64,000 bases of DNA, from assembly GCA_010909165.1 (NCBI GenBank), contig VJWM01000108.1:310001-374000 (forward strand), read 5' to 3'. Shown piece by piece: positions 1 to 64,000 of this stretch (its first letter is position 1; each line of letters opens with the position of its first letter). Both the position numbers and the translations under genes were made by a program. This stretch comes from Anthoceros angustus (Eukaryota > Plantae > Anthocerotophyta). Below the pieces are notes generated by a model that was not told the origin of the DNA, ran no database searches, and worked only from the letters and a program-made list of their open reading frames with translations.

Positions 1-299
1 GGAGATGATGGTGTGTGTGGGGGAATTGGAGGAGATTTGACGGTGTTGCATCATGTGACCTGTGCAGGGGGGGATTGACGGAGTGGAAGGATGGATTCCG
101 GGGAAGCAGAGGGGACGGTCCCTGTGGGATTTTGCCGGCCCAGGTGCGAGCTTTGGGTCGAATGCCCAGCGCAACATGGCTTGTGGTAATTTGTCTCGAC
201 AGGGAGGAGGGGAAATGGGAGGCGGTGCGATTTCGTCTGAAATGCTGCTCTGGAATGGTGTGGCCTCACATGACCTGATTGTCTACGTTGTGGGCCAGG

Positions 300-2968
300 C
301 TGCAGTTACGGATTGGAGAGCTTGGCGGGCCATGGCAGACGGGTGGATGGGTGTGGTGGTGGCAGCAGGGGGTTTCATGCAACAGGTTTCGTTCTGAGCA
401 AGTGGTGGGATTGGTTGTGTTTTTTCCTTTGTGGTGGATAATGATGCGTAGCGGTTCGCCGGGCATGCAGGTCTGAATTCCAAGCCTAGGGACTACTATG
501 AGGTCCTTGGTGTGGAGAAGGGAGCTAGTGCATCAGATATTAAGAAGGCTTACTACGCGGTAGTCACGTGTTTGACGGCTTTGTGCGGTTGGATGATGTG
601 CTTCAGCTTCACAGCTTTGTGAACCTGAGCCATGGTTCTGGGTGCTTGTGCCTCTTTACTGCTCTCACATCGCGGCTGCCATTGTAGCTGGCGAAGAAAT
701 ACCACCCGGATACAAACAAGGAGGATCCAAACACAGCAAAGAAGTTTCAAGAGGTCCAGAAGGCTTATGAGGCAAGTCCTGGTGTAGTGCTCACTGAATT
801 CCAAAATGCGGGCCCACTAGAGTTGTTCCTAACTTTGCTCTGTGCATTTTCCGTTTGCAGGTGTTGAAAGATGAGGAGAAGCGTGCAATGTATGATCAGG
901 TCAGCATCCTTTCTCGTGAACAGTGGTTCTTCTGAAAGCCTTACTGTCAGTTTCAGGACGTCCGTTTTTCAGGCTCTCAGGTCCTCCATGTTGGCTATTG
1001 CAGGTCGGGCCAGAGAGTTTCGAACAAGCTGCTGCAAACGGTGGTTTTCGACCTGGTGGACCCACTGCAGATTGGTCCGACATGTTTAATTCTTCGATGG
1101 GGGAGGTGTGCCTTCCGTCTGTCCCTGGTTATTTACTTCCATTGGGCCGATTCTGGAGCTTGCTGTGGAATGTGGCCAAGTTTGATGCGTGCATTGTGTG
1201 GCAGATTTTTGGTGGGATATTTGGTGGAAGAGACGGACCCAGACACAGTGTGGTGAGTTTCTATTTTGTTGTATAATAAGCATGCCTCAATTCCTGCTCC
1301 CTTCTGCTGATCTGTGAAACTGAACATTCATATGGCTGCTTGACTGTCAGGTTAATCTTCAGCTATCATTTATGGAGGCTGTTCATGGTGTACGGAAAAA
1401 AGTCACATTTGTGGCAGCCCAACGATGTGAAGCGTGTAGTAAGTTACATATGCGCTCCTCACAAGTCTCTGTCAGCCTATGTTCTCTAACAAAAAGCCTG
1501 TTCAAATTTCTCAACAATGTGCACGCCCTTTCCAGAGGGATCTGGACTGCCTCCAGGAGTAAAGCCTCAAACCTGCCGACAGTGCAGGGGAACTGGAAAG
1601 GTAGTAGGCTGCCTCTGGAGCACTTCTCTTAGTAGCATGCCCTATGGCTTCTGCTGACAGTAATGTCTGTTCCCAGATACATGCGCAACATCCCTTCTTC
1701 TCGTTTGAGGTGGGCTGTACAGCTTGTGGCGGCACAGGTAACCATGTAAAGGTGAGCGCCAATTTCGAGTTTAAGTAATTTCGCACATCTCAGCAAGCTT
1801 TTGGGTGCTGGCGTGACATGCCTCGTATTTTTTGAAATCCAGGAGCAGTGTCCCACTTGCCGAGGAGCAGGAACTGTGAGAGCTACAAAAGAAGTGGAAG
1901 TGGTCATTCCAGCTGGTATTCCACTTTTGAACTATCATTGCTTGCAAAAATTCATATGCCGGCTGTCAAATCGTAGAGTCTGCTTGTCTCATTGATTTCG
2001 CATCTTCCTGTGATTTGCAGGGGTTGACTCTGGTGTCAATCTTAGAGTTCCTGGGGAAGGTGGTGCTAGTGCCCGTGGTGCAAGGACTGCCGATCTTATA
2101 GTGAAATTAGAGGTAGCCTGCTGTCACTTTTTCCCCTTCTTCGTCAATGGTTGTTGGATGAGACCAAGCAAGTATTCATTTCATACTCCTTTTTCCAGGT
2201 ACGACCTGATCCTGTGTTCACAAGAAATGGTGCTGATGTCCATGTGGACGTACCTATCAGCTTCACACAGGTGGGTTGTAGTCTTACACCTATATGAGGT
2301 CCAGTTGGAACAGGGGATGGGTCGTTGGCATTCAATATTTGGCTACATGTCGTATGGTCATTGATTGAAGAATTTCGTTTGGTTATGTTCAGGCCATTTT
2401 GGGAGCATCAGTTCAAGTTCCGACTCTGACAGGCGAAGCTTTCTTGAAGGTGACATGACTCTGAATTAAGCAGTCTACTATATCATGGGGAATTGTTGTA
2501 ATTTCCTCGTACCACAATCTAATGTAGGGTTCGGTTGGATTTGCAGGTGCGGCCTGGCACGCAACCTGGTCAGAAGATGGTGATGAAAGGGAGAGGTGTG
2601 TATATCAGTGAAATTTTGGCAATTTTGAATGCCGGACACCTGATGCTCATGCTGTTTGGGACATCACTTAATGGTCACTTTGTGGAGTGCTTTTGCCAGG
2701 AATTAAACAGGTTTCGGCTGTTGGGCATGGCGACCAATTTGTGCATCTTCAGGTCACGATTCCTCAGTAAGTGGAACGCGTGTGAGATCATCGTCAGTAG
2801 TTTTTCATCTTAGGAAAGAACTGTCATTTGCCGATGAATGCCTGGCACACGTTTTAAGCACAATGGCTCGCTTGCAGAGGTCTGACCCGAAGGCAGCGTG
2901 AACTGATCGAAGAGTATGCAAGAGAAGAGTCCCAGTTGTCAGAGAATGCTGCAGAAAGCAGCGGTTGA
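300..2968 (+). CDS. GFA2: Mitochondrial-type class I DnaJ/Hsp40 chaperone (GFA2-like), multi-exon; 5' start not resolved
   Basis: Spliced exons read ..SRGFHAT|[30 protein letters not shown]|[25 protein letters not shown] (688-771)|[13 protein letters not shown] (861-899). This gives a J domain with HPD, a G/F-rich region, CxxCxGxG zinc fingers ([19 protein letters not shown]) and a C-terminal domain ending AAESSG-TGA at 2968. The start coordinate is approximate: the frame is open from 274 with no ATG. Confidence 0.9.
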
Positions 2969-4403
2969 GCTCACCTCAAGCTGCTTGCGAGGTGTTACCC
3001 AGCACGTTCCGTGCTCCCAGTCAGGCATGATGGCATTCCCCCTCTCATATGGTTAGGGAGAGATTTGCCGCGAAGGCTCTTTTCTGCTACTGATCTTGTC
3101 CCCACCCTGTGCAGGTTTTGGAGCTGGGCCCTCGCTCTCCAGCACCCATATTCTGCCCCTAAGATTATAACCCCAGCTAACCTCTCTGCTTTCTTCATCA
3201 TTGTAGCCTCATCTTCAACTTGAATCAACAACTTATCTAGTGTCCTCCAACTTAAACAACCAGTTTGTCTGCATGCAGTTTAACCACTAAAAGTCTTTTG
3301 CTGCGGGGAGGAACAACTGGACGGGATCTAACCACTTAGGTTAAGCCGATCTTTATCTCCTCACTTCAAGCTAAGCTGACACGTTATTTTCGGAAACCAG
3401 CCAGGTCGAGCGGCAAGGAGTGAAGCAAGCTAGTATGAGATCGATGATGGTGTATAAGACTTTATCATTGAGTTATTCAATTTTGGCAGGCAGGTGTTGT
3501 TCGCATATGCACTAGTTTCCCCATGGTGGCTGTCAGCAGGTGGTCTTCGGGGCATATTCCAGCTTGCCCTGAAGGCCTCGAAATGTTGGGGCCTTGTCAG
3601 ATACATCATGTTGAGCTGTTATAAATCGATCGCTGTATTGGCAATTTGTCTCTCTGGTACCGAGTGTGTGGTTCGTAGAGCAAGATGCCTGTGCCCAAGA
3701 TACTTTGATAACCATAGCCTTGATGATTTCCATGCGTCCGTGTAAGCAACATTCTCGTCAAACAATCTCCGAGCCCTCCATCAGATCTGTGGTAGATATG
3801 GTTAGAACTTGGTGCTTCGATGTGCGGGTAAAACAATTTTGCACCGCATGTCACTGCGGGAAGCCTTTACAAGAAAAGAATGATTTCTCGTAAAAGGTAC
3901 TCCTTCGCCAGTTAGCTAAATTAGAATTGGTCTGTACCGACTGGTAGCCAACACGCTGCCTGCCAGACTCAGAGCCTCTGCACATTCTTCCAAAAAATTC
4001 CATGGTCTGTGAAGGTGAGCAGCCTTTCGGACGAGCAGTGATCTCTGAACATGGACACGTTGTCACAGTCCGCTGTCCTGGTGGACGCGGCTCTCCAGCC
4101 ATGTGCACTTGTGAATGTGAAAGGTACTTGTCAATCCTGCTGCGAGATCCGTTTGACAGTTACCTTTCGGTTCATTTCCTCACGTTGTTGTACCTTGGCA
4201 GGGCGGACATTCTTCCTCCATACTGGCTTAAGGTTGACGGTCCTTTCGGAGGTATGCAGACCGTCTTGCCTCAGGTCCTCAATTTGGATACCTTTAGAGC
4301 ACTTTGAGCTTTGGTTAGAGTTTGTCTCTAGTTCTGCAGATGAGAAAATTCTGTGCCACTGCAGAGAACTCCGGACTGTTCCGACCCGAGGGTGAAGAGA
4401 AAC

Positions 4404-7400
4404 ATGAGGACTGACATCTCGCTTGGCATCTTAAAGAAGCCTGCTGGGGTGGCTTCCCAGATAAGTATGCTGGATATTGGTGTGCGGAGGATGTTTGCGT
4501 CTACATGCATGAGGTATTTGTGAGATCTGAATCCTTTCTGACAAAACGATGGTGTATGGGAGACGCAAATGCTTCTGTCAGGATGTTAGCCCGGGTGTTG
4601 TAGTTAAAGTGTTCTTGTGGGTGGCCAAGTGCAGAGTGAGATGTTTGGGGCCGTGCCATTGGCAGGACCATGACCACCTCTGGGGATTTATGGGAGGTGG
4701 AGACTCTGTGCACGGAGGGAGGGCTAGACAAGGCATGGACGGTTCTGCTCAGCATGGATGAGCAGGGACTTGTCCCTTCACTGCAAATGTACAAGAGCCT
4801 CCTGCGGGCATGTTCCAAGGAAAAGGCCCTTACTGAGGCCAAGCGGGTTCATGCTCATTTGGCAGAACGTGGCTTGGAGTTGAACAGATTTCTGGGTGAG
4901 CTTGTGGTAGCCACGCTGGTTAACTGTGGGAGCCTTGATGATGGGGTCCAGTTATTCAAAAGGCTGCCGCACCGAAGTGCTTTCGCATGGACAGCCATCA
5001 TATCAGGGTATAGCAATGCTGGACTATGCCAAAAGGCCCTCTCACTCTATGACGAGATGCAGAAGGAAGGTGTGCAGCCAGACAACTATACTTTTGTCAG
5101 CTTGCTAAAAGCATGTAGCAGATTGGAAGATTTGGACCAGGGGAGGAGGATACATGCTGATGCTGTGGCATTTGGGTTTGGATCGGACGTGTTTGTGGGG
5201 AGCACATTGCTTAGCATGTATTCAAGGTGCGGGAGCATGTGCGATGTCCAGCAGGTATTTGTGGGCTTATCCCAGCGCAATGTAGTATCATGGAACGCCA
5301 TGATTGCAGGATATGTCCAGCAGGATCAAGGAGACAAGGCTTTGCAGACGTTTAGGCAGATGCAAGAGGCAAGAGTTAGACCGAACGCGCGAACCTTTGT
5401 AAGCACACTGCAAGCATGTGGGATCCTTGCAGAGAAGGAGGAAACTCCAACGGGAGGTGTGCGAAAGGTCAGAGCGCTGCACACTGGTAGGGAACTGCAT
5501 GCTGAAGCTGCAAACATGGGATTTGAACAAGATTCATTTGTTGGCAATACCTTAGTTAGCATGTATGCAAAGTGTGGGAGCATCAATGATGCAGAAGGGG
5601 TCTTTGAGAAGTTATCCCAGCATGATGTGGTGTCCTGGAATGCCTTGATTACGGCATATGCTGAGCAGGACCAAGGAGGGAAGGCACTGCAGTTATTCTG
5701 GCGCATGCAAGCGGCAGGGTTGCAGCCAGGTGTTCGGACCTTTGTCGGTGCTCTCCAAGCTTGTGGCAGGTTAGCAGACAAGGAGGAACCTGCTGTCATA
5801 CAGGGAAGGGAGGTGAAAGTGGCGTGCTTAGGAAAGGGGAGGCAAATCCATGCTGCAATAATTAGAGGGGGTCTAGAATTGGATACTTTTGTCAGTTGCA
5901 CTTTGGTCAATATGTATGCAAAGTGTGGAAGCATCAAGCATGCAGAACACGTCTTTCACAGGTTATCGGTGCACAATGTGATGTTATATACTGCCATGAT
6001 CTCAGCATATGCTCAACATGACCAACAAGAAAAAGCGTTGCAGATGTTTTGGCAAATGCAAGAGGAAGGCATCAGGCCAGATACACGGGCCTTTGTCAGT
6101 GCCCTTCAAACTTGTGGCAGTCTGGCAGAAAAGGAGGAAAGTACGCACGTGGATGGACATGAAGTAAAGGTGGAGTGCCTGTGGCAGGGGAGGAAAATAC
6201 ATACTGTAGCTGCTGAAGCGGGGCTTGAACTAGACAAGTTTGTTGCAAGCAGTTTGGTTTGCATGTACTCTAAAACTGGGAGCATCAGGGGTGCAAAGCA
6301 TGTTTTTGACAACTTGCACCATCGCGATTTGGTCTCATGGAATGCTATGCTTTCAGTGTATGCACAGCACGACCAAGGTGAGAAAGCTTTGCAGCTTTAT
6401 CGGCAAATGCAAGAGGAAGGATTCAAACCGGATGCACGGAGCTTTGTCAGTGCTTTGCAAGCATGTGCCAGGCTTGCAGACAAGGAGGAAAGTAGTCTTG
6501 TTGATGGGCAAGATGTGAAAGTAGAAGCCTTGCAAAATGGGAAGCAAATACATTCTGTTGTTTCAGGAACGAGTTTTGAAGCAGCCAGCTTTGTTGGCAA
6601 CACTCTGGTTAGCATGTACTCTAAGTGTGGAAGCATGAAGGATGCTGAACAGGCGTTTGACAGATTAGACCACAGTGATGTCGTGTCATGGAATGCAATG
6701 CTTGCAGCATACGCTCAGCACAGGAAAGGAGAGAGGGGTTTGAGGGATTTCTGGAAGATGCTACAACATGGAGTCAGCCCTGATGCGCGGACATTCGTGA
6801 GTGCTCTACAAGCATGTGGCAGCCTCGCAGAGCAGGAGGAGAGCATACTCATGGATGTCACCGGTGTGAAAGTGGAGTCTTTGTGGATGACTAGGGGGAT
6901 CCATTACGAAGCGGTGCAGAGGGGTTTCGGATCTGACATGTTTGTTAGTAACACGTTGGTTACTGTGTATTCGAAGTGTGGAAGCATCAATGACGCAGAA
7001 GAGGTGTTTAACAAATTGTCTCAACGCAGTTTGGTGTCGTGGAGCGCCCTGATTACAGGATATCTTCAGCAGGACCAAGCAGGAAAAGGCTTGCGACTTT
7101 ATAAGCAAATGCAGGAGGAAGGTCTAAGGCCAGATGCTCAGCTGTTTGTAAGTGCTCTTCAAGGATGTGGCAAGGCTGCAGAAAAAGAGGAAGGTGTGCT
7201 AGTGGATGGAGAAATTGTGAAGGTGGAGTCCCTGCGATGGGTCAGGGAACTACATTCTGAAGCTATTTTGAGTGGTCTTGAGTTAGATGGGTTTGTTGGT
7301 GGCACTTTACTTGGCTTGTACGTAAAGTGTGGGAGCATAAGTAATGCCGAGAATGTGTTTGACAGATTGCCACAGCGGGGTGCCATGGCATGGAATATTC

Positions 7401-8353
7401 TAACTGCAGCATATGCTGAACAGGAGCAAGGAGATCGGGCTCTGCAACTGTATGCCCAGATGCACGCAGAAGGTGTGAAGCCAGATGCAGGCACTTTCCT
7501 TTCTGTCTTGAAAGCATGTAGCAGCATAGGATCCTTGGATGCCTGTGTGCACATCCACCAAGGTATTAAGGAAAGTCGATTGGAATGCAACCTTCTTGTT
7601 TCAAGTAGTCTAGTCAATGCCTACAGCAGATGTGGGAGCATGGTGGATGCTCAACTTGTGTTTGACACAATATTTGAGCCGGATGCCGTGTCATGGACAG
7701 CGCTAATTGCTGGGTATGCCAGATCCGGAGATGTTGGGATGAGCATCCGAACCTACGAGAACATGTGCCTGGCAGGTGTGAAACCGGACGGTGTGACGTT
7801 TCTCGCTCTTCTTTCAGCATGCAGTCATACTGGCATGGTGGAGAAGGGGCTGGAGTACTTTGAGAGCATGAGAAGGGACCACGATGTTTCGGTCCATATG
7901 GAGCACTATTCCTGTGTCATCGACCTTGTCCTTCGCGCTGGACTGCTTTGCAAGTCAGAAGAATTGTTTGAACAAATGCCGATGCAGCCTCCGCTGTCCA
8001 TGTGGCTCAGTCTGCTGAGTGCCTGCCGAAAGTATGGTAACGTTGCTCTGGGAAAACGCGCATTTCAAGCTGCTGTCCGAGTAGACCCGAGACATGCTGC
8101 CGCCTATGTGCTCATGTCAAATATCTTCCTTGATGCTGGCATGTGGGATTGTAGCAACAAGGTGCATGCGTTGAGACATAGTGCAGGTGCATGGAAGGAG
8201 CCTGGCCAGACCTGGATTCAGCACGAGCAGAAGGTGCACAGATTTGTGATGCACCCCGACGAGAGACACGACGAACAGACATCGTTGCACGCAGTGCTAA
8301 AGGATCTGAATGCAAAGCTGAAGACGCAGCAAGCCCTACACCTTCCAGTTTGA
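4404..8353 (+). CDS. PLS-class PPR protein, E-class (no DYW), ~1.26 kaa; model join(4404..4513,4666..8353)
   Basis: 1227-aa ORF of P-L-S triplets (VSWNAMI..., TFVSALQACG..., GNTLVSMYAKCGS...), then P2L2S2 and E1/E2 ending WKEPGQTWIQHE...; stop before any DYW domain. The upstream exon MRTDISL...GVRRMFASTCMR has donor AG|GTATTT at 4514 and joins in frame to acceptor TTGGCAG| at 4665. Further upstream exons are possible. Confidence 0.93.
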
Positions 8354-9170
8354 CATAATTCACAAGGTCTACATTTGTTCCATGCTCCGAGGGGGGTTAC
8401 GGCAAGAACAAGAAAAGGCCATGATTTTATCGAGGGATGACGGAAGACTGTCATGGTTCTTAACTTCTGCAGAGAAAACGCACAAGCGTTGCGTCCGGCG
8501 CGAAGACGTGGAAAACAAAGGCGCCGTAACAAGAGAACCTGATGCATTTCCCAGCTCAAAGAGCAAGCTCACACAGTGAGAGGATCCACTAGCGTGCTCC
8601 ACAGCCAAGGACAAACTCGGTCGATTTGCATCGAATTTCATCGGAAAAGCATATAATAGTGGGGAACGGGTGACCCAGCGCGTTACCCGCTCAACGAGAT
8701 GACAAGATCACTTCTTCCCTTCAAACACTCGTGACGGGCATTCTTTGAGAACTTGAGTGAGTCTGCTCATGTCGAACACAAAGTCCATACGTATAGACGC
8801 AGGGAATCAACCAGACCCATGCAAGTCTGAAGGGTAGTTCAGGCCAGATCCTCCTCATATGTAGGTAAAGATTGAATACACAATGGTCGTGCTAGACTAA
8901 TTCACTATAACTCGACAAGTAACTCTCTCTTTAATACAAAGAAAGTAATGAGTTTTCCAACATGCCTAGTGACTGGCCATACTTCCTTCCCATTTTGTCT
9001 ATAAATATTTATGTAGCATGAAGACTAGACCTGCAGAGTCGGAATATATTAGTAGAAATTCTAAACTTTGTAGAGGTTAAAGTGGCCTATCTATACCTAC
9101 ATCTTGTCACTGCAACTGTGGCACTAATCTCCTAGAGAGAAACAAATGGCTTAGTCCACCAATCCCTTAA

Positions 9171-9465
9171 GCTTGATCCCCGAATCCGGAGATGAAGCGT
9201 AGGCAATGGACTTCGTTGGCTTTGCTGTTCATGACACAAAGCAACCATGCACACCTATGGAGATCTTTACCTACCTTGTGAACGCGCGAATGCAACCTTG
9301 CAATATTAAGTGTCGGCATAAGTATCTTCCCACCTATCCCCCTCTCCCCTTCCCCTTCCCCCTCTCCCTCCCTTCCCTCTCCCCCCCTCTTCCCCTCTCC
9401 TTCCTTTCTCACGAGCTTTTCCTGATCTCAGGCATTGCGAAGGCCGAAAACACGTGATCAAAGCC
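9171..9465. mobile_element. Possible Tourist/PIF-like MITE
   Basis: Imperfect terminal inverted repeats (GCTTGATC ... GATCAAAGCC) flanked on both sides by TAA; C/T-rich simple repeat inside; no ORF. Confidence 0.3.
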
Positions 9466-9482
9466 TAAGGCTGGTTCCCTTA

Positions 9483-9557
9483 GGCAAAGTAATGTCGAAG
9501 GCCATCAGGCAAAGTAATGTCGAAGGCCATCAGGCAAAGTAATGTCGAAGGCCATCA
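9483..9557. repeat. 25-bp tandem repeat x3
   Basis: GGCAAAGTAATGTCGAAGGCCATCA repeated three times exactly. Confidence 0.95.
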
Positions 9558-9986
9558 ACAACCACGGCACTTCACACTCCTGCCCCTCACCAACCTTGCC
9601 TGGATGCAGCTCCACACTAACCCGAACTCCTAACGTAAGCTGGAAGAACCCAACTTCATCCAAGGTTTAGACAATAATATTATAATGCTTGGATACCAGA
9701 CATATGTTCCTAGCCTAGCGTTGTTATGCAGATTATTTTGGATGCGCAAATTATTTTGGATGTCAACAATGTGTTGTGCGGCGTAGGAATATTGTGTCGT
9801 TCTCCCACCCTTCGTAGACATAGGTGATAATGAGTCAAGTGTTTTTTCGAGCTGTTGTGTGTGTTGTAATGCAGTTTTGGGTGTTATAGTTGAGGCTGGC
9901 AGCACCGTGAAGAACTCTGTTGTCGGAAGGCATGTTTTGAGGCTAAGTGCCTGGTGAGAACTTGGGGCAGTGATATTTGTCCAGGG

Positions 9987-12900
9987 TCACTGAATTCCTG
10001 GACCCCGCAAGTGTGCTTGATATTGTGGCTGGACGAGGCGTATGAGTTTATCTCTGTCATCCTTGATGCTTTCCACAGGGCCATCCCAGCATGTTTCACT
10101 GACCAGGTCCAGGGCGTACTCCAGAGAGTCAGCATCAGGAGCAAACTGGTCTCCCGATTGCAGGAAGAGGAGGTACACCTGCTCGGCACATACTTTCCTC
10201 ACCTTAGGATATCGATGGGCCAGGAGGGCGAGCAGCTCTATCAGGGCGTCGGTGCTCATGGGCTCGTGGTGCATCAGAGTGAGGTGGGTGAGGATGTTGA
10301 TGGCCAGCAGCAGCTTGGCCACATCTTTGGTGCCCTGAACTTCGCGTGTGATGGAGCCGAGCATCCTTGACAGGGTGCTGCTCTGCTCACACTCCACCAG
10401 CACTCGCTTACTGAAAAGAATGTCCATGGTTTTGAAGGCAGGGATAATTACCCGATCGTTGCCGGCATAAGTCTCGAGCAGCAGCACTAGCTCCACGCCC
10501 AGCCACTCCAAATGCCCCCTGCTGAAACCGTCATGCGGAGCGCAGTCCGGCCCGCTCCGCAGCAGCTGCAGCAGAGCCTGCAGCGACGCCTTGGCCAGGG
10601 AGTCCGCCAGGCCGCCGATGGAGATCACCAGGCCCGAGAGCACGTACTGCCGATACTCCGGGTACCGCAGCAGCTGCACCACCCTGGGGAAGGAGTCCCC
10701 GGGCGAGGCCCAGTTGAGTCGTGGGTCCGAAGGGATGATCTCCGCCAGTGTCGAGCGGTGAGGGACCGAGGAGTGCATAATCCTGTCGCTGTGCAGAAGC
10801 CGTTGCAGACACTTCCCTGCAACATCCCGCACCCTGTCGATCTTCTCCGCGGCCTGCTTGGCCAGGCCCCCAACCACTCTAGTGCCAAGGTGGGCATCGA
10901 ACACGCCGCCATCTCCAGCACCCACACTTTCGTCTCCTCCTCCTCCATCACACAGAAGGTAGCTGCACCGCTCCAAAGCTTCCATGGAAGCCTCCCGAAC
11001 CCAGGAGCCAACATCCCCCCTGTTGTCCACCGCATAGTCATCCAGCCCATCCAGCAGCGCATCCATGACAGTGGACTTGACAGCTTCCCTGAGACGCCCC
11101 ACCGCGATCCCTCCATCTCCCTGCCTCGCAGCCTGGAAGAGTGTCTCGCACACAACGCACAGCCCACGCACAGCATTCACCCGCGTCTCAGCGTCTCCAT
11201 CCTGCGACCTGTCCAGGAGCGCAGCGCAGAGCGTGGCGAGGACGTCCTCCCAAACCGGCAGCACCAGCTGGTGCGGCAGCGCGCTGAAAGCCAGAGCGGC
11301 CCCCCGCCTGGCAGCCGCGTTGGGATCCTTCTTCAAGATGCGCAGGTACTTGTCGGTGCTGACAGCCACGGAATCCGGCCTGACGGGCAGGAAGTAGGCC
11401 CGCAGGAAGGCCTTGAGCGCCGCCACGGCAGCAACCTGGATGCTTCCGTTGGGGTGCTTCAGGTTCTCGTCGATGGTGTCGTGGTACGCCTTCTCCACCT
11501 TGGGCACCAGCGAGAGCCCCACAATGCACACGCACTCCAGCAGCCTGCACACCGCCCCGCGCATGATCTCCCCGCCTTTCCCCCTGTACAGCCTCGCCTT
11601 CTCGATGGCCAGCACGATCTCCGCCACCGCCTTCTGCTTCCCCGCCGCCATGGCCACCCCGTTCTGGTGCAACGCCGTCACCACCTCGGCCGTGCCGAGC
11701 GTGGCCCCGTGCCGGAGCGTGAGATCGCTGGACAGGATCCACGACAGCAGCGCGTCCAGCACGGGCCCGGCGAAGTGCGGCGGGTCGTACTTCACGAGCA
11801 TCGCCAGCGCCTCGGCAGCCAGCTCCCGCAAGCTTTTCTCCCAGTGCTGGATCTTGGTGTAGAGCAGCTCGTCGATCAAGGAGACGCGGTACTCATTGAA
11901 CTGCGCCACAAACATCGCCACGCTCCTGTACGCGTTGCTCCTGCTCCCGAGCGCGAAGAAATCAGCCGCGTTCACCAGGTCGATGCCGTGCGGGAAGCTC
12001 CCCTGCCGGCCCACGCATTCCTGAAACGCGGCCGCGGCCGCTCGCCTGCAGTTCACCTCCCGATCGTAGCAGGCGATTGAGAGCAGCGCGGGAGCCAGCT
12101 TCTGGAGATGCTCCTGCATGAACTCCGAGGAGTAGGCTCTAGCGAAAGCCCAGCAGACGTAGGCAGCCGCGTCCCGCACATGCGATCCCACGCTGTGCGG
12201 CCCCCGCCTGACGTCGTAGTGCAGCGCCTTGACGATCACCGGCACCACACTCGGGAGGCGGTCCGGGAGCAGAAGGCCCCGCCTGGCCAGCTCTGCCAGC
12301 GCCAGGCACCCGCCGTGCCACGCCCCGTCCCCCTCCACCGCCCGGAAGAGCTCCAGCACCGACGCAACCACCTCGTCCGCAAGATCCGAGGTGAGCCTCC
12401 CTGTAACCCTACCGATGCCCTTGGCCGCCGACCATCGCACCACCGTGTCCTTGTCCCGCAGCCCGGCCAGAAGCTGTTCCACCACCTCCTCCGTCTCCTG
12501 CGGCACTTCCATCTCCTCTTGTTCCTGTTCCTCCTCCTGCTGCTGCTGCTGCTGCTGCTGCGGCGGCGAGAAAGAAACCCTATCCTGTGAAGAAGCTCCA
12601 GATCCTGCACTGGAATACTTGTCTGACAACCTCCCGCCTTCAAGAAAGGAGACAGGCATGGAGCGATGGCCGCGGAGGTAGCGCCAGGCGGCCTGCCTGG
12701 GGAGCAGGTAGGTGAGCCCGATGCGCTGGATGAGCTTCACCAGGAGCTTCCGGAGCAGGGCGCTCTGTTTGGCAGCGGGGGCCGCGGCCAGGGTGCGGGC
12801 CTGCTGCCAGGTGATGGCGGCCACGGGGAGCAGCACGTCCCTTCCTCCAAGCTTGAAGATAGCCACCAGCGCGGACGCCACTCCCGTCACCAGAAACACA

Positions 12901-13673
12901 TTCCCTGCGTCTCGCTGCAGCGCATCCTGCGACCAGGCCACGAATGCGTGGAGCTCCGTGGCCGTGTCCGGGCGGGTGAGGAGGCGGGCCAGGAGGAGGC
13001 CGGCCAGCTCCCGCATCGCGCCGGGGCTGTGGAGCAGGTCCTGGCAGATGGCCACCACGGTGCGCACCATGGGAGACGCCTCCTGAGCTGAAGATGCCGC
13101 CATGGTGTCCACGGACGCCATGTCGAAGGGGATGAGGACGAGGATGGAGAGCCAGAGCAGGAGCGTGCACTGCGTCTCCCATACCCCGGTGCTTTCCTCC
13201 CGCAGGCTGCTGCCGGTGCCGGGCCCGGCGCCATCCTGCTGCAAGCACCGCTGCAGCAGCGCCACGGCGGGCTCCAGATCCGCGGCCTGGTGCGGGAAGA
13301 ACTTGACAACCACCTTGTGCCCGCACACCGTCATGAGCGCGTGCACGATGCTGCACAGACGCCGCACGGTGCTCAGATCTGCGTCCGCCTGCCGCTCCCG
13401 CACCAGCAGCATGAGCGGAGGGATCATGGCCTCCAGATGCGGCTCCAGCAACTGCCCTTCCTCCTGGTACTTGTCGATCAGCGCCTGCGCTCTCTTGAAG
13501 ATCGCTGCCTCAGCCGTCCCCCGCCCCACCACGATGCTCCCCACCATCTCCTCCAGCGCCTTCCAATCCTGCACGAACGTGCGGTAGTGTCCCGCCGTCT
13601 CCACCCGCTCCTCGCCCTCCCCGTCCTCCATCTCTCCTTCCCACTCGCTCCTCCTCTCCTCCGCCATCGCCAT
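9987..13673 (-). CDS. TBCD: Tubulin-folding cofactor D (TBCD/TFCD, TITAN1 orthologue), intronless, 1228 aa
   Basis: Single ORF with diagnostic TBCD motifs: [114 protein letters not shown]. Likely start MAMAEE at 13673. Poly-Q from a (CAG)n tract near 12540-12562. Confidence 0.96.
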   Translation of the reverse strand: [1228 protein letters not shown]

Positions 13674-14263
13674 TTCTTTCACTCCACAGACAGCAACGAC
13701 AAGAACCGAAACACAAGCACATAAAGCAAGTATGTACCTATGGAATATCACTACGGCTAACTAAACTGTAAATACGACCCACATCGCAACGAGTGTTTTG
13801 GTTGGATAACAGAATAAGATTCAGGTGTCGAATGTTCCGAGTTTAGTGCATGTTGATGGACAATGTATGAGAGCTCATACAACCTTGCACACCGGACTTT
13901 CCTTTTCTTTTTTAGTCAATTTATCTTTTGCTCACCCATTATCCTGGCTCAGGTGATGAGCCTTAACGTATGGTAGCGGTTGTAATATGCACAAGAAGAA
14001 GAAATATTGAAAGATTTTTTAGGTAGATATTTTGTGACCACATTGGCTCACCATCCTACACAATGGACATCCTTTTCTTTTAAGACAACTAGCTAGCTAT
14101 CCATGTCTAAAGATTAAAAAATTCTCTAGGAACTATGGATAATAATTATCCAAGGGTTCTCTTTGATTGAAGATTCAAGCCCTTAAAACTTTATAGCATA
14201 CAACTTCTCACTAGGCTTTAAGAATCATAGCCATTTAAGCAAAACCTACTCTCATATACATTA

Positions 14264-14793
14264 TGTTGAGATGGGTTGTGAATTTCAGTGAACTGCCACT
14301 GCCAGTGAACTACTCCTGCCGCTACTAGTGAACTACTCCTGCCGCTACCAGTGAACTACTCCTGCCACTGCCAGTGAACTACTCCTGTCGTGAGCTATAA
14401 CTCTTTGTTCATCCCAAGTTCTCTCGTTATGCAAGTTGCATACATTGTGACCCTATTGCCTAGACCTGCAATGCAACGTCTTGCTCGACACTCTAGTAAA
14501 ATTTCTTATTGCAACGTCTTGCTCGACACTCTAATAAAATTGCTTATTGCAACATCTTGCTCGACACTCTAGTAAGATTGCTTATTGCTGGAGACCCTAG
14601 TTCTTAATGACACCTAATGCATTTGTTCTCCTCTTTTGTCCCACCCCAACAAGTTTGTCTGTTTGATAATAGCTTCTCAATGAACGATCTAGAATCAATG
14701 GTTGGAGAGTGAAAAGGGGGTGCATGTATTCCATGCGAAGGCAGATATCAACTCCCCTAATATCGGATTCGAGAACGTTTTGGAGATTTCTCA
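14264..14793. mobile_element. Probable solo LTR
   Basis: TG...CA termini (TGTTGAGA...TTTCTCA) with near-TSD CATTA/CCTTA. Internal ~22-bp (CAGTGAACTACTCCTGCC..) and ~38-bp (TGCAACGTCTTGCTCGACACTCTAG..) tandem repeats; no coding capacity. Confidence 0.4.
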
Positions 14794-15099
14794 CCTTAAG
14801 CTAATAATTGTCAATTTTTAAAGGTGGGAAAATAATACAACTAAGTACAATACTTTGCAAAGGGTTTGTAGTGAAGATACATACTACTCGTATAACGTTG
14901 TGTTACTCGAAACATACTTATGTCAATAGGAAATGTGTATGCGTACGTTGTGTTCCATGAAACTCAAAACATACTTATGTCAATAGGAAATGTGAATGCG
15001 TACATTGTGTTCCATAAAACCGTTTCCATATTAGGCAGCAGCGAGTGCAAAGGAGAGATAGAGGACCCGCTCCTCGCCCTCCTCTCCTCTGTCTCTCTT

Positions 15100-15420
15100 G
15101 AAACCAACTCTGCACAGGTAATCACTAACTGTCCAAGTTGGGTTGCTGTCAGAGCGGCGATTCTCAAAGTCAAGATATATAGCGGGATGGAAACGGGCCA
15201 CCAATTCATTCCTCTCGCCCTCGAAACGCATGGGGCAATGACTAAGGATTTCAATGCATTTATCAAATCTTGCGCCAAAGTTTATTACGCCCGCAATCAC
15301 GGTATGAGGCTGATCCTTTCCTACGTCACTACGTTCTTTAAACAGCGGGTCTCAATTGCTCTTCAATGGGTCTTTTCCACGATGATCATCCACATAGAGG
15401 CAATAGTAGGTGATGCATCC
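15100..15420 (+). mobile_element. Relic of RLE (restriction-like endonuclease) domain of a CRE-like non-LTR retrotransposon
   Basis: Translation AAILKVKIYSGMETGHQFIPLALETHGAMTKDFNAFIK...FFKQRVSIALQ matches the K..KY / FxPxxxETxG / QRxSxAxQ pattern of RLE-type elements. Confidence 0.7.
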
Positions 15421-16029
15421 TCCTCTTCCTTAACTATTTGTAGGCCATTTATTCTTCCTAAATACAACATTGTAGGTGCAGTCAGTGTCTTTCAGTAGGG
15501 AGCTTTGCTGTTACTTTTCACCACGACCCCTAGGGTCGCCCTTGGTTGTTCTCTGCATGATGAGCTTTCCCCAGTAAATTTTTCCCTCAATAGACATTGG
15601 CTTTTCATATTATTCCATTGTGTCTCACACGTTTGGTTTCCAAACTTTACGTTTTCATTTCAAAGACATTCTTTTATTTTCTTTTTGTTAATGACCTTTC
15701 CTAATGCTCTCATAACTCTAATTTCAGGTGGCTAGAGTTGTTGGGGTTATTTAGTTAACCCTCTTGGATTATTTAATTAACCTATCACTAATTAATGATT
15801 TAACCTCAGGTTAGATGACTTATGTATAAAAGACTAATTTTTTCATATTCAATTAATTATCTCTTGCATTTTTTTCCGTTTGTAAGAGGTCTTTTGCAAT
15901 TTAACATGGTATGAGAGCCATCGAAAACTCTACAACTAGTATGACTGGGACAATTTGTTGCTCTAAGTACACTGGTAGGCATACATCCTCTGATGCATGT
16001 GTCCTGGTATGTTTAATGAACATTTGCCT

Positions 16030-16200
16030 CTACACATTCTCCAGGTTCATCAAGGCCTGTGCCAAGAAATACCACAACCGCAAGAATGGGGTTGGTCTCC
16101 CCCTTTCCTATATGATGGCTTTCTTCACCCTGTAGAGGACATTGACCAACGTAGTGTACAGGATGGCAACAAGCGTAGGGGATGCAGCATCTTCGACACC
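16030..16200 (+). mobile_element. Second RLE-element fragment
   Basis: RFIKACAKKYHNRKNGVGLPLSYMMAFF parallels AFIKSCAKVYYARNHGMRLILSYVTTFF of the 15.2-kb relic. Confidence 0.5.
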
Positions 16201-16497
16201 AACGGGAGGTAGGCCCTTTCATATCCCCGGTCGCGACATTCTTAGCACAACGGGTAAATCCGAGATAGGCGATCATGGGGGCTAGTGCTTGTGCCCTCCA
16301 GAGGATTGTTCCCCTTTGTCTTAGGATAGATGGTATTTCGTATCTTTTTTTCTTACATAAAGTCTCCACGTTTCCCCTACACATTCAGCAGCAGATCAGA
16401 TGGTCCTAACTATGAATCGAGAAATTTCTAGAAAAAAATTTCACTACTCTTTAGAAATGGTAGCAGATGTGATGGTTACTCACCTACACGGTGAATA

Positions 16498-16665
16498 CAC
16501 ATTCCTAAACCATCCAGGTTGGGGAGTAGCTGGAGCAACGGCTTTCAAGGTTACTAAGTATAGGGGAATGCGGACTGGCCACTTCTTCATCTTGCATGCC
16601 TTGGAAACTTATGGGGGATTGGCTAAAGACTTTAATAAATTTATCAAGGTCTTTCATTCAAATTT
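16498..16665 (+). mobile_element. Third RLE-element fragment
   Basis: HPGWGVAGATAFKVTKYRGMRTGHFFILHALETYGGLAKDFNKFIK. Confidence 0.65.
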
Positions 16666-16855
16666 AAAATGTTGACAAGGTTAAGTTTTTGTATGATTGT
16701 TTTGCCCTTCCTATTTCATTTGGAGTTGGTCTAATTCTGTGCTTTTGGCAGATTTCGAACCCATCTACTAAAGATGCAATCTCAGCCACCAATTTGAGCA
16801 GCCTTACAATTCCACATTTCAACATTGATAATGCAGTGCCCCCTCAGTTGCAGGC

Positions 16856-18092
16856 TATCGTGCCAAATGAGTGTGATGAAATGTCTGAGGTGCAACAGGA
16901 CAGAAATGTGGCCATATCGCCATCTTTGGATATGGTATTGCAGAATGGGAATGGCATTGGAAATTCAAAGTTTTGAGAAGCGTCTTGCTGATATCTCCCG
17001 AGAACGGGAGTTAGATAGAGAGAAACAAGAAAGGAGTTTCAATGGCAAAAAGATTTAGGGATACTGATTGAGAGGCAGAGGCGCAAAGCTGTTAAACTAC
17101 GAGTGTCCAAGCAAAGAGAAAGCTCTTGAGATTCAGAGGCGAAAAAATATGGAAAGAAGACAAGAACACTTGAAACATCAAGAAAAACTCAAACAGCAGC
17201 AGAAAGAGCAGGAAGAAATGCGAAGACTGCAGTGGGAAAGGCAACAGAAGCATAAGATATTACTTTTAGAAGAGTGAAAACTAATGTTTGTGTTTGATTA
17301 GGTTGTGACCTTACAGGAAGATGAACAATTTCTTCGAAGCCCTCAGTTTCATCAATTTCTGGCCAACTATGATAATGTTGGACAAGTTGTGCCAATCAAA
17401 CCAAGTGGTCGTGAAAATTACATTTTCAATTTGTACAATTGTACAGTCAATTTTCCGAAATAAGGTGAGTATCTTTGCTTAAGTATCGTGCCAAATGAGT
17501 GTGATGAAATGTCTGAGGTGCAACAGGACAGAAATGTGGCCATATCGCCATCTTTGGATATGGTATTGCAGAATGGGAATGGCATTGGAAATTCAAAGTT
17601 TTGAGAAGCGTCTTGCTGATATCTCCCGAGAACGGGAGTTAGATAGAGAGAAACAAGAAAGGAGTTTCAATGGCAAAAAGATTTAGGGATCTTGATTGAG
17701 GCGGGCGCAAAGTTAAACTACGAGTGTCCAAGCAAAGAGAAAGCTCTTGAGATTCAGAGGCGAAAAAATATGGAAAGAAGACAAGAACACTTGAAACATC
17801 AAGAAAAACTCAAACAGCAGCAGAAAGAGCAGGAAGAAATGCGAAGACTGCAGTGGGAAAGGCAACTGAAGCATAAGATATTACTTTTAGAAGAGTGAAA
17901 ACTAATGTTTGTGTTTGATTAGGTTGTGACCTTACGGGAAGATGAACAATTTCTTGAAGCCCTCGGTTTCATCAACTTTGATAATGTTGGACAAGTTGTG
18001 CCAATCAAACCAAGTGGTCGTGAAAATTACATTTTCAATTTGTACAATTGTACAGTCAATTTTCCGAAATAAGGTGAGTATCTTTGCTTAAG
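16856..18092 (+). repeat. Direct tandem duplication, unit ~628 bp (16856-17483 / 17484-18092), of exon-like sequence encoding a Q/E/K/R-rich coiled coil
   Basis: Near-identical copies starting TATCGTGCCAAATGAGTG. Both give YECPSKEKALEIQRRKNMERRQEHLKHQEKLKQQQKEQEE; copy 2 has small deletions. Confidence 0.9.
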
Positions 18093-18627
18093 TATCTGTG
18101 CGTCCATTACTTAATATTTTCAGTGTGCCCGCTAGTTATATGCCTAATTTACATTTTTTATGTAGGTTTCAGTGTTCCATTAATGGGGATCAATCTATTC
18201 TGGTATTTACTCTACATTATTTTAATTTGTATTTCATGCCATACTGGATATACAAGAAGAAACTCTGCAAAGAAAAAATTTCTTTGTCGGTCTTTTGTAT
18301 ATCCTGGATCCGCATAAATATTGCTTAACAGAATATGTTTTACTGCCATATTAGCGATTTGGTGGAATATCTAGAATAAGCTTCTACTTAGATTTACCTG
18401 GTATTCACTTGGTGGCCCATTTTTTCTACCTTGCTGTCGTGGTTTCGACATTGATGGTGAAGTATTTTCACCTATCATGGCACATTTTCTACTCTCTTGT
18501 TATAAATTTTACCCTACTCAGCAAAACAATGACCAATTGGTCAATTCTCTCTCTATAATCTACCTCCTACTCTCGCAAAAAAAACAAGCGAGTGCATCAA
18601 GGCCCTAGACGAGGCCGCGACTTTACG

Positions 18628-18900
18628 TATTCCTAAACCATCCAGGTTGGGGAGTAGCTGGAGCAACGGCTTTCAAGATTACTCAGTATAGGGGAATGCG
18701 GACGGGGCACTTCTTCATCCTGCCTGCCTTGGAAACTTATGAGGCATTGGCTAAAGACTTTAATAAATTTATCAAAAGTCTTGTGCCAAAGCATACCAAG
18801 CAAGGAGATCTTCTATTTCACTATGTTCTTTCTTGCCCGGCAAAGATACGGCTATCTTATAGCCACCATAAGATAGCCACCAGCCATGGCTAAAGATGCA
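18628..18900 (+). mobile_element. Fourth RLE-element fragment (near copy of 16498-16665)
   Basis: ATTCCTAAACCATCCAGGTTGGGGAGTAGCTGGAGCAACGGC shared with 16500; translation MRTGHFFILPALETYEALAKDFNKFIK. Confidence 0.65.
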
Positions 18901-19347
18901 TCCTCGGTAAGCCAATCAAATCTCCTAATTATGACATTGTTGTCCCAAATCATGACATTGTAGGCACAATAGATGACTTTAAACACGAAGCTTAGTTGTG
19001 ATTTTACACATGGAGCTTAGTGCCTCGTGACTTTACACACGGAGCTTAGTGGCTCCTCCTTTATTAGACCCTTGGGGTCTCCCTTGGATGTCGTGAGTAC
19101 ATGGGTTCACCCATCTCTCTTTCTTTCTTTAATGGAAACTTCATTCATATATGGTGGGTACCTACGCTATGAGTCTCTCCACCACCTTCCCACAAGAACC
19201 TTGTTTTCTTTCTGGCGAATCACAAGACCCTTGTGGCCCAAGCTGGACCAACGGCTGTCATCAGTCAACCTGGGCTTTCGCAGGGGTACATAACCCTAGG
19301 CTTCGTCTGTCCATCCTCCTCCCTTAAGAGACTCATGAATTCGTTCC

Positions 19348-21498
19348 ATGCAGCAGCGATCGTTGGGGAGGGTTGAAGAGCAAATGGAGACACCCGCGGC
19401 AGCTCCATCCGAAGAGCCAGTTCCTGCGCAGGAGCACAGTAACGGGCATGGGAAAGATGCTGACAGGACAGCAGGAGATGGCGCGGGTGACGAGTTCGTG
19501 GTTTGCAACGGCGGGTCCGGCGAATCACAAGATGCATCCTCCCAGGCTGATGACAGGATTCAGAAGCTGACGCAGGAGCTCGCACAGGCTCGGAAGCAGT
19601 GGCAGGAGGACATCAGAGCACGAGATGACAAGTATGCAGAGCTGGACACCAAATTCGGGCGACTGCAGAAACGCGCGAAGCACCGGATTCAGGAAGTGCA
19701 GAAGGAGAAGGAGGAGCTGGAAGCGCGTGTTTCGGCAGCAGAGGATCAGGCAGCGCAGGCCACAACCGAGCAGTCTGCCTTGAAAAAGGATCTTGAAACG
19801 GCCAGGGCGCAGGTGCAGCAGTTGGAGAGCTCCACCTTGAGGCTCAGCAATGAGATCGAGGACATGCGGCGGGGATTGGATGCCAAGGAGCATAGCCTTG
19901 CCGAATCTCGTCGCATTGCGTCTGAGAAAGATCAAGCAGCTCTGGAGATGGCATCGGCTATGAAAGAGGCTGAGGAGAAGCATCAAACTGTGGTTGCGGA
20001 GCTGGCTGAGAAACACCGCAAGGCGTTGGAAGCTGTGGAAGCTCGGCTGAGTGATGCTGTGAAAGACGTAATTGGAGCATCCAAGGAGCGGGCAAAGCTC
20101 GCCGAAACGATATCAGATCTGCAGCTCCAGCTCGCGGACAGGGAATCCAAGCTCGCGGAATTAGATGCGGCGTCCAGCGGAGAAGCTGTGAGACTTGGTG
20201 CCTTGCTGGAAGGTACTAAGGGGGAGCTTGCAAGGCTTGAGCAGGAGCATAGGAATGCTCAGGAGACGTGGGAGGCGACTGTGGCAAAGCTGAATGCTAA
20301 GCTGGAGCAGGCTGAAAAGTCTCGTCTTGCTCAAGAAAGTGCCGCATTCGAGACGAAGAGCTGGCTGGAATCTGAATTGCAGCAACAGCGGCAGGTCATT
20401 TGCGGGCTTGAAGCAGATCTGGTGGAAGCAAAGGAAGAGACTGCCCATCTAGCAAAGGAGATGGCATCCTACAAGGTGCGGGCTCATGCTCTGCTGCAGA
20501 AGAAGGAAGCAGAGCTCATGGCTGCCGTCGATGCTGACCTGATTGCTGCTCAAGAGGAAGCCCTTCAGGAAGCTCAAAGGCAGGCTGCTGCAGCAGCCAC
20601 AGAGAAGGATCAGGCCTTGAAAACGCTGAAGGAGGCCATTGATGATTATGAAACACAACTGTCTACAAGGGAAATGGCGCTTATGGATGCAGAGCAGCGA
20701 ATCCGTGACATTGCCACAAAGCTGGAGCTTGCCAAAGGTCAGTTGGTGTCTCAGCGGGAGGAAGCGGACAGCCATTTCCGTGAACTGGAAGCTACCTGGC
20801 GTTCCCGTTGTGACGCACTAGAGGCGAAGGTGAAAGGCTTGGATGTGAGCAATGAACTGGCTTTGGTTCGGTCTAATCTCGACAGGCTGCAGGATGAGTA
20901 TGACTCCTTTCGAGCGATGGCTACCAATATGATGGAAGCCAAAGATCAGGAGATATCACGGTTGCTCGACCACAACACTAACCTTCAGAGGTCTATTCAG
21001 GCCCAACCACTAGCATCCAGTGTGGCAATCGAGAAGATAGTCTCGGAGCCCCAAGACTTGTCAGTATCGGTCGTTGCTGCAGCGGAGCAGCAAATACTGG
21101 TGTTGGCCAGGCAGCAGGCTCAACGAGAGGAGGAAGTTGCCCAGTGTCGCCGCCATATCCAGGCTTTGCAGGAAGAGATTGCTGAGCTAGAGCGGGAAAA
21201 TAGACTTCATGGTCAACAGGAAGCCATGCTCAAGGAAGAGCTTCGGAATGTGGAAAGAGCTAACAAGCGCGATGGTGTGGACCTCACATACCTGAAGAAC
21301 GTCATCCTCAAGTTGCTGGAAACTGGAGAAGTGGAGGTTCTTCTTCCGGTTGTGGCGATGCTGTTGCAGTTCAGCCCTGACGAGGTTAGACGGTGTCAAG
21401 AAGCTTATGGAGCTGCACCTGAGACGCCCTCCACAGTAGATCTTGCAGCTTCAACTCCACGGTCCATTCTCTCTAGACTGAGCTTCAGTGCGAGGTAG
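19348..21498 (+). CDS. GRIP: GRIP-domain coiled-coil golgin (AtGRIP-like), intronless, 716 aa
   Basis: Long heptad coiled coil. C-terminal GRIP domain GVDLTYLKNVILKLLETGEVEVLLPVVAMLLQFSPDEVRRC; conserved SYKVRAHALLQKK and AEQQILVLARQQAQREEE. Confidence 0.93.
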   Translation: MQQRSLGRVEEQMETPAAAPSEEPVPAQEHSNGHGKDADRTAGDGAGDEFVVCNGGSGESQDASSQADDRIQKLTQELAQARKQWQEDIRARDDKYAELDTKFGRLQKRAKHRIQEVQKEKEELEARVSAAEDQAAQATTEQSALKKDLETARAQVQQLESSTLRLSNEIEDMRRGLDAKEHSLAESRRIASEKDQAALEMASAMKEAEEKHQTVVAELAEKHRKALEAVEARLSDAVKDVIGASKERAKLAETISDLQLQLADRESKLAELDAASSGEAVRLGALLEGTKGELARLEQEHRNAQETWEATVAKLNAKLEQAEKSRLAQESAAFETKSWLESELQQQRQVICGLEADLVEAKEETAHLAKEMASYKVRAHALLQKKEAELMAAVDADLIAAQEEALQEAQRQAAAAATEKDQALKTLKEAIDDYETQLSTREMALMDAEQRIRDIATKLELAKGQLVSQREEADSHFRELEATWRSRCDALEAKVKGLDVSNELALVRSNLDRLQDEYDSFRAMATNMMEAKDQEISRLLDHNTNLQRSIQAQPLASSVAIEKIVSEPQDLSVSVVAAAEQQILVLARQQAQREEEVAQCRRHIQALQEEIAELERENRLHGQQEAMLKEELRNVERANKRDGVDLTYLKNVILKLLETGEVEVLLPVVAMLLQFSPDEVRRCQEAYGAAPETPSTVDLAASTPRSILSRLSFSAR

Positions 21499-22609
21499 CC
21501 CTGTATGGCTATGCCTCTTGGATGCAGGGTGTAGCTCACCAGACTACAAGGTCGTGGATTGCTTGTTAGCTGCTATTTGTCCTCGTAGGCCCTACCCATT
21601 TCCTGTCAAAGTCAGATGATCCTGGCGTGAACGGATTTAGGAACCTCCGCGCTTGGTGACATCTCACTATTCAAATGGATCTCCAGGCGACTCTCACTTT
21701 GAAGGCATCCAGACATCCTGGCCGGCATGGTATGCACAGGCTTTGCTGTCTGGAATATTTCAACGAATTGGACATACGGAACCAAGTCCAAGTTTGAGCA
21801 AGGTTCAGCATTTTCTCCAGGTTTTTGGACAGACTGAACCAATCTTACTTTCAGTGAGTTCCGCATTTTTATCCTGGTTTTTGGACACACTGAAGCAAGT
21901 CCAAGTTTCAGGAGGAAAGCAAGCTCTATTGCATCGACGTTCCCCTCCATGTTTCCTTTTCTATGAGGGCAGGTTCTCGCGTGTGGAGTTGAGGGGACAT
22001 GAACGGCATGTGTTTTGATACATTCATTTCCAGCTGTTATTGGCTTGTGCCATCACTTCCCTTATCTGTTCAGCACTGCGAGCCTTAAATACTGTTTCCA
22101 TAATCATCATTCGGCGAACTACATGTGATCTAAGTAGGAGTAAAGAGATAGATAGGGGTAAACAAGTGTGTTATCCTGCAGTTCATGCAGTTGGGTAGTT
22201 GCCCATGTAGACCAGTTAGGAAAATAGTTATCATGTCCTGTATATAAAACTCTTCTCCCATTAATTCAATCTGCCTCTCTTGTGTATCTGTTTTTGGTCG
22301 CATTTCCGTTCGCTCACTTTGGCACCGTCAAGCACCCATCCTGCATCCTGCAGGGAGATGGTGCTAAGAATCCACGCAACTGGATTTCTTTAAGTTGACA
22401 TCTGTGACACAAACCTGGAAGCAGCCTCACAAATGGGTTGGAAGATAGTGATCACAATGAAGGATTCAGCTTTGTCTTTTGTCACTGCCCTCAGAAAATT
22501 TCTGCAGTGTGCGTTAGGAGAGTACGTGAGGCATTTCAAAGTTTTAGCGGCTGCTCACAACAGGGTAGAGTCACGACCATGAGACACTTTCGTGAGGAAG
22601 TCTAAAATT

Positions 22610-23570
22610 TGGAGGTCCAGAGCTCGTCTATGGTCCACCATGCTGATAGCATGTGCCAGGACGTCTCAAGTGTTTTTCTCACCTTTCAAACAAGGAAGGT
22701 CGTCCGTCATATTGCAGTCCTCAGACACAAAGTTCTTGGGTATTTCTCTATGCATGCTCTTTCTGATGAAGACATAAGCATATGGCTGTCCGAACACACA
22801 CGCAGAGCGCAGAGCGTAACCATATAGTATGGAGTTGCTGAACTTCGAGGATTTCGTGAAGATGAAAAAGGATTTTTTACTCATTCTGGACTCCTGTAGA
22901 CGAGCGAGTTTTAGTATGCTTGCAGAAAAGGACCCTCTGCGGAGACCAAGAAACACACCAAGATTCTCTTCAGCACGGTGGCCTCAGCTGGCCGCCAATG
23001 TGTGAAACGTTCTGGCGCTTTCGACTGTGTGATCGATGAAGCCTCAAAGCTGTATGTTTTGTACACATGTTCCCAGTTGCCAACCTGTGGTGTTGGATGA
23101 AGTAGGGCATTCTTGTGCTCAAAGACCACCATCTGAAGCACAAAACTGGACATTCTTGCGTTTAGAGACCAACATCTTGGTGCTAAGAGCCCTACTTCAT
23201 CAAGTGGTGATTTGCGGCAATGGAAGCAGGGTGCAGAACTTTGGAGATGGAGCACTTGTTGGGACCGGAGAGGGAATAGACCTCCGGACCAATGCAGTAC
23301 TGGAGAGAATTCATCTACCCCGCAGGCTGAGCGGATTGGTGGGCGCTTTCTCGGGCTACAAGAAGTGCGACGAGGCTCTCAGCAACTTGCTGGAATGTGC
23401 GTTAGAAAAAGATGAGAGGCACGGACGATCCTCACAGAGCCCTGACAACGGCGAGGAGCCACGATCATTAGTCACTCTCGTCAAGAAGGACTTGAAGGAC
23501 CTCAGTTCCTCCGTGATCCGCCATGGCCCCAGTCTATTCCAGGACATGCCAAGTCTTTCTTACCTCTGAA
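22610..23570 (+). pseudogene. Decayed superfamily-1 (UPF1/SEN1/DNA2-NAM7-like) helicase fragment
   Basis: Motif-like pieces in order, across frames and stops: ELVYGPP (motif I, ~22620), KILFSTVASAGR (~22960), FDCV-IDEASKL (motif II, ~23020), QLP/QPVV (motif III, ~23075). Confidence 0.45.
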
Positions 23571-23890
23571 ACAAGGCAGAGCGGGGATCACAAAGCTTCG
23601 CCTCTCACAAAGCAAGTTCTTGCGTATTTCGTACGCAGGATATTTCTGATGCAGACATACGTAAGTTGCTGTCCCCTACACCCGCGGGACGTAGTCCTGT
23701 ATCATGGATACTTGGTAGAAAATCATCTCCACATTCTGGGCTCCTGTGGAGTGGCAGGTTGTGGTATGCTTGCAGGAAGTGTCCCCTCTGCAGGCAATCT
23801 TGAACATCTCCGTATTATGGCAGGCCACCTCGACCCAAAAATTGCTCTCGATGATCAAAATGTTTTATAAATCACAGACAAAATTGACAT

Positions 23891-24546
23891 CTAATCCACT
23901 TCCTGAAGCGGGGCCGCAACATCCTCGGCAGTGAATTTTCCCTTGCCCTTCTCTGCGGCTCGGCCCTTGCCCTTCCTGTCCAACAAGGACTTCCTATCCT
24001 TGTCGAGCTTCAACTTGGTGATGACCACCTTGGACGGGTGAATTCCAACGTTCACCGTTGCGCCTGCTCTCCCGCAAATTACATGCCATGATCAGTTCCG
24101 CACTCACCCGAGCACTGCTCTGCACACCTGAATCTCAAGAGGAGCACAGCAAACAGCTCAGCCACGAAAACCTAAAGCCATTACCGTTCACTTTCTCGCG
24201 CGTGATGCGCTCGATGTGCACAACCCACTTCCTTCTGTACACCTGGACAACCTTGCCCTCTTGCCCCTTGTGGGGTCCGCGCACAACCATCACCTCGTCA
24301 TCCTTCCTTACCGGAACGGACCGCACCTGCACAAAGCACGAATGATTCAATCACACAACAAACGGAAACGCGGGAATACAAAAGAACCCTAGCGAGGCAC
24401 ACAACAGGGACTCCTCTTACGTTGTACTTGTTCTTCAAGTCCGAAGACAGTCCGGCGCTCATCAAAATGCGCCTCACGCTCGACGGAGCCTTGAAGTGGT
24501 CCCGCCGAGACTTGCGCCTCGAGCTGCTCACTCTGCTGAATTTCAT
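23891..24546 (-). CDS. RPL26: 60S ribosomal protein L26 (uL24); exons 24546-24421, 24326-24185, 24063-23891
   Basis: [42 protein letters not shown]|[31 protein letters not shown]|[24 protein letters not shown]...EVD*; both introns GT-AG and in frame. Confidence 0.97.
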
Positions 24547-24894
24547 GTTTGCGCTGGATTAGCGACGGGCGCAGACGCTACGGCTGCGGAGGCGCAGAGA
24601 GAGGAGTTGGTGATGAACGTGTTCCCCCCTTTGTTCCAACAAGCCCCGTTTGATTTTAGGGTTCTGATTCTTCCTTTTAGGGTTCTCGGCGTAGGGTTTA
24701 CGCAAAACCCTAAGTAGGGGTCATGGAGCAAAATCCCAATTTGGAAGCTGCTGAGCTGAACTACGGGAGGGCACGGGTCTGTTAAGATGTGTTGAGGGAA
24801 CAAGGATTCCCAGTCGAATATGTGAGAAACGTCATACTGCGGACAGACGGGAACTGGACATGCAATTCCATCCTTTTTCCTTCCCAAGTACGCA

Positions 24895-25529
24895 TTTGAT
24901 TCGCACCCAAGTTTGACAGTGAGGTCACGAACTCGTCGCCCCACAACAAGATCCTTCTTAGCTGCACGCAATTTGAGCACGGTGTAAAACAGAGACTGAG
25001 GAATAGCAGAATCTGTGTGCGCCAGGGTTTCCAGGGCTGCAACGGCCTCAGAAAGCTTCCCCTGCTGACAAAATATGCTCACGGTTCCAGCCGTTACGAC
25101 GCCCATTTCCGATCCCGGATGCCTGCCAGGTTCAGGCTTATCCGGAGAGCTCGACTTGGAAGGAGAGCCAACATGACCCATCCGCTTATCCAAGGAAACG
25201 AGCTGCTCATCAACCCACGCTGGCTCAAACGTGTTGCTTAACCGCAGGACCTCGCCGGACTGGAAGTCAGGCGAACGGGCAAATTTCTTGTCTCGTCTGT
25301 CGTCCCACCACATGGCAGGGTGCAGAAAAAACTGTTGCCACAAGTGCCCCTGCTCCTGGCGACGACCAGCGCTGGAATCTCCATTCCCACCCACACATTT
25401 TCTCACAGCTGGATCCGCTGGGCTCCTTTCACTGCTGCACATCCATGGAGGCTTGGTTGTTTGCCAGGGGTTCACTCCCTTGGGTGAGGTGAGCGGGAGC
25501 TCCTGGTACAATCTCTGTACACACACCAA
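24895..25529 (-). pseudogene. Truncated PPR gene head carrying an OSB-type PDF motif
   Basis: HLWQQFFLHPAMWWDDRRDKKFARSPDFQSGEVLRLSNTFEPAWVDEQL is followed by IFCQQGKLSEAVAALE..LFYTVLKL..KKDLVVGRRVRDLTVKLGCESNAYLG (first PPR motifs). Homology then stops abruptly near 24895. Confidence 0.7.
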
Positions 25530-25735
25530 TTTGTTGGGGGTCCAGAATTGGTCCGGATTGCCATACTGCGGCCATCGTTCAGGGCCCGTTGTTGGAGCAT
25601 GAGGCTAAAGCAACAGAGCATGGCAGAATGCCCAGGTATAATGTGGACACATGACCACTACACTATGAGAAAGGGTAATGTGGAGACTTCATAAGAAGGA
25701 AGACATTGAAAAACTGTCTACCTCGAGTCAATGGA

Positions 25736-25905
25736 AACAGCCCATTAAAGGGCCAAGGGCGCTAGCCCCGAATGTCGATCCCGAAAGTATCAACAGCCCA
25801 TTAAAGGGCCAAGGGCGCCAGCCCCGAATGTCGATCCCGAAAGTATCAACAGCCCACTAAAGGGCCAATGGCGCTAGCCCCGAATGTCGAGCTCGAAAGT
25901 ATTAA
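25736..25905. repeat. 56-bp tandem repeat x3
   Basis: AACAGCCCATTAAAGGGCCAAGGGCGCTAGCCCCGAATGTCGATCCCGAAAGTATC units at 25736, 25792 and 25848. Confidence 0.92.
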
Positions 25906-26857
25906 CCCCCAAGTATGTCATAGTCACATATTATAAGAAAAAGGCCTACCTACGACGTTGAAGTTGATATAGCGTCTCGTTACCGTTCTGCAAGCAATGT
26001 TGGCAGCGTTAGCCAACGCCCTCTGCAAGGTGATGAAACCTTTGTCGAAAGAAAGCCAACAATGCCCCAAGGTGATGAAAACCCTCTCGAAAGAAAATCA
26101 CCACGGGGGATTGGAGGAAAGGGGGAGACTCGCTTCGTTCCATCGATTATGGTAGGCTTAAGCACAATGCTTTATGAGCCGTTCGAAACCCTTGCCCATG
26201 GTCTCGATGGTGAGGGGATGAAGGCATGGTCGTGTATTTGTATACTTTGGATGTCGTGCATCCAATCGGAGGGTTATGATTGATGTGCTCACAAATGATG
26301 TTCCTGTTAGGGTCCGACGACATACGCAATACAGATTTGATCCCGCGGTTAGAAATAGATCTGCCCTTAGAAATAGATCTGCCCTGAATGACACGCCATT
26401 GTGCAAGGTATATGGGCGCTCCGGAGCCTATGCGGAAGAAATTCGCTCAGTTTGGCCAAACATGATGTCGCGAACGACATCATCCGTAACTGGATAGTGA
26501 GCCAAGTGGGACTCAGTGTCATCAAGGGTCCACAGCTACAAGATGATAGACAACAAGCCAAAGGCTAGACCAAGCTCAAGTGGAACCTCATCGCGGTAGA
26601 AAAAGATGTCAGTACGATATGGAAAGCCTGGATGCACGGTCGAGCCAGAAGCCAAGAGCTCGCTTCCTTCCCCGGGCAGGAGCGGCAGAGGTGAGCCCAA
26701 GCAGGCGGGGAATAATAGTAGGCCGGGGAATAATAGAATTCAGAAGAAGGCCCTCTGCGTCTACCAAACTGCTTCTCCTCGACACAGCGAGCGTGAAAAA
26801 AAGTGGCATGGCCGGGCTCCGAGGATAAGGAATCCCCAAGCCAACCTTAGGTAACCT

Positions 26858-27045
26858 GCAAGGGAAGGCCCCTCCTCAACACTTTGCATATGCAAGGGAA
26901 GGCCCCTCCTCAACATTTTGCATATGCAAGGGAAGGCCCCTCCTCAACAATTTGCATATGCAGGGGAAGGCCCCTCCTCAACACTTTGAATGTGGAAGGC
27001 CTCTCCTCAACACTTTGCATATGCAAGGGGAAGGCCTCTCCTCAT
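26858..27045. repeat. 34-bp tandem repeat ~x6
   Basis: GCAAGGGAAGGCCCCTCCTCAACACTTTGCATAT head to tail with no spacers. Confidence 0.92.
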
Positions 27046-27247
27046 CACCTGATAAATGGAGAGTGCAGCCTGTGTTTTGTTGGGTACCCAAACCCCTTTA
27101 TGGACTGTGTTCTGTTGGGTAGATACCTACCCAGGAAACCCAAACCCGTTGTGGTTTCGTTGTACGTATGTGCATAGGGGTCTTTCAGGCTTCCCCCGTA
27201 GCTCTCTTTCAAATATCGCGAGCTGCTGGACTTGCCGACCTCTCGAC

Positions 27248-27853
27248 ATGAAAGTGAAGATCCTCAGTATCCTGCCGCTGCTTGCCGCCAGGCGCCATTG
27301 GGTTTGCGTCGTCTCCGTTTTTTTAGGTTGAAATGTGGAGCTTGTTGCATTGCCGGATTGGCTTGGTGCGGAAACTTTGGCTGGTTTGTCTCTCTTGACC
27401 AGGTGCCTCCTCCCATCGTGAAACAATGTGATCAGAGTACGTTGCAGTCTCTGTTGCTTGATGTTCATGGCAAGGTCAGCTAGGCCCAGGACCTGGAGCC
27501 TGAGTCCCTCCTGCCTGTGTGGCTCTTGTGGCAGGTGGCATGGTGTTGCGTCATGGACTTGGACACTGGATGCGAACGATGACTCCTGTGGCATCTGCCG
27601 GATGGCCTTCGATGGCTGCTGTCCCGACTGTAAAATGCCCGGGGACGACTGTCCCCTCAGTAAGTTTCCTCACTTCCAGGAAGCTCCCCCCTTCGCGGGA
27701 TCATTTCTTGTAACTGAATGCTGGTGTGCAATTGCAGTCTGGGGAGCTTGCAACCACGCCTTCCATTTGCACTGTATCCTCAAGTGGGTGAACTCCCAGA
27801 GCCCCAGGCCACATTGCCCCATGTGCAGGCGAGAGTGGAAGTTCAGGGGATAG
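27248..27853 (+). CDS. APC11: Anaphase-promoting complex subunit 11 (RING-H2)
   Basis: Exon 1 MKVKIL (27248-27266), exon 2 WHGVASWTW..CGICRMAFDGCCPDCKMPGDDCPL (27535-27659), exon 3 IWGACNHAFHLHCILKWVNSQ..HCPMCRREWKFRG* (27738-27853). The first junction is off by one base (see findings). Confidence 0.92.
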
Positions 27854-28567
27854 CCTTAAAGGGGGTGGGTGGATGGTCAAGCTACCTAAGTGTTTCATAG
27901 TGAGTTCATTCATAAGCTTTTGGTGGACCAGCCACAACACAACGATGTCGGCTTTCCATTTGATCACATGTGTTCGCAACACACTGAACGAAGAGCAGAA
28001 AGAGTCCAAATAGACAAACGAAGGGAAGGTCCGCATCGCTCCAAGATTAAAATGAGAGAAGGATGGAGTAACCCTATGGGAGAAGGGACTCCCTCGCCCA
28101 GAGGGCGCAGGTCCACCTCCCCCCGACGATGGAGGACGATGGCTGAACCATGGATGCCCATTACCTCTTCCTGACAAAGGAGATCTTTGAGCACAACTCC
28201 CACCCCCAAAGTTGACAGGACCCGAGCCCTGGACCTGGAACCAGCCCCTGCAGAAGCACTGCCAACACCAGCCGACACAGGCGGCTGCTGCAGTTGCGGC
28301 TGCTGTTGCTGCTGCACTGGGCCCCCTCGTCTTCCGTCCGCTGGTGATGTACTCTGTCTGAGTCCGAGATGTTTGCTTGTAGATGGCTGAACGCCACTCG
28401 GCAATCGATCTTCTCTTTTACTATTTTCTGCTATGTCCCTGGCCGAAGCTTTTTGAGGGCTTGGAGTAAAGTACTCTACACAAGGCTCGTGCAACAGAGC
28501 TGTATGAAACGCTTGTTGATCGGTTATGTAAGGAAAGGAGGGTGTCCATCTCGTGGCCGGCCAATGC

Positions 28568-31176
28568 ATGTCGATGCCTCCACCTAGGACATGTGCTGTC
28601 CATGCACAACACATCCCTCCCCATCCTGTGTCGTTCTCCCCCGGGCGCCTCCAGTTCCTACAACAGGATCATCACACCAAGGTATTGGATTCCAAGTATT
28701 CGGCTTCTCCCTCTCCGTTGCAGTTCCAGAAGCAGCTAGCCAGACCGGTTGGGTTGAAGAGCCGCAGTGGCAGTATCAGGTCTGACTGACAAACTCCGTT
28801 GTGGTTTGGTTTGGTTTGGTTTATTCGGTTGAAATGTGCATTGCTAGCGCACAGCCATGTTGTTGGATCAGCTGCAGCTTTGTGGTTGTTGAGAAATGTG
28901 TTGGCAGGATACCCAGCATCTCTGAAGGGGCGTATGAAATGAAAAGCCTCTGTAATGAGGGCCGTCTGGATAAGGCCATGGATTTTTTGCAAGGCATGGA
29001 TCGGGAGGGCAGTGTGCCTTCCAAGCGCATATACTGGTACCTTCTGCAGGCGTGTGTACGACAGCGGGCCTTGGCCGAGGCTAATCAAGTTCATGCTCAT
29101 ATGGTCAGAAATGGCATGGATTCGGATCCGTTTCTTGGCGAGACGCTTGTCAACACGTTGATCAAGTGTGGGGGGCTTGCGGATGCCGTTCAGGTTTTCC
29201 AGAGGCTTCCGCAACGGACTGCATTCTCTTGGACTGCTCTGATGTCAGGGTACTGTAAGGCTGGAAGAGGGGAGCAGGCACTGCAGCTGTACGAACAGAT
29301 GCAGGAGGGAGGTGTGCAGCCGGACCGATACACCTTTGTCAGTTTACTGAAAGCTTGTGGCAGCGTAGCAGACCTGGAGAAGGGCAGGCGGATTCATGCA
29401 CAAGTTGTGCTTCAGGGATGTGGTTCTGAGCTTTTTGTGGGCACTGCGCTGGTGGATATGTATGCCAGATGTGGGAGCATGGCAGACGCACAGCAAGTGT
29501 TTGACGATCTGCCCGAGCACGACGTGGTGTCATGGACCGCCATGATTGCAGGATATGCCCAGCAGGATCAAGGAGAGGAGGCCCTGCGGATCTATGCCCA
29601 GATGCAGCAGCAGCAGTGTGTCTCTCCTAATGCGCACACGTATTCCAGCCTGCTGCAGGCCTGTTCCAGCCTCGCAGACAAGGAGGTCAGTGTCTTGGTA
29701 GATGGCCAAGCCGTCAAATTAGAGTCTCTGGAAAGGGGAAAAACAGTGCATGCTGCGGTGGTCAGTGGAGGCTATGAATCTGACCTATTTGTGGGCAGCG
29801 GACTAGTGACAATGTACGCCAAGTGTGGGAGCATTCAGACTGCGCAAGCTATTTTTGACCGGCTGTCGACGAGAGATCTAGTTTCGTGGAATGCAATGCT
29901 TGCAGGATATGCTCAGCAGGAGCAAGGAGACAAGGCGGTGCAACTCTATACCCAGATGCAGCCTCTAGGTGTCTGTCCAAACGATCGGACATTTGTCAGT
30001 GTGCTTCAGGCCTGTGGCAGCCTTGCAGACAAGGAGGACCGTGTCCTTGTGAATGGGCAAGTCCTGAAAGCAAAGTCTTTCAGGATGGGGCAGGCAATAC
30101 ATGCTGATGCTGCCCGAATGGGTTACGAGTCCAACCCGTTTGTGGCCAGCACTCTGGTGGGTATGTATGCTAAGTGTGGGAGCATTTTGGACTCGGAGCG
30201 TGCGTTTTGCAAAGCGTCCAGGCATGATGTGGTCGTATGGAACTCGATGCTAACAGCTTATGCTCTCGAGGAACGGGGAGAGATTGCTCTACAGCTTTAT
30301 GCCCAGATGCAGGTGGAAGGGGTGAGACCTAACAAGACTACGTACTTGTCTGTTCTCAAAGCGTGCAGTTACACCGGTGCCCTCAACATCTGCTCTCAAA
30401 TCCACAGGAGTATCATCGACTCTGGATACGAGCAGAGTCTTCCAGTGGCAACGAGTCTTATTCATGCCTACAGCAAGTGTGGCAGCATGATGAATGCCCG
30501 GGAGGTGTTCCGTACAGTCCTCCAGCCGGACATGGTGGCATGGAATGCACTGCTTGCTGGCTATGCTCAACAGGGGGAATACGAAGAAAGTGTGCGCTGC
30601 TTTGAAGAACTGTGCAACGCCGGCATGCAGCCAGATGGAGTTGCGTTCCTTCTACTCCTCTCTGTCTGCAATCATGCTGGCATGGTTTACAGTGGTTTAC
30701 AGTATTTTGAATCCATGACCAAAGATTATGGCATCCCCGCTGGAATTGACCACTATTCAAGTGTGGTCGACCTGGTCGGCCGTGCTGGGCTCCTGAGCAA
30801 GGCAGAGGCTTTGCTTCTTAGGATGCCAATGCAGCCCGACTATTCAATGTGGATGTCCTTGCTTGGAGCCTGTCGGAAGTATGGCGACGTACATGTTGGA
30901 CAGCGTGCTTTTGACTGTGCTGTGCGCCTGCAGCCAAAGGAGGCTGCACCATACGTGCTCATGTCAAGCATCTATGCTCAGGAGGGCTTGTGGGAGCTTG
31001 CAGGGGAAATGGAACAGTTGCGACAAAGAGCAGGTGCTTCTAAGCATCCTGGCCACAGCTGGATCGAACATGAGAATGAGGTGCACACCTTCGTGGTGGG
31101 AGACCGCAGGCACAAGCAAAGTGACCAAGTCTATGGAATGCTGCAAGAACTGAATGCAAAACTGGAGAGCACATAG
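28568..31176 (+). CDS. PLS-class PPR protein, E-class (no DYW); model join(28568..28779,28908..31176)
   Basis: 791-aa ORF of PLS triplets plus E1/E2 ending KHPGHSWIEHENEVHTFVVGDRRHKQSDQVYGMLQELNAKLEST*. The transit-peptide-like exon MSMPPPRTCA...KSRSGSIR joins via AG|GTCTGA ... TTGGCAG|G in frame. Confidence 0.93.
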
Positions 31177-31639
31177 CATAAACTTGTGGATGCATCTGCA
31201 ACGTCATCTGCTGGGCACATAGATGAGGGGCATGTCCCAGGATGCGCAGCTGGTGGAGTGAAGTGAATGGATTCCGCCCTCAAATATTCTGCAGTAAGTT
31301 CGTCCTGCTGAGCATCTTCAACTTTCCCCACGTTCTCAATTTAGTCGATTGTTTCTACCTGTTCGGATCTGCATTGTCCACAGAACAGACTTCCCTTTCC
31401 TTCCCGTTTCTGGGCTACTGCAGTTCTCTCCATTTTGTGACCTCCTTGCTGTGTGGTTACAGCACGCGGGCAAGGATCTGTAGTCTGCCTCGGTAGGGGA
31501 CCCCGCCAAACAGGGGATCACGAGACGGTCATGGGGTCATTCAATCACATATCTCTCCCTAACCTGGGGAGAAAGGATGTGCTTCTGCTCAAGGTAAGAA
31601 AATACTAGAAACGAGCAAGGATGAACGATTCTTGTATGC

Positions 31640-31885
31640 TCAGACTGACTGTCTGGACAAGCCTTGAGTCAATTTGGTGAGAGGTGCTGTAGAAAAGGGT
31701 ATGTGTATGTATAGGTTGCGTCAGTCAAGTGATCAGCTGATACCTTTCCAGTGTCTCTTCCTGCTCTTGGCCTTCTTCCCATTCTCAATGATCTCTTTCA
31801 GGTACTGGGGGACCTTCTTCAAGCTTGCCTTCCTGTACTGTTCAAAATTGAAAGCAACATGGACAGGATATTTCCCACTGGAGTG
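31640..31885 (-). pseudogene. Duplicated 3' end (XH C-terminus plus 3' flank) of the XS-XH gene at 37.3-40 kb
   Basis: SSGKYPVHVAFNFEQYRKASLKKVPQYLKEIIENGKKAKSKKRHWKGIS* versus SSGRYPVPVAFNFEQYRKASLKEVLQYLEEVIENGKIAKRRKRHRQDIS*. Shared 3' flank CAGACTGACTGTCTGG...CAAGC(C/T)TTGAGTCA. Confidence 0.85.
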
Positions 31886-32129
31886 AAATCCTTTCGGCTC
31901 AGGGAGGGCATTTGTTACGGTTTTGTTACCCTAATTTATATTTTTATTTTTTATTTTTTATTTTTTTTATATTTCTCGTATTTTATTGCAAATCTTCTAC
32001 CTTAAAGTCATATGATTTACTGAAAATTTTATAGATTTTGATACGAACATGTCGTTTTGGAAAAATAAAATACATGCCAACGTGTGTTCCCCCCAATTGC
32101 CCCAAAATTTCGAAAGCAGTCCTCCATTA

Positions 32130-34328
32130 CTATTCTGAAGGTGGTAAATCAAGTGTAAATATCTCAGGGCAATGTACGTTCGTGACTTTCCTGTGCTTAG
32201 ACTTGGGATTTTTTCCGTTTTGTTGTCGTTTTCGTTGTATTACAGGTAAGCTTACGCTATTCTTCCGTTCAGCATAGTTTGTGACAGGACGCATTCCAGC
32301 CTCCTCCAACGCTTGTTCCACCTGCAAAAAATTTGTTGGCAGCTCGCTGCCTAAGACAAGTTGCTGGACATCCTCTTCCACCTTCATCTTCACATCAAGG
32401 TCGTTGGGAAATATCACTTTTCCTTTGGAGGTTTCATTTGTAAGTACCCATATATCTCCAGCAACCTCCAATTCCTACATCAACACAAGGTTGTTCATTA
32501 GATAACACTTCGTCATGGACCACAGATTTAATAAGATTTGACCATTGGTTCCATACTTTAATATCTTGCATCACTTCCAAATAACTGTCCTCCAAGTCCT
32601 TGAGTGGAAAGCCATCCGGATTTGCTCGTAAGAATCTCAACAACCCCGACCTGTTCTCTAGGTTATGTTCAGGCTGCATGGCAAACCGCTCATATGTGTG
32701 TTACTTCACCGCTGCCAATAAAAAAACCAAACTGAGATATCACATGTGCTCACCCTACCTTGTAACAAAAGTATTGCCCGTCAAAGGCAATCTTGAGGTT
32801 GTTCATCAAGCTTTCGAACACCTCCTTGTTGGCCTTGACATCCACATGGCATAGCTCGGTGATCTCCTGAGGAAGTAGATTTCGACGATTCTACACATCA
32901 GCAAAAGCAAAGTGAATAACATTCTTGCTCGTCAATGATCGTAAACCTTTCCTCTTCCTTAAATTAAAACATAACCGCTGCCTATATCCGGCCAGTTTAC
33001 TAACTTCATGCCTTATGTCACATCAACAAGTGTTGACATGGCACGACCTCTGAGCCTTTTAGGTCCATTTTACGTCTCATTGGCATATATTGTAAATTAT
33101 CTTATAAATGAAACTCGCAAAACTCGTTGTAAAAGAGGGTCTTATTGTTGTCATTTGTAAGCAATGACAATCATACCTCCTTGAGAACCTCTAGCACTCG
33201 CTTGATTTGTGCTCCCACAGGCGACTTCTGCACACGAGCAATCTCTTGTAGCTTTTGTACCTTATCTTGGTCTTTAATTATGGAGAAATGATTGGTAGAC
33301 ACTCGGCATGGCTTCGAAGTGTGATCCACATCTGGTCCACACTTCACTTGTGGAGTTGTTTGTGGCACCATAGATTGTGTTACTAGAGGCAGCGGCGACG
33401 ACTGCCTCCTCCAAGTGGACGTTTTTGCTTGTGGTTTTGTCTGTGGCTTCCTTGAAGTAGTAGGCTTCACCTGTGGATTTGCTTCCTGATTATCAACACG
33501 AGTTGTTTTTGAATGCGTGTACGTGGTCAATAGTACTAGCTTTGCCTGCTTGCAAGGAAAGACCCCCGTAATGCCCCATGTTCCCACTCTACCTTGTAAC
33601 AAAAGTGTTTTCCGTCAAAGGTAACCTCAGGGTTGTTCAGCAAGCTCTCGAACACCTCCTTGTTAGTCCTGACATTCACGTAGGACTCGTTGAGAATCTC
33701 CTCTGGAAGCAGATTTTCGCGAGTCTGCGCAATATTAGCTACATGACATCAGCAAAACTCATGCTCCTTAACCTTACACCCTTGCCTCTTCTTCTAAAAG
33801 GAGTGACGTGGCACCACGACACATTTTTAGTGAAGTGCATGCATCACGTCAGCTAGTCCTTAAGGTCTCGGTTTACAATGGACTATTTAGGTCTATTATA
33901 CAACGCATTTTACAAATGTATAGTAAAATTTAAATATCCATTATTCAATATGTAGTAACTACGACTTGTGAAATGCTCTATAAGATGCCTTGTATGTAAA
34001 AGGAACTCTTATTCTTGTAGTGTGCTAGTATTAAACTTACCCTTTTGAGAAGCCCAAGGACTCGTTTGACTTGTATTTCTACGGTCGACTTCTGGACGAG
34101 AGCGATTTCTTGAAGTTTCTTGTGGTCATTTTTGAAGGAGAGATCCGCAAATGGATCCACATATCGTTTTGCTTGAGATGGCGGTAACGATGGATTTATT
34201 GAGCTAGTAGACTCTGCCTGAGGATTTGTTTGTTGATTATTACAACAAGTTTTCTGCACATTCGTGTTCTGCAACATTATCGCTTCCTGCTGTTTGCGGT
34301 ATTTTGCCAAATTCTCCTGCAAACCCAT
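32130..34328 (-). CDS. GTF2E2: TFIIE beta-subunit paralogue with internal duplication of exons 1-2 (possibly partly pseudogenised)
   Basis: Exon 1 34328-34041 (MGLQENLAKYRKQQ...QKSTVEIQVKRVLGLLKR), frameshifted exon 2 ~33723-33592, degenerate exon 1' ~33579-33173, exon 2' 32890-32759 (NRRNLLPQEITELCHVDVKANKEVFESL), exon 3 32673-32557, exon 4 32474-32130. Confidence 0.75.
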
Positions 34329-34567
34329 GGTTGCACCCTTTGCTCTTGGGAAGAAGCTAACTTGTCAAATTTTCGGCCTCCCAAAGCCTTAAACTTGCAG
34401 AGCTTTCCCTCCCCTCTTCCGGTGTAGTAAAAATTAATTAAGGCTAATAGTGGATAACAGTTTGAGAGTTATGAGAGTTTCATGCTGGTCTTATGACCAT
34501 ATTTATAGGTAGAGCTTTGCCCAAATTGAAAGTTACCTATTTAAGAAAACTATGCATTTTTTATGTC

Positions 34568-34863
34568 AGGTGTTCCCTAATTGGAAAGCTACCAACTCAA
34601 GATTTTTATAGACTCATTTAATTGATGTGCTTTCCTTATTAAGTATTGTTTACAATAAGGCATGTACGCAAGGTGTTCCCCAATTGGAAAGCTACCAACT
34701 CAAGATTTTTATACATTCATTTAATTGATGTGCTTTCCTTATTAAGTATTGTTTACAATAAGGCATGTACGCAAGGTGTTCCCCAATTGGAAAGCTACCA
34801 ACTCAAGATTTTTATACATTCATTTAATTGATGTGCTTTCCTTATTAAGTATTGTTTACAATA
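34568..34863. repeat. 103-bp tandem repeat ~x3
   Basis: AGGTGTTCCCCAATTGGAAAGCTACCAACTCAAG... units at 34568, 34671 and 34774. Confidence 0.92.
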
Positions 34864-34879
34864 CTTAATGTTTCCAATG

Positions 34880-35110
34880 TTTCCAATGCCTATGTATACC
34901 AATGTTCCATGCTTGCATCGCCTCAACAGTCCTCTCAACAATTGAAGTGTGGGGGCTTGGGTGCATGGCCAACCATTGGAGGGCTCCGGAGAAAGTGCAA
35001 AAGGATTTCCTCATGTGGCATCTAGGTGTTTGCGAGCGAAGTTGTAGGGAAAACATTACAGTTTATAGACAGAGTGAGAAAGATGGATGACACCAGAATG
35101 CTTTTACTTT
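34880..35110 (+). mobile_element. LINE (non-LTR) relic, region C-terminal to reverse transcriptase
   Basis: STVLSTIEVWG..HWRAPEKVQKDFLMWHLGV and FIDRVRKMDDTRM resemble the post-RT 'YgxEVWG...EkvQxxFLxxxLGv...Rl' segment of APE-type LINEs. Confidence 0.5.
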
Positions 35111-36421
35111 CCGTCATGATTTTAGTTAGTATGTTCAATGTACATCGTAACTATATAGTACTAGCATTGTACATAATATGCTTATATATATTACAATATA
35201 ACAATAATTTAAGGTTGGAGAGACATCTTAGGACCCTAATGGATTGGTAGGTGGATTTCTCAACCAAAAATATCATGGTTGAGAACAAATGTGTTTTCAA
35301 TAATTTTTTGATTCATGGTTAGAAACTAGTAGATATTCTCAACTAAGGATAAATAAATATATAAGCAGTTTTTACACGCTGCGACAAAGGAGGAGGGGAT
35401 GGGAGGGTAGGAGTGGGATGGGCATGCAGGAAGGAGGGTGAATGTATATAATTCAGTGTGTTTAGACAGTACCTATGAAGTATTCTCAATTATAATGTGT
35501 TTCGTTGTTCTCCCTCTAGGGCAGCGAAGTAGTACATCACCGAAATACAACAAGGCTTAACAACACTGTCTAGGCAACTTTCTCCAAACCTTTCATCACT
35601 TCGCAAAACACACTTGTACTATCTATATTTTGTGATCTCTAATAATGATTCAGACAAATTACTAGTAAAAGCTCTTTGCTCTCGCTCTTTAACCATATGT
35701 AGCACAAGGAGGAAGAGGTGCATTATGATGCAAGTACCGAACCTGCAACTAACGCTCACACTTGTGCCAATCTAGTAAGGTCACTTATCAACCAAACACC
35801 CCTTTCGACAAGCTCATAAATAGAGGATAAAAGGCAATGAGGATGAGAGAACTTCACACGTTGGTAGAAATGACGATGAATGTCCATAATCAGATAGTTG
35901 AGAAAATTTACAAAATAATTATCCTAACTAACTAAAACTTGATCCAAACTTAATCCTTAATATAAAAAATATTTTTTTATGAGAACACATCACTATTTTT
36001 TCTTTTAAAGGATACCCCAAATCAAACTTAACCCTTATCACCTAAAAGCCAAATCAAATCGAGTCTTTTGATTTATGTTCAAGATTGTGCAGAATTATTG
36101 CATGACACTTATTCATGTTAAGGTGAACTTCGTGGAGAATCCTACCCTCTACATTAAAAAGAAAAGTGAAAAAGTTTTGACCCATGTATCTGGGCCAAAA
36201 CGCAAAAAAATCCCTTAAAGAAACTTACAAACCCCCCAAAAAACGGGAGTCATTACTACATGTGTATTGATCCAATGGTCCAGAGTTTTTTTTTGCGTTG
36301 GGAAGACTTTTCTCTTAGACTATGTGCCTCATGTTTTAAATAAATAAATAATATTTTTTACTAACATCTTTCTCAAAATATTTTAATTGTTTTTATACAA
36401 TAAGACACAGTCGTAGAAAAG

Positions 36422-36555
36422 GCCTTTCCAAAGCCCAACCATCGCACCAGTATCGGCCTTTCCAAAGCCCCACCATCGCACCAGTATCAGCCTTTCCAAA
36501 GCCCAACCATAGTACCAGTATCAGCCTTTCCAAAGCCCAACCATCGTACCAGTAT
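36422..36555. repeat. ~35-bp tandem repeat x4
   Basis: GCCTTTCCAAAGCCCAACCATCGCACCAGTATC(G/A) repeated. Confidence 0.92.
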
Positions 36556-37258
36556 CCTTGTAGTATACTATATTGGTCCCCGTTTCTTGAGTTTATGATG
36601 AGTTTTTTAAAAGATCCTTTGGTGTTTCACCCAGATATATTGATGATTATTTTTAATATAGAATGCAGAATTCTCTAACAAAAGTTACTTCAACATGAAT
36701 TAGTGCGAAACAAAAATTGTGCACACTGTTGAAGAACAAGATCAAAAGACTTAATTTGAGTAGGTTCAACTTTATGGGATTAAGAGAAGGGCCATATGTA
36801 TATAGTCTCTTCCTGATGGGAAGAGTATGGTCTCTTCCTGTTGGGATGATACGATGTGTAACATAGGGGAATCAGAACCCTTGCTGAAGATTTCTCCTCC
36901 GGGGTTGTTTTGATTTATTTTCAAAATACCAAATTAAAACAAATCCTATTGAGTACGATACTATGGGCGATTTGGGCATGAACTTGGTCGAAATATGCTA
37001 CCACTACTTTTGATGTGATAAAAGGAAGTAAAGACAACTGACCTCCGACGGACCAGTGCGTTGTCAAGACAACGAATCAAAACACGAGCGCGTTGTATAC
37101 CTACAGATCTCTGTATGCGCTTTGCCGTGGTCCTTCCGGGAGTGGGGAAACACAAAGAACAGAGACTTCAGGCCTCTTAGACTGACTGTCTGGGGCCCAC
37201 AAGCTTTGAGTCATTTTGGCGATGTTGGATACACTGGACAAAAGAATCGATAGTGCCG

Positions 37259-40109
37259 TCAGCTGATATCTTGCCGGTGTCTCTTCCTTCTCTTGGCTAT
37301 CTTTCCGTTCTCAATGACCTCTTCCAGGTACTGGAGAACCTCCTTCAAGCTTGCCTTCCTGTACTGTTCAAAATTGAAAGCAACAGGCACAGGATATCTC
37401 CCACTGGAGTTGAATTCCTCTAGCTCGCTGAGCGCATTTGTGACGGTTTTGCACACAGCTTTTCCCAGCTCTTGCCTTAACAAGAGCAGCCTCTTGTCAT
37501 CCTGATCAAGAACCTCCTGCCATTTTAGCGAAATCACAGTAATGAAGCTGAGATCTAGATCATGCCATAAGCCGATGCGATGCAGTCTTAGACTAGGGAC
37601 GATCTGGCACCTTCCATTCATCCTCATCTCCCACGGGAACCACTTTAAAAGGCCGCCAATCGGAGCTCCGCACCAGCTGCTCCCATTCGGTAGAAATCCG
37701 CAAGAAGTGGGATTCCCAGCCGTCCTTGTACTTCCTTTTACAGGCGACTTTCCAAGGAGCACTGTCTAGCTCTCCCATCCGTTTCACTCCAATTCTCTCC
37801 CTGGAACCATGCTTTTCGAGTATCTGCCAAGGCCGGATGAGCACATGAAATTCAGGGAGGAGCGAATGGCAACGAGGTTTCCGAAGGAAACAACTGTAAA
37901 GAGTCACAAGGCAGCACCTCCACGGCCACCCTTCTACTCAGCTCAAGCTCCTCACTCATTTCCCGTTCTTTGCGAAGTAAGGAGTTCACCATTACGTGCA
38001 AGCCATCCTTCTCGTCTGTAACCTCGTTCAGCCTGTCTTGTAGGAAAACCAGGTCCAGGGGCTGACTTTCATTCACCTCTCTTTTGACAGTGGCAGTACT
38101 CTCCGAAATTTGTTTGTCCGGAGAAGATTTGCCAGAATCCTTCCCTTGGGAATGCTCAGATCGGAGCTCCTTCTCTCCACCAATCTGGAGAAGCATCGTG
38201 GATAGAGGCTTCATGAAGAAAAGTTTCCAGCGATAACCCCTCTACACAAAAAAAAACTCAAATCCTGCATGCAGACAAAATCACGAGGAGCACTGCGAGG
38301 ATTGAACTCGCAAAGTCTTGCTTTGTAGCAAGCACATAACCACCAGATTCGTGCCCATAGGTGCAACAAGCGATGATGTACAAGGATGTACACCAACTGA
38401 CCTTCTGTTTCTTCACCAGCGCCCGCAGCTTCTCGAGCTCAACCTTGTGCTGGGTCGCCTCCCACATTTTCTTTTTATGCAACTCCTGTAGTCCCTTCAG
38501 GTCCCTCTGTCACAATCGGCGTCCAAATTTGTCATATCCTGCGGGCAACCACAGCATTGCATTGCGGGCAGTAGGACAACTCCCTGTCTTTGTAAAAGGA
38601 GCCTGACTTGAAATGAGCACACCGAGTTTACCTCATGCTTACGGATGAGATCAGAGTATGTCTTTTTGTGAGACTCCGAAAGTATGTGCATACGCCTCTG
38701 CATCTGTTCAGCGGAGATATATATCAGAACCTAGAATACAGAATGTTTCCTTGAAAGAAGTGCTCTTGTTCTGACCATTTGTGCACCCGGCTCCGATCAT
38801 TCCACATACCTCTCTTCTTGCACTTTCGTTCTTCTTCCGCTCTGCTTCGAGTTCAACTTCGAAGCCTTTCAACAGGTTCGCCTTCTCCAACTTAGTGTGA
38901 TTACACTCATCCTGAATCTTCTTCATGTCCAAGTTCAGGCTTTCCAATTCTGTTTCCCCGAACAGTAAGCCCTCTCTCAGACTACGTCTAGGGTCACCTG
39001 AGGACCCGACTCAGCAAAGGATGGCGGATGGATGGATGGTTGCAAATTCGCGCAATCATACCAGATTTGTGCACTTCTGCAAAGTGCACTTGCTCCTCTT
39101 CCAGTCTCTTTCGGGTCTTCTCGGTCACAAGCATGGCATTCTGGAGACCTTCTACCCTCCTGTCAAGAGCCTGCAGTTCCTTGTTCTTGGCTACCAGCTC
39201 GCTCTCCAGGCACTGCACTTGATGCTTCCACTTTTCTGCAGTCGTGTCCACTGTATGCTGGAACCTCTGGCTGTACTTCTTCATCTTCTCTTCACCAACG
39301 CCGGCAACAGTCTTGAGCTCCCCGTAATCGAAGAGGAACTTCCCAACAGGACTGTCCGCATAGTAATCTTCCCGACGGGCCACCCATCCATACAAGTCTT
39401 TGCAAGGGTTGCAATGCGAAGCATGTCTAATTTTTTCCCACTCCTTCCTCCCACGCCCCGACTGCAAAAACCTCATCTCCAAAGCATCCGCATCACAGAA
39501 GGCCTCCAAATCCCTTTCGAACATAATCGCCGCCACCCCGCTAACAGACTGAGGCTCGGAAGCCTGGAAAAGCTTCACTTCTTTTGGGTTGAAGACATAA
39601 AACAGCCTCTTCAGCTTGGCCTGCCACAACTCCGCGCTCAGCTGCCATCTCCCAACATCGAGATTGACCACGACCACCACCCAAGGGTACACAAACTTCT
39701 CCTCCTCCCTACTCCGCCGCGCCATCCCCTGCTCCAGCCTCAAGGGGCCGTCCGCCCTGGCAAAGAGCTCCAAGGTCCTTGCGATGAGGTCATCACCGCT
39801 ACCTCCGTCCCCCCGCTCGGCACCAGCCGCAGCACCCACCTCGGCCGCCGCATCCTCAGCATGGAGGCCAGATCGCAGCCTTCCTTCCCGCTGCGAGCTA
39901 CACTTGGAGGAGGACGGCAGGCCGGAGGACCCAGATAGGGCATTGGAATGCTGCTGCTTTCCCCCGGTGCTCGCAATCAGGTCAGGAGAAACGGCCGAGG
40001 CCGTAGCGCATCCGGGCCGCTCGTGCCCATCACCTGCCCCTGCCCCTCCCTGAGCCTTGCCGTTCTTCCTGTGCCCACCAGCCCCGCCAGAGGCCGAGAA
40101 ATGCCTCAT
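37259..40109 (-). CDS. XS-coiled coil-XH protein (IDN2/FDM family, RNA-directed DNA methylation), multi-exon; a further upstream exon (to ~40996) is possible
   Basis: XS domain EEKFVYPWVVVVVN...GRGRKEW...LYGWVARREDYYADSPVGKFL..GELKTV, long coiled coil, XH domain IGVKRMGELD..DWRPFKVV|..DDKRLLLLRQELGKAVCKTVTNALSELEEFNSSGRYPVP. No zf-XS seen. Confidence 0.88.
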
Positions 40110-41574
40110 GCCCGGGCTCACCGCAGCACAAAAAGAGCAACCCGGCAGCAGCAGGAGCAACAAGACCCATCTCCTGCCTTCCCGCAACACCCATAGCAAC
40201 GTGCCTGCTTTCTCGGAGGCACGTCCCTTGAAGCCCTTCCCACTGCCAGGAATCCCAGATCCAAGTGTCTCAGATGGACGACGCCCAAGGGCCAAAACCC
40301 CAAAACCCCAAAACGGCCACTCCGAACACTCCGCCTCCCCATCCGTCGTGATGCATGCGGACAAAGGACAGCAAGCTCCAAACGGAAGGTTAGTCAGCTC
40401 GGAATCCGACAGAGGAAATCGAAGGGGGCAAGGCAGCACAAGGATCGATCGAGGTTGTTGCACAGGTGTTGGAAGCAGCAATTCAGGGATTTCCCAAACC
40501 TCCGTTGCACGCTGCGCATGCAGCCGCTGGAAGCGTGCCTGAAAAGACAAAGCAGTGGTCCCATGCCACAAACCGCTTCCGTTCGTTGGCACGGCCCCTT
40601 CCGCCCCCTGCCACTTCGACGGTGGAGACGGTCCTGACCTGTTTGACTCGTACCTGCCCGGGACCTCACCAACAACGCCAACTCCACACCCACTGGCGTC
40701 CGCTTGGCCGCCAGCCTCGCCAGATCCGGACAGCCGCGACCTGGCGCGTGGCTTATAAGGTGGGGGCCGCAATCCAGCACTTGCCGCAGTTTCGAGTCGT
40801 CCCAGCGTCTCGGAGCAGCTCCTTTCTTCCCTGCTCTCCCTCCCTGCTCTCTCGCATCAGCCAGCCTCTGGGAGCTAGCAAGGCCTTCCTTGCCTGATTG
40901 AGTGCTTGCTTGCTCGCTCTCGCTTGATTGATTTGAGTCCAATTTCTGTCGAGTGAACAATCGACAGTCAGTCACTTCTTGCTTGAATCCTGTCATCGTA
41001 TCAGACTGTGAAGAAGGAAGATTCAGAGTCCGTAGATGCTGCTGCCTGGATTGCCAGAATCTGCGGTTGCTTGGATGAGCCTTGCCTGTTGAAGAAGCCA
41101 GATTTCGTGCCTGTTTGCTCGCTTTCCTGCTGCTGTCTCTGGAGAAAAGGAGAAGAAGAAGAACAAGATGGCGGCCAGTGCTGGAGGAATGAACTCTTTC
41201 ATCAGTGCATGCGCTTCCAACTCTGCCTCACAGCATCCTTATCACAAGCACTGCGGATGCGCAATTCATCGCCTGTTGAACGGCGCTCACACCGGCAGAG
41301 GTGGATGCCAGGTGCGGCTACCGGGACGAGCTTTCGAGCCCGTCTCGCTCTGCACTCCTGGAAAGAAGCTGACGCACACGCACCCGGCGGATGTGGTTCG
41401 GCCAGGGTGCGACGACGTTTTCCCGTCCTCCTCCCAGGAGGCAGAAGCTCGTTGCAGCGACGACCACATCTTTCTGGTTGCCGGCTTGGTGGACGAGCAG
41501 GAACGGAGCTCGGTCGTCTTGTGAGGAGGAAATGCGGGAGCTGTAGATCCATTTTACCATTGCTCCAGATTATG

Positions 41575-42300
41575 GAGCCTGAGGAGCAGCCTTCCTTCGA
41601 GTTGCCGCAGTCCAGATGACAACATTGCGGTCATGCACACGAATCAAGCATTCCTGGTGCCTCCTGAGGAGCAGCCTTCCTTCAAGTTGCCGCAGTGAAA
41701 ATGACAACATGGCGGTCATGCACACGAATCAAGCATTCCTGCTGCCTGAGGAGCAGCCTTCCTTCAAGTTGCCGCAGTGAAAATGACAACATGGCGGTCA
41801 TGCACAGGAGAATCAAGCATTCCTGGCTCCTGAGGAGCAGCTTTCCTTCAAGTATCCGCAGTCTGGATGACAACATGGCGGTCATGCACAGGAGAATCAA
41901 GCAATCCTGGTGCCTGAGGGGCAGCCTTCCTTTAAGTGGCCGCAGGGTTCAAGATGACAGCATCGGTCATGCACAGGAGAATCAAGCATTCCTCGTGCCT
42001 GAGGAACAGCCTTCAACGTCATAACATTGCGGTCATGCACATGAGATTCAAGAATCAAGCATTCCTGGTGACTGAGGAGCAGCCTTCGTTTAAGTTGGCG
42101 CAGGCTTCAAGATGACAACTTCGCGGTCATGCACAGGAGAATCGAGGATTCCTGGAGCCTAAGGAACAGCCTTCAAGGTCACAACATTGCGGTCATGTAC
42201 ATGAGATTCAAGAATCAAGCATTCCGGGTGCCTGAGGAACAGCCTTCCTTCAAGTTGCCGCAGACTTCAAGATCACAACATTGCGGTCATGTGAGAAAAG
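41575..42300. repeat. Degenerate minisatellite, ~9 units of 73-87 bp
   Basis: Core GAGGAGCAGCCTTCCTTCAAGTTGCCGCAG...GACAACATGGCGGTCATGCAC...AATCAAGCATTCCTGG at 41581, 41666, 41748, 41832, 41916, 42001, 42074, 42161 and 42234. Confidence 0.9.
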
Positions 42301-43247
42301 CATTCTACTCGGGAGCGACTCTGAACATATGGCGTGAGTAATGCTCTACCTCTGCCAAGAGCTGTTAGATCCATCATGCAAGAACGCAATGCTTTGGCTC
42401 TGCGAAGTGCAGTTCGATCCATCCTGCGGGAACTCCACAAATTTTCAGCTTGGAGCCGATAGTAATGTTGCCAGGGACGGGTGCACTGAAAATCACCGCA
42501 ACTGACTAAGTGTCCCTTCCAAGTGCAGGGGCTCTCAATTCAGAGCTCCTGCAGTAGACAGGGATTCTACACAATCTTGTACAGATTCTTTTCACCAATG
42601 TGAAGCCAAATCGTTATCTCCTTCATTGTCCATTTTTGAATCTGGCGCAGAGCTCAGTCTGTGAGTTGCTGTAATTCACAATCAGTAATAACAGCTTACG
42701 ATGATTTCATGCTCACAGCGGGACAGCTTCAAGTCCTGTGCAACTTGAGGATGAACCCGCTTAAGTTGCACCCGCTTACAATTGCTGGAACCAACAGACC
42801 TCTTTTTTTTTGGCGGTTAGCGTTACACACCTTAGACATTTCACATAGTGGCTACAACGCTATTCAGAAACATCCAACCTGGCCTAAATTCTAACAGGCT
42901 AACGGTCTTGATGATTTATATTTGTTCGCTGCACGCACACAAAAACGCTTGCTAACGGTCTTCTTGTTTTCTGTCTCTTCGTTTCCTGCACACAAAGACG
43001 CTTGCTTCCTTGCCTGCACAAAACAAGAAGACATTCTTCGTTTCCTGCACAGGATTCGAGCCAAGAATCATAAAGAATTTATCGATGTCGGCCATGCAAC
43101 GAGGTCCAGAGGTGAGCATAAAGCTTATTAGAAGGACTTGGAGACTCCACACTGCGATCGGTAACACTAAAAAAAAACTCCCCACTTTGGCATTTCCTTC
43201 ATGACATTGCAAAACGTGCAAAGTTTACCGTTCACGGTGAAAACAGT

Positions 43248-46034
43248 TTACAGGTAATTGCGAGAGTCTTTAAGCTCTACGCTTAAGGCTTTCAGAAATT
43301 TCGACAGCTCTGATTCTTGTTTATGCCTTTTGTCCCCCACCTCGAACGAGTGCACCTCCTGCCCATGCTCAATCCAGCTTCGCCCAGGCTTCTTCCAATG
43401 GACCGCATTCTGTCTTAACTCATCCACTTCTCTGGCAGAGTTCCATAGGCCAGCATTGGCATAGATGTTTGACATCAGTACATAAGCTGCAGCATGACCA
43501 CGATCTATGCGGACGGCGCCATCAAAGGCACGCTCTCCCACTATCACATTACCGTGCTTCCTGCACGCTCCCAGCAAGCACAGCCAGACTGGCAAATCGG
43601 GCTGCATTGGCATACATGCAAGTAGCTCTTCTGCCTTGCTGAAAAGTCCTGCACGACCAACGAGATCAATCACACAAGCATAGTGCTCAAGTCCTGCACA
43701 AATGCCGTGAAGCCTGCTCATGTTTTCAAAGTACTCCAATCCTTTGTCGACTTCACCAGCATGACTGCATGAAGACAGGAGCGACAAGTAGGTGACTGCA
43801 TTTGGTGTCACGCCTGCCAGGCACATGTCCTCGTAGAATTGCATACTCAATTCACAAGCTCCCACTCGGGCATATCCAGCAAGTAGTGCATTACATGCTG
43901 GCACATCAGGCCGAGGCAGGGCGTCAAACACACTGCGAGCATCCACCATACTCCCACATTTCCCATACGCATAAATCAGACTAGTTGGCAGGGATGAGCT
44001 GACCTGCCATCCTCTATCCATTATACTTTGGTGGATGCGCCTGCACACATCTATGGCCCCTGTACTGCTGCATGCCTCTAGCACCGAGATAAATGTTCCT
44101 TCATCTGGCCTCACACCCTGTGCTTGCATTTCTGCATACAGCTGCAAAGCCTTGTCTCCACGTTCTTGCTGAGCATAAGCTGTGATCATGGCAGTCCATG
44201 ACACTACATCCTGCTGGGATAGGAGGGCAAAAATATCTTCTGCATCCTTGATGCTGCCACACTTTGCATACATACTAACCAAAGAACTACCAACGAACAT
44301 ATCTGTTTCCAAACCCAGGCTCACAGCTTCAGAATGTAGAGTCTTGCCCTGTCGCAGGGAATTTGCCTTGACAGCCTGCCCATTTACTAGTGCACTGCAC
44401 TCTTTTTCTGCCACTAGGCTACAAGCTTGAAGAGCACTTACTAGCGTCCGGGCGGTTGGCCTGACACCTTCCTCTTGCATCTGCCAATATGTTCTCAAGG
44501 CTGTTTCTCCATTTTCTACCTGAGCATAAGCAGCAAGCATTGCATTCCATGCAACTACATTACGCTGGGATAGTCCATCAAATACCTGCCGGGCTTCGTC
44601 AATCATCCCACATTTTGCATACATACTGATCAAGGTGCTGCAAATAAAAATGTCTGATCCAAATCCGTGCACTACAGCATCAGCGTGTATCCGCTTGCCA
44701 GCTTCCAGGTCCTCCAGTTTACTGCATGCCTTGAGTAAGCTGACAAAAGTGTAGTTGTTAGGGTCTACCCCTTCGCTTTTCATCTGGTCGTAGCAGGAGA
44801 GGGCCTCCTGACATAGCCCAGCATTGTTGTACCCTGAAATGACCGCTGTCCAGCAGTAAACTGTTCTGTATGACAATCGTCCAAACAACTGGAGCCCATC
44901 TGCAAGGCTGCCACAGTGAACCAGTGTTGTGACAATAAGATCACCCAGAAGTCTGTTGGTCTCCAACCCATTCTTCAGCAAATGAGAATGTACCCGCTTT
45001 GCCTCTGCGAGAGCCTTCCTTTTCATGCACGCCTGCAAGAGGTTCCTATACGTGCGCACAGAAGCGACAACCTTTCGCTCATCGAGGAGATGCAAGACAG
45101 CTAGAGCCTTGTCGAGAAACCCCTCCTTACACAAAGTCTCTAATTCCCGTACATCCTGAGCGACAGTTCGGATGCTGCAAGAGAAAAGATAGGCAATCCC
45201 GCAGGTGAGGTTGAAGTACAAACTCATTCTTTGCACACGTGCGATATTAGCTACAGACGGAGGGTAGGTAATGTGCTTGCAGATGGCACAAAGATTTCAG
45301 ATACCTTCTACTAGCTGTGGGACGCTTGACTGCCTGCAGTTGAATCTCAAGAACGGCCACCCGACGATCCAACCACAGGCCAACCTTTGACCTCTTCCTC
45401 GAGAAGTAAAGATGGCAAGCACTTTTCTGCAGGTAGATGGCGGACCACCTCAGGATGAGAACTGCAGTGCGGCAAACTGTGGAGCACACCGAGCGAAGAG
45501 AACCAATCTCACCACACTGTGGTAGCATCCATCAGACAAGTGATAGGCCACTGAAAAGGGAGACAACAGGCATACCTTTTCGAGTGTCGGCGATATCTCA
45601 GATTTCGCTCTGCAAAAGAAGCTCCTCTTAATTTCGGTGACTGAGCCCATTCTTAATCTCGTCTCCTACTTTGAGCGGATGTTTGCAGCATCCGCCAAGT
45701 TCACATTGCCCGGGTCTCTACAGCATCTGCCGCATCCACACCAGCTCGTCCTTCTGTCACCAGCGTGTCTGAAATCTGGCCAGCTAGGGGCACATCGTCG
45801 CCAGTTTCCAACACGGCCCCTTTTCTTCGTTTTGTCTTACCTGAATTTCCCTTCCCTCTCACGACTGTGGCTTGTTCTTGTACAGACAGGCTCGGGCGGT
45901 GCTGGGGTCTTGCCTGGCCGCCGGCTCGGCTTCTTTCGGATGCCTCCCCGAGCAGCCAGGCCTCCCCGAGTCTTCGCACTTCGTACTCGGGCCGCAGGCT
46001 CAGCAATCGGGGCTGAGTCGATCACATCCGCCAT
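43248..46034 (-). CDS. PLS-class PPR protein, E-class (no DYW); model join(46034..45841, 45174..43248)
   Basis: 662-aa ORF of PLS triplets plus E1/E2 ending WKKPGRSWIEHGQEVHSFEVGDKRH...LKDSRNYL*. Strong acceptor TTTTCTCTTGCAG at 45175; the upstream exon MADVIDSAP...GKF(AG|GTAAGA) joins in frame. Extra micro-exons (e.g. 45611-45577) cannot be excluded. Confidence 0.9.
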
Positions 46035-47200
46035 GGATCTGGCCCGTAGGCTCAGCCGCGATGAGACATTGCTGTCCTCCATCGCTCGTCCTTCATCACG
46101 GGCCGGTGTTCCCGACAAGCCTTTCAACCAAGGAGATGGGCCGCCGTTCGCGAAAAGCCTTCAACGTAGGGGACGGCCGGTGTTCCCATGCCGGAACCCG
46201 ACCCTCTATGAAAGTCCGCGTATTCTTAGCGATCTCACCTCGATACTTTTATGACGGTCGTGATAAAAGAAGTTTCCATACGAAGGAAACCGTACCTAAA
46301 CACAACCCTGACATCGGCCACGGGGGTCTTCCATCCGTGTATCGATATCGTTTCAAAGGGTGTTATCTTTTTGTTTTGGAATGGAAGACTTTATTTTGGT
46401 GAAAAAACGATGGGAAAAGCCCATCTAGGACAACTAAAGGGACCAAGGGGTCAAGGTGAATAGGAGTAACTGAGTTTTCTATCTAAAATCACCTACTGCA
46501 CCCACAATGTCATATGCAGGAAGAATAAACGGCCTGCAAACCACGGAGGTAGAGGAAGATGCGTCACCTACTGTCGCCGCCTTGTGGAGGATCGCCGTTG
46601 AGAACGCCCGTTGAAGGGCAATTGAAACCCGTTGTCAGAAGTATGCTGTGAAGTACGAGAGGGACAGCCCCGCACCGTGTCTACACACATGGTAGGCTTT
46701 GGCATAGGACTTTTTGTTTTGTGGTAAAAACAAATGTTTTGAAAAACAATTATTTTGGGTTTAGAGTTTAGGTTGCCCGATGCGCTGATGCGCAGAGGGG
46801 GATGGAGGCGCTCTACATTGCTACCTAAGTCCCGAGATTGCAGCATGTGACTATGATGGTTTGCACGGTTTAGGGCAAGGTGTGGTCATGCTCGGAGCTT
46901 GCGAGCATGCTTGCCATCTAGTTCTGCTGGCATGCTCGCCATTGTAGGATGTTGTGTTCCTTATGCCTTGGTTTTGGAGTGAGTGGGAGAGCTCGAAAGC
47001 GGTTGGAGTGAGGAAGCCTTATACATGTGTTTCTCCCTCAGATTTGATGACCCTGTCTTTGTTGGGCAAAATGTGAGCAAAATATGATGGTGCGAAGCAA
47101 GTCCACTCACTACCTTTTTATCATGTACACAGCCTCAATAAAAACAAGAAGAATATTGACATATCATGTATGTGGCCTGAATGGACACACGGAGAATATT

Positions 47201-50200
47201 TGTTAGAAATAATTTAGTACAACATATCCAAATATATTAAGAATATTACCCTAAAAAGAGGTGATGAAGAGTGCCCTAAAAATAACAAACTTGTATACCT
47301 GTAGAAACACATGTATCTTCTAGAGAATATATTTTAGAAAGCCTAAGAGTAAAGGGCAAGTCAACACACCAATATGATAAAAAGCCTAAGAGTAAAGGGC
47401 AAGTCAACACACCAATATGATAAAAAGCCTAAGAGTAAAGGGCAAGTTAACAGACCAATAGGATTCAAGGCTGAGGACTATATAAGGCCAAGCCCACCTA
47501 GTGTGGGGTGTGGTGTGTGCAATTGTGCTTATGTGCTAGTACCTAGTGTGCCTAGTGCATATAACATATATTGTATGAGAGTGTTGTGTTCCCTCTCAAT
47601 AAAGGCTCGGCTCTTCTACACTATGGTATTAGAGCCATGTTCAAAAGCCTTGTAGAGTCCTCCTGACACTCTTAATTGCATATTTGAGTCAACCTCTAGT
47701 GCATTTGTGCTTGTGAATATTTGAGTCAACTTTGAATACATGTCTGCTTGCAAGAACTTGTGTGCAATTGCATACTTCATAGCCTTGCACTTGGAAGAGC
47801 TTGTGTATAAATACACAACTGTTAGCATACTTCATAGCCTTGCACTTGGAAGAGCTTGTGTATAAATGCACAACTCTTAGCATACTTCATAGCCTTGCAC
47901 TTGGAAGAGCTTGTGTATAAATGCGCAACTCTTAGCATACTTCATAGCCTTGCACTTGGAAGAGCTTGTGTATAAATGCACAACTCTTAGCCTTGTGCTT
48001 GTGAGAACTTGTGCGCAATTGAGAAGGTCTTGGTGGTAGTCCTTGTAGTGCATGTGCTTGAGTCAAGTTCTAATATATTTGTGCTTGTGAGAACTTATGT
48101 GCAATTGCATACTTCATAGCCTTGAACTTGGAAGAGCTTGTGTATAAATGCATCACTCTTAGCCTTGTGCTCACAAACTTATACTCAATTGAGAAGGTCT
48201 TGGGAGTAGTCCTTGTAATGCATGTGAGTAAGATGCTCTGATATCAACGATTAACTAAGGGAACCTAGGCATAATGTCAACAAGCATGGAGACACGTTCA
48301 GTGGAGAAGTTTAGAGGCATGAACTTCACATTGTGGAAGTTGAAGTTGAAGATGCTTTTCATCAACTAAGAACCACGGAAGTTCATCGACAACGGCTTTT
48401 AAGAAACACCCACCGAAGCGGACACTAAGAAAGATGGATGAGCGCTGGCAACAATCTTCCTCAATGTGTCCGATGACATACTCTCTTAATTGAGTGAGTG
48501 TGCATTCTCAGAAGCGGCATGGGCGATCCTCAAGAATACATATGAGAAGAAGAGCTTGGTGAATGAGATGTTGTTAGAGCAATAATTTGCCAACTTCAAG
48601 ACGACCGAGAGTGACACCATTCAACAACATGTCAACAAGTTGCCCTACTAGAAAAGGGCACCCTATGTTACACTTTATGTTAAGATTTGGACCCCTGGAT
48701 GTAACACTCATGTTGCAATTTTGGGGTCATGTAACACTTTTGGGCCCCTTGTTACACTTTGGCTTGGAAACCATACCACGGTGTTGTTGCAATCATGTTG
48801 CAATGGTGTTGCAATTATGTTAAGATGAAGTGAGAGGTGGTTTTGCCCTCTCTCAAAATTGCAACATGATTGCAACATCTAAAGTGTTACAAGAGAGGTC
48901 TTGTAACACTTTTGGAGGCTTGGTACCGAACCTCCTCCCCATCCACCATTGCCCTTTTACTTTTGCCCTTTGAAATACCACGTTTTACTTGGTAGTTACC
49001 ACCGATACGCCCTTCAATACGACCATATATAAAATACGTATCAATACATCCTTGTACTATCGCATGTAGTCTACGGTGATAAATGTAATGTATTATTCTA
49101 AGTGCTATACGGTGTATTCAATTTCATATAAAATAAGTTTGTATATTACGTATTACATACATTATGAAATACATATTCATGGTACGATACTTTGTATTTA
49201 CTATACGTGTAAATAGCGACGGCCCTTTATACCCCTACTTTATAGCATGCCGGCTTGCGGTTTGTCCTTCCCACGTCAACAATAGCCATCGGCTTCCTGC
49301 CATGGCGCCCAAGAAGATATTGTCCCCACCTATCACCTTATTGTGACGCATCACTGTGAGGTTATGCCCCTACAAGATTGTGCTGTGCGGAGGAGATTTG
49401 GTATGCGCTGGCTTATGCTTTTACGCCTCCATGTAAGGCACTTCCTACTCCATCGTATGCACCTACGAAACTTCCGCCTCCCGTTCGATTCGCAATTTTC
49501 TTCTTCCCTCCCACTTGCGTTCGGCGAGGCAAGCTTTGCCACTTCCTCCGCTTCCCTCCACCTGCAGGCACACATTGCACATACAAACCAGCATGGCGTC
49601 ATGAGTTATCCAGCGTTAATGGGTTTCCAGTGTCCATTTGCCTTACCTTCCCTCCGGTCCCTCCTCTTTTCTTACGCCTTCTTGCTGGACATTTTCCTCT
49701 TCCGTCCTCCTTCTTCCGGTAGCCGCCGTGCCCTTGTCACTTGCCCACCGCCGCCTCCTCTACTCCTCCTCCGTTTTCCTCTTCGGCCTCCACCCTTTAT
49801 CACGGTGGCATTGCCTCAACTGGGCTCCACTATGCAGTCCATGCTCTCGGCCGAGGCAAGGTATGTGTCTGCACAAATTAGGCACATCGTCCTCTTGACC
49901 GCCTCCTCTGCTGCGTCCATGTTCTCTGCAGCGTCCCCCCGTCTGTCCCCACGGCCTCCATCTGCATTGGCCTTTTGCCGATATCAAGCACTGCATGTTG
50001 CCCTCTTAGTCCTCCTTCATTCTCTCTCCCCTCGACATCGCCTCATGTTCGTTCACGCCTTTTGCCCCCGCCACCATGGCTGCTGGGTGATCCACTCGTC
50101 AGTCCTCCGCCACCCGCTCCTCCTAGTCCCCTGCGATTTTTGGCTGTCCATAGTGCACACAAGTGTGTTTCTTCGTGATGGTTCGGTTGCCCCTCCGTGC

Positions 50201-53200
50201 TCCACCACCCGACTCGCCTCCACACACCTTGTTCCCGCCTCCATCGGCGTCGTCACTCCATCGATCCCAACGGCCTCCACCCTCCCCATACATGGCCGTC
50301 ACTGGCGGTCTCACCCTCCACCTCTTTTCCATTATTTGCTTGCTGCCCACCGACATGCCCTCGTGCCTCCATTGACCCCAATCCGGGCATGCGGCTTCCA
50401 CCATCCCTAGGCAATCGTGGTGTCGCGGGCACCACAATATTCCACCATCACTCGGTTCCCTCCGCCTCCCTCCTGCATGCTTCCTCAAGACCGCCTCCCG
50501 TCTCCACTTCCCGCTCCTTGTTCATCGTCGCCTTTCCCCATTCAAAGTCCGTTGTCCCTCGCCCCTCGGCCTCCTTCCTCCCAAGCCCCTTCCGCCATGC
50601 ATTCCTTGATAGCCTCTCGTCCATGTCACCACCTCGTGCACCATCGTTGCCTCCACCCCTTCCTTCCGTCGTCTCGGAAAGGCCACCATATCGGGATCCA
50701 TCTTCAATTCAATGTCGTTAAGCAAAATGGTCATTTCCTTGTTCTCCTTGCAATAGCTGAACCTCTAGGATCTTTTCATACACTCCCTATCTTACTCAAG
50801 GAACTCGGGGTAACCCCACTATCGCCTTTCACGATTTCCACCCTTTCCCTTCTAGCAATCACGCCACCGCCCGTCCTCGAAAGGTTGCCTCCCTTGTCTC
50901 AAGCTTGAACTGCCCGGCATGCAGTGCACATGTGTTACCCGTTTGTCCACCATGCCCACTCATCCGGCTGCAAACTTGAGCGTGTGCACACTTTGCCGTC
51001 ACTTGCCATTAACGCGAGTGCGAAACCCACCTCATCCAATGTAAATAGCTCTTCATCTATTTCCTTCACTTCGCGATGCTCCAACTCCGCATCCGTCGGT
51101 GGGAGGTTCCACGTCTCAAAGTCGTCAAAATCAAGTTTGGGCTCGCCATGTCGCCTCGCCTCTTACCTCTCGGCCGTCTTGACGAGGAGGCCGCTTCTTC
51201 ACATCGCCGATGTCGAATGGAGACCGGGTGCGGTGGATGAGCGAGATAGCCCGAGGCCATTTGGCCCCTCATCCTCCCACCCGGATACGTGCATCGTCGG
51301 CGTCCATTATGGTGTTCGCGCGCCGTGCGTGACTCCCTAGCAAGCTTCACCTCGCCATACTCCCCATCCTGCGAACCGGTTGTCCACCACCTTCGTGCCA
51401 TGCTGAAGGCAATGGCTTCCCTCTCAGGTGAAAGGTGCCAGGCCATGAGTCCCGGCTGTCGGAATTCAAGGCTGCTATTTTGAAAAAGCTTTGTTTGCAA
51501 AGGCCCAGCTGGTTGTCATTTACTCCTCTTGGCCGGGACGAGCGCGCTGATTGTGCACATGCTACTTGCCCATAATCAGAACAATTTTCTGACCACAACC
51601 TTGACAGACTTGGGAGCAAGTTTCATGTCCCATTGGTTACTGTACGTTACTCATGATGTATTATATTGCCCACATGGCGCCGCTCTCAATCGCCCATTCG
51701 CATTTTACCATTAATCATCGTCTTCCACTGACCAAAGATTGCCTTGTGCATCCAGGAGGGAGGAGACAATAGACTATAGCACTGTGCAAACCAATCACCA
51801 TACATGATTTATTCCACTTTCAGCACGCGTGACTCAGAAGTGACGTGCGCAAAGGGTGACTTGTCATGTCTGGTCAACGATGGACGGGCACCAAACCATA
51901 CCCATCCATTCCGCGGACAAGGCAGTCATCGAGTTTTATTGCGTGACATGGGAAGTACAAGTAGTGATCAAGGATGAAGGACTTTCCCATCCCAATGTTT
52001 AATTACGGTAAGCATATGTCCCCACATTGTGAGGTATAAACCGCCCCGCCACACGACGCGCCGTGCCCCGAGACGGCAAGAGCCAAGGGATGGCCCCTCC
52101 ATACCAGTCCTTGATGGCCGAGGGAGAGCAACCTCCCATCCATCATCCTCGATGGCCATCGTCATTGACAGGGAATTGCAGCCCTTGTCCTTAATGGCCA
52201 TCGTCGGTTTCCACCACCAGGCAACAATAATGTGCACACACTTCTGCAATGATCCACAGACACATACGAGCGGCGGAAGGCGGCGGTTTTGACTTATGCG
52301 GATTCCACAAACACTTTAGCTGCAGCATGGACTTGTAGGTAGGCGAATAGGGCCAAAAAGTGTTCACATCCGGCCTCACGAACCCCCAGCCATACCGTGT
52401 GTGGTCACCAGAACACCATGCCCGCACCATGTGGAAGGAACCACCTCGCCACCGAACGGCAAGTCCCCACGAGGATAGCCACGAGAGCCGCTCCACGCCA
52501 TGAGGCGGTGACACCGCCTCCAACCTTTGCAAAGGATCCTTGATGGCCATCAGATTTCTAGTTGTGCACGAAGATGGAGACATGAACACACGCCTCGTGG
52601 TGCGAACTACCACTCCACGCCCATTTAGGTTTCCGACGGAAGCTAGCTCCGCATACGTCAACATGTCCGTCATACATGGCATAAGGTAGCAGGAGAGCGC
52701 AGTGGCATGTTTCACGAAGAGGCTCGCCCGTGCGAGGATGACCAAGAGAAAGGTAGTAGCGTGAAGCGAGGGCAAGGTGGTGACATTTAAAGCGGACCAC
52801 CACCTTCTACCTCTTGTGCCCCAGCCACATCGGGTTGCGGATGAGAGGATCTTGAATTTCAACTGTTCCTTACATGTGACAAACCAAACATGGCAGGCTT
52901 TGATGGCTGCCGTCGACCAACAGTGACGGTTGCTGGTAAATGCAATGAGTGTGAAGCTGGCGCGCCGCGGCCATAAAGGAGCGCGGAATGCGAAGTTTGT
53001 TTTCATGTCTCCTAAGGGCTGGAAATCCTTTGCGACGGTGCGACGCCATAGTGACGTCAGAGCCGTCACCCTAGCATGGTGCCAGATGGCGTGAATACAT
53101 TATACGTTCTGCCATGTGACGCGCATGATTGGTGGAGAGCAGAATGGGAGTCTCGAACGATGGACATCATTATCTAGGAGAACGGGAATTGGCATATATG

Positions 53201-56200
53201 GCAAATTCACATACGGACGGTCCTTCATTCATGGCATAATGAAAGGGGGCATTTAGTTTGCTTGAATGGCTCTCACGTGCCACCCACCGTCCTTGCACAA
53301 TGGTGTAGATGTTGATATAGATTATTACAAAGCGATTGGGCAGTAGCGTCTGGTTCAAACGACCTTCGACGTGGCATGTTTTCTTCCATGCCATGAGTTT
53401 TCAATTATTCTAATGGCTTGCACCCACCTTCCTTGGACCATGGTGGAGGGAGAATTTTATTTGAGAGAAAGGGAACCATTGTCCTTGGTTCATGGCGGGT
53501 TGTAAGATGGCCATGACCTTGTCATGGCATGGCACTTCCTTGGTCATCGGCCACTCGAAATCGCATTGCAAACACTTGTCCTTGGGTCACGAAATGGTCA
53601 TAAAAAGCGGGGACTATATATGGCATGCATGGAGGAATGGCATCGTGGACAAGGAAGGTTTCGTGTTTGTGCACGTGCACAAACATGCGGTGAGGAAGGT
53701 GGCATGGCAAGGCAAGGAGCCATGGCATGCATGCCACGTAGTCCCCTTCTTGGATGGAAGCACGGCGAAGGATGGTCCTAGCGCGGCAAGTGAGGTGGGC
53801 ACGCCTGTGGAGAATGCGGATTCAAGTGGAGAGGTGGATGATCATCGCGTGGAGCGGAGGCGGCGAGAGAGGTGTCGGGTCTTTGGAGGGAGCAACTTCC
53901 AACAGCGGTGGAGTCTGCGCCAAAGAGGAGGACGATCTTTGAGCGGCCGCAAGGGAGTGGGTGTCTCTAATAGGTGGGGAGCTAACTGGAGCGCTGCGGA
54001 GAGAATCCAAAACTTTCGGAGGAGGAATCGCCAGGCCGTGACATCGGGAGGAGGAGGAATTTGGCGTGAGTCAGGAGAAAGAGGACTGTGGTGATCGGGA
54101 GGAGCATGGTGGTGCTGCCCAAGAGGCCGACCGTGGTGGCGAGAGAGAGGCCATTGGTCTTGTGGACCTTCATTCGGTGGCGATGGATAACCCCAACAAC
54201 GTGGGAGGAGGATGCCTGTGGAGGAGGAAAGCTGCTGCCACAGGAGGCTGGTCTGGAGGGAGGCGGGTGGCGGCAATGATGGGGAAAGCGCAAGCAAGGA
54301 GGCGGATGTGGAGATGGCGGATGATGAGGTGGAGACTGACATACCGACTACATTGCCACTACCTGAAATTGGAGAATTGATGGAGCAGTTGGCCGGTAAG
54401 CCACTAGACGACGTCATTGCCGTGTTGTGCAGGCTGCATGGGCGTGGTGGAGTGTACATGGCTGTGAGCCGGTTATGCGATGGAGGTTGGGTGGAGAATG
54501 AGGAGTTGGTGCGACGTGGTGATATGTAGGACGTGAGCTCTAAGTGATGTGTGTGCATGACGGGGAAGAAGGAAGGAAAGCGGTGGAAGGTGAAGGCCAT
54601 GTCGGGAAGGAAGGCATGATACTAGTGGAGAGAAGGAAGATGGAGGAAAGGTGGCAAGCAGGCGTCACCGTCAAGTGATCTTGGAGGCAACGTAGATGGT
54701 GGGGAACACGGATGTGGGAGCGGAGGCGGAGAGATGGTGGGGAACCTGGATGTGGGAGCGGGAGCACTGGAGAGATGGTGGGGAACCTGGATGGATGAGA
54801 GAATGTGGGAGCGCATGCCGAATGCAATCTGGAAAACAACCGTGGCAGGTGGGCCGTTTGTGGAGGGGGAATGTGAATGTTCAGAGCCATTTTCTTGCAG
54901 ACGCTGGAGTCGCCAATACGTGGGTGGACCGGTGATGGTCAATCAGCAACAAACAGATGGAATTGGTATTCCCACCTTTATAGCCTAGCATTTACAGGGG
55001 TCCTTCGCCGTGAAAGTGGTGATTGAGGCCACTGGATAGGTCTAGGAAGTTGTGGAGGAACCACGAAAACAATGGTGTTGGTGCGAAGAGTCACCAAGTG
55101 GCGTCGACGCATAGCCATATCACTTGGAAGACGTACATGTTTGTAGATAAAGCCAATTGCATCGGTGGCAACAAAGCCACCGATGTCGAAAGGGATAGAG
55201 GACGCTTGAACTATCCAAAATTCCAATTAATTTGTCAATAAAATCAAACACTTATATATGCAAGGTATGAGAGTGACGTAAGGGTTAGCACATATATATT
55301 ACTATATAAACAAGTCTTGACGCCTATATACATATATATACGTATACAAAGAGGCATATAAATACACTAATATAATATAAGTATAACGGATGGATGTGTA
55401 CATATATATGTACACATACTTACACATACTTATGTCTTGAAGCCTATACATATATATGTATACAAAGAGTATATGCAAAGGAGGTAAAAAGGAAGGAAGG
55501 ACAGGGAGAGAGGTCCTTGTACCATGTTGCAAGAGGAATAGTGGAAGAGTATAAAATGGTTGTGATAGGGGAGGTCCTTCTCACGGTCATGATGGAGGAG
55601 GAGAAGTGAAAGAGTATAAAAGGGTGTGATAAGGGGCAATAAATAGCGGTGAGGTGAGAGGAGAGAGACCAAGCATTGTGTTAAGATGGGGTGAGAAGGT
55701 GGATAAGAAAAGGACACCATGAACACCAAGCCACCATAAAGTGTTGCAATTTTGAAGTGGTACATGAAGTGAGAGACCAAGCATTGTGTTAGGATGGTGG
55801 AGAAGGAAGAGAAAAATGGACCAACTTAACACCAAGCCATCAAACATGTTGCAAGTTGGAAGTGTTACATAAAATTGCAACACGATCGTAATAAGGGCGG
55901 TGGGGAAATTATTAAAATGCTTGTGAGAGGGGTGTACCGGAAGGGTGAGGTGGGGAAGAGAGAGTGCAGTTCGTGTTAAGATGGTCGCACCAAACGGGAG
56001 AACTAACAAACTTAATACCAAGCCTCCAAAACATGTTGCAATGTGGAAGTGTAACAAAAAATTGCAACATCGACTGTAACATAGGGTGCCCTTTTCTAGT
56101 AGGGTTGAAAAACTTGGTAGATCAAATGAAGGCGGCGGACGTCAAACCTTCTGAAAAAAATGTTATCCTGGTGTTGTTGAGTAGCCGACCATCCGCATAC

Positions 56201-59200
56201 AATCAATTTATGTTGGCCTTCAGAACGGCGGTAGCGATGTATCCAAGCGATAAACCACCAGGGTAGTTGGGTTGCTCCTACAAGAGAAGTTGGAGAATTC
56301 CTTCAAGAAGGAAAAGAATGAAGACTCGGTGCTCTTCTCAAAGAAGGGAACAACACGTGGGAAGACTTCACAAGCCAACTGTGAAGAAGAATCGAAGGAG
56401 AAAGATGTGAAGAAAAAGGTGTAGGGTACTTGCCATTATTGCACGAAGCCTAACCACTGTGCCAAGCATTGTAGAAAAAGGTTTGCCGACTTGAAGAAGA
56501 AGGGAAAGGAGTCACAAAGCCAATCAAGTGAGTAAGGAGGAAGAACATCTCTGTGCTATCTCAACCGTAGAAAGGGTACTAACAGCGCCCATCAAAGAAG
56601 GATGAGAGTTTGTACCTCGACTCTGGAGTGTCTCAACACTTCACCTACAACTGTCCTTGGTTCTCAAGCTATGAAGAAATGACGGCGGGGTATAAGGCGG
56701 TGTTTGGAGACAATAGGTCACACGAGATGAAAGGAAGAGGTGTGATCAAAGTTCAACTCCCTAGAGGACCATCCAAAGGTACAATCAAGGATGTACACTA
56801 TGTGCCTAGTCTTGCAAAGAATCTCCTTTGAATAGCGAGAATCAGTGACCCAAAGAATGAGATTTGTTCAACTTGAGGGGATGTCGCATCCAATCCGAGC
56901 AACCCAAATCATCTAATATCAAGGTGATAGCTCAAGGAGTTTGAGAAGGCAATTTCTACAAGTTGTGTGCTTTTGTAGGTGATCAACAAGCTTGCACATT
57001 TGTATCAAGCTCGCCTGAAAGCACTGGGTCAATAGACTTGTGACATCATGGCTTGGGGCACACTGAGGTGGACAACATCAAGATCATGAAGAATCAACAA
57101 ATGATGAGGGCTTGGGTTTGAAGGAGATTGGTGAGCTGCGATTATGCTAAGGGTGCATAATAGGAAAGCTTTACCAAACCAAGTTCCCAAGGATTGGAGC
57201 GCGTTGAGCGACAAAGGCGTTGGAGCTTGTACATACCGATGTATGTGGACCAATGAAGAACCTTAGACATAGAGGAGCCTGCTACATTTTAATGTTTGTG
57301 GATGACTTTAGAAGGAGGAGTTGGACAAGTCTGTTCAAGAAGAAGTCTGACGTGTTCAAGACGTTCAAGGAGTGGAAGGTCGTGGTGGAGAAAGAAAGTG
57401 GAGAATGCCTCAAGACTCTGAGGAATGACAGTGGAGAAGAAAATCTCTTCTTAATTCTAAAGCTTTTGCAAGGAGCATGGCATTCGGAAGCAACTAACAA
57501 TTCTTCACACACCAAAGCAAAATGGAGTGGCGGAGTGCAAGCGAAAGAGCCTAGTGGATGCAGCTAAGTGCATGCTCATTAAAGTGGGTTGAAGGTACGT
57601 TATTGGGGAGAGGTTGTTGCTACAATAATTTATGTTTTGAATAGAGTTCGAACCAAGGCTGTACCTGGAATGACTCCAAAGGAGACATGGTTTGCTGTTA
57701 GACCCGACGTGAGTCATTTTAGGATCTTTGGTTCTGAGATTTATGCTCATGTTCCAAAGCAAAACCGAATTAAGTGAGATCCTAAAGGCATCCAGTGCAT
57801 CATGCTTGGGTACTTCGATGAGGTAAAAGGGTATAGATTATATGACCCTACAACCAAGAAAGTTATCTTTAGTAGGGATGTTGTTTTTCATGAAGTTGTG
57901 GAACCTAACAAGTAGTGGGAGCAACGCAAATTGTCTTAAAGGAATTGAAGGAGCGTGAAGAAGCACAAGACTTGGTTCTTGAGCAACCAACTCTTGAGCA
58001 TGCTAAATTTGTTCCTGAGCATGAATAACCTCTACCATAAGGCGACATAGAAGGTGGAGCTTCAAGGTGATGAAAATCTTCGTAGAAAATTTTAAAGTCC
58101 ATGGGTATGCAACATGCAAGTATGAAGAGGATCTGTTGGCAGATGTTGATAATTCGCAAAGCTTGAAGGAAGCCTTGGAAGCGTCAAAAGTGAAGGAGGG
58201 GGAGGAAGCCCTGGATAGTGAGTCTAACTCACTCATTAGGAACAAGACTTGGGAAATCACTCCTCTACCCCAAGCAAGGAAGTGTAAGCCTGTGAAGACA
58301 CCAATGGTGCTAAATGAGAAGCTCTCAAAGGAGAAGAGTCCTACAATTGAAGAAGAGAAGGAAAAGGTAGATAAAACTCTCTATCAGTGCGTTATTGGTT
58401 GCCTCACTAACCAATAGTACACTACAGGGACAAAGGCATGACATTGCAAAGGCAATGAAAGTTGCAAGTCAATTTATGACTAACCCTGGACAACAACAAG
58501 TTCAAGCCGTGAAAAGAATAATGAGATACTTGAATGGTACAAAGCATTGGAATATGGTGTATCAACAGGAGCATCACGGGAAGTCCGAATGGTAGGATAT
58601 TGTGATTCAGACTAGGCAGGAGATGTTGATAGTTGCAAGTCTACCACTGGATATGCGTTTATGTTGAATAGGGGAGTCATTTCTTGGAATAACTCTATCC
58701 TTTACCGAAGCAAAATATATGGCATACATGCTCTGTAGTCATAGAGACGATATGGTTGCGTAACTTGCTAGAAAAGATGGGATTCAAGCAAAAAGAAGCA
58801 ACAAAAATCTTTAACGATATCAAGGTTGCATCAGAAGGTCAAGTCAAAGGAGGTAAAACTAAAGTATTGTCCAACAGGAGATATGCCGGCAGATATTTTG
58901 ACCAAAGGCTTAACTTTAGACAAACATGCTAGGTCTAGCAAGATCCTAGGCCTAAGGGAATAATTTTGATATGTCGAGTGGGAGTGTTATAAATAATTTA
59001 GTATAATGTATCAAAATATATTTTGAATAGTGCCCTAAAATCAGGTGATGAAGGGTGCCTTAAAAATAACAAACTTGTATACCTTTCTATATCTTCTAGA
59101 AAGCCCCAGAGTAAAAGTGCAAGTCAACAAACCAACAGGATTCAAGGATAAGGACTATATAAGACCAAGCCCACCTATGTGTGGGGTTGTGGTGTGTGCA

Positions 59201-59479
59201 AGTGTGCTAGTACCTCATATGCCTAGTGCATATGCCAAGCCCACCTATGTGTGGGGTTGTGGTGTGTGCAAGTGTGCTAGTACCTCATATGCCTAGTGCA
59301 TATGACCGACCGAGAGTGTAACTCATATGCCTAGTGCATATGACCGACCGAGAGTGTAACTCATATGCCTAGTGCATATGACCGACCGAGAGTGTAACTA
59401 GTACCTAATGTGCCTAGTACATATCACCGACCGGGAGTGTTGTGTTCTCTCTCAATAAAGGCTCAGCTGTTTTCTAACA
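47201..59479 (+). mobile_element. Decayed Ty1/Copia LTR retrotransposon (LTRs 47201-47620 and 58985-59479), RT largely deleted, interrupted by a nested TIR element
   Basis: TG..CA LTRs sharing TGTTA(G/T)AAATAATTTAGTA and CTCTCAATAAAGGCTC; PBS TGGTATTAGAGCC (47624, tRNA-iMet-like); TSD ATATT/GTATT. Coding relics: gag VEKFRGMNFTLWKLKLK (48.3 kb), Zn-knuckle CHYC..PNH...C, protease YLDSGVSQH, integrase ELVHTDVCGPM, RNaseH GYCDSD*AGDVDS.KSTTGY and ADILTKGL, with many stops. Confidence 0.93.
48643..56104. mobile_element. CACTA/EnSpm-like DNA transposon with CCCTA termini (7462 bp), apparently non-autonomous
   Basis: Perfect 30-bp TIR CCCTACTAGAAAAGGGCACCCTATGTTACA at both ends and 3-bp TSD TTG (48640-42 / 56105-07). 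Dense subterminal TGTTACA/TGTTGCAA motifs in both orientations. Excision restores the Copia gag frame QHVNKL|KNLVDQMKAADVK. Confidence 0.9.
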
Positions 59480-59678
59480 GTATTGACATTCAATTGTACT
59501 AAAGGCTCAGCTTTTTTCTAACAATATTGACATTCAGTCCGACGTCTACTTCTAATGAACCCAATGAACCTAGGTACTCCTTGAGGGGAGAACACCGCTC
59601 TTTAGGCCTTAGAGGGAGGCATGTGGATGAAAAACTACCCAAAATTTCCTAAGCAAATGTGAATTTTTCTTCAGGCCT

Positions 59679-60796
59679 TTAAGAGTGGGGTACGGGGATT
59701 GAAAAGATCTCAGGGATGTGGGCGTTTGTGTATTTAGTGCGTTTGGATTCACGCCTCTTAGGCTTCTCCTTTGGCTTCTGCTGTGATCTGGGTAAGCCGG
59801 CCATGGTGTTCCGTCTTGCAGAGTTGGTGGCAGGCTTCATACCCGCCTTCATCAACTCCCGCTCCACATCAACAAACTCCCTAGGCAACTCAACGCCCCT
59901 AACAAGCTGCTTGAGGTCCTCGTCCACCTTGATCTTGATATTAGGGTCATTGGGATATACCACTTCTTCCTGGGAGTCGCTGTTTGTGAGTACCCACACC
60001 TCCCCAGCAGCCTTCAATTCCTGCATCGGCAGAGGGCCATCCGTGAGATACCACTTCCTCCTGGACCGCAAATCTCACGAAATGACCACCAATTCCACCT
60101 GCACATCCTGCACCACTCCCACATACGAGTCCTTCAAGTCTCCTAGAGGAATGCCATGCGGATCCGTCCGAATGCATCTAAGCAGCTCCGCCTTATTCTT
60201 CAGGTCATGTTTAGACTGCGCAGCAAAGCCCTCATCTCCGTCAGCTCACCGCTGCCTGAGATAAACAAACCGACGTGGCACATCTTTCTCTCCCTACCTT
60301 ATAGCAAAATCGTCGCCCGTCATAGGCAACCTTAGGATTGTTCTGCAGGCTCTCGAACACCTCCTTGTTTGCCTTGACATCGACATAGCATAAATCATTG
60401 ATTTCCTCCGGCAGCAGATTCTGCCGAGTCTGGAAAGCAACAAAGCACAATGTGAACACTTCCCCTCCTCCTCCTCGACCTTAAACTCTTTCTCCTTCAC
60501 CCGAATGGACAAGAGCTTGCCTCTAAAAGAACCCCTAGCACTCGCTTGATCTGTGCTCCCACAGGCGACTTCCGGATGGTGGCAATTTGCTGCAGCTTGT
60601 CTTGATCGTTGGTGAAGGAGAACCGATTGGCAAAGGGCACCACGGGCTGTGTCGCCGGAGGGGGCTGCGGCGGCTTCCTGGAAGCGGAAGTGGAAGGTTT
60701 CGCCTGCTGAGTGGCAGGACGAGCTGTCTTCGACAGCGAGGCCTGCAGCTTCGCCTGCTGCTTGTGGTATTGAGCCAATTTCTCGTGCAAAGCCAT
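59679..60796 (-). CDS. GTF2E2: General transcription factor TFIIE beta subunit; exons 60796-60521, 60429-60298, 60215-60099, 60020-59679
   Basis: MALHEKLAQYHKQQ...RKSPVGAQIKRVLGVLLE|TRQNLLPEEINDLCYVDVKANKEVFESLQNNPKVAYDGRRFCYK|SKHDLKNKAELL..GIPLGDLKDSY..|ELKAAGEVWVLTNSDSQEEVVYPND..TNAHIPEIF; all junctions in frame, intron 1 is GC-AG. Confidence 0.92.
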
Positions 60797-61312
60797 AGTC
60801 CTGCGCTCTACTGCGCGGAGCAGCAAACCCAAGCCTTCAGGTTCCAACGAGCCCAGAATGTTCAAGTCCCCCGTATTGACTGTAATAAAAGCTTTCTTAG
60901 ACAAACCCTAAAAAATGCACGGTTTAGAGACGTTTGCGAGACTGAGAGCCTGGACGTCCGAGGAACGTGCCATGCTTGCCTAGAGCAGCCCATCGTAATT
61001 CCTGATGTGTTCCCCTTCCGAGGCCAGCTTTGACTATGCGTTGTGTTGTCCTCAGAAAATGTTCGCGAAGTATGTGACGCAAAACGAAGAAGCCTCGGAC
61101 CTTGCCATGCAAGTTTGATACGGAAGCTGGAATTTACTGAGAAGAATACGAAGGGTTCCTCAGCTCCAGGACATCAAGTCAGGTATGTTGCCTACCGCAT
61201 CCTTCGATCATGTGAATAGCAACGAGCAACCGTTCAATGACAATTCACACAGAAGCCGAAGCCATCCTTGAACGGCGTACACGGTTGAGCATAGGCTAGT
61301 CCTTCATTTTTC

Positions 61313-64000
61313 TCACGGTCGACCATTACAACTGCAATAACCATTTGTGAATCGATGCACACGGTAGCCATCCCTTACAACAATGTATCTTTGTTCAAGC
61401 CTTGACATGATCTCCGTGGAACTGTGGCAGTCACTGCACATGCGTAGATTCTTGGTTACCACCAGAGGTGTTCCACTGGGAGTGTTCAAGAGGCCAAAAG
61501 CCAGAGCTAGCTTCTCAGCATGTCCACAAAGCGCATCTTCCTTTCCCTTCTCAGACAGTGGCTTCAGCACCAACTTCGTGTGAGGTACGTGACCTCCTTC
61601 CTGCTTCAGACGCGCATTGGTGCTCTCTACCTTGAGCGCAATATCCTCTCTACTTTCTCCCACCAGAAATCTATGTACCTGCTTATTCACCTCAATAGTA
61701 GTAACTGCAGGTTTCTTGTTAGCTCCTGCTAACCTTCTCTGTGTTTCAATCCTGTCTACATCGGTCCACCTACCGGCATCTGCGTAGGCATTGGCCATGA
61801 GCACATATGCGGTCGCATCCTGGGAATCCAGCTTAACAATGCTTTCAAAGCACCACATAGCCCTCTCTATATCCCCGTGAATTTTGCAGGCATTCAACAA
61901 AGACGTCAAGGCCACAACATCACTTTGGCCCTCACATGATAATAGCATCTTCTCTGCCTCATCTAAATGGCCAGCACGCCCAAGAAGATCAATCATGCAA
62001 GTGTAATGCTCAATAGTAGGTTTGATGCCATGCTGTTCAGCCATTGAATCAAAGTTCTTGCGACCCTCACGGACCAGTCCCCCATGACTGCATGCTGCTA
62101 GAAGGGAGGTGAAAGTAGCACCATCAGGCTGAATACCGGCAACTAACATCTCCTCAAAACAAGCTAGTGCTCTCTGACCATCATCACAAGTACCATACCC
62201 AGATATCAGGGCATTCCATGTCACCGCATTCTTTGTGTTCATGGTGTCAAAAACCTGACGTGCATCGTTCATTTCACCACATTTTGCATACATGTCCACC
62301 AGGCAGGTACCCAACACTACGTTATCGAGCAGTCCTCGTCCGACAATCTGTGAGTGCAGCTGCCTGCCCTTCTGTAAGGCACCAGTGCTTCCACAGGCCC
62401 TCAGAAGGCATGCAAAAGTAACATGGTTAGCTAAAAGCAAGCCCTCCTGCTCCATTTGTCCATACACAACAAGCGCCTCATGTCCGAGCCCTTGCTGTGC
62501 ATACCCAGCAATCAGGGTGGTCCATGTCACCACATTCTTTGTGGCCAAGCTGTCAAAAACCTGGCGGGCATCTTTCAGTTCACCACATTTTGCATACATA
62601 TCCACCAGGCAGCTGCCCACCACGACGTCAGCCAGCAGTCCTCTTTCGACAATCTGTGAGTGCAGCTGCCTGCCCTTCTGTATGGCACCGGTGCTTCCAC
62701 AGGCCTTAAGAAGGCAAGCAAAAGTAACATGGTCAGCCAGAATAAGGCCTGACTCCTCCATTTGTCCATACACAAACAGTGCCTCTTGGCCGAATCCCTG
62801 CTTTGCATACCCAGCAATCAGAGCAGTCCATGTCACCACATTCTTTGTGGACAAACTGTCAAATACCTGGCGTGCATCCTTCAGTTCACCACATTTTGCA
62901 TACATGTCCACCAAGCAGGTGCCCACTACTACGTCATCCAGCAGTCCTCTTCAACTACCAGTGAGTGCAGCTGCCTGCCCTTCTGTAAGGCACCAGTGCT
63001 TCCACAGGCCTTCAGAAGGCAAGCAAAAGTAACATGGTCAGCCAAATGAGGCCCTCCTCCTCCATTTGTCCATACACAACAAGCGCCTCTTGGCGAGTCC
63101 TTGCTGTGCATACCCAGCAATCAGGGTCCATGTCACCACATCCTTTGTGGCCAAGCTGTCAAAAACCTGGCGTGCATCTTCCAGTTCACCACATTTTGCA
63201 TACATGTCCACCAGGCAGTTGCCCACCACGTGTCATCCAGCAGTCCTCTTTCACAATCTGTGAGTGCAGCTGCCTGCCCTTCTGTAAGGCACCAGTGCTT
63301 GCACAGGCCTTCAGAAGGCAAAAGTAACATGTCAGCCAAATGAGGCCCGCCTCCTCCATTTGTCCATACACAACAAGCGCCTCTTGGCGAGTCCTTGCTG
63401 TGCATACCCAGCAATCAGGGCATCCATGTCACCACATCCTTTGTGGCATGCTGTCAAAAACCTGGCGTGCATCTTCCAGTTCACCACATTTTGCATACAT
63501 GTCCACCAGGCAGGAGCCCACCTCTACTTCATCCAGCAGTCCTCTTTTGACAATCTGGGAGTGCAGCTGTCTGCCCTTCTGTAAGGCACCGGTGCTTCCA
63601 CAGGCCTTCAGAAGGCAAGCAAAAGTGACATGGTTAGCCAAAAGGAGTCCTTCCTGCTCCATTTGTCCATACACAACAAGCGCCTCATGTCCGAGCCCTT
63701 GCTGCACATAACCTGCAATCAGGGCAGTCCATGTTACCACATCCTTTGTGGCCAAGCTGTCAAAAACCTGGCGTGCATCTTTCAGTTCACCACATTTTGC
63801 ATACATATCCACCAGGCAGTTGCCCAACAAAACACCATCCAGCAGTCCTCTTCAACAATCTGTGAGTGCAGCTGCCTGCCCTTCTGTAAGGCACCAGTGC
63901 TTGCACAGGCCTTCAGAAGGCAAGCAAAAGTAACATGGTTAGCCAAAATCAGGCCCTCCTGCTCCATTTGTCCATACAGACAAGTGCCTCATGTCCGAGC
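61313..64000 (-). CDS. PLS-PPR-E-DYW protein of the DYW:KP (GRP) subclass, candidate U-to-C RNA editing factor; 5' part outside the window and frameshifted upstream of ~62950
   Basis: C-terminus KKPAVTTIEV...HVPHTKLVLKPLSEKGKEDALCGHAEKLALAFGLLNTPSGTPLVVTKNLRMCSDCH...CSCNGRP*. HxE and CxxC zinc ligands are intact, with the KP motif, HAE instead of HSE and a GRP end. Preceded by ~306-bp PLS triplet repeats. Confidence 0.92.

Follow-up and report, generated by a model that had tools for sequence, protein, structure and literature searches.

Does a hornwort gene fragment that ends in a complete DYW:KP deaminase domain belong to a working U-to-C RNA editing factor, or is it what is left of one? 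To our knowledge, native U-to-C enzymes have had no biochemical characterisation, and only consensus-designed DYW:KP proteins have been proven active. The designed proteins stall as RNA–protein crosslinks in bacteria. A natural domain of the GRP type is a reasonable thing to test, and the window analysed here (64,000 nt of Anthoceros angustus contig VJWM01000108.1, positions 310,001–374,000; all coordinates below are counted within it) holds one near its end, described in an original prediction as the intact domain of a candidate natural U-to-C enzyme. The domain is complete by every feature of its sequence; the gene is frame-broken 5′ of the open frame as assembled. We consider it probable that the locus is the 3′ two-thirds of a PLS-class PPR gene that was recently disabled and now stands as a pseudogene or 5′-truncated remnant.

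A predicted GRP-type DYW:KP domain at the end of the open frame

The open frame lies on the minus strand at 61313–62926, where the ORF listing and a three-frame translation gave 537 codons ending in TGA (61313–61315, directly after Gly-Arg-Pro). Motif-by-motif segmentation resolved it into the order S1-P1-L1-S1-P1-L1-S1-P2-L2-S2-E1-E2, followed by a DYW domain of 133 residues, and Pfam matched PPR (E = 4e-60) and E_motif (E = 2.1e-15) to the same frame. From its 5′ end, the minus strand carries seven in-frame motifs (S1, P1, L1, S1, P1, L1 and S1; 62228–62926) with the code pairs TN, TD, AD, SN, TN, AN and TN, a P2-L2-S2 triplet (61919–62227) with the pairs ND, TT and TD, and the PPR-like motifs E1 (61817–61918) and E2 (61715–61816), both recovered by the segmentation and by the E_motif match. 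The first S1 motif is without its first two residues; no defect is seen in the last ten PPR motifs or in the catalytic end.

The hallmarks listed in the original prediction were all seen in the minus-strand translation of 61313–61800: KKPAVTTIEV (61688–61717), LVLKP (61559–61573), HAEKLA (61505–61522, within GHAEKLA and including the catalytic Glu), CSDCH (61424–61438) and the terminal GRP (61316–61324). This interval holds the whole domain and is wider than it: the domain proper occupies 61316–61714, and the rest takes in most of E2. Further features are the KPA box, TKNLRMC (61436–61456), whose K is domain residue 88 (Lys88), STE (in CHSSTE) with Glu at the position equivalent to K103, HRFTNGYCSC, and CNGRP directly before the stop. 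Both zinc sites are present, HxE...CxxCH being formed by HAE and CSDCH, and H...CxC by HRFTNGYCSC.

The domain was classified by Pfam, by a KP consensus and by comparison with solved DYW domains. DYW_deaminase (PF14432) matched ORF residues 445–535 with E = 1.5e-31, far beyond chance in a 537-codon frame. Homology to three solved DYW domains, 9KFX (E = 9e-45), 7W86 (4e-30) and 7O4E (1e-26), settles the predicted fold as deaminase-like. In the alignment with the PG-type domain of 9KFX, a four-residue gap, typical of KP domains, falls where PG domains have the xHP stretch. Set against the consensus of 30 KP and 37 PG relatives, the query tracks KP, not PG, column by column, and it departs from KP columns conserved to at least 80% at three places only. 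Two of these, the Glu of CHSSTE and the Gly of the last triplet, are the GRP-subgroup signature; at the remaining one, the KPA box has Thr instead of Ala. KP domains are recognised by a KPA-type box in place of PG, HAE in place of HSE and a length of 132–133 aa without xHP (PMC9478123, PMC11845758). The proposed GRP-type DYW:KP class is borne out by the HAE Glu, the CxxCH ligands, Lys88, the 133-aa length without xHP and the Glu at the K103-equivalent position; judged by its sequence, and at the domain level, the query carries every distinguishing feature of that family.

Relation to known DYW:KP and DYW:PG proteins

A search of a large protein collection with the E2+DYW part of the query found 76 relatives. 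The 30 closest share 45–65% identity over E2+DYW, carry GHAEKLA and a KPA-type box, and end in GRP (P0002–P0004), mostly in DRH, or in other non-DYW triplets; among the more distant ones, classical HSE/PG/DYW proteins from seed plants predominate. The three natural GRP-ending proteins P0002–P0004 are 56–60% identical to the query over all 537 residues and up to 68% in the DYW domain. The protein collections, searched over lengths of 295–940 aa, yielded no close orthologue (more than 70% identity), the best match reaching 60% over the ORF and 68% over the DYW domain. Intact GRP-type relatives are collinear with all 537 residues (0–4 gaps) and extend N-terminally by a further 220–485 residues, among which the targeting sequence presumably lies. 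The nearest full-length relatives checked are 753–1019 aa long, and one of the GRP-ending proteins, P0002, is a complete gene of 871 aa that occurs on two independent contigs.

PMC9478123 presents GRP and DRH as the two hornwort DYW:KP variants, credits the hornwort GRP-variant proteins to Gerke et al. 2020 and Gutmann et al. 2020, and describes how, in GRP proteins, Glu takes the place of the Lys that is paired with the C-terminal Asp. Like these GRP-variant PPR-DYW:KP proteins, the locus has a PLS array, P2-L2-S2-E1-E2, a 133-aa DYW:KP domain, the KPA box, GHAEKLA, Lys88 and CxDCH, as well as Glu in place of Lys at the K103-equivalent position and a C-terminal GRP; unlike them, it has no open 5′ part, start codon or targeting peptide. 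In small deviations from the residues of GRP proteins, the query reads RDGYRVH for RDAHRVH and CNGRP for CGGRP. The hornwort DRH variants (for example P0001, P0005 and P0007–P0015) have the same architecture and KP hallmarks and are 55–65% identical over E2+DYW, but they end in DRH, keep Lys at the K103-equivalent position and have Asp in the last triplet. With the DYW:PG C-to-U factors OTP86 (7O4E) and DYW1 (7W86) and the synthetic PPR-DYW protein (9KFX), the query shares the fold family, the zinc ligands, the catalytic Glu and the active-site Lys, whereas the PG box, HSE, the xHP stretch (136 aa) and the DYW terminus of these factors are replaced in the query by KPA, HAE, the four-residue gap and GRP. 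Assignment as a canonical DYW:PG C-to-U factor was rejected on these four differences.

Predicted chemistry and target

By homology, a PPR protein of such a family would enter an organelle, where its PPR motifs would read RNA at one nucleotide per motif with S2 at position −4. The zinc deaminase-like domain would then turn uridine into cytidine, with Lys88 attacking C4 and the Glu of HAE assisting. A lysine–uridine Schiff-base mechanism has been proposed (PMC11332814), and Lys88 is essential for U-to-C activity (PMC11845758). For the domain of this locus we infer U-to-C chemistry. That it would instead act in the C-to-U direction, or both ways, is conceivable on the grounds that the designer protein KP6 performs both reactions, that single substitutions flip the direction, and that no activity has been established for natural KP proteins (PMC11845758). 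Against this, the GRP-based designers KP2 and KP3, built from the GRP consensus, gave U-to-C editing of 26% and 22% in E. coli with zero C-to-U editing (PMC9478123), and the query keeps Lys88, so we rate a C-to-U activity as very unlikely. What the original prediction had drawn from the literature, namely that DYW:KP domains are restricted to lineages with reverse editing and that designer PPR-DYW:KP proteins edit U-to-C heterologously, holds.

The ten pairs of fifth and last residues on which a target had been predicted were reproduced exactly by our segmentation. Read from S1 to S2, with S2 at −4, they give A-G-n-A-A-n-A-U-n-G; the PPR code had been rightly applied, but the result has only seven informative positions and leaves the broken upstream motifs out of account. 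By our own estimate, seven informative positions would be matched by chance about once in 16,000 nt, so that chance alone should produce dozens of matches in organelle genomes a few hundred kilobases long. The seven positions cannot single out a target site, and the broken upstream motifs would have given most of the target specificity.

Broken tandem units upstream of the open frame

The open frame is whatever remains 3′ of the last frameshift. Its listed start is a GTG within an S motif, and its first in-frame ATG (62903–62905) encodes the Met of VDMYAKCG, likewise within an S motif. The frame is bounded by an in-frame stop at 62951–62953, eight codons upstream, and PPR similarity carries on past this point in another frame. 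As assembled, the 537-codon frame has neither a start codon of its own nor a targeting (transit) peptide.

Expression from the internal Met at 62903–62905 would yield a PPR-DYW:KP protein of 530 aa without a transit peptide, cytosolic or mislocalised and with a residual or new role. The long intact frame does need explaining, and a 445-nt RNA-labelled contig spans the 3′ end of a closely related copy (97%) together with the downstream flank of that copy. However, the Met sits in the middle of an S motif, many out-of-frame ATGs lie upstream of it, no relative begins at that point, and an exact RNA contig for the locus is absent among those listed. We regard this possibility as very improbable.

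In a three-frame translation of 62927–64000, the PPR array goes on upstream of the open frame in shifting frames and past the end of the window, with stops present in all frames. Tandem Repeats Finder identified a 306-nt repeat, equal to one P1-L1-S1 triplet, in six copies matching at 88% between 62194 and the end of the window; anchored on the word GACATGTATGCAAAATGTGGT, the unit lengths are 306, 295, 300, 306 and 306 nt. Deletions were called by aligning the units, with the in-frame units u4, u5 and u1 as reference. On the minus strand, decayed unit u3 (62927–63208 upstream of the open frame; the unit spans 62909–63208) has 1-nt deletions at 62951/2, 63044/5 and 63094/5 and a 3-nt deletion at 63126/7. 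Its neighbour u2 (63209–63503, minus strand) is 295 nt long instead of 306 and has seven 1-nt deletions and one of 4 nt. Unit u1 (63504–63809, minus strand) has the full 306 nt and is open internally, in a frame that differs from that of the 3′ ORF, and it is unbroken although flanked by decayed units. The partial unit u0 (63810–64000, minus strand), in which the array leaves the window, has 1-nt deletions at 63852/3 and 63978/9. Frame-breaking deletions total 13 within these 1,074 nt.

Three of the deletions (CTC^GCC, ATT^TGG and G^AAGAGG) occur at identical positions in the neighbours u2 and u3, and one of the three is also found in u0. Units u2 and u3 are 95.6% identical, compared with 86–91% for other unit pairs, which together with the common deletions indicates that an already broken unit was duplicated. 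On the unit alignment, the common deletions are taken to reflect genomic history, not random sequencing noise. Most deletions fall outside any run of one base or within runs of two or three, and not in long homopolymers.

Downstream, no break occurs in the 1,614 nt between 62926 and the stop, against about 18–20 expected at the upstream break density. This speaks against a decayed gene: the 3′ part would either have been orphaned very recently or still be under selection.

Could the gene be intact after all, a functional native GRP-type U-to-C factor in which the frameshifts of 62927–64000 are assembly or polishing errors, or decayed units lying in an intron or 5′ leader? Several observations speak for this. 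The 537 codons of the 3′ part are flawless and match the family consensus at conserved positions, save for the Thr in the KPA box and the GRP-subgroup changes; u1 is unbroken in the middle of the broken region; and introns occur in some hornwort PPR genes (PMC13386178). On the other side stand the thirteen deletions themselves, one of them of 4 nt and several outside homopolymers, and the three that are common to two adjacent units of 95.6% identity. Five other long frames in the window, about 13 kb in all (PPR-E+ frames of 1227, 791 and 662 aa, a TBCD frame of 1254 aa and a GRIP-domain frame of 716 aa), are without frameshift. Because these frames are unbroken, and given that the deletions lie mostly outside long homopolymers, a general assembly indel error is unlikely. 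Assemblies and polishing fail most often in high-copy tandem repeats, which counts against reading the units as decayed. Weighing these points with the read data below, we hold an intact gene to be possible but unlikely.

As assembled, no start codon, no organelle-targeting N-terminus and no continuous frame was found for the array, whose 5′ end lies beyond the window. With these elements missing and 13 frame-breaking deletions in the 1.07 kb upstream, the proposal that the locus is a candidate natural enzyme could not be upheld, whereas for the domain sequence it stands.

Read support and transcription

Read contigs were mapped at 90% likeness, with depth summed over paralogous contigs and thus not specific to the locus. 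In each run, 5,800–28,900 contigs matched the PPR part, with a summed depth of 10^4–10^6, compared with about 10 for the single-copy flank in X2, a DNA run of the source organism. Contigs of X2 match 60003–61336 almost exactly and end where the DYW coding region begins. X1, an RNA-labelled run from the same sample, contains exact contigs for the exons of the neighbouring TFIIE-beta gene. Over the PPR ORF, no exact RNA contig was found among the X1 contigs listed, a set that at 90% likeness is flooded by paralogues.

At the frameshift sites, most X2 contig depth, summed over paralogues, shows the deleted state, and the frame-restoring insertion accounts for 3–50%. These depths suggest that the deletions exist in short-read data of the same organism, which argues against an intact gene. 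Nor did the RNA-labelled run of the source organism, again with depth over paralogues, contain a skip joint fitting splicing over the decayed units. The share of the frame-restoring insertion was larger in X1 than in X2 at eight of the eight sites compared (for example, 75% versus 22% at 63093).

The share of ORF 31-mers found in RNA runs was 0.29–0.44 and similar in several species; such likeness across species marks them as conserved family words, not as a signal specific to the locus.

Over 61339–64000, the summed depth of contigs of at least 90% identity is about 1,000–5,000 times the single-copy depth in the DNA run of the same organism, and about 30% of the exact 31-mers in the DYW/E region are common to runs of several other species. 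The gene family is unusually homogeneous at the nucleotide level.

Probable route of inactivation

Our preferred explanation remains a recently disabled pseudogene or 5′-truncated remnant, and the arrangement of the units bears on how it may have arisen. Several of the 306-nt units, each a PLS triplet, carry frameshifting deletions, and some of these deletions were themselves duplicated; the loss of the gene probably came about through unequal crossing-over or ectopic conversion involving dead members of the family. We read the mosaic of decayed and pristine units as the product of such unequal crossing-over or ectopic conversion in a huge and very homogeneous family.

A wider proposition, which we put forward as doubtful, is that either GRP-type U-to-C editors are being lost wholesale in this lineage, through ectopic exchange with a pool of dead copies and with expression left to an intact minority of the genes, or the locus is a working native GRP editor with a mis-assembled 5′ part. 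Wholesale loss would fit the mosaic of decayed and pristine units, the many genomic paralogues with the same frame-breaking deletions and the enrichment of the RNA-labelled pool for the frame-restoring state at all eight sites compared.

Hornwort genomes hold 1,583–2,308 PPR genes each, with 2,308 in Anthoceros agrestis, and the E+ PPR subgroup is reported to be enriched only in hornworts (PMC13386178). The GRP terminus of the query and the three intact E+ PPR genes elsewhere in the window point to a hornwort origin. The locus is an ordinary copy of a very large, already described family with hundreds of like genes and offers nothing beyond other copies; the idea that it is special as a source of a native domain does not stand. 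In practice it is useful in two ways only, as a well-preserved sequence of a natural domain and as an example of decay by tandem-unit exchange, and target assignment is better served by an intact paralogue.

Neighbouring genes in the window

Three further PPR genes of the PLS class, all intact E+ ORFs, lie at 4670–8353 (plus strand), 28801–31176 (plus strand) and 43248–45236 (minus strand). Counted from non-ATG or first starts, they encode 1227, 791 and 662 aa; each has a PG-type box (KEPGQTWIQ, KHPGHSWIE or KKPGRSWIE) ahead of a truncated DYW. Open PPR genes thus do occur in this assembly. An N-terminal PPR fragment at 24543–25529 (minus strand) comprises LWQQFF...WWDDR...SPDF and the first PPR helices before passing into unrelated sequence; a similar motif stands at the N-terminus of P0003, a GRP-type relative.

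About 400 nt downstream of the DYW:KP stop, TFIIE-beta-like exons (59679–60904, minus strand) gave weak Pfam matches to TFIIE_beta and TFA2_Winged_2. A second TFIIE-beta copy, 5–10% divergent, is present in the DNA and RNA contigs of the same sample, and an X1 contig over 60994–61439 (97% identical) contains the 3′ end of a related DYW:KP copy with its flank. The second copy points to a segmental duplication that took in the 3′ end of a DYW:KP gene. Degenerate copia-type integrase and reverse transcriptase pieces in several frames at 57220–58600 (plus strand) form a decayed retrotransposon adjoining the TFIIE-beta gene; the piece tested from this interval gave no Pfam match.

An intronless ORF of 1254 aa at 9987–13751 (minus strand) encodes a tubulin-folding cofactor D (ARM_TBCD and TFCD_C) and lies in a block of about 63% GC, against a window mean of about 49%. 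Two ordinary nuclear genes are represented by a GRIP-domain ORF of 716 aa at 19348–21498 (plus strand) and an XS-domain ORF of 592 aa at 38994–40772 (minus strand).
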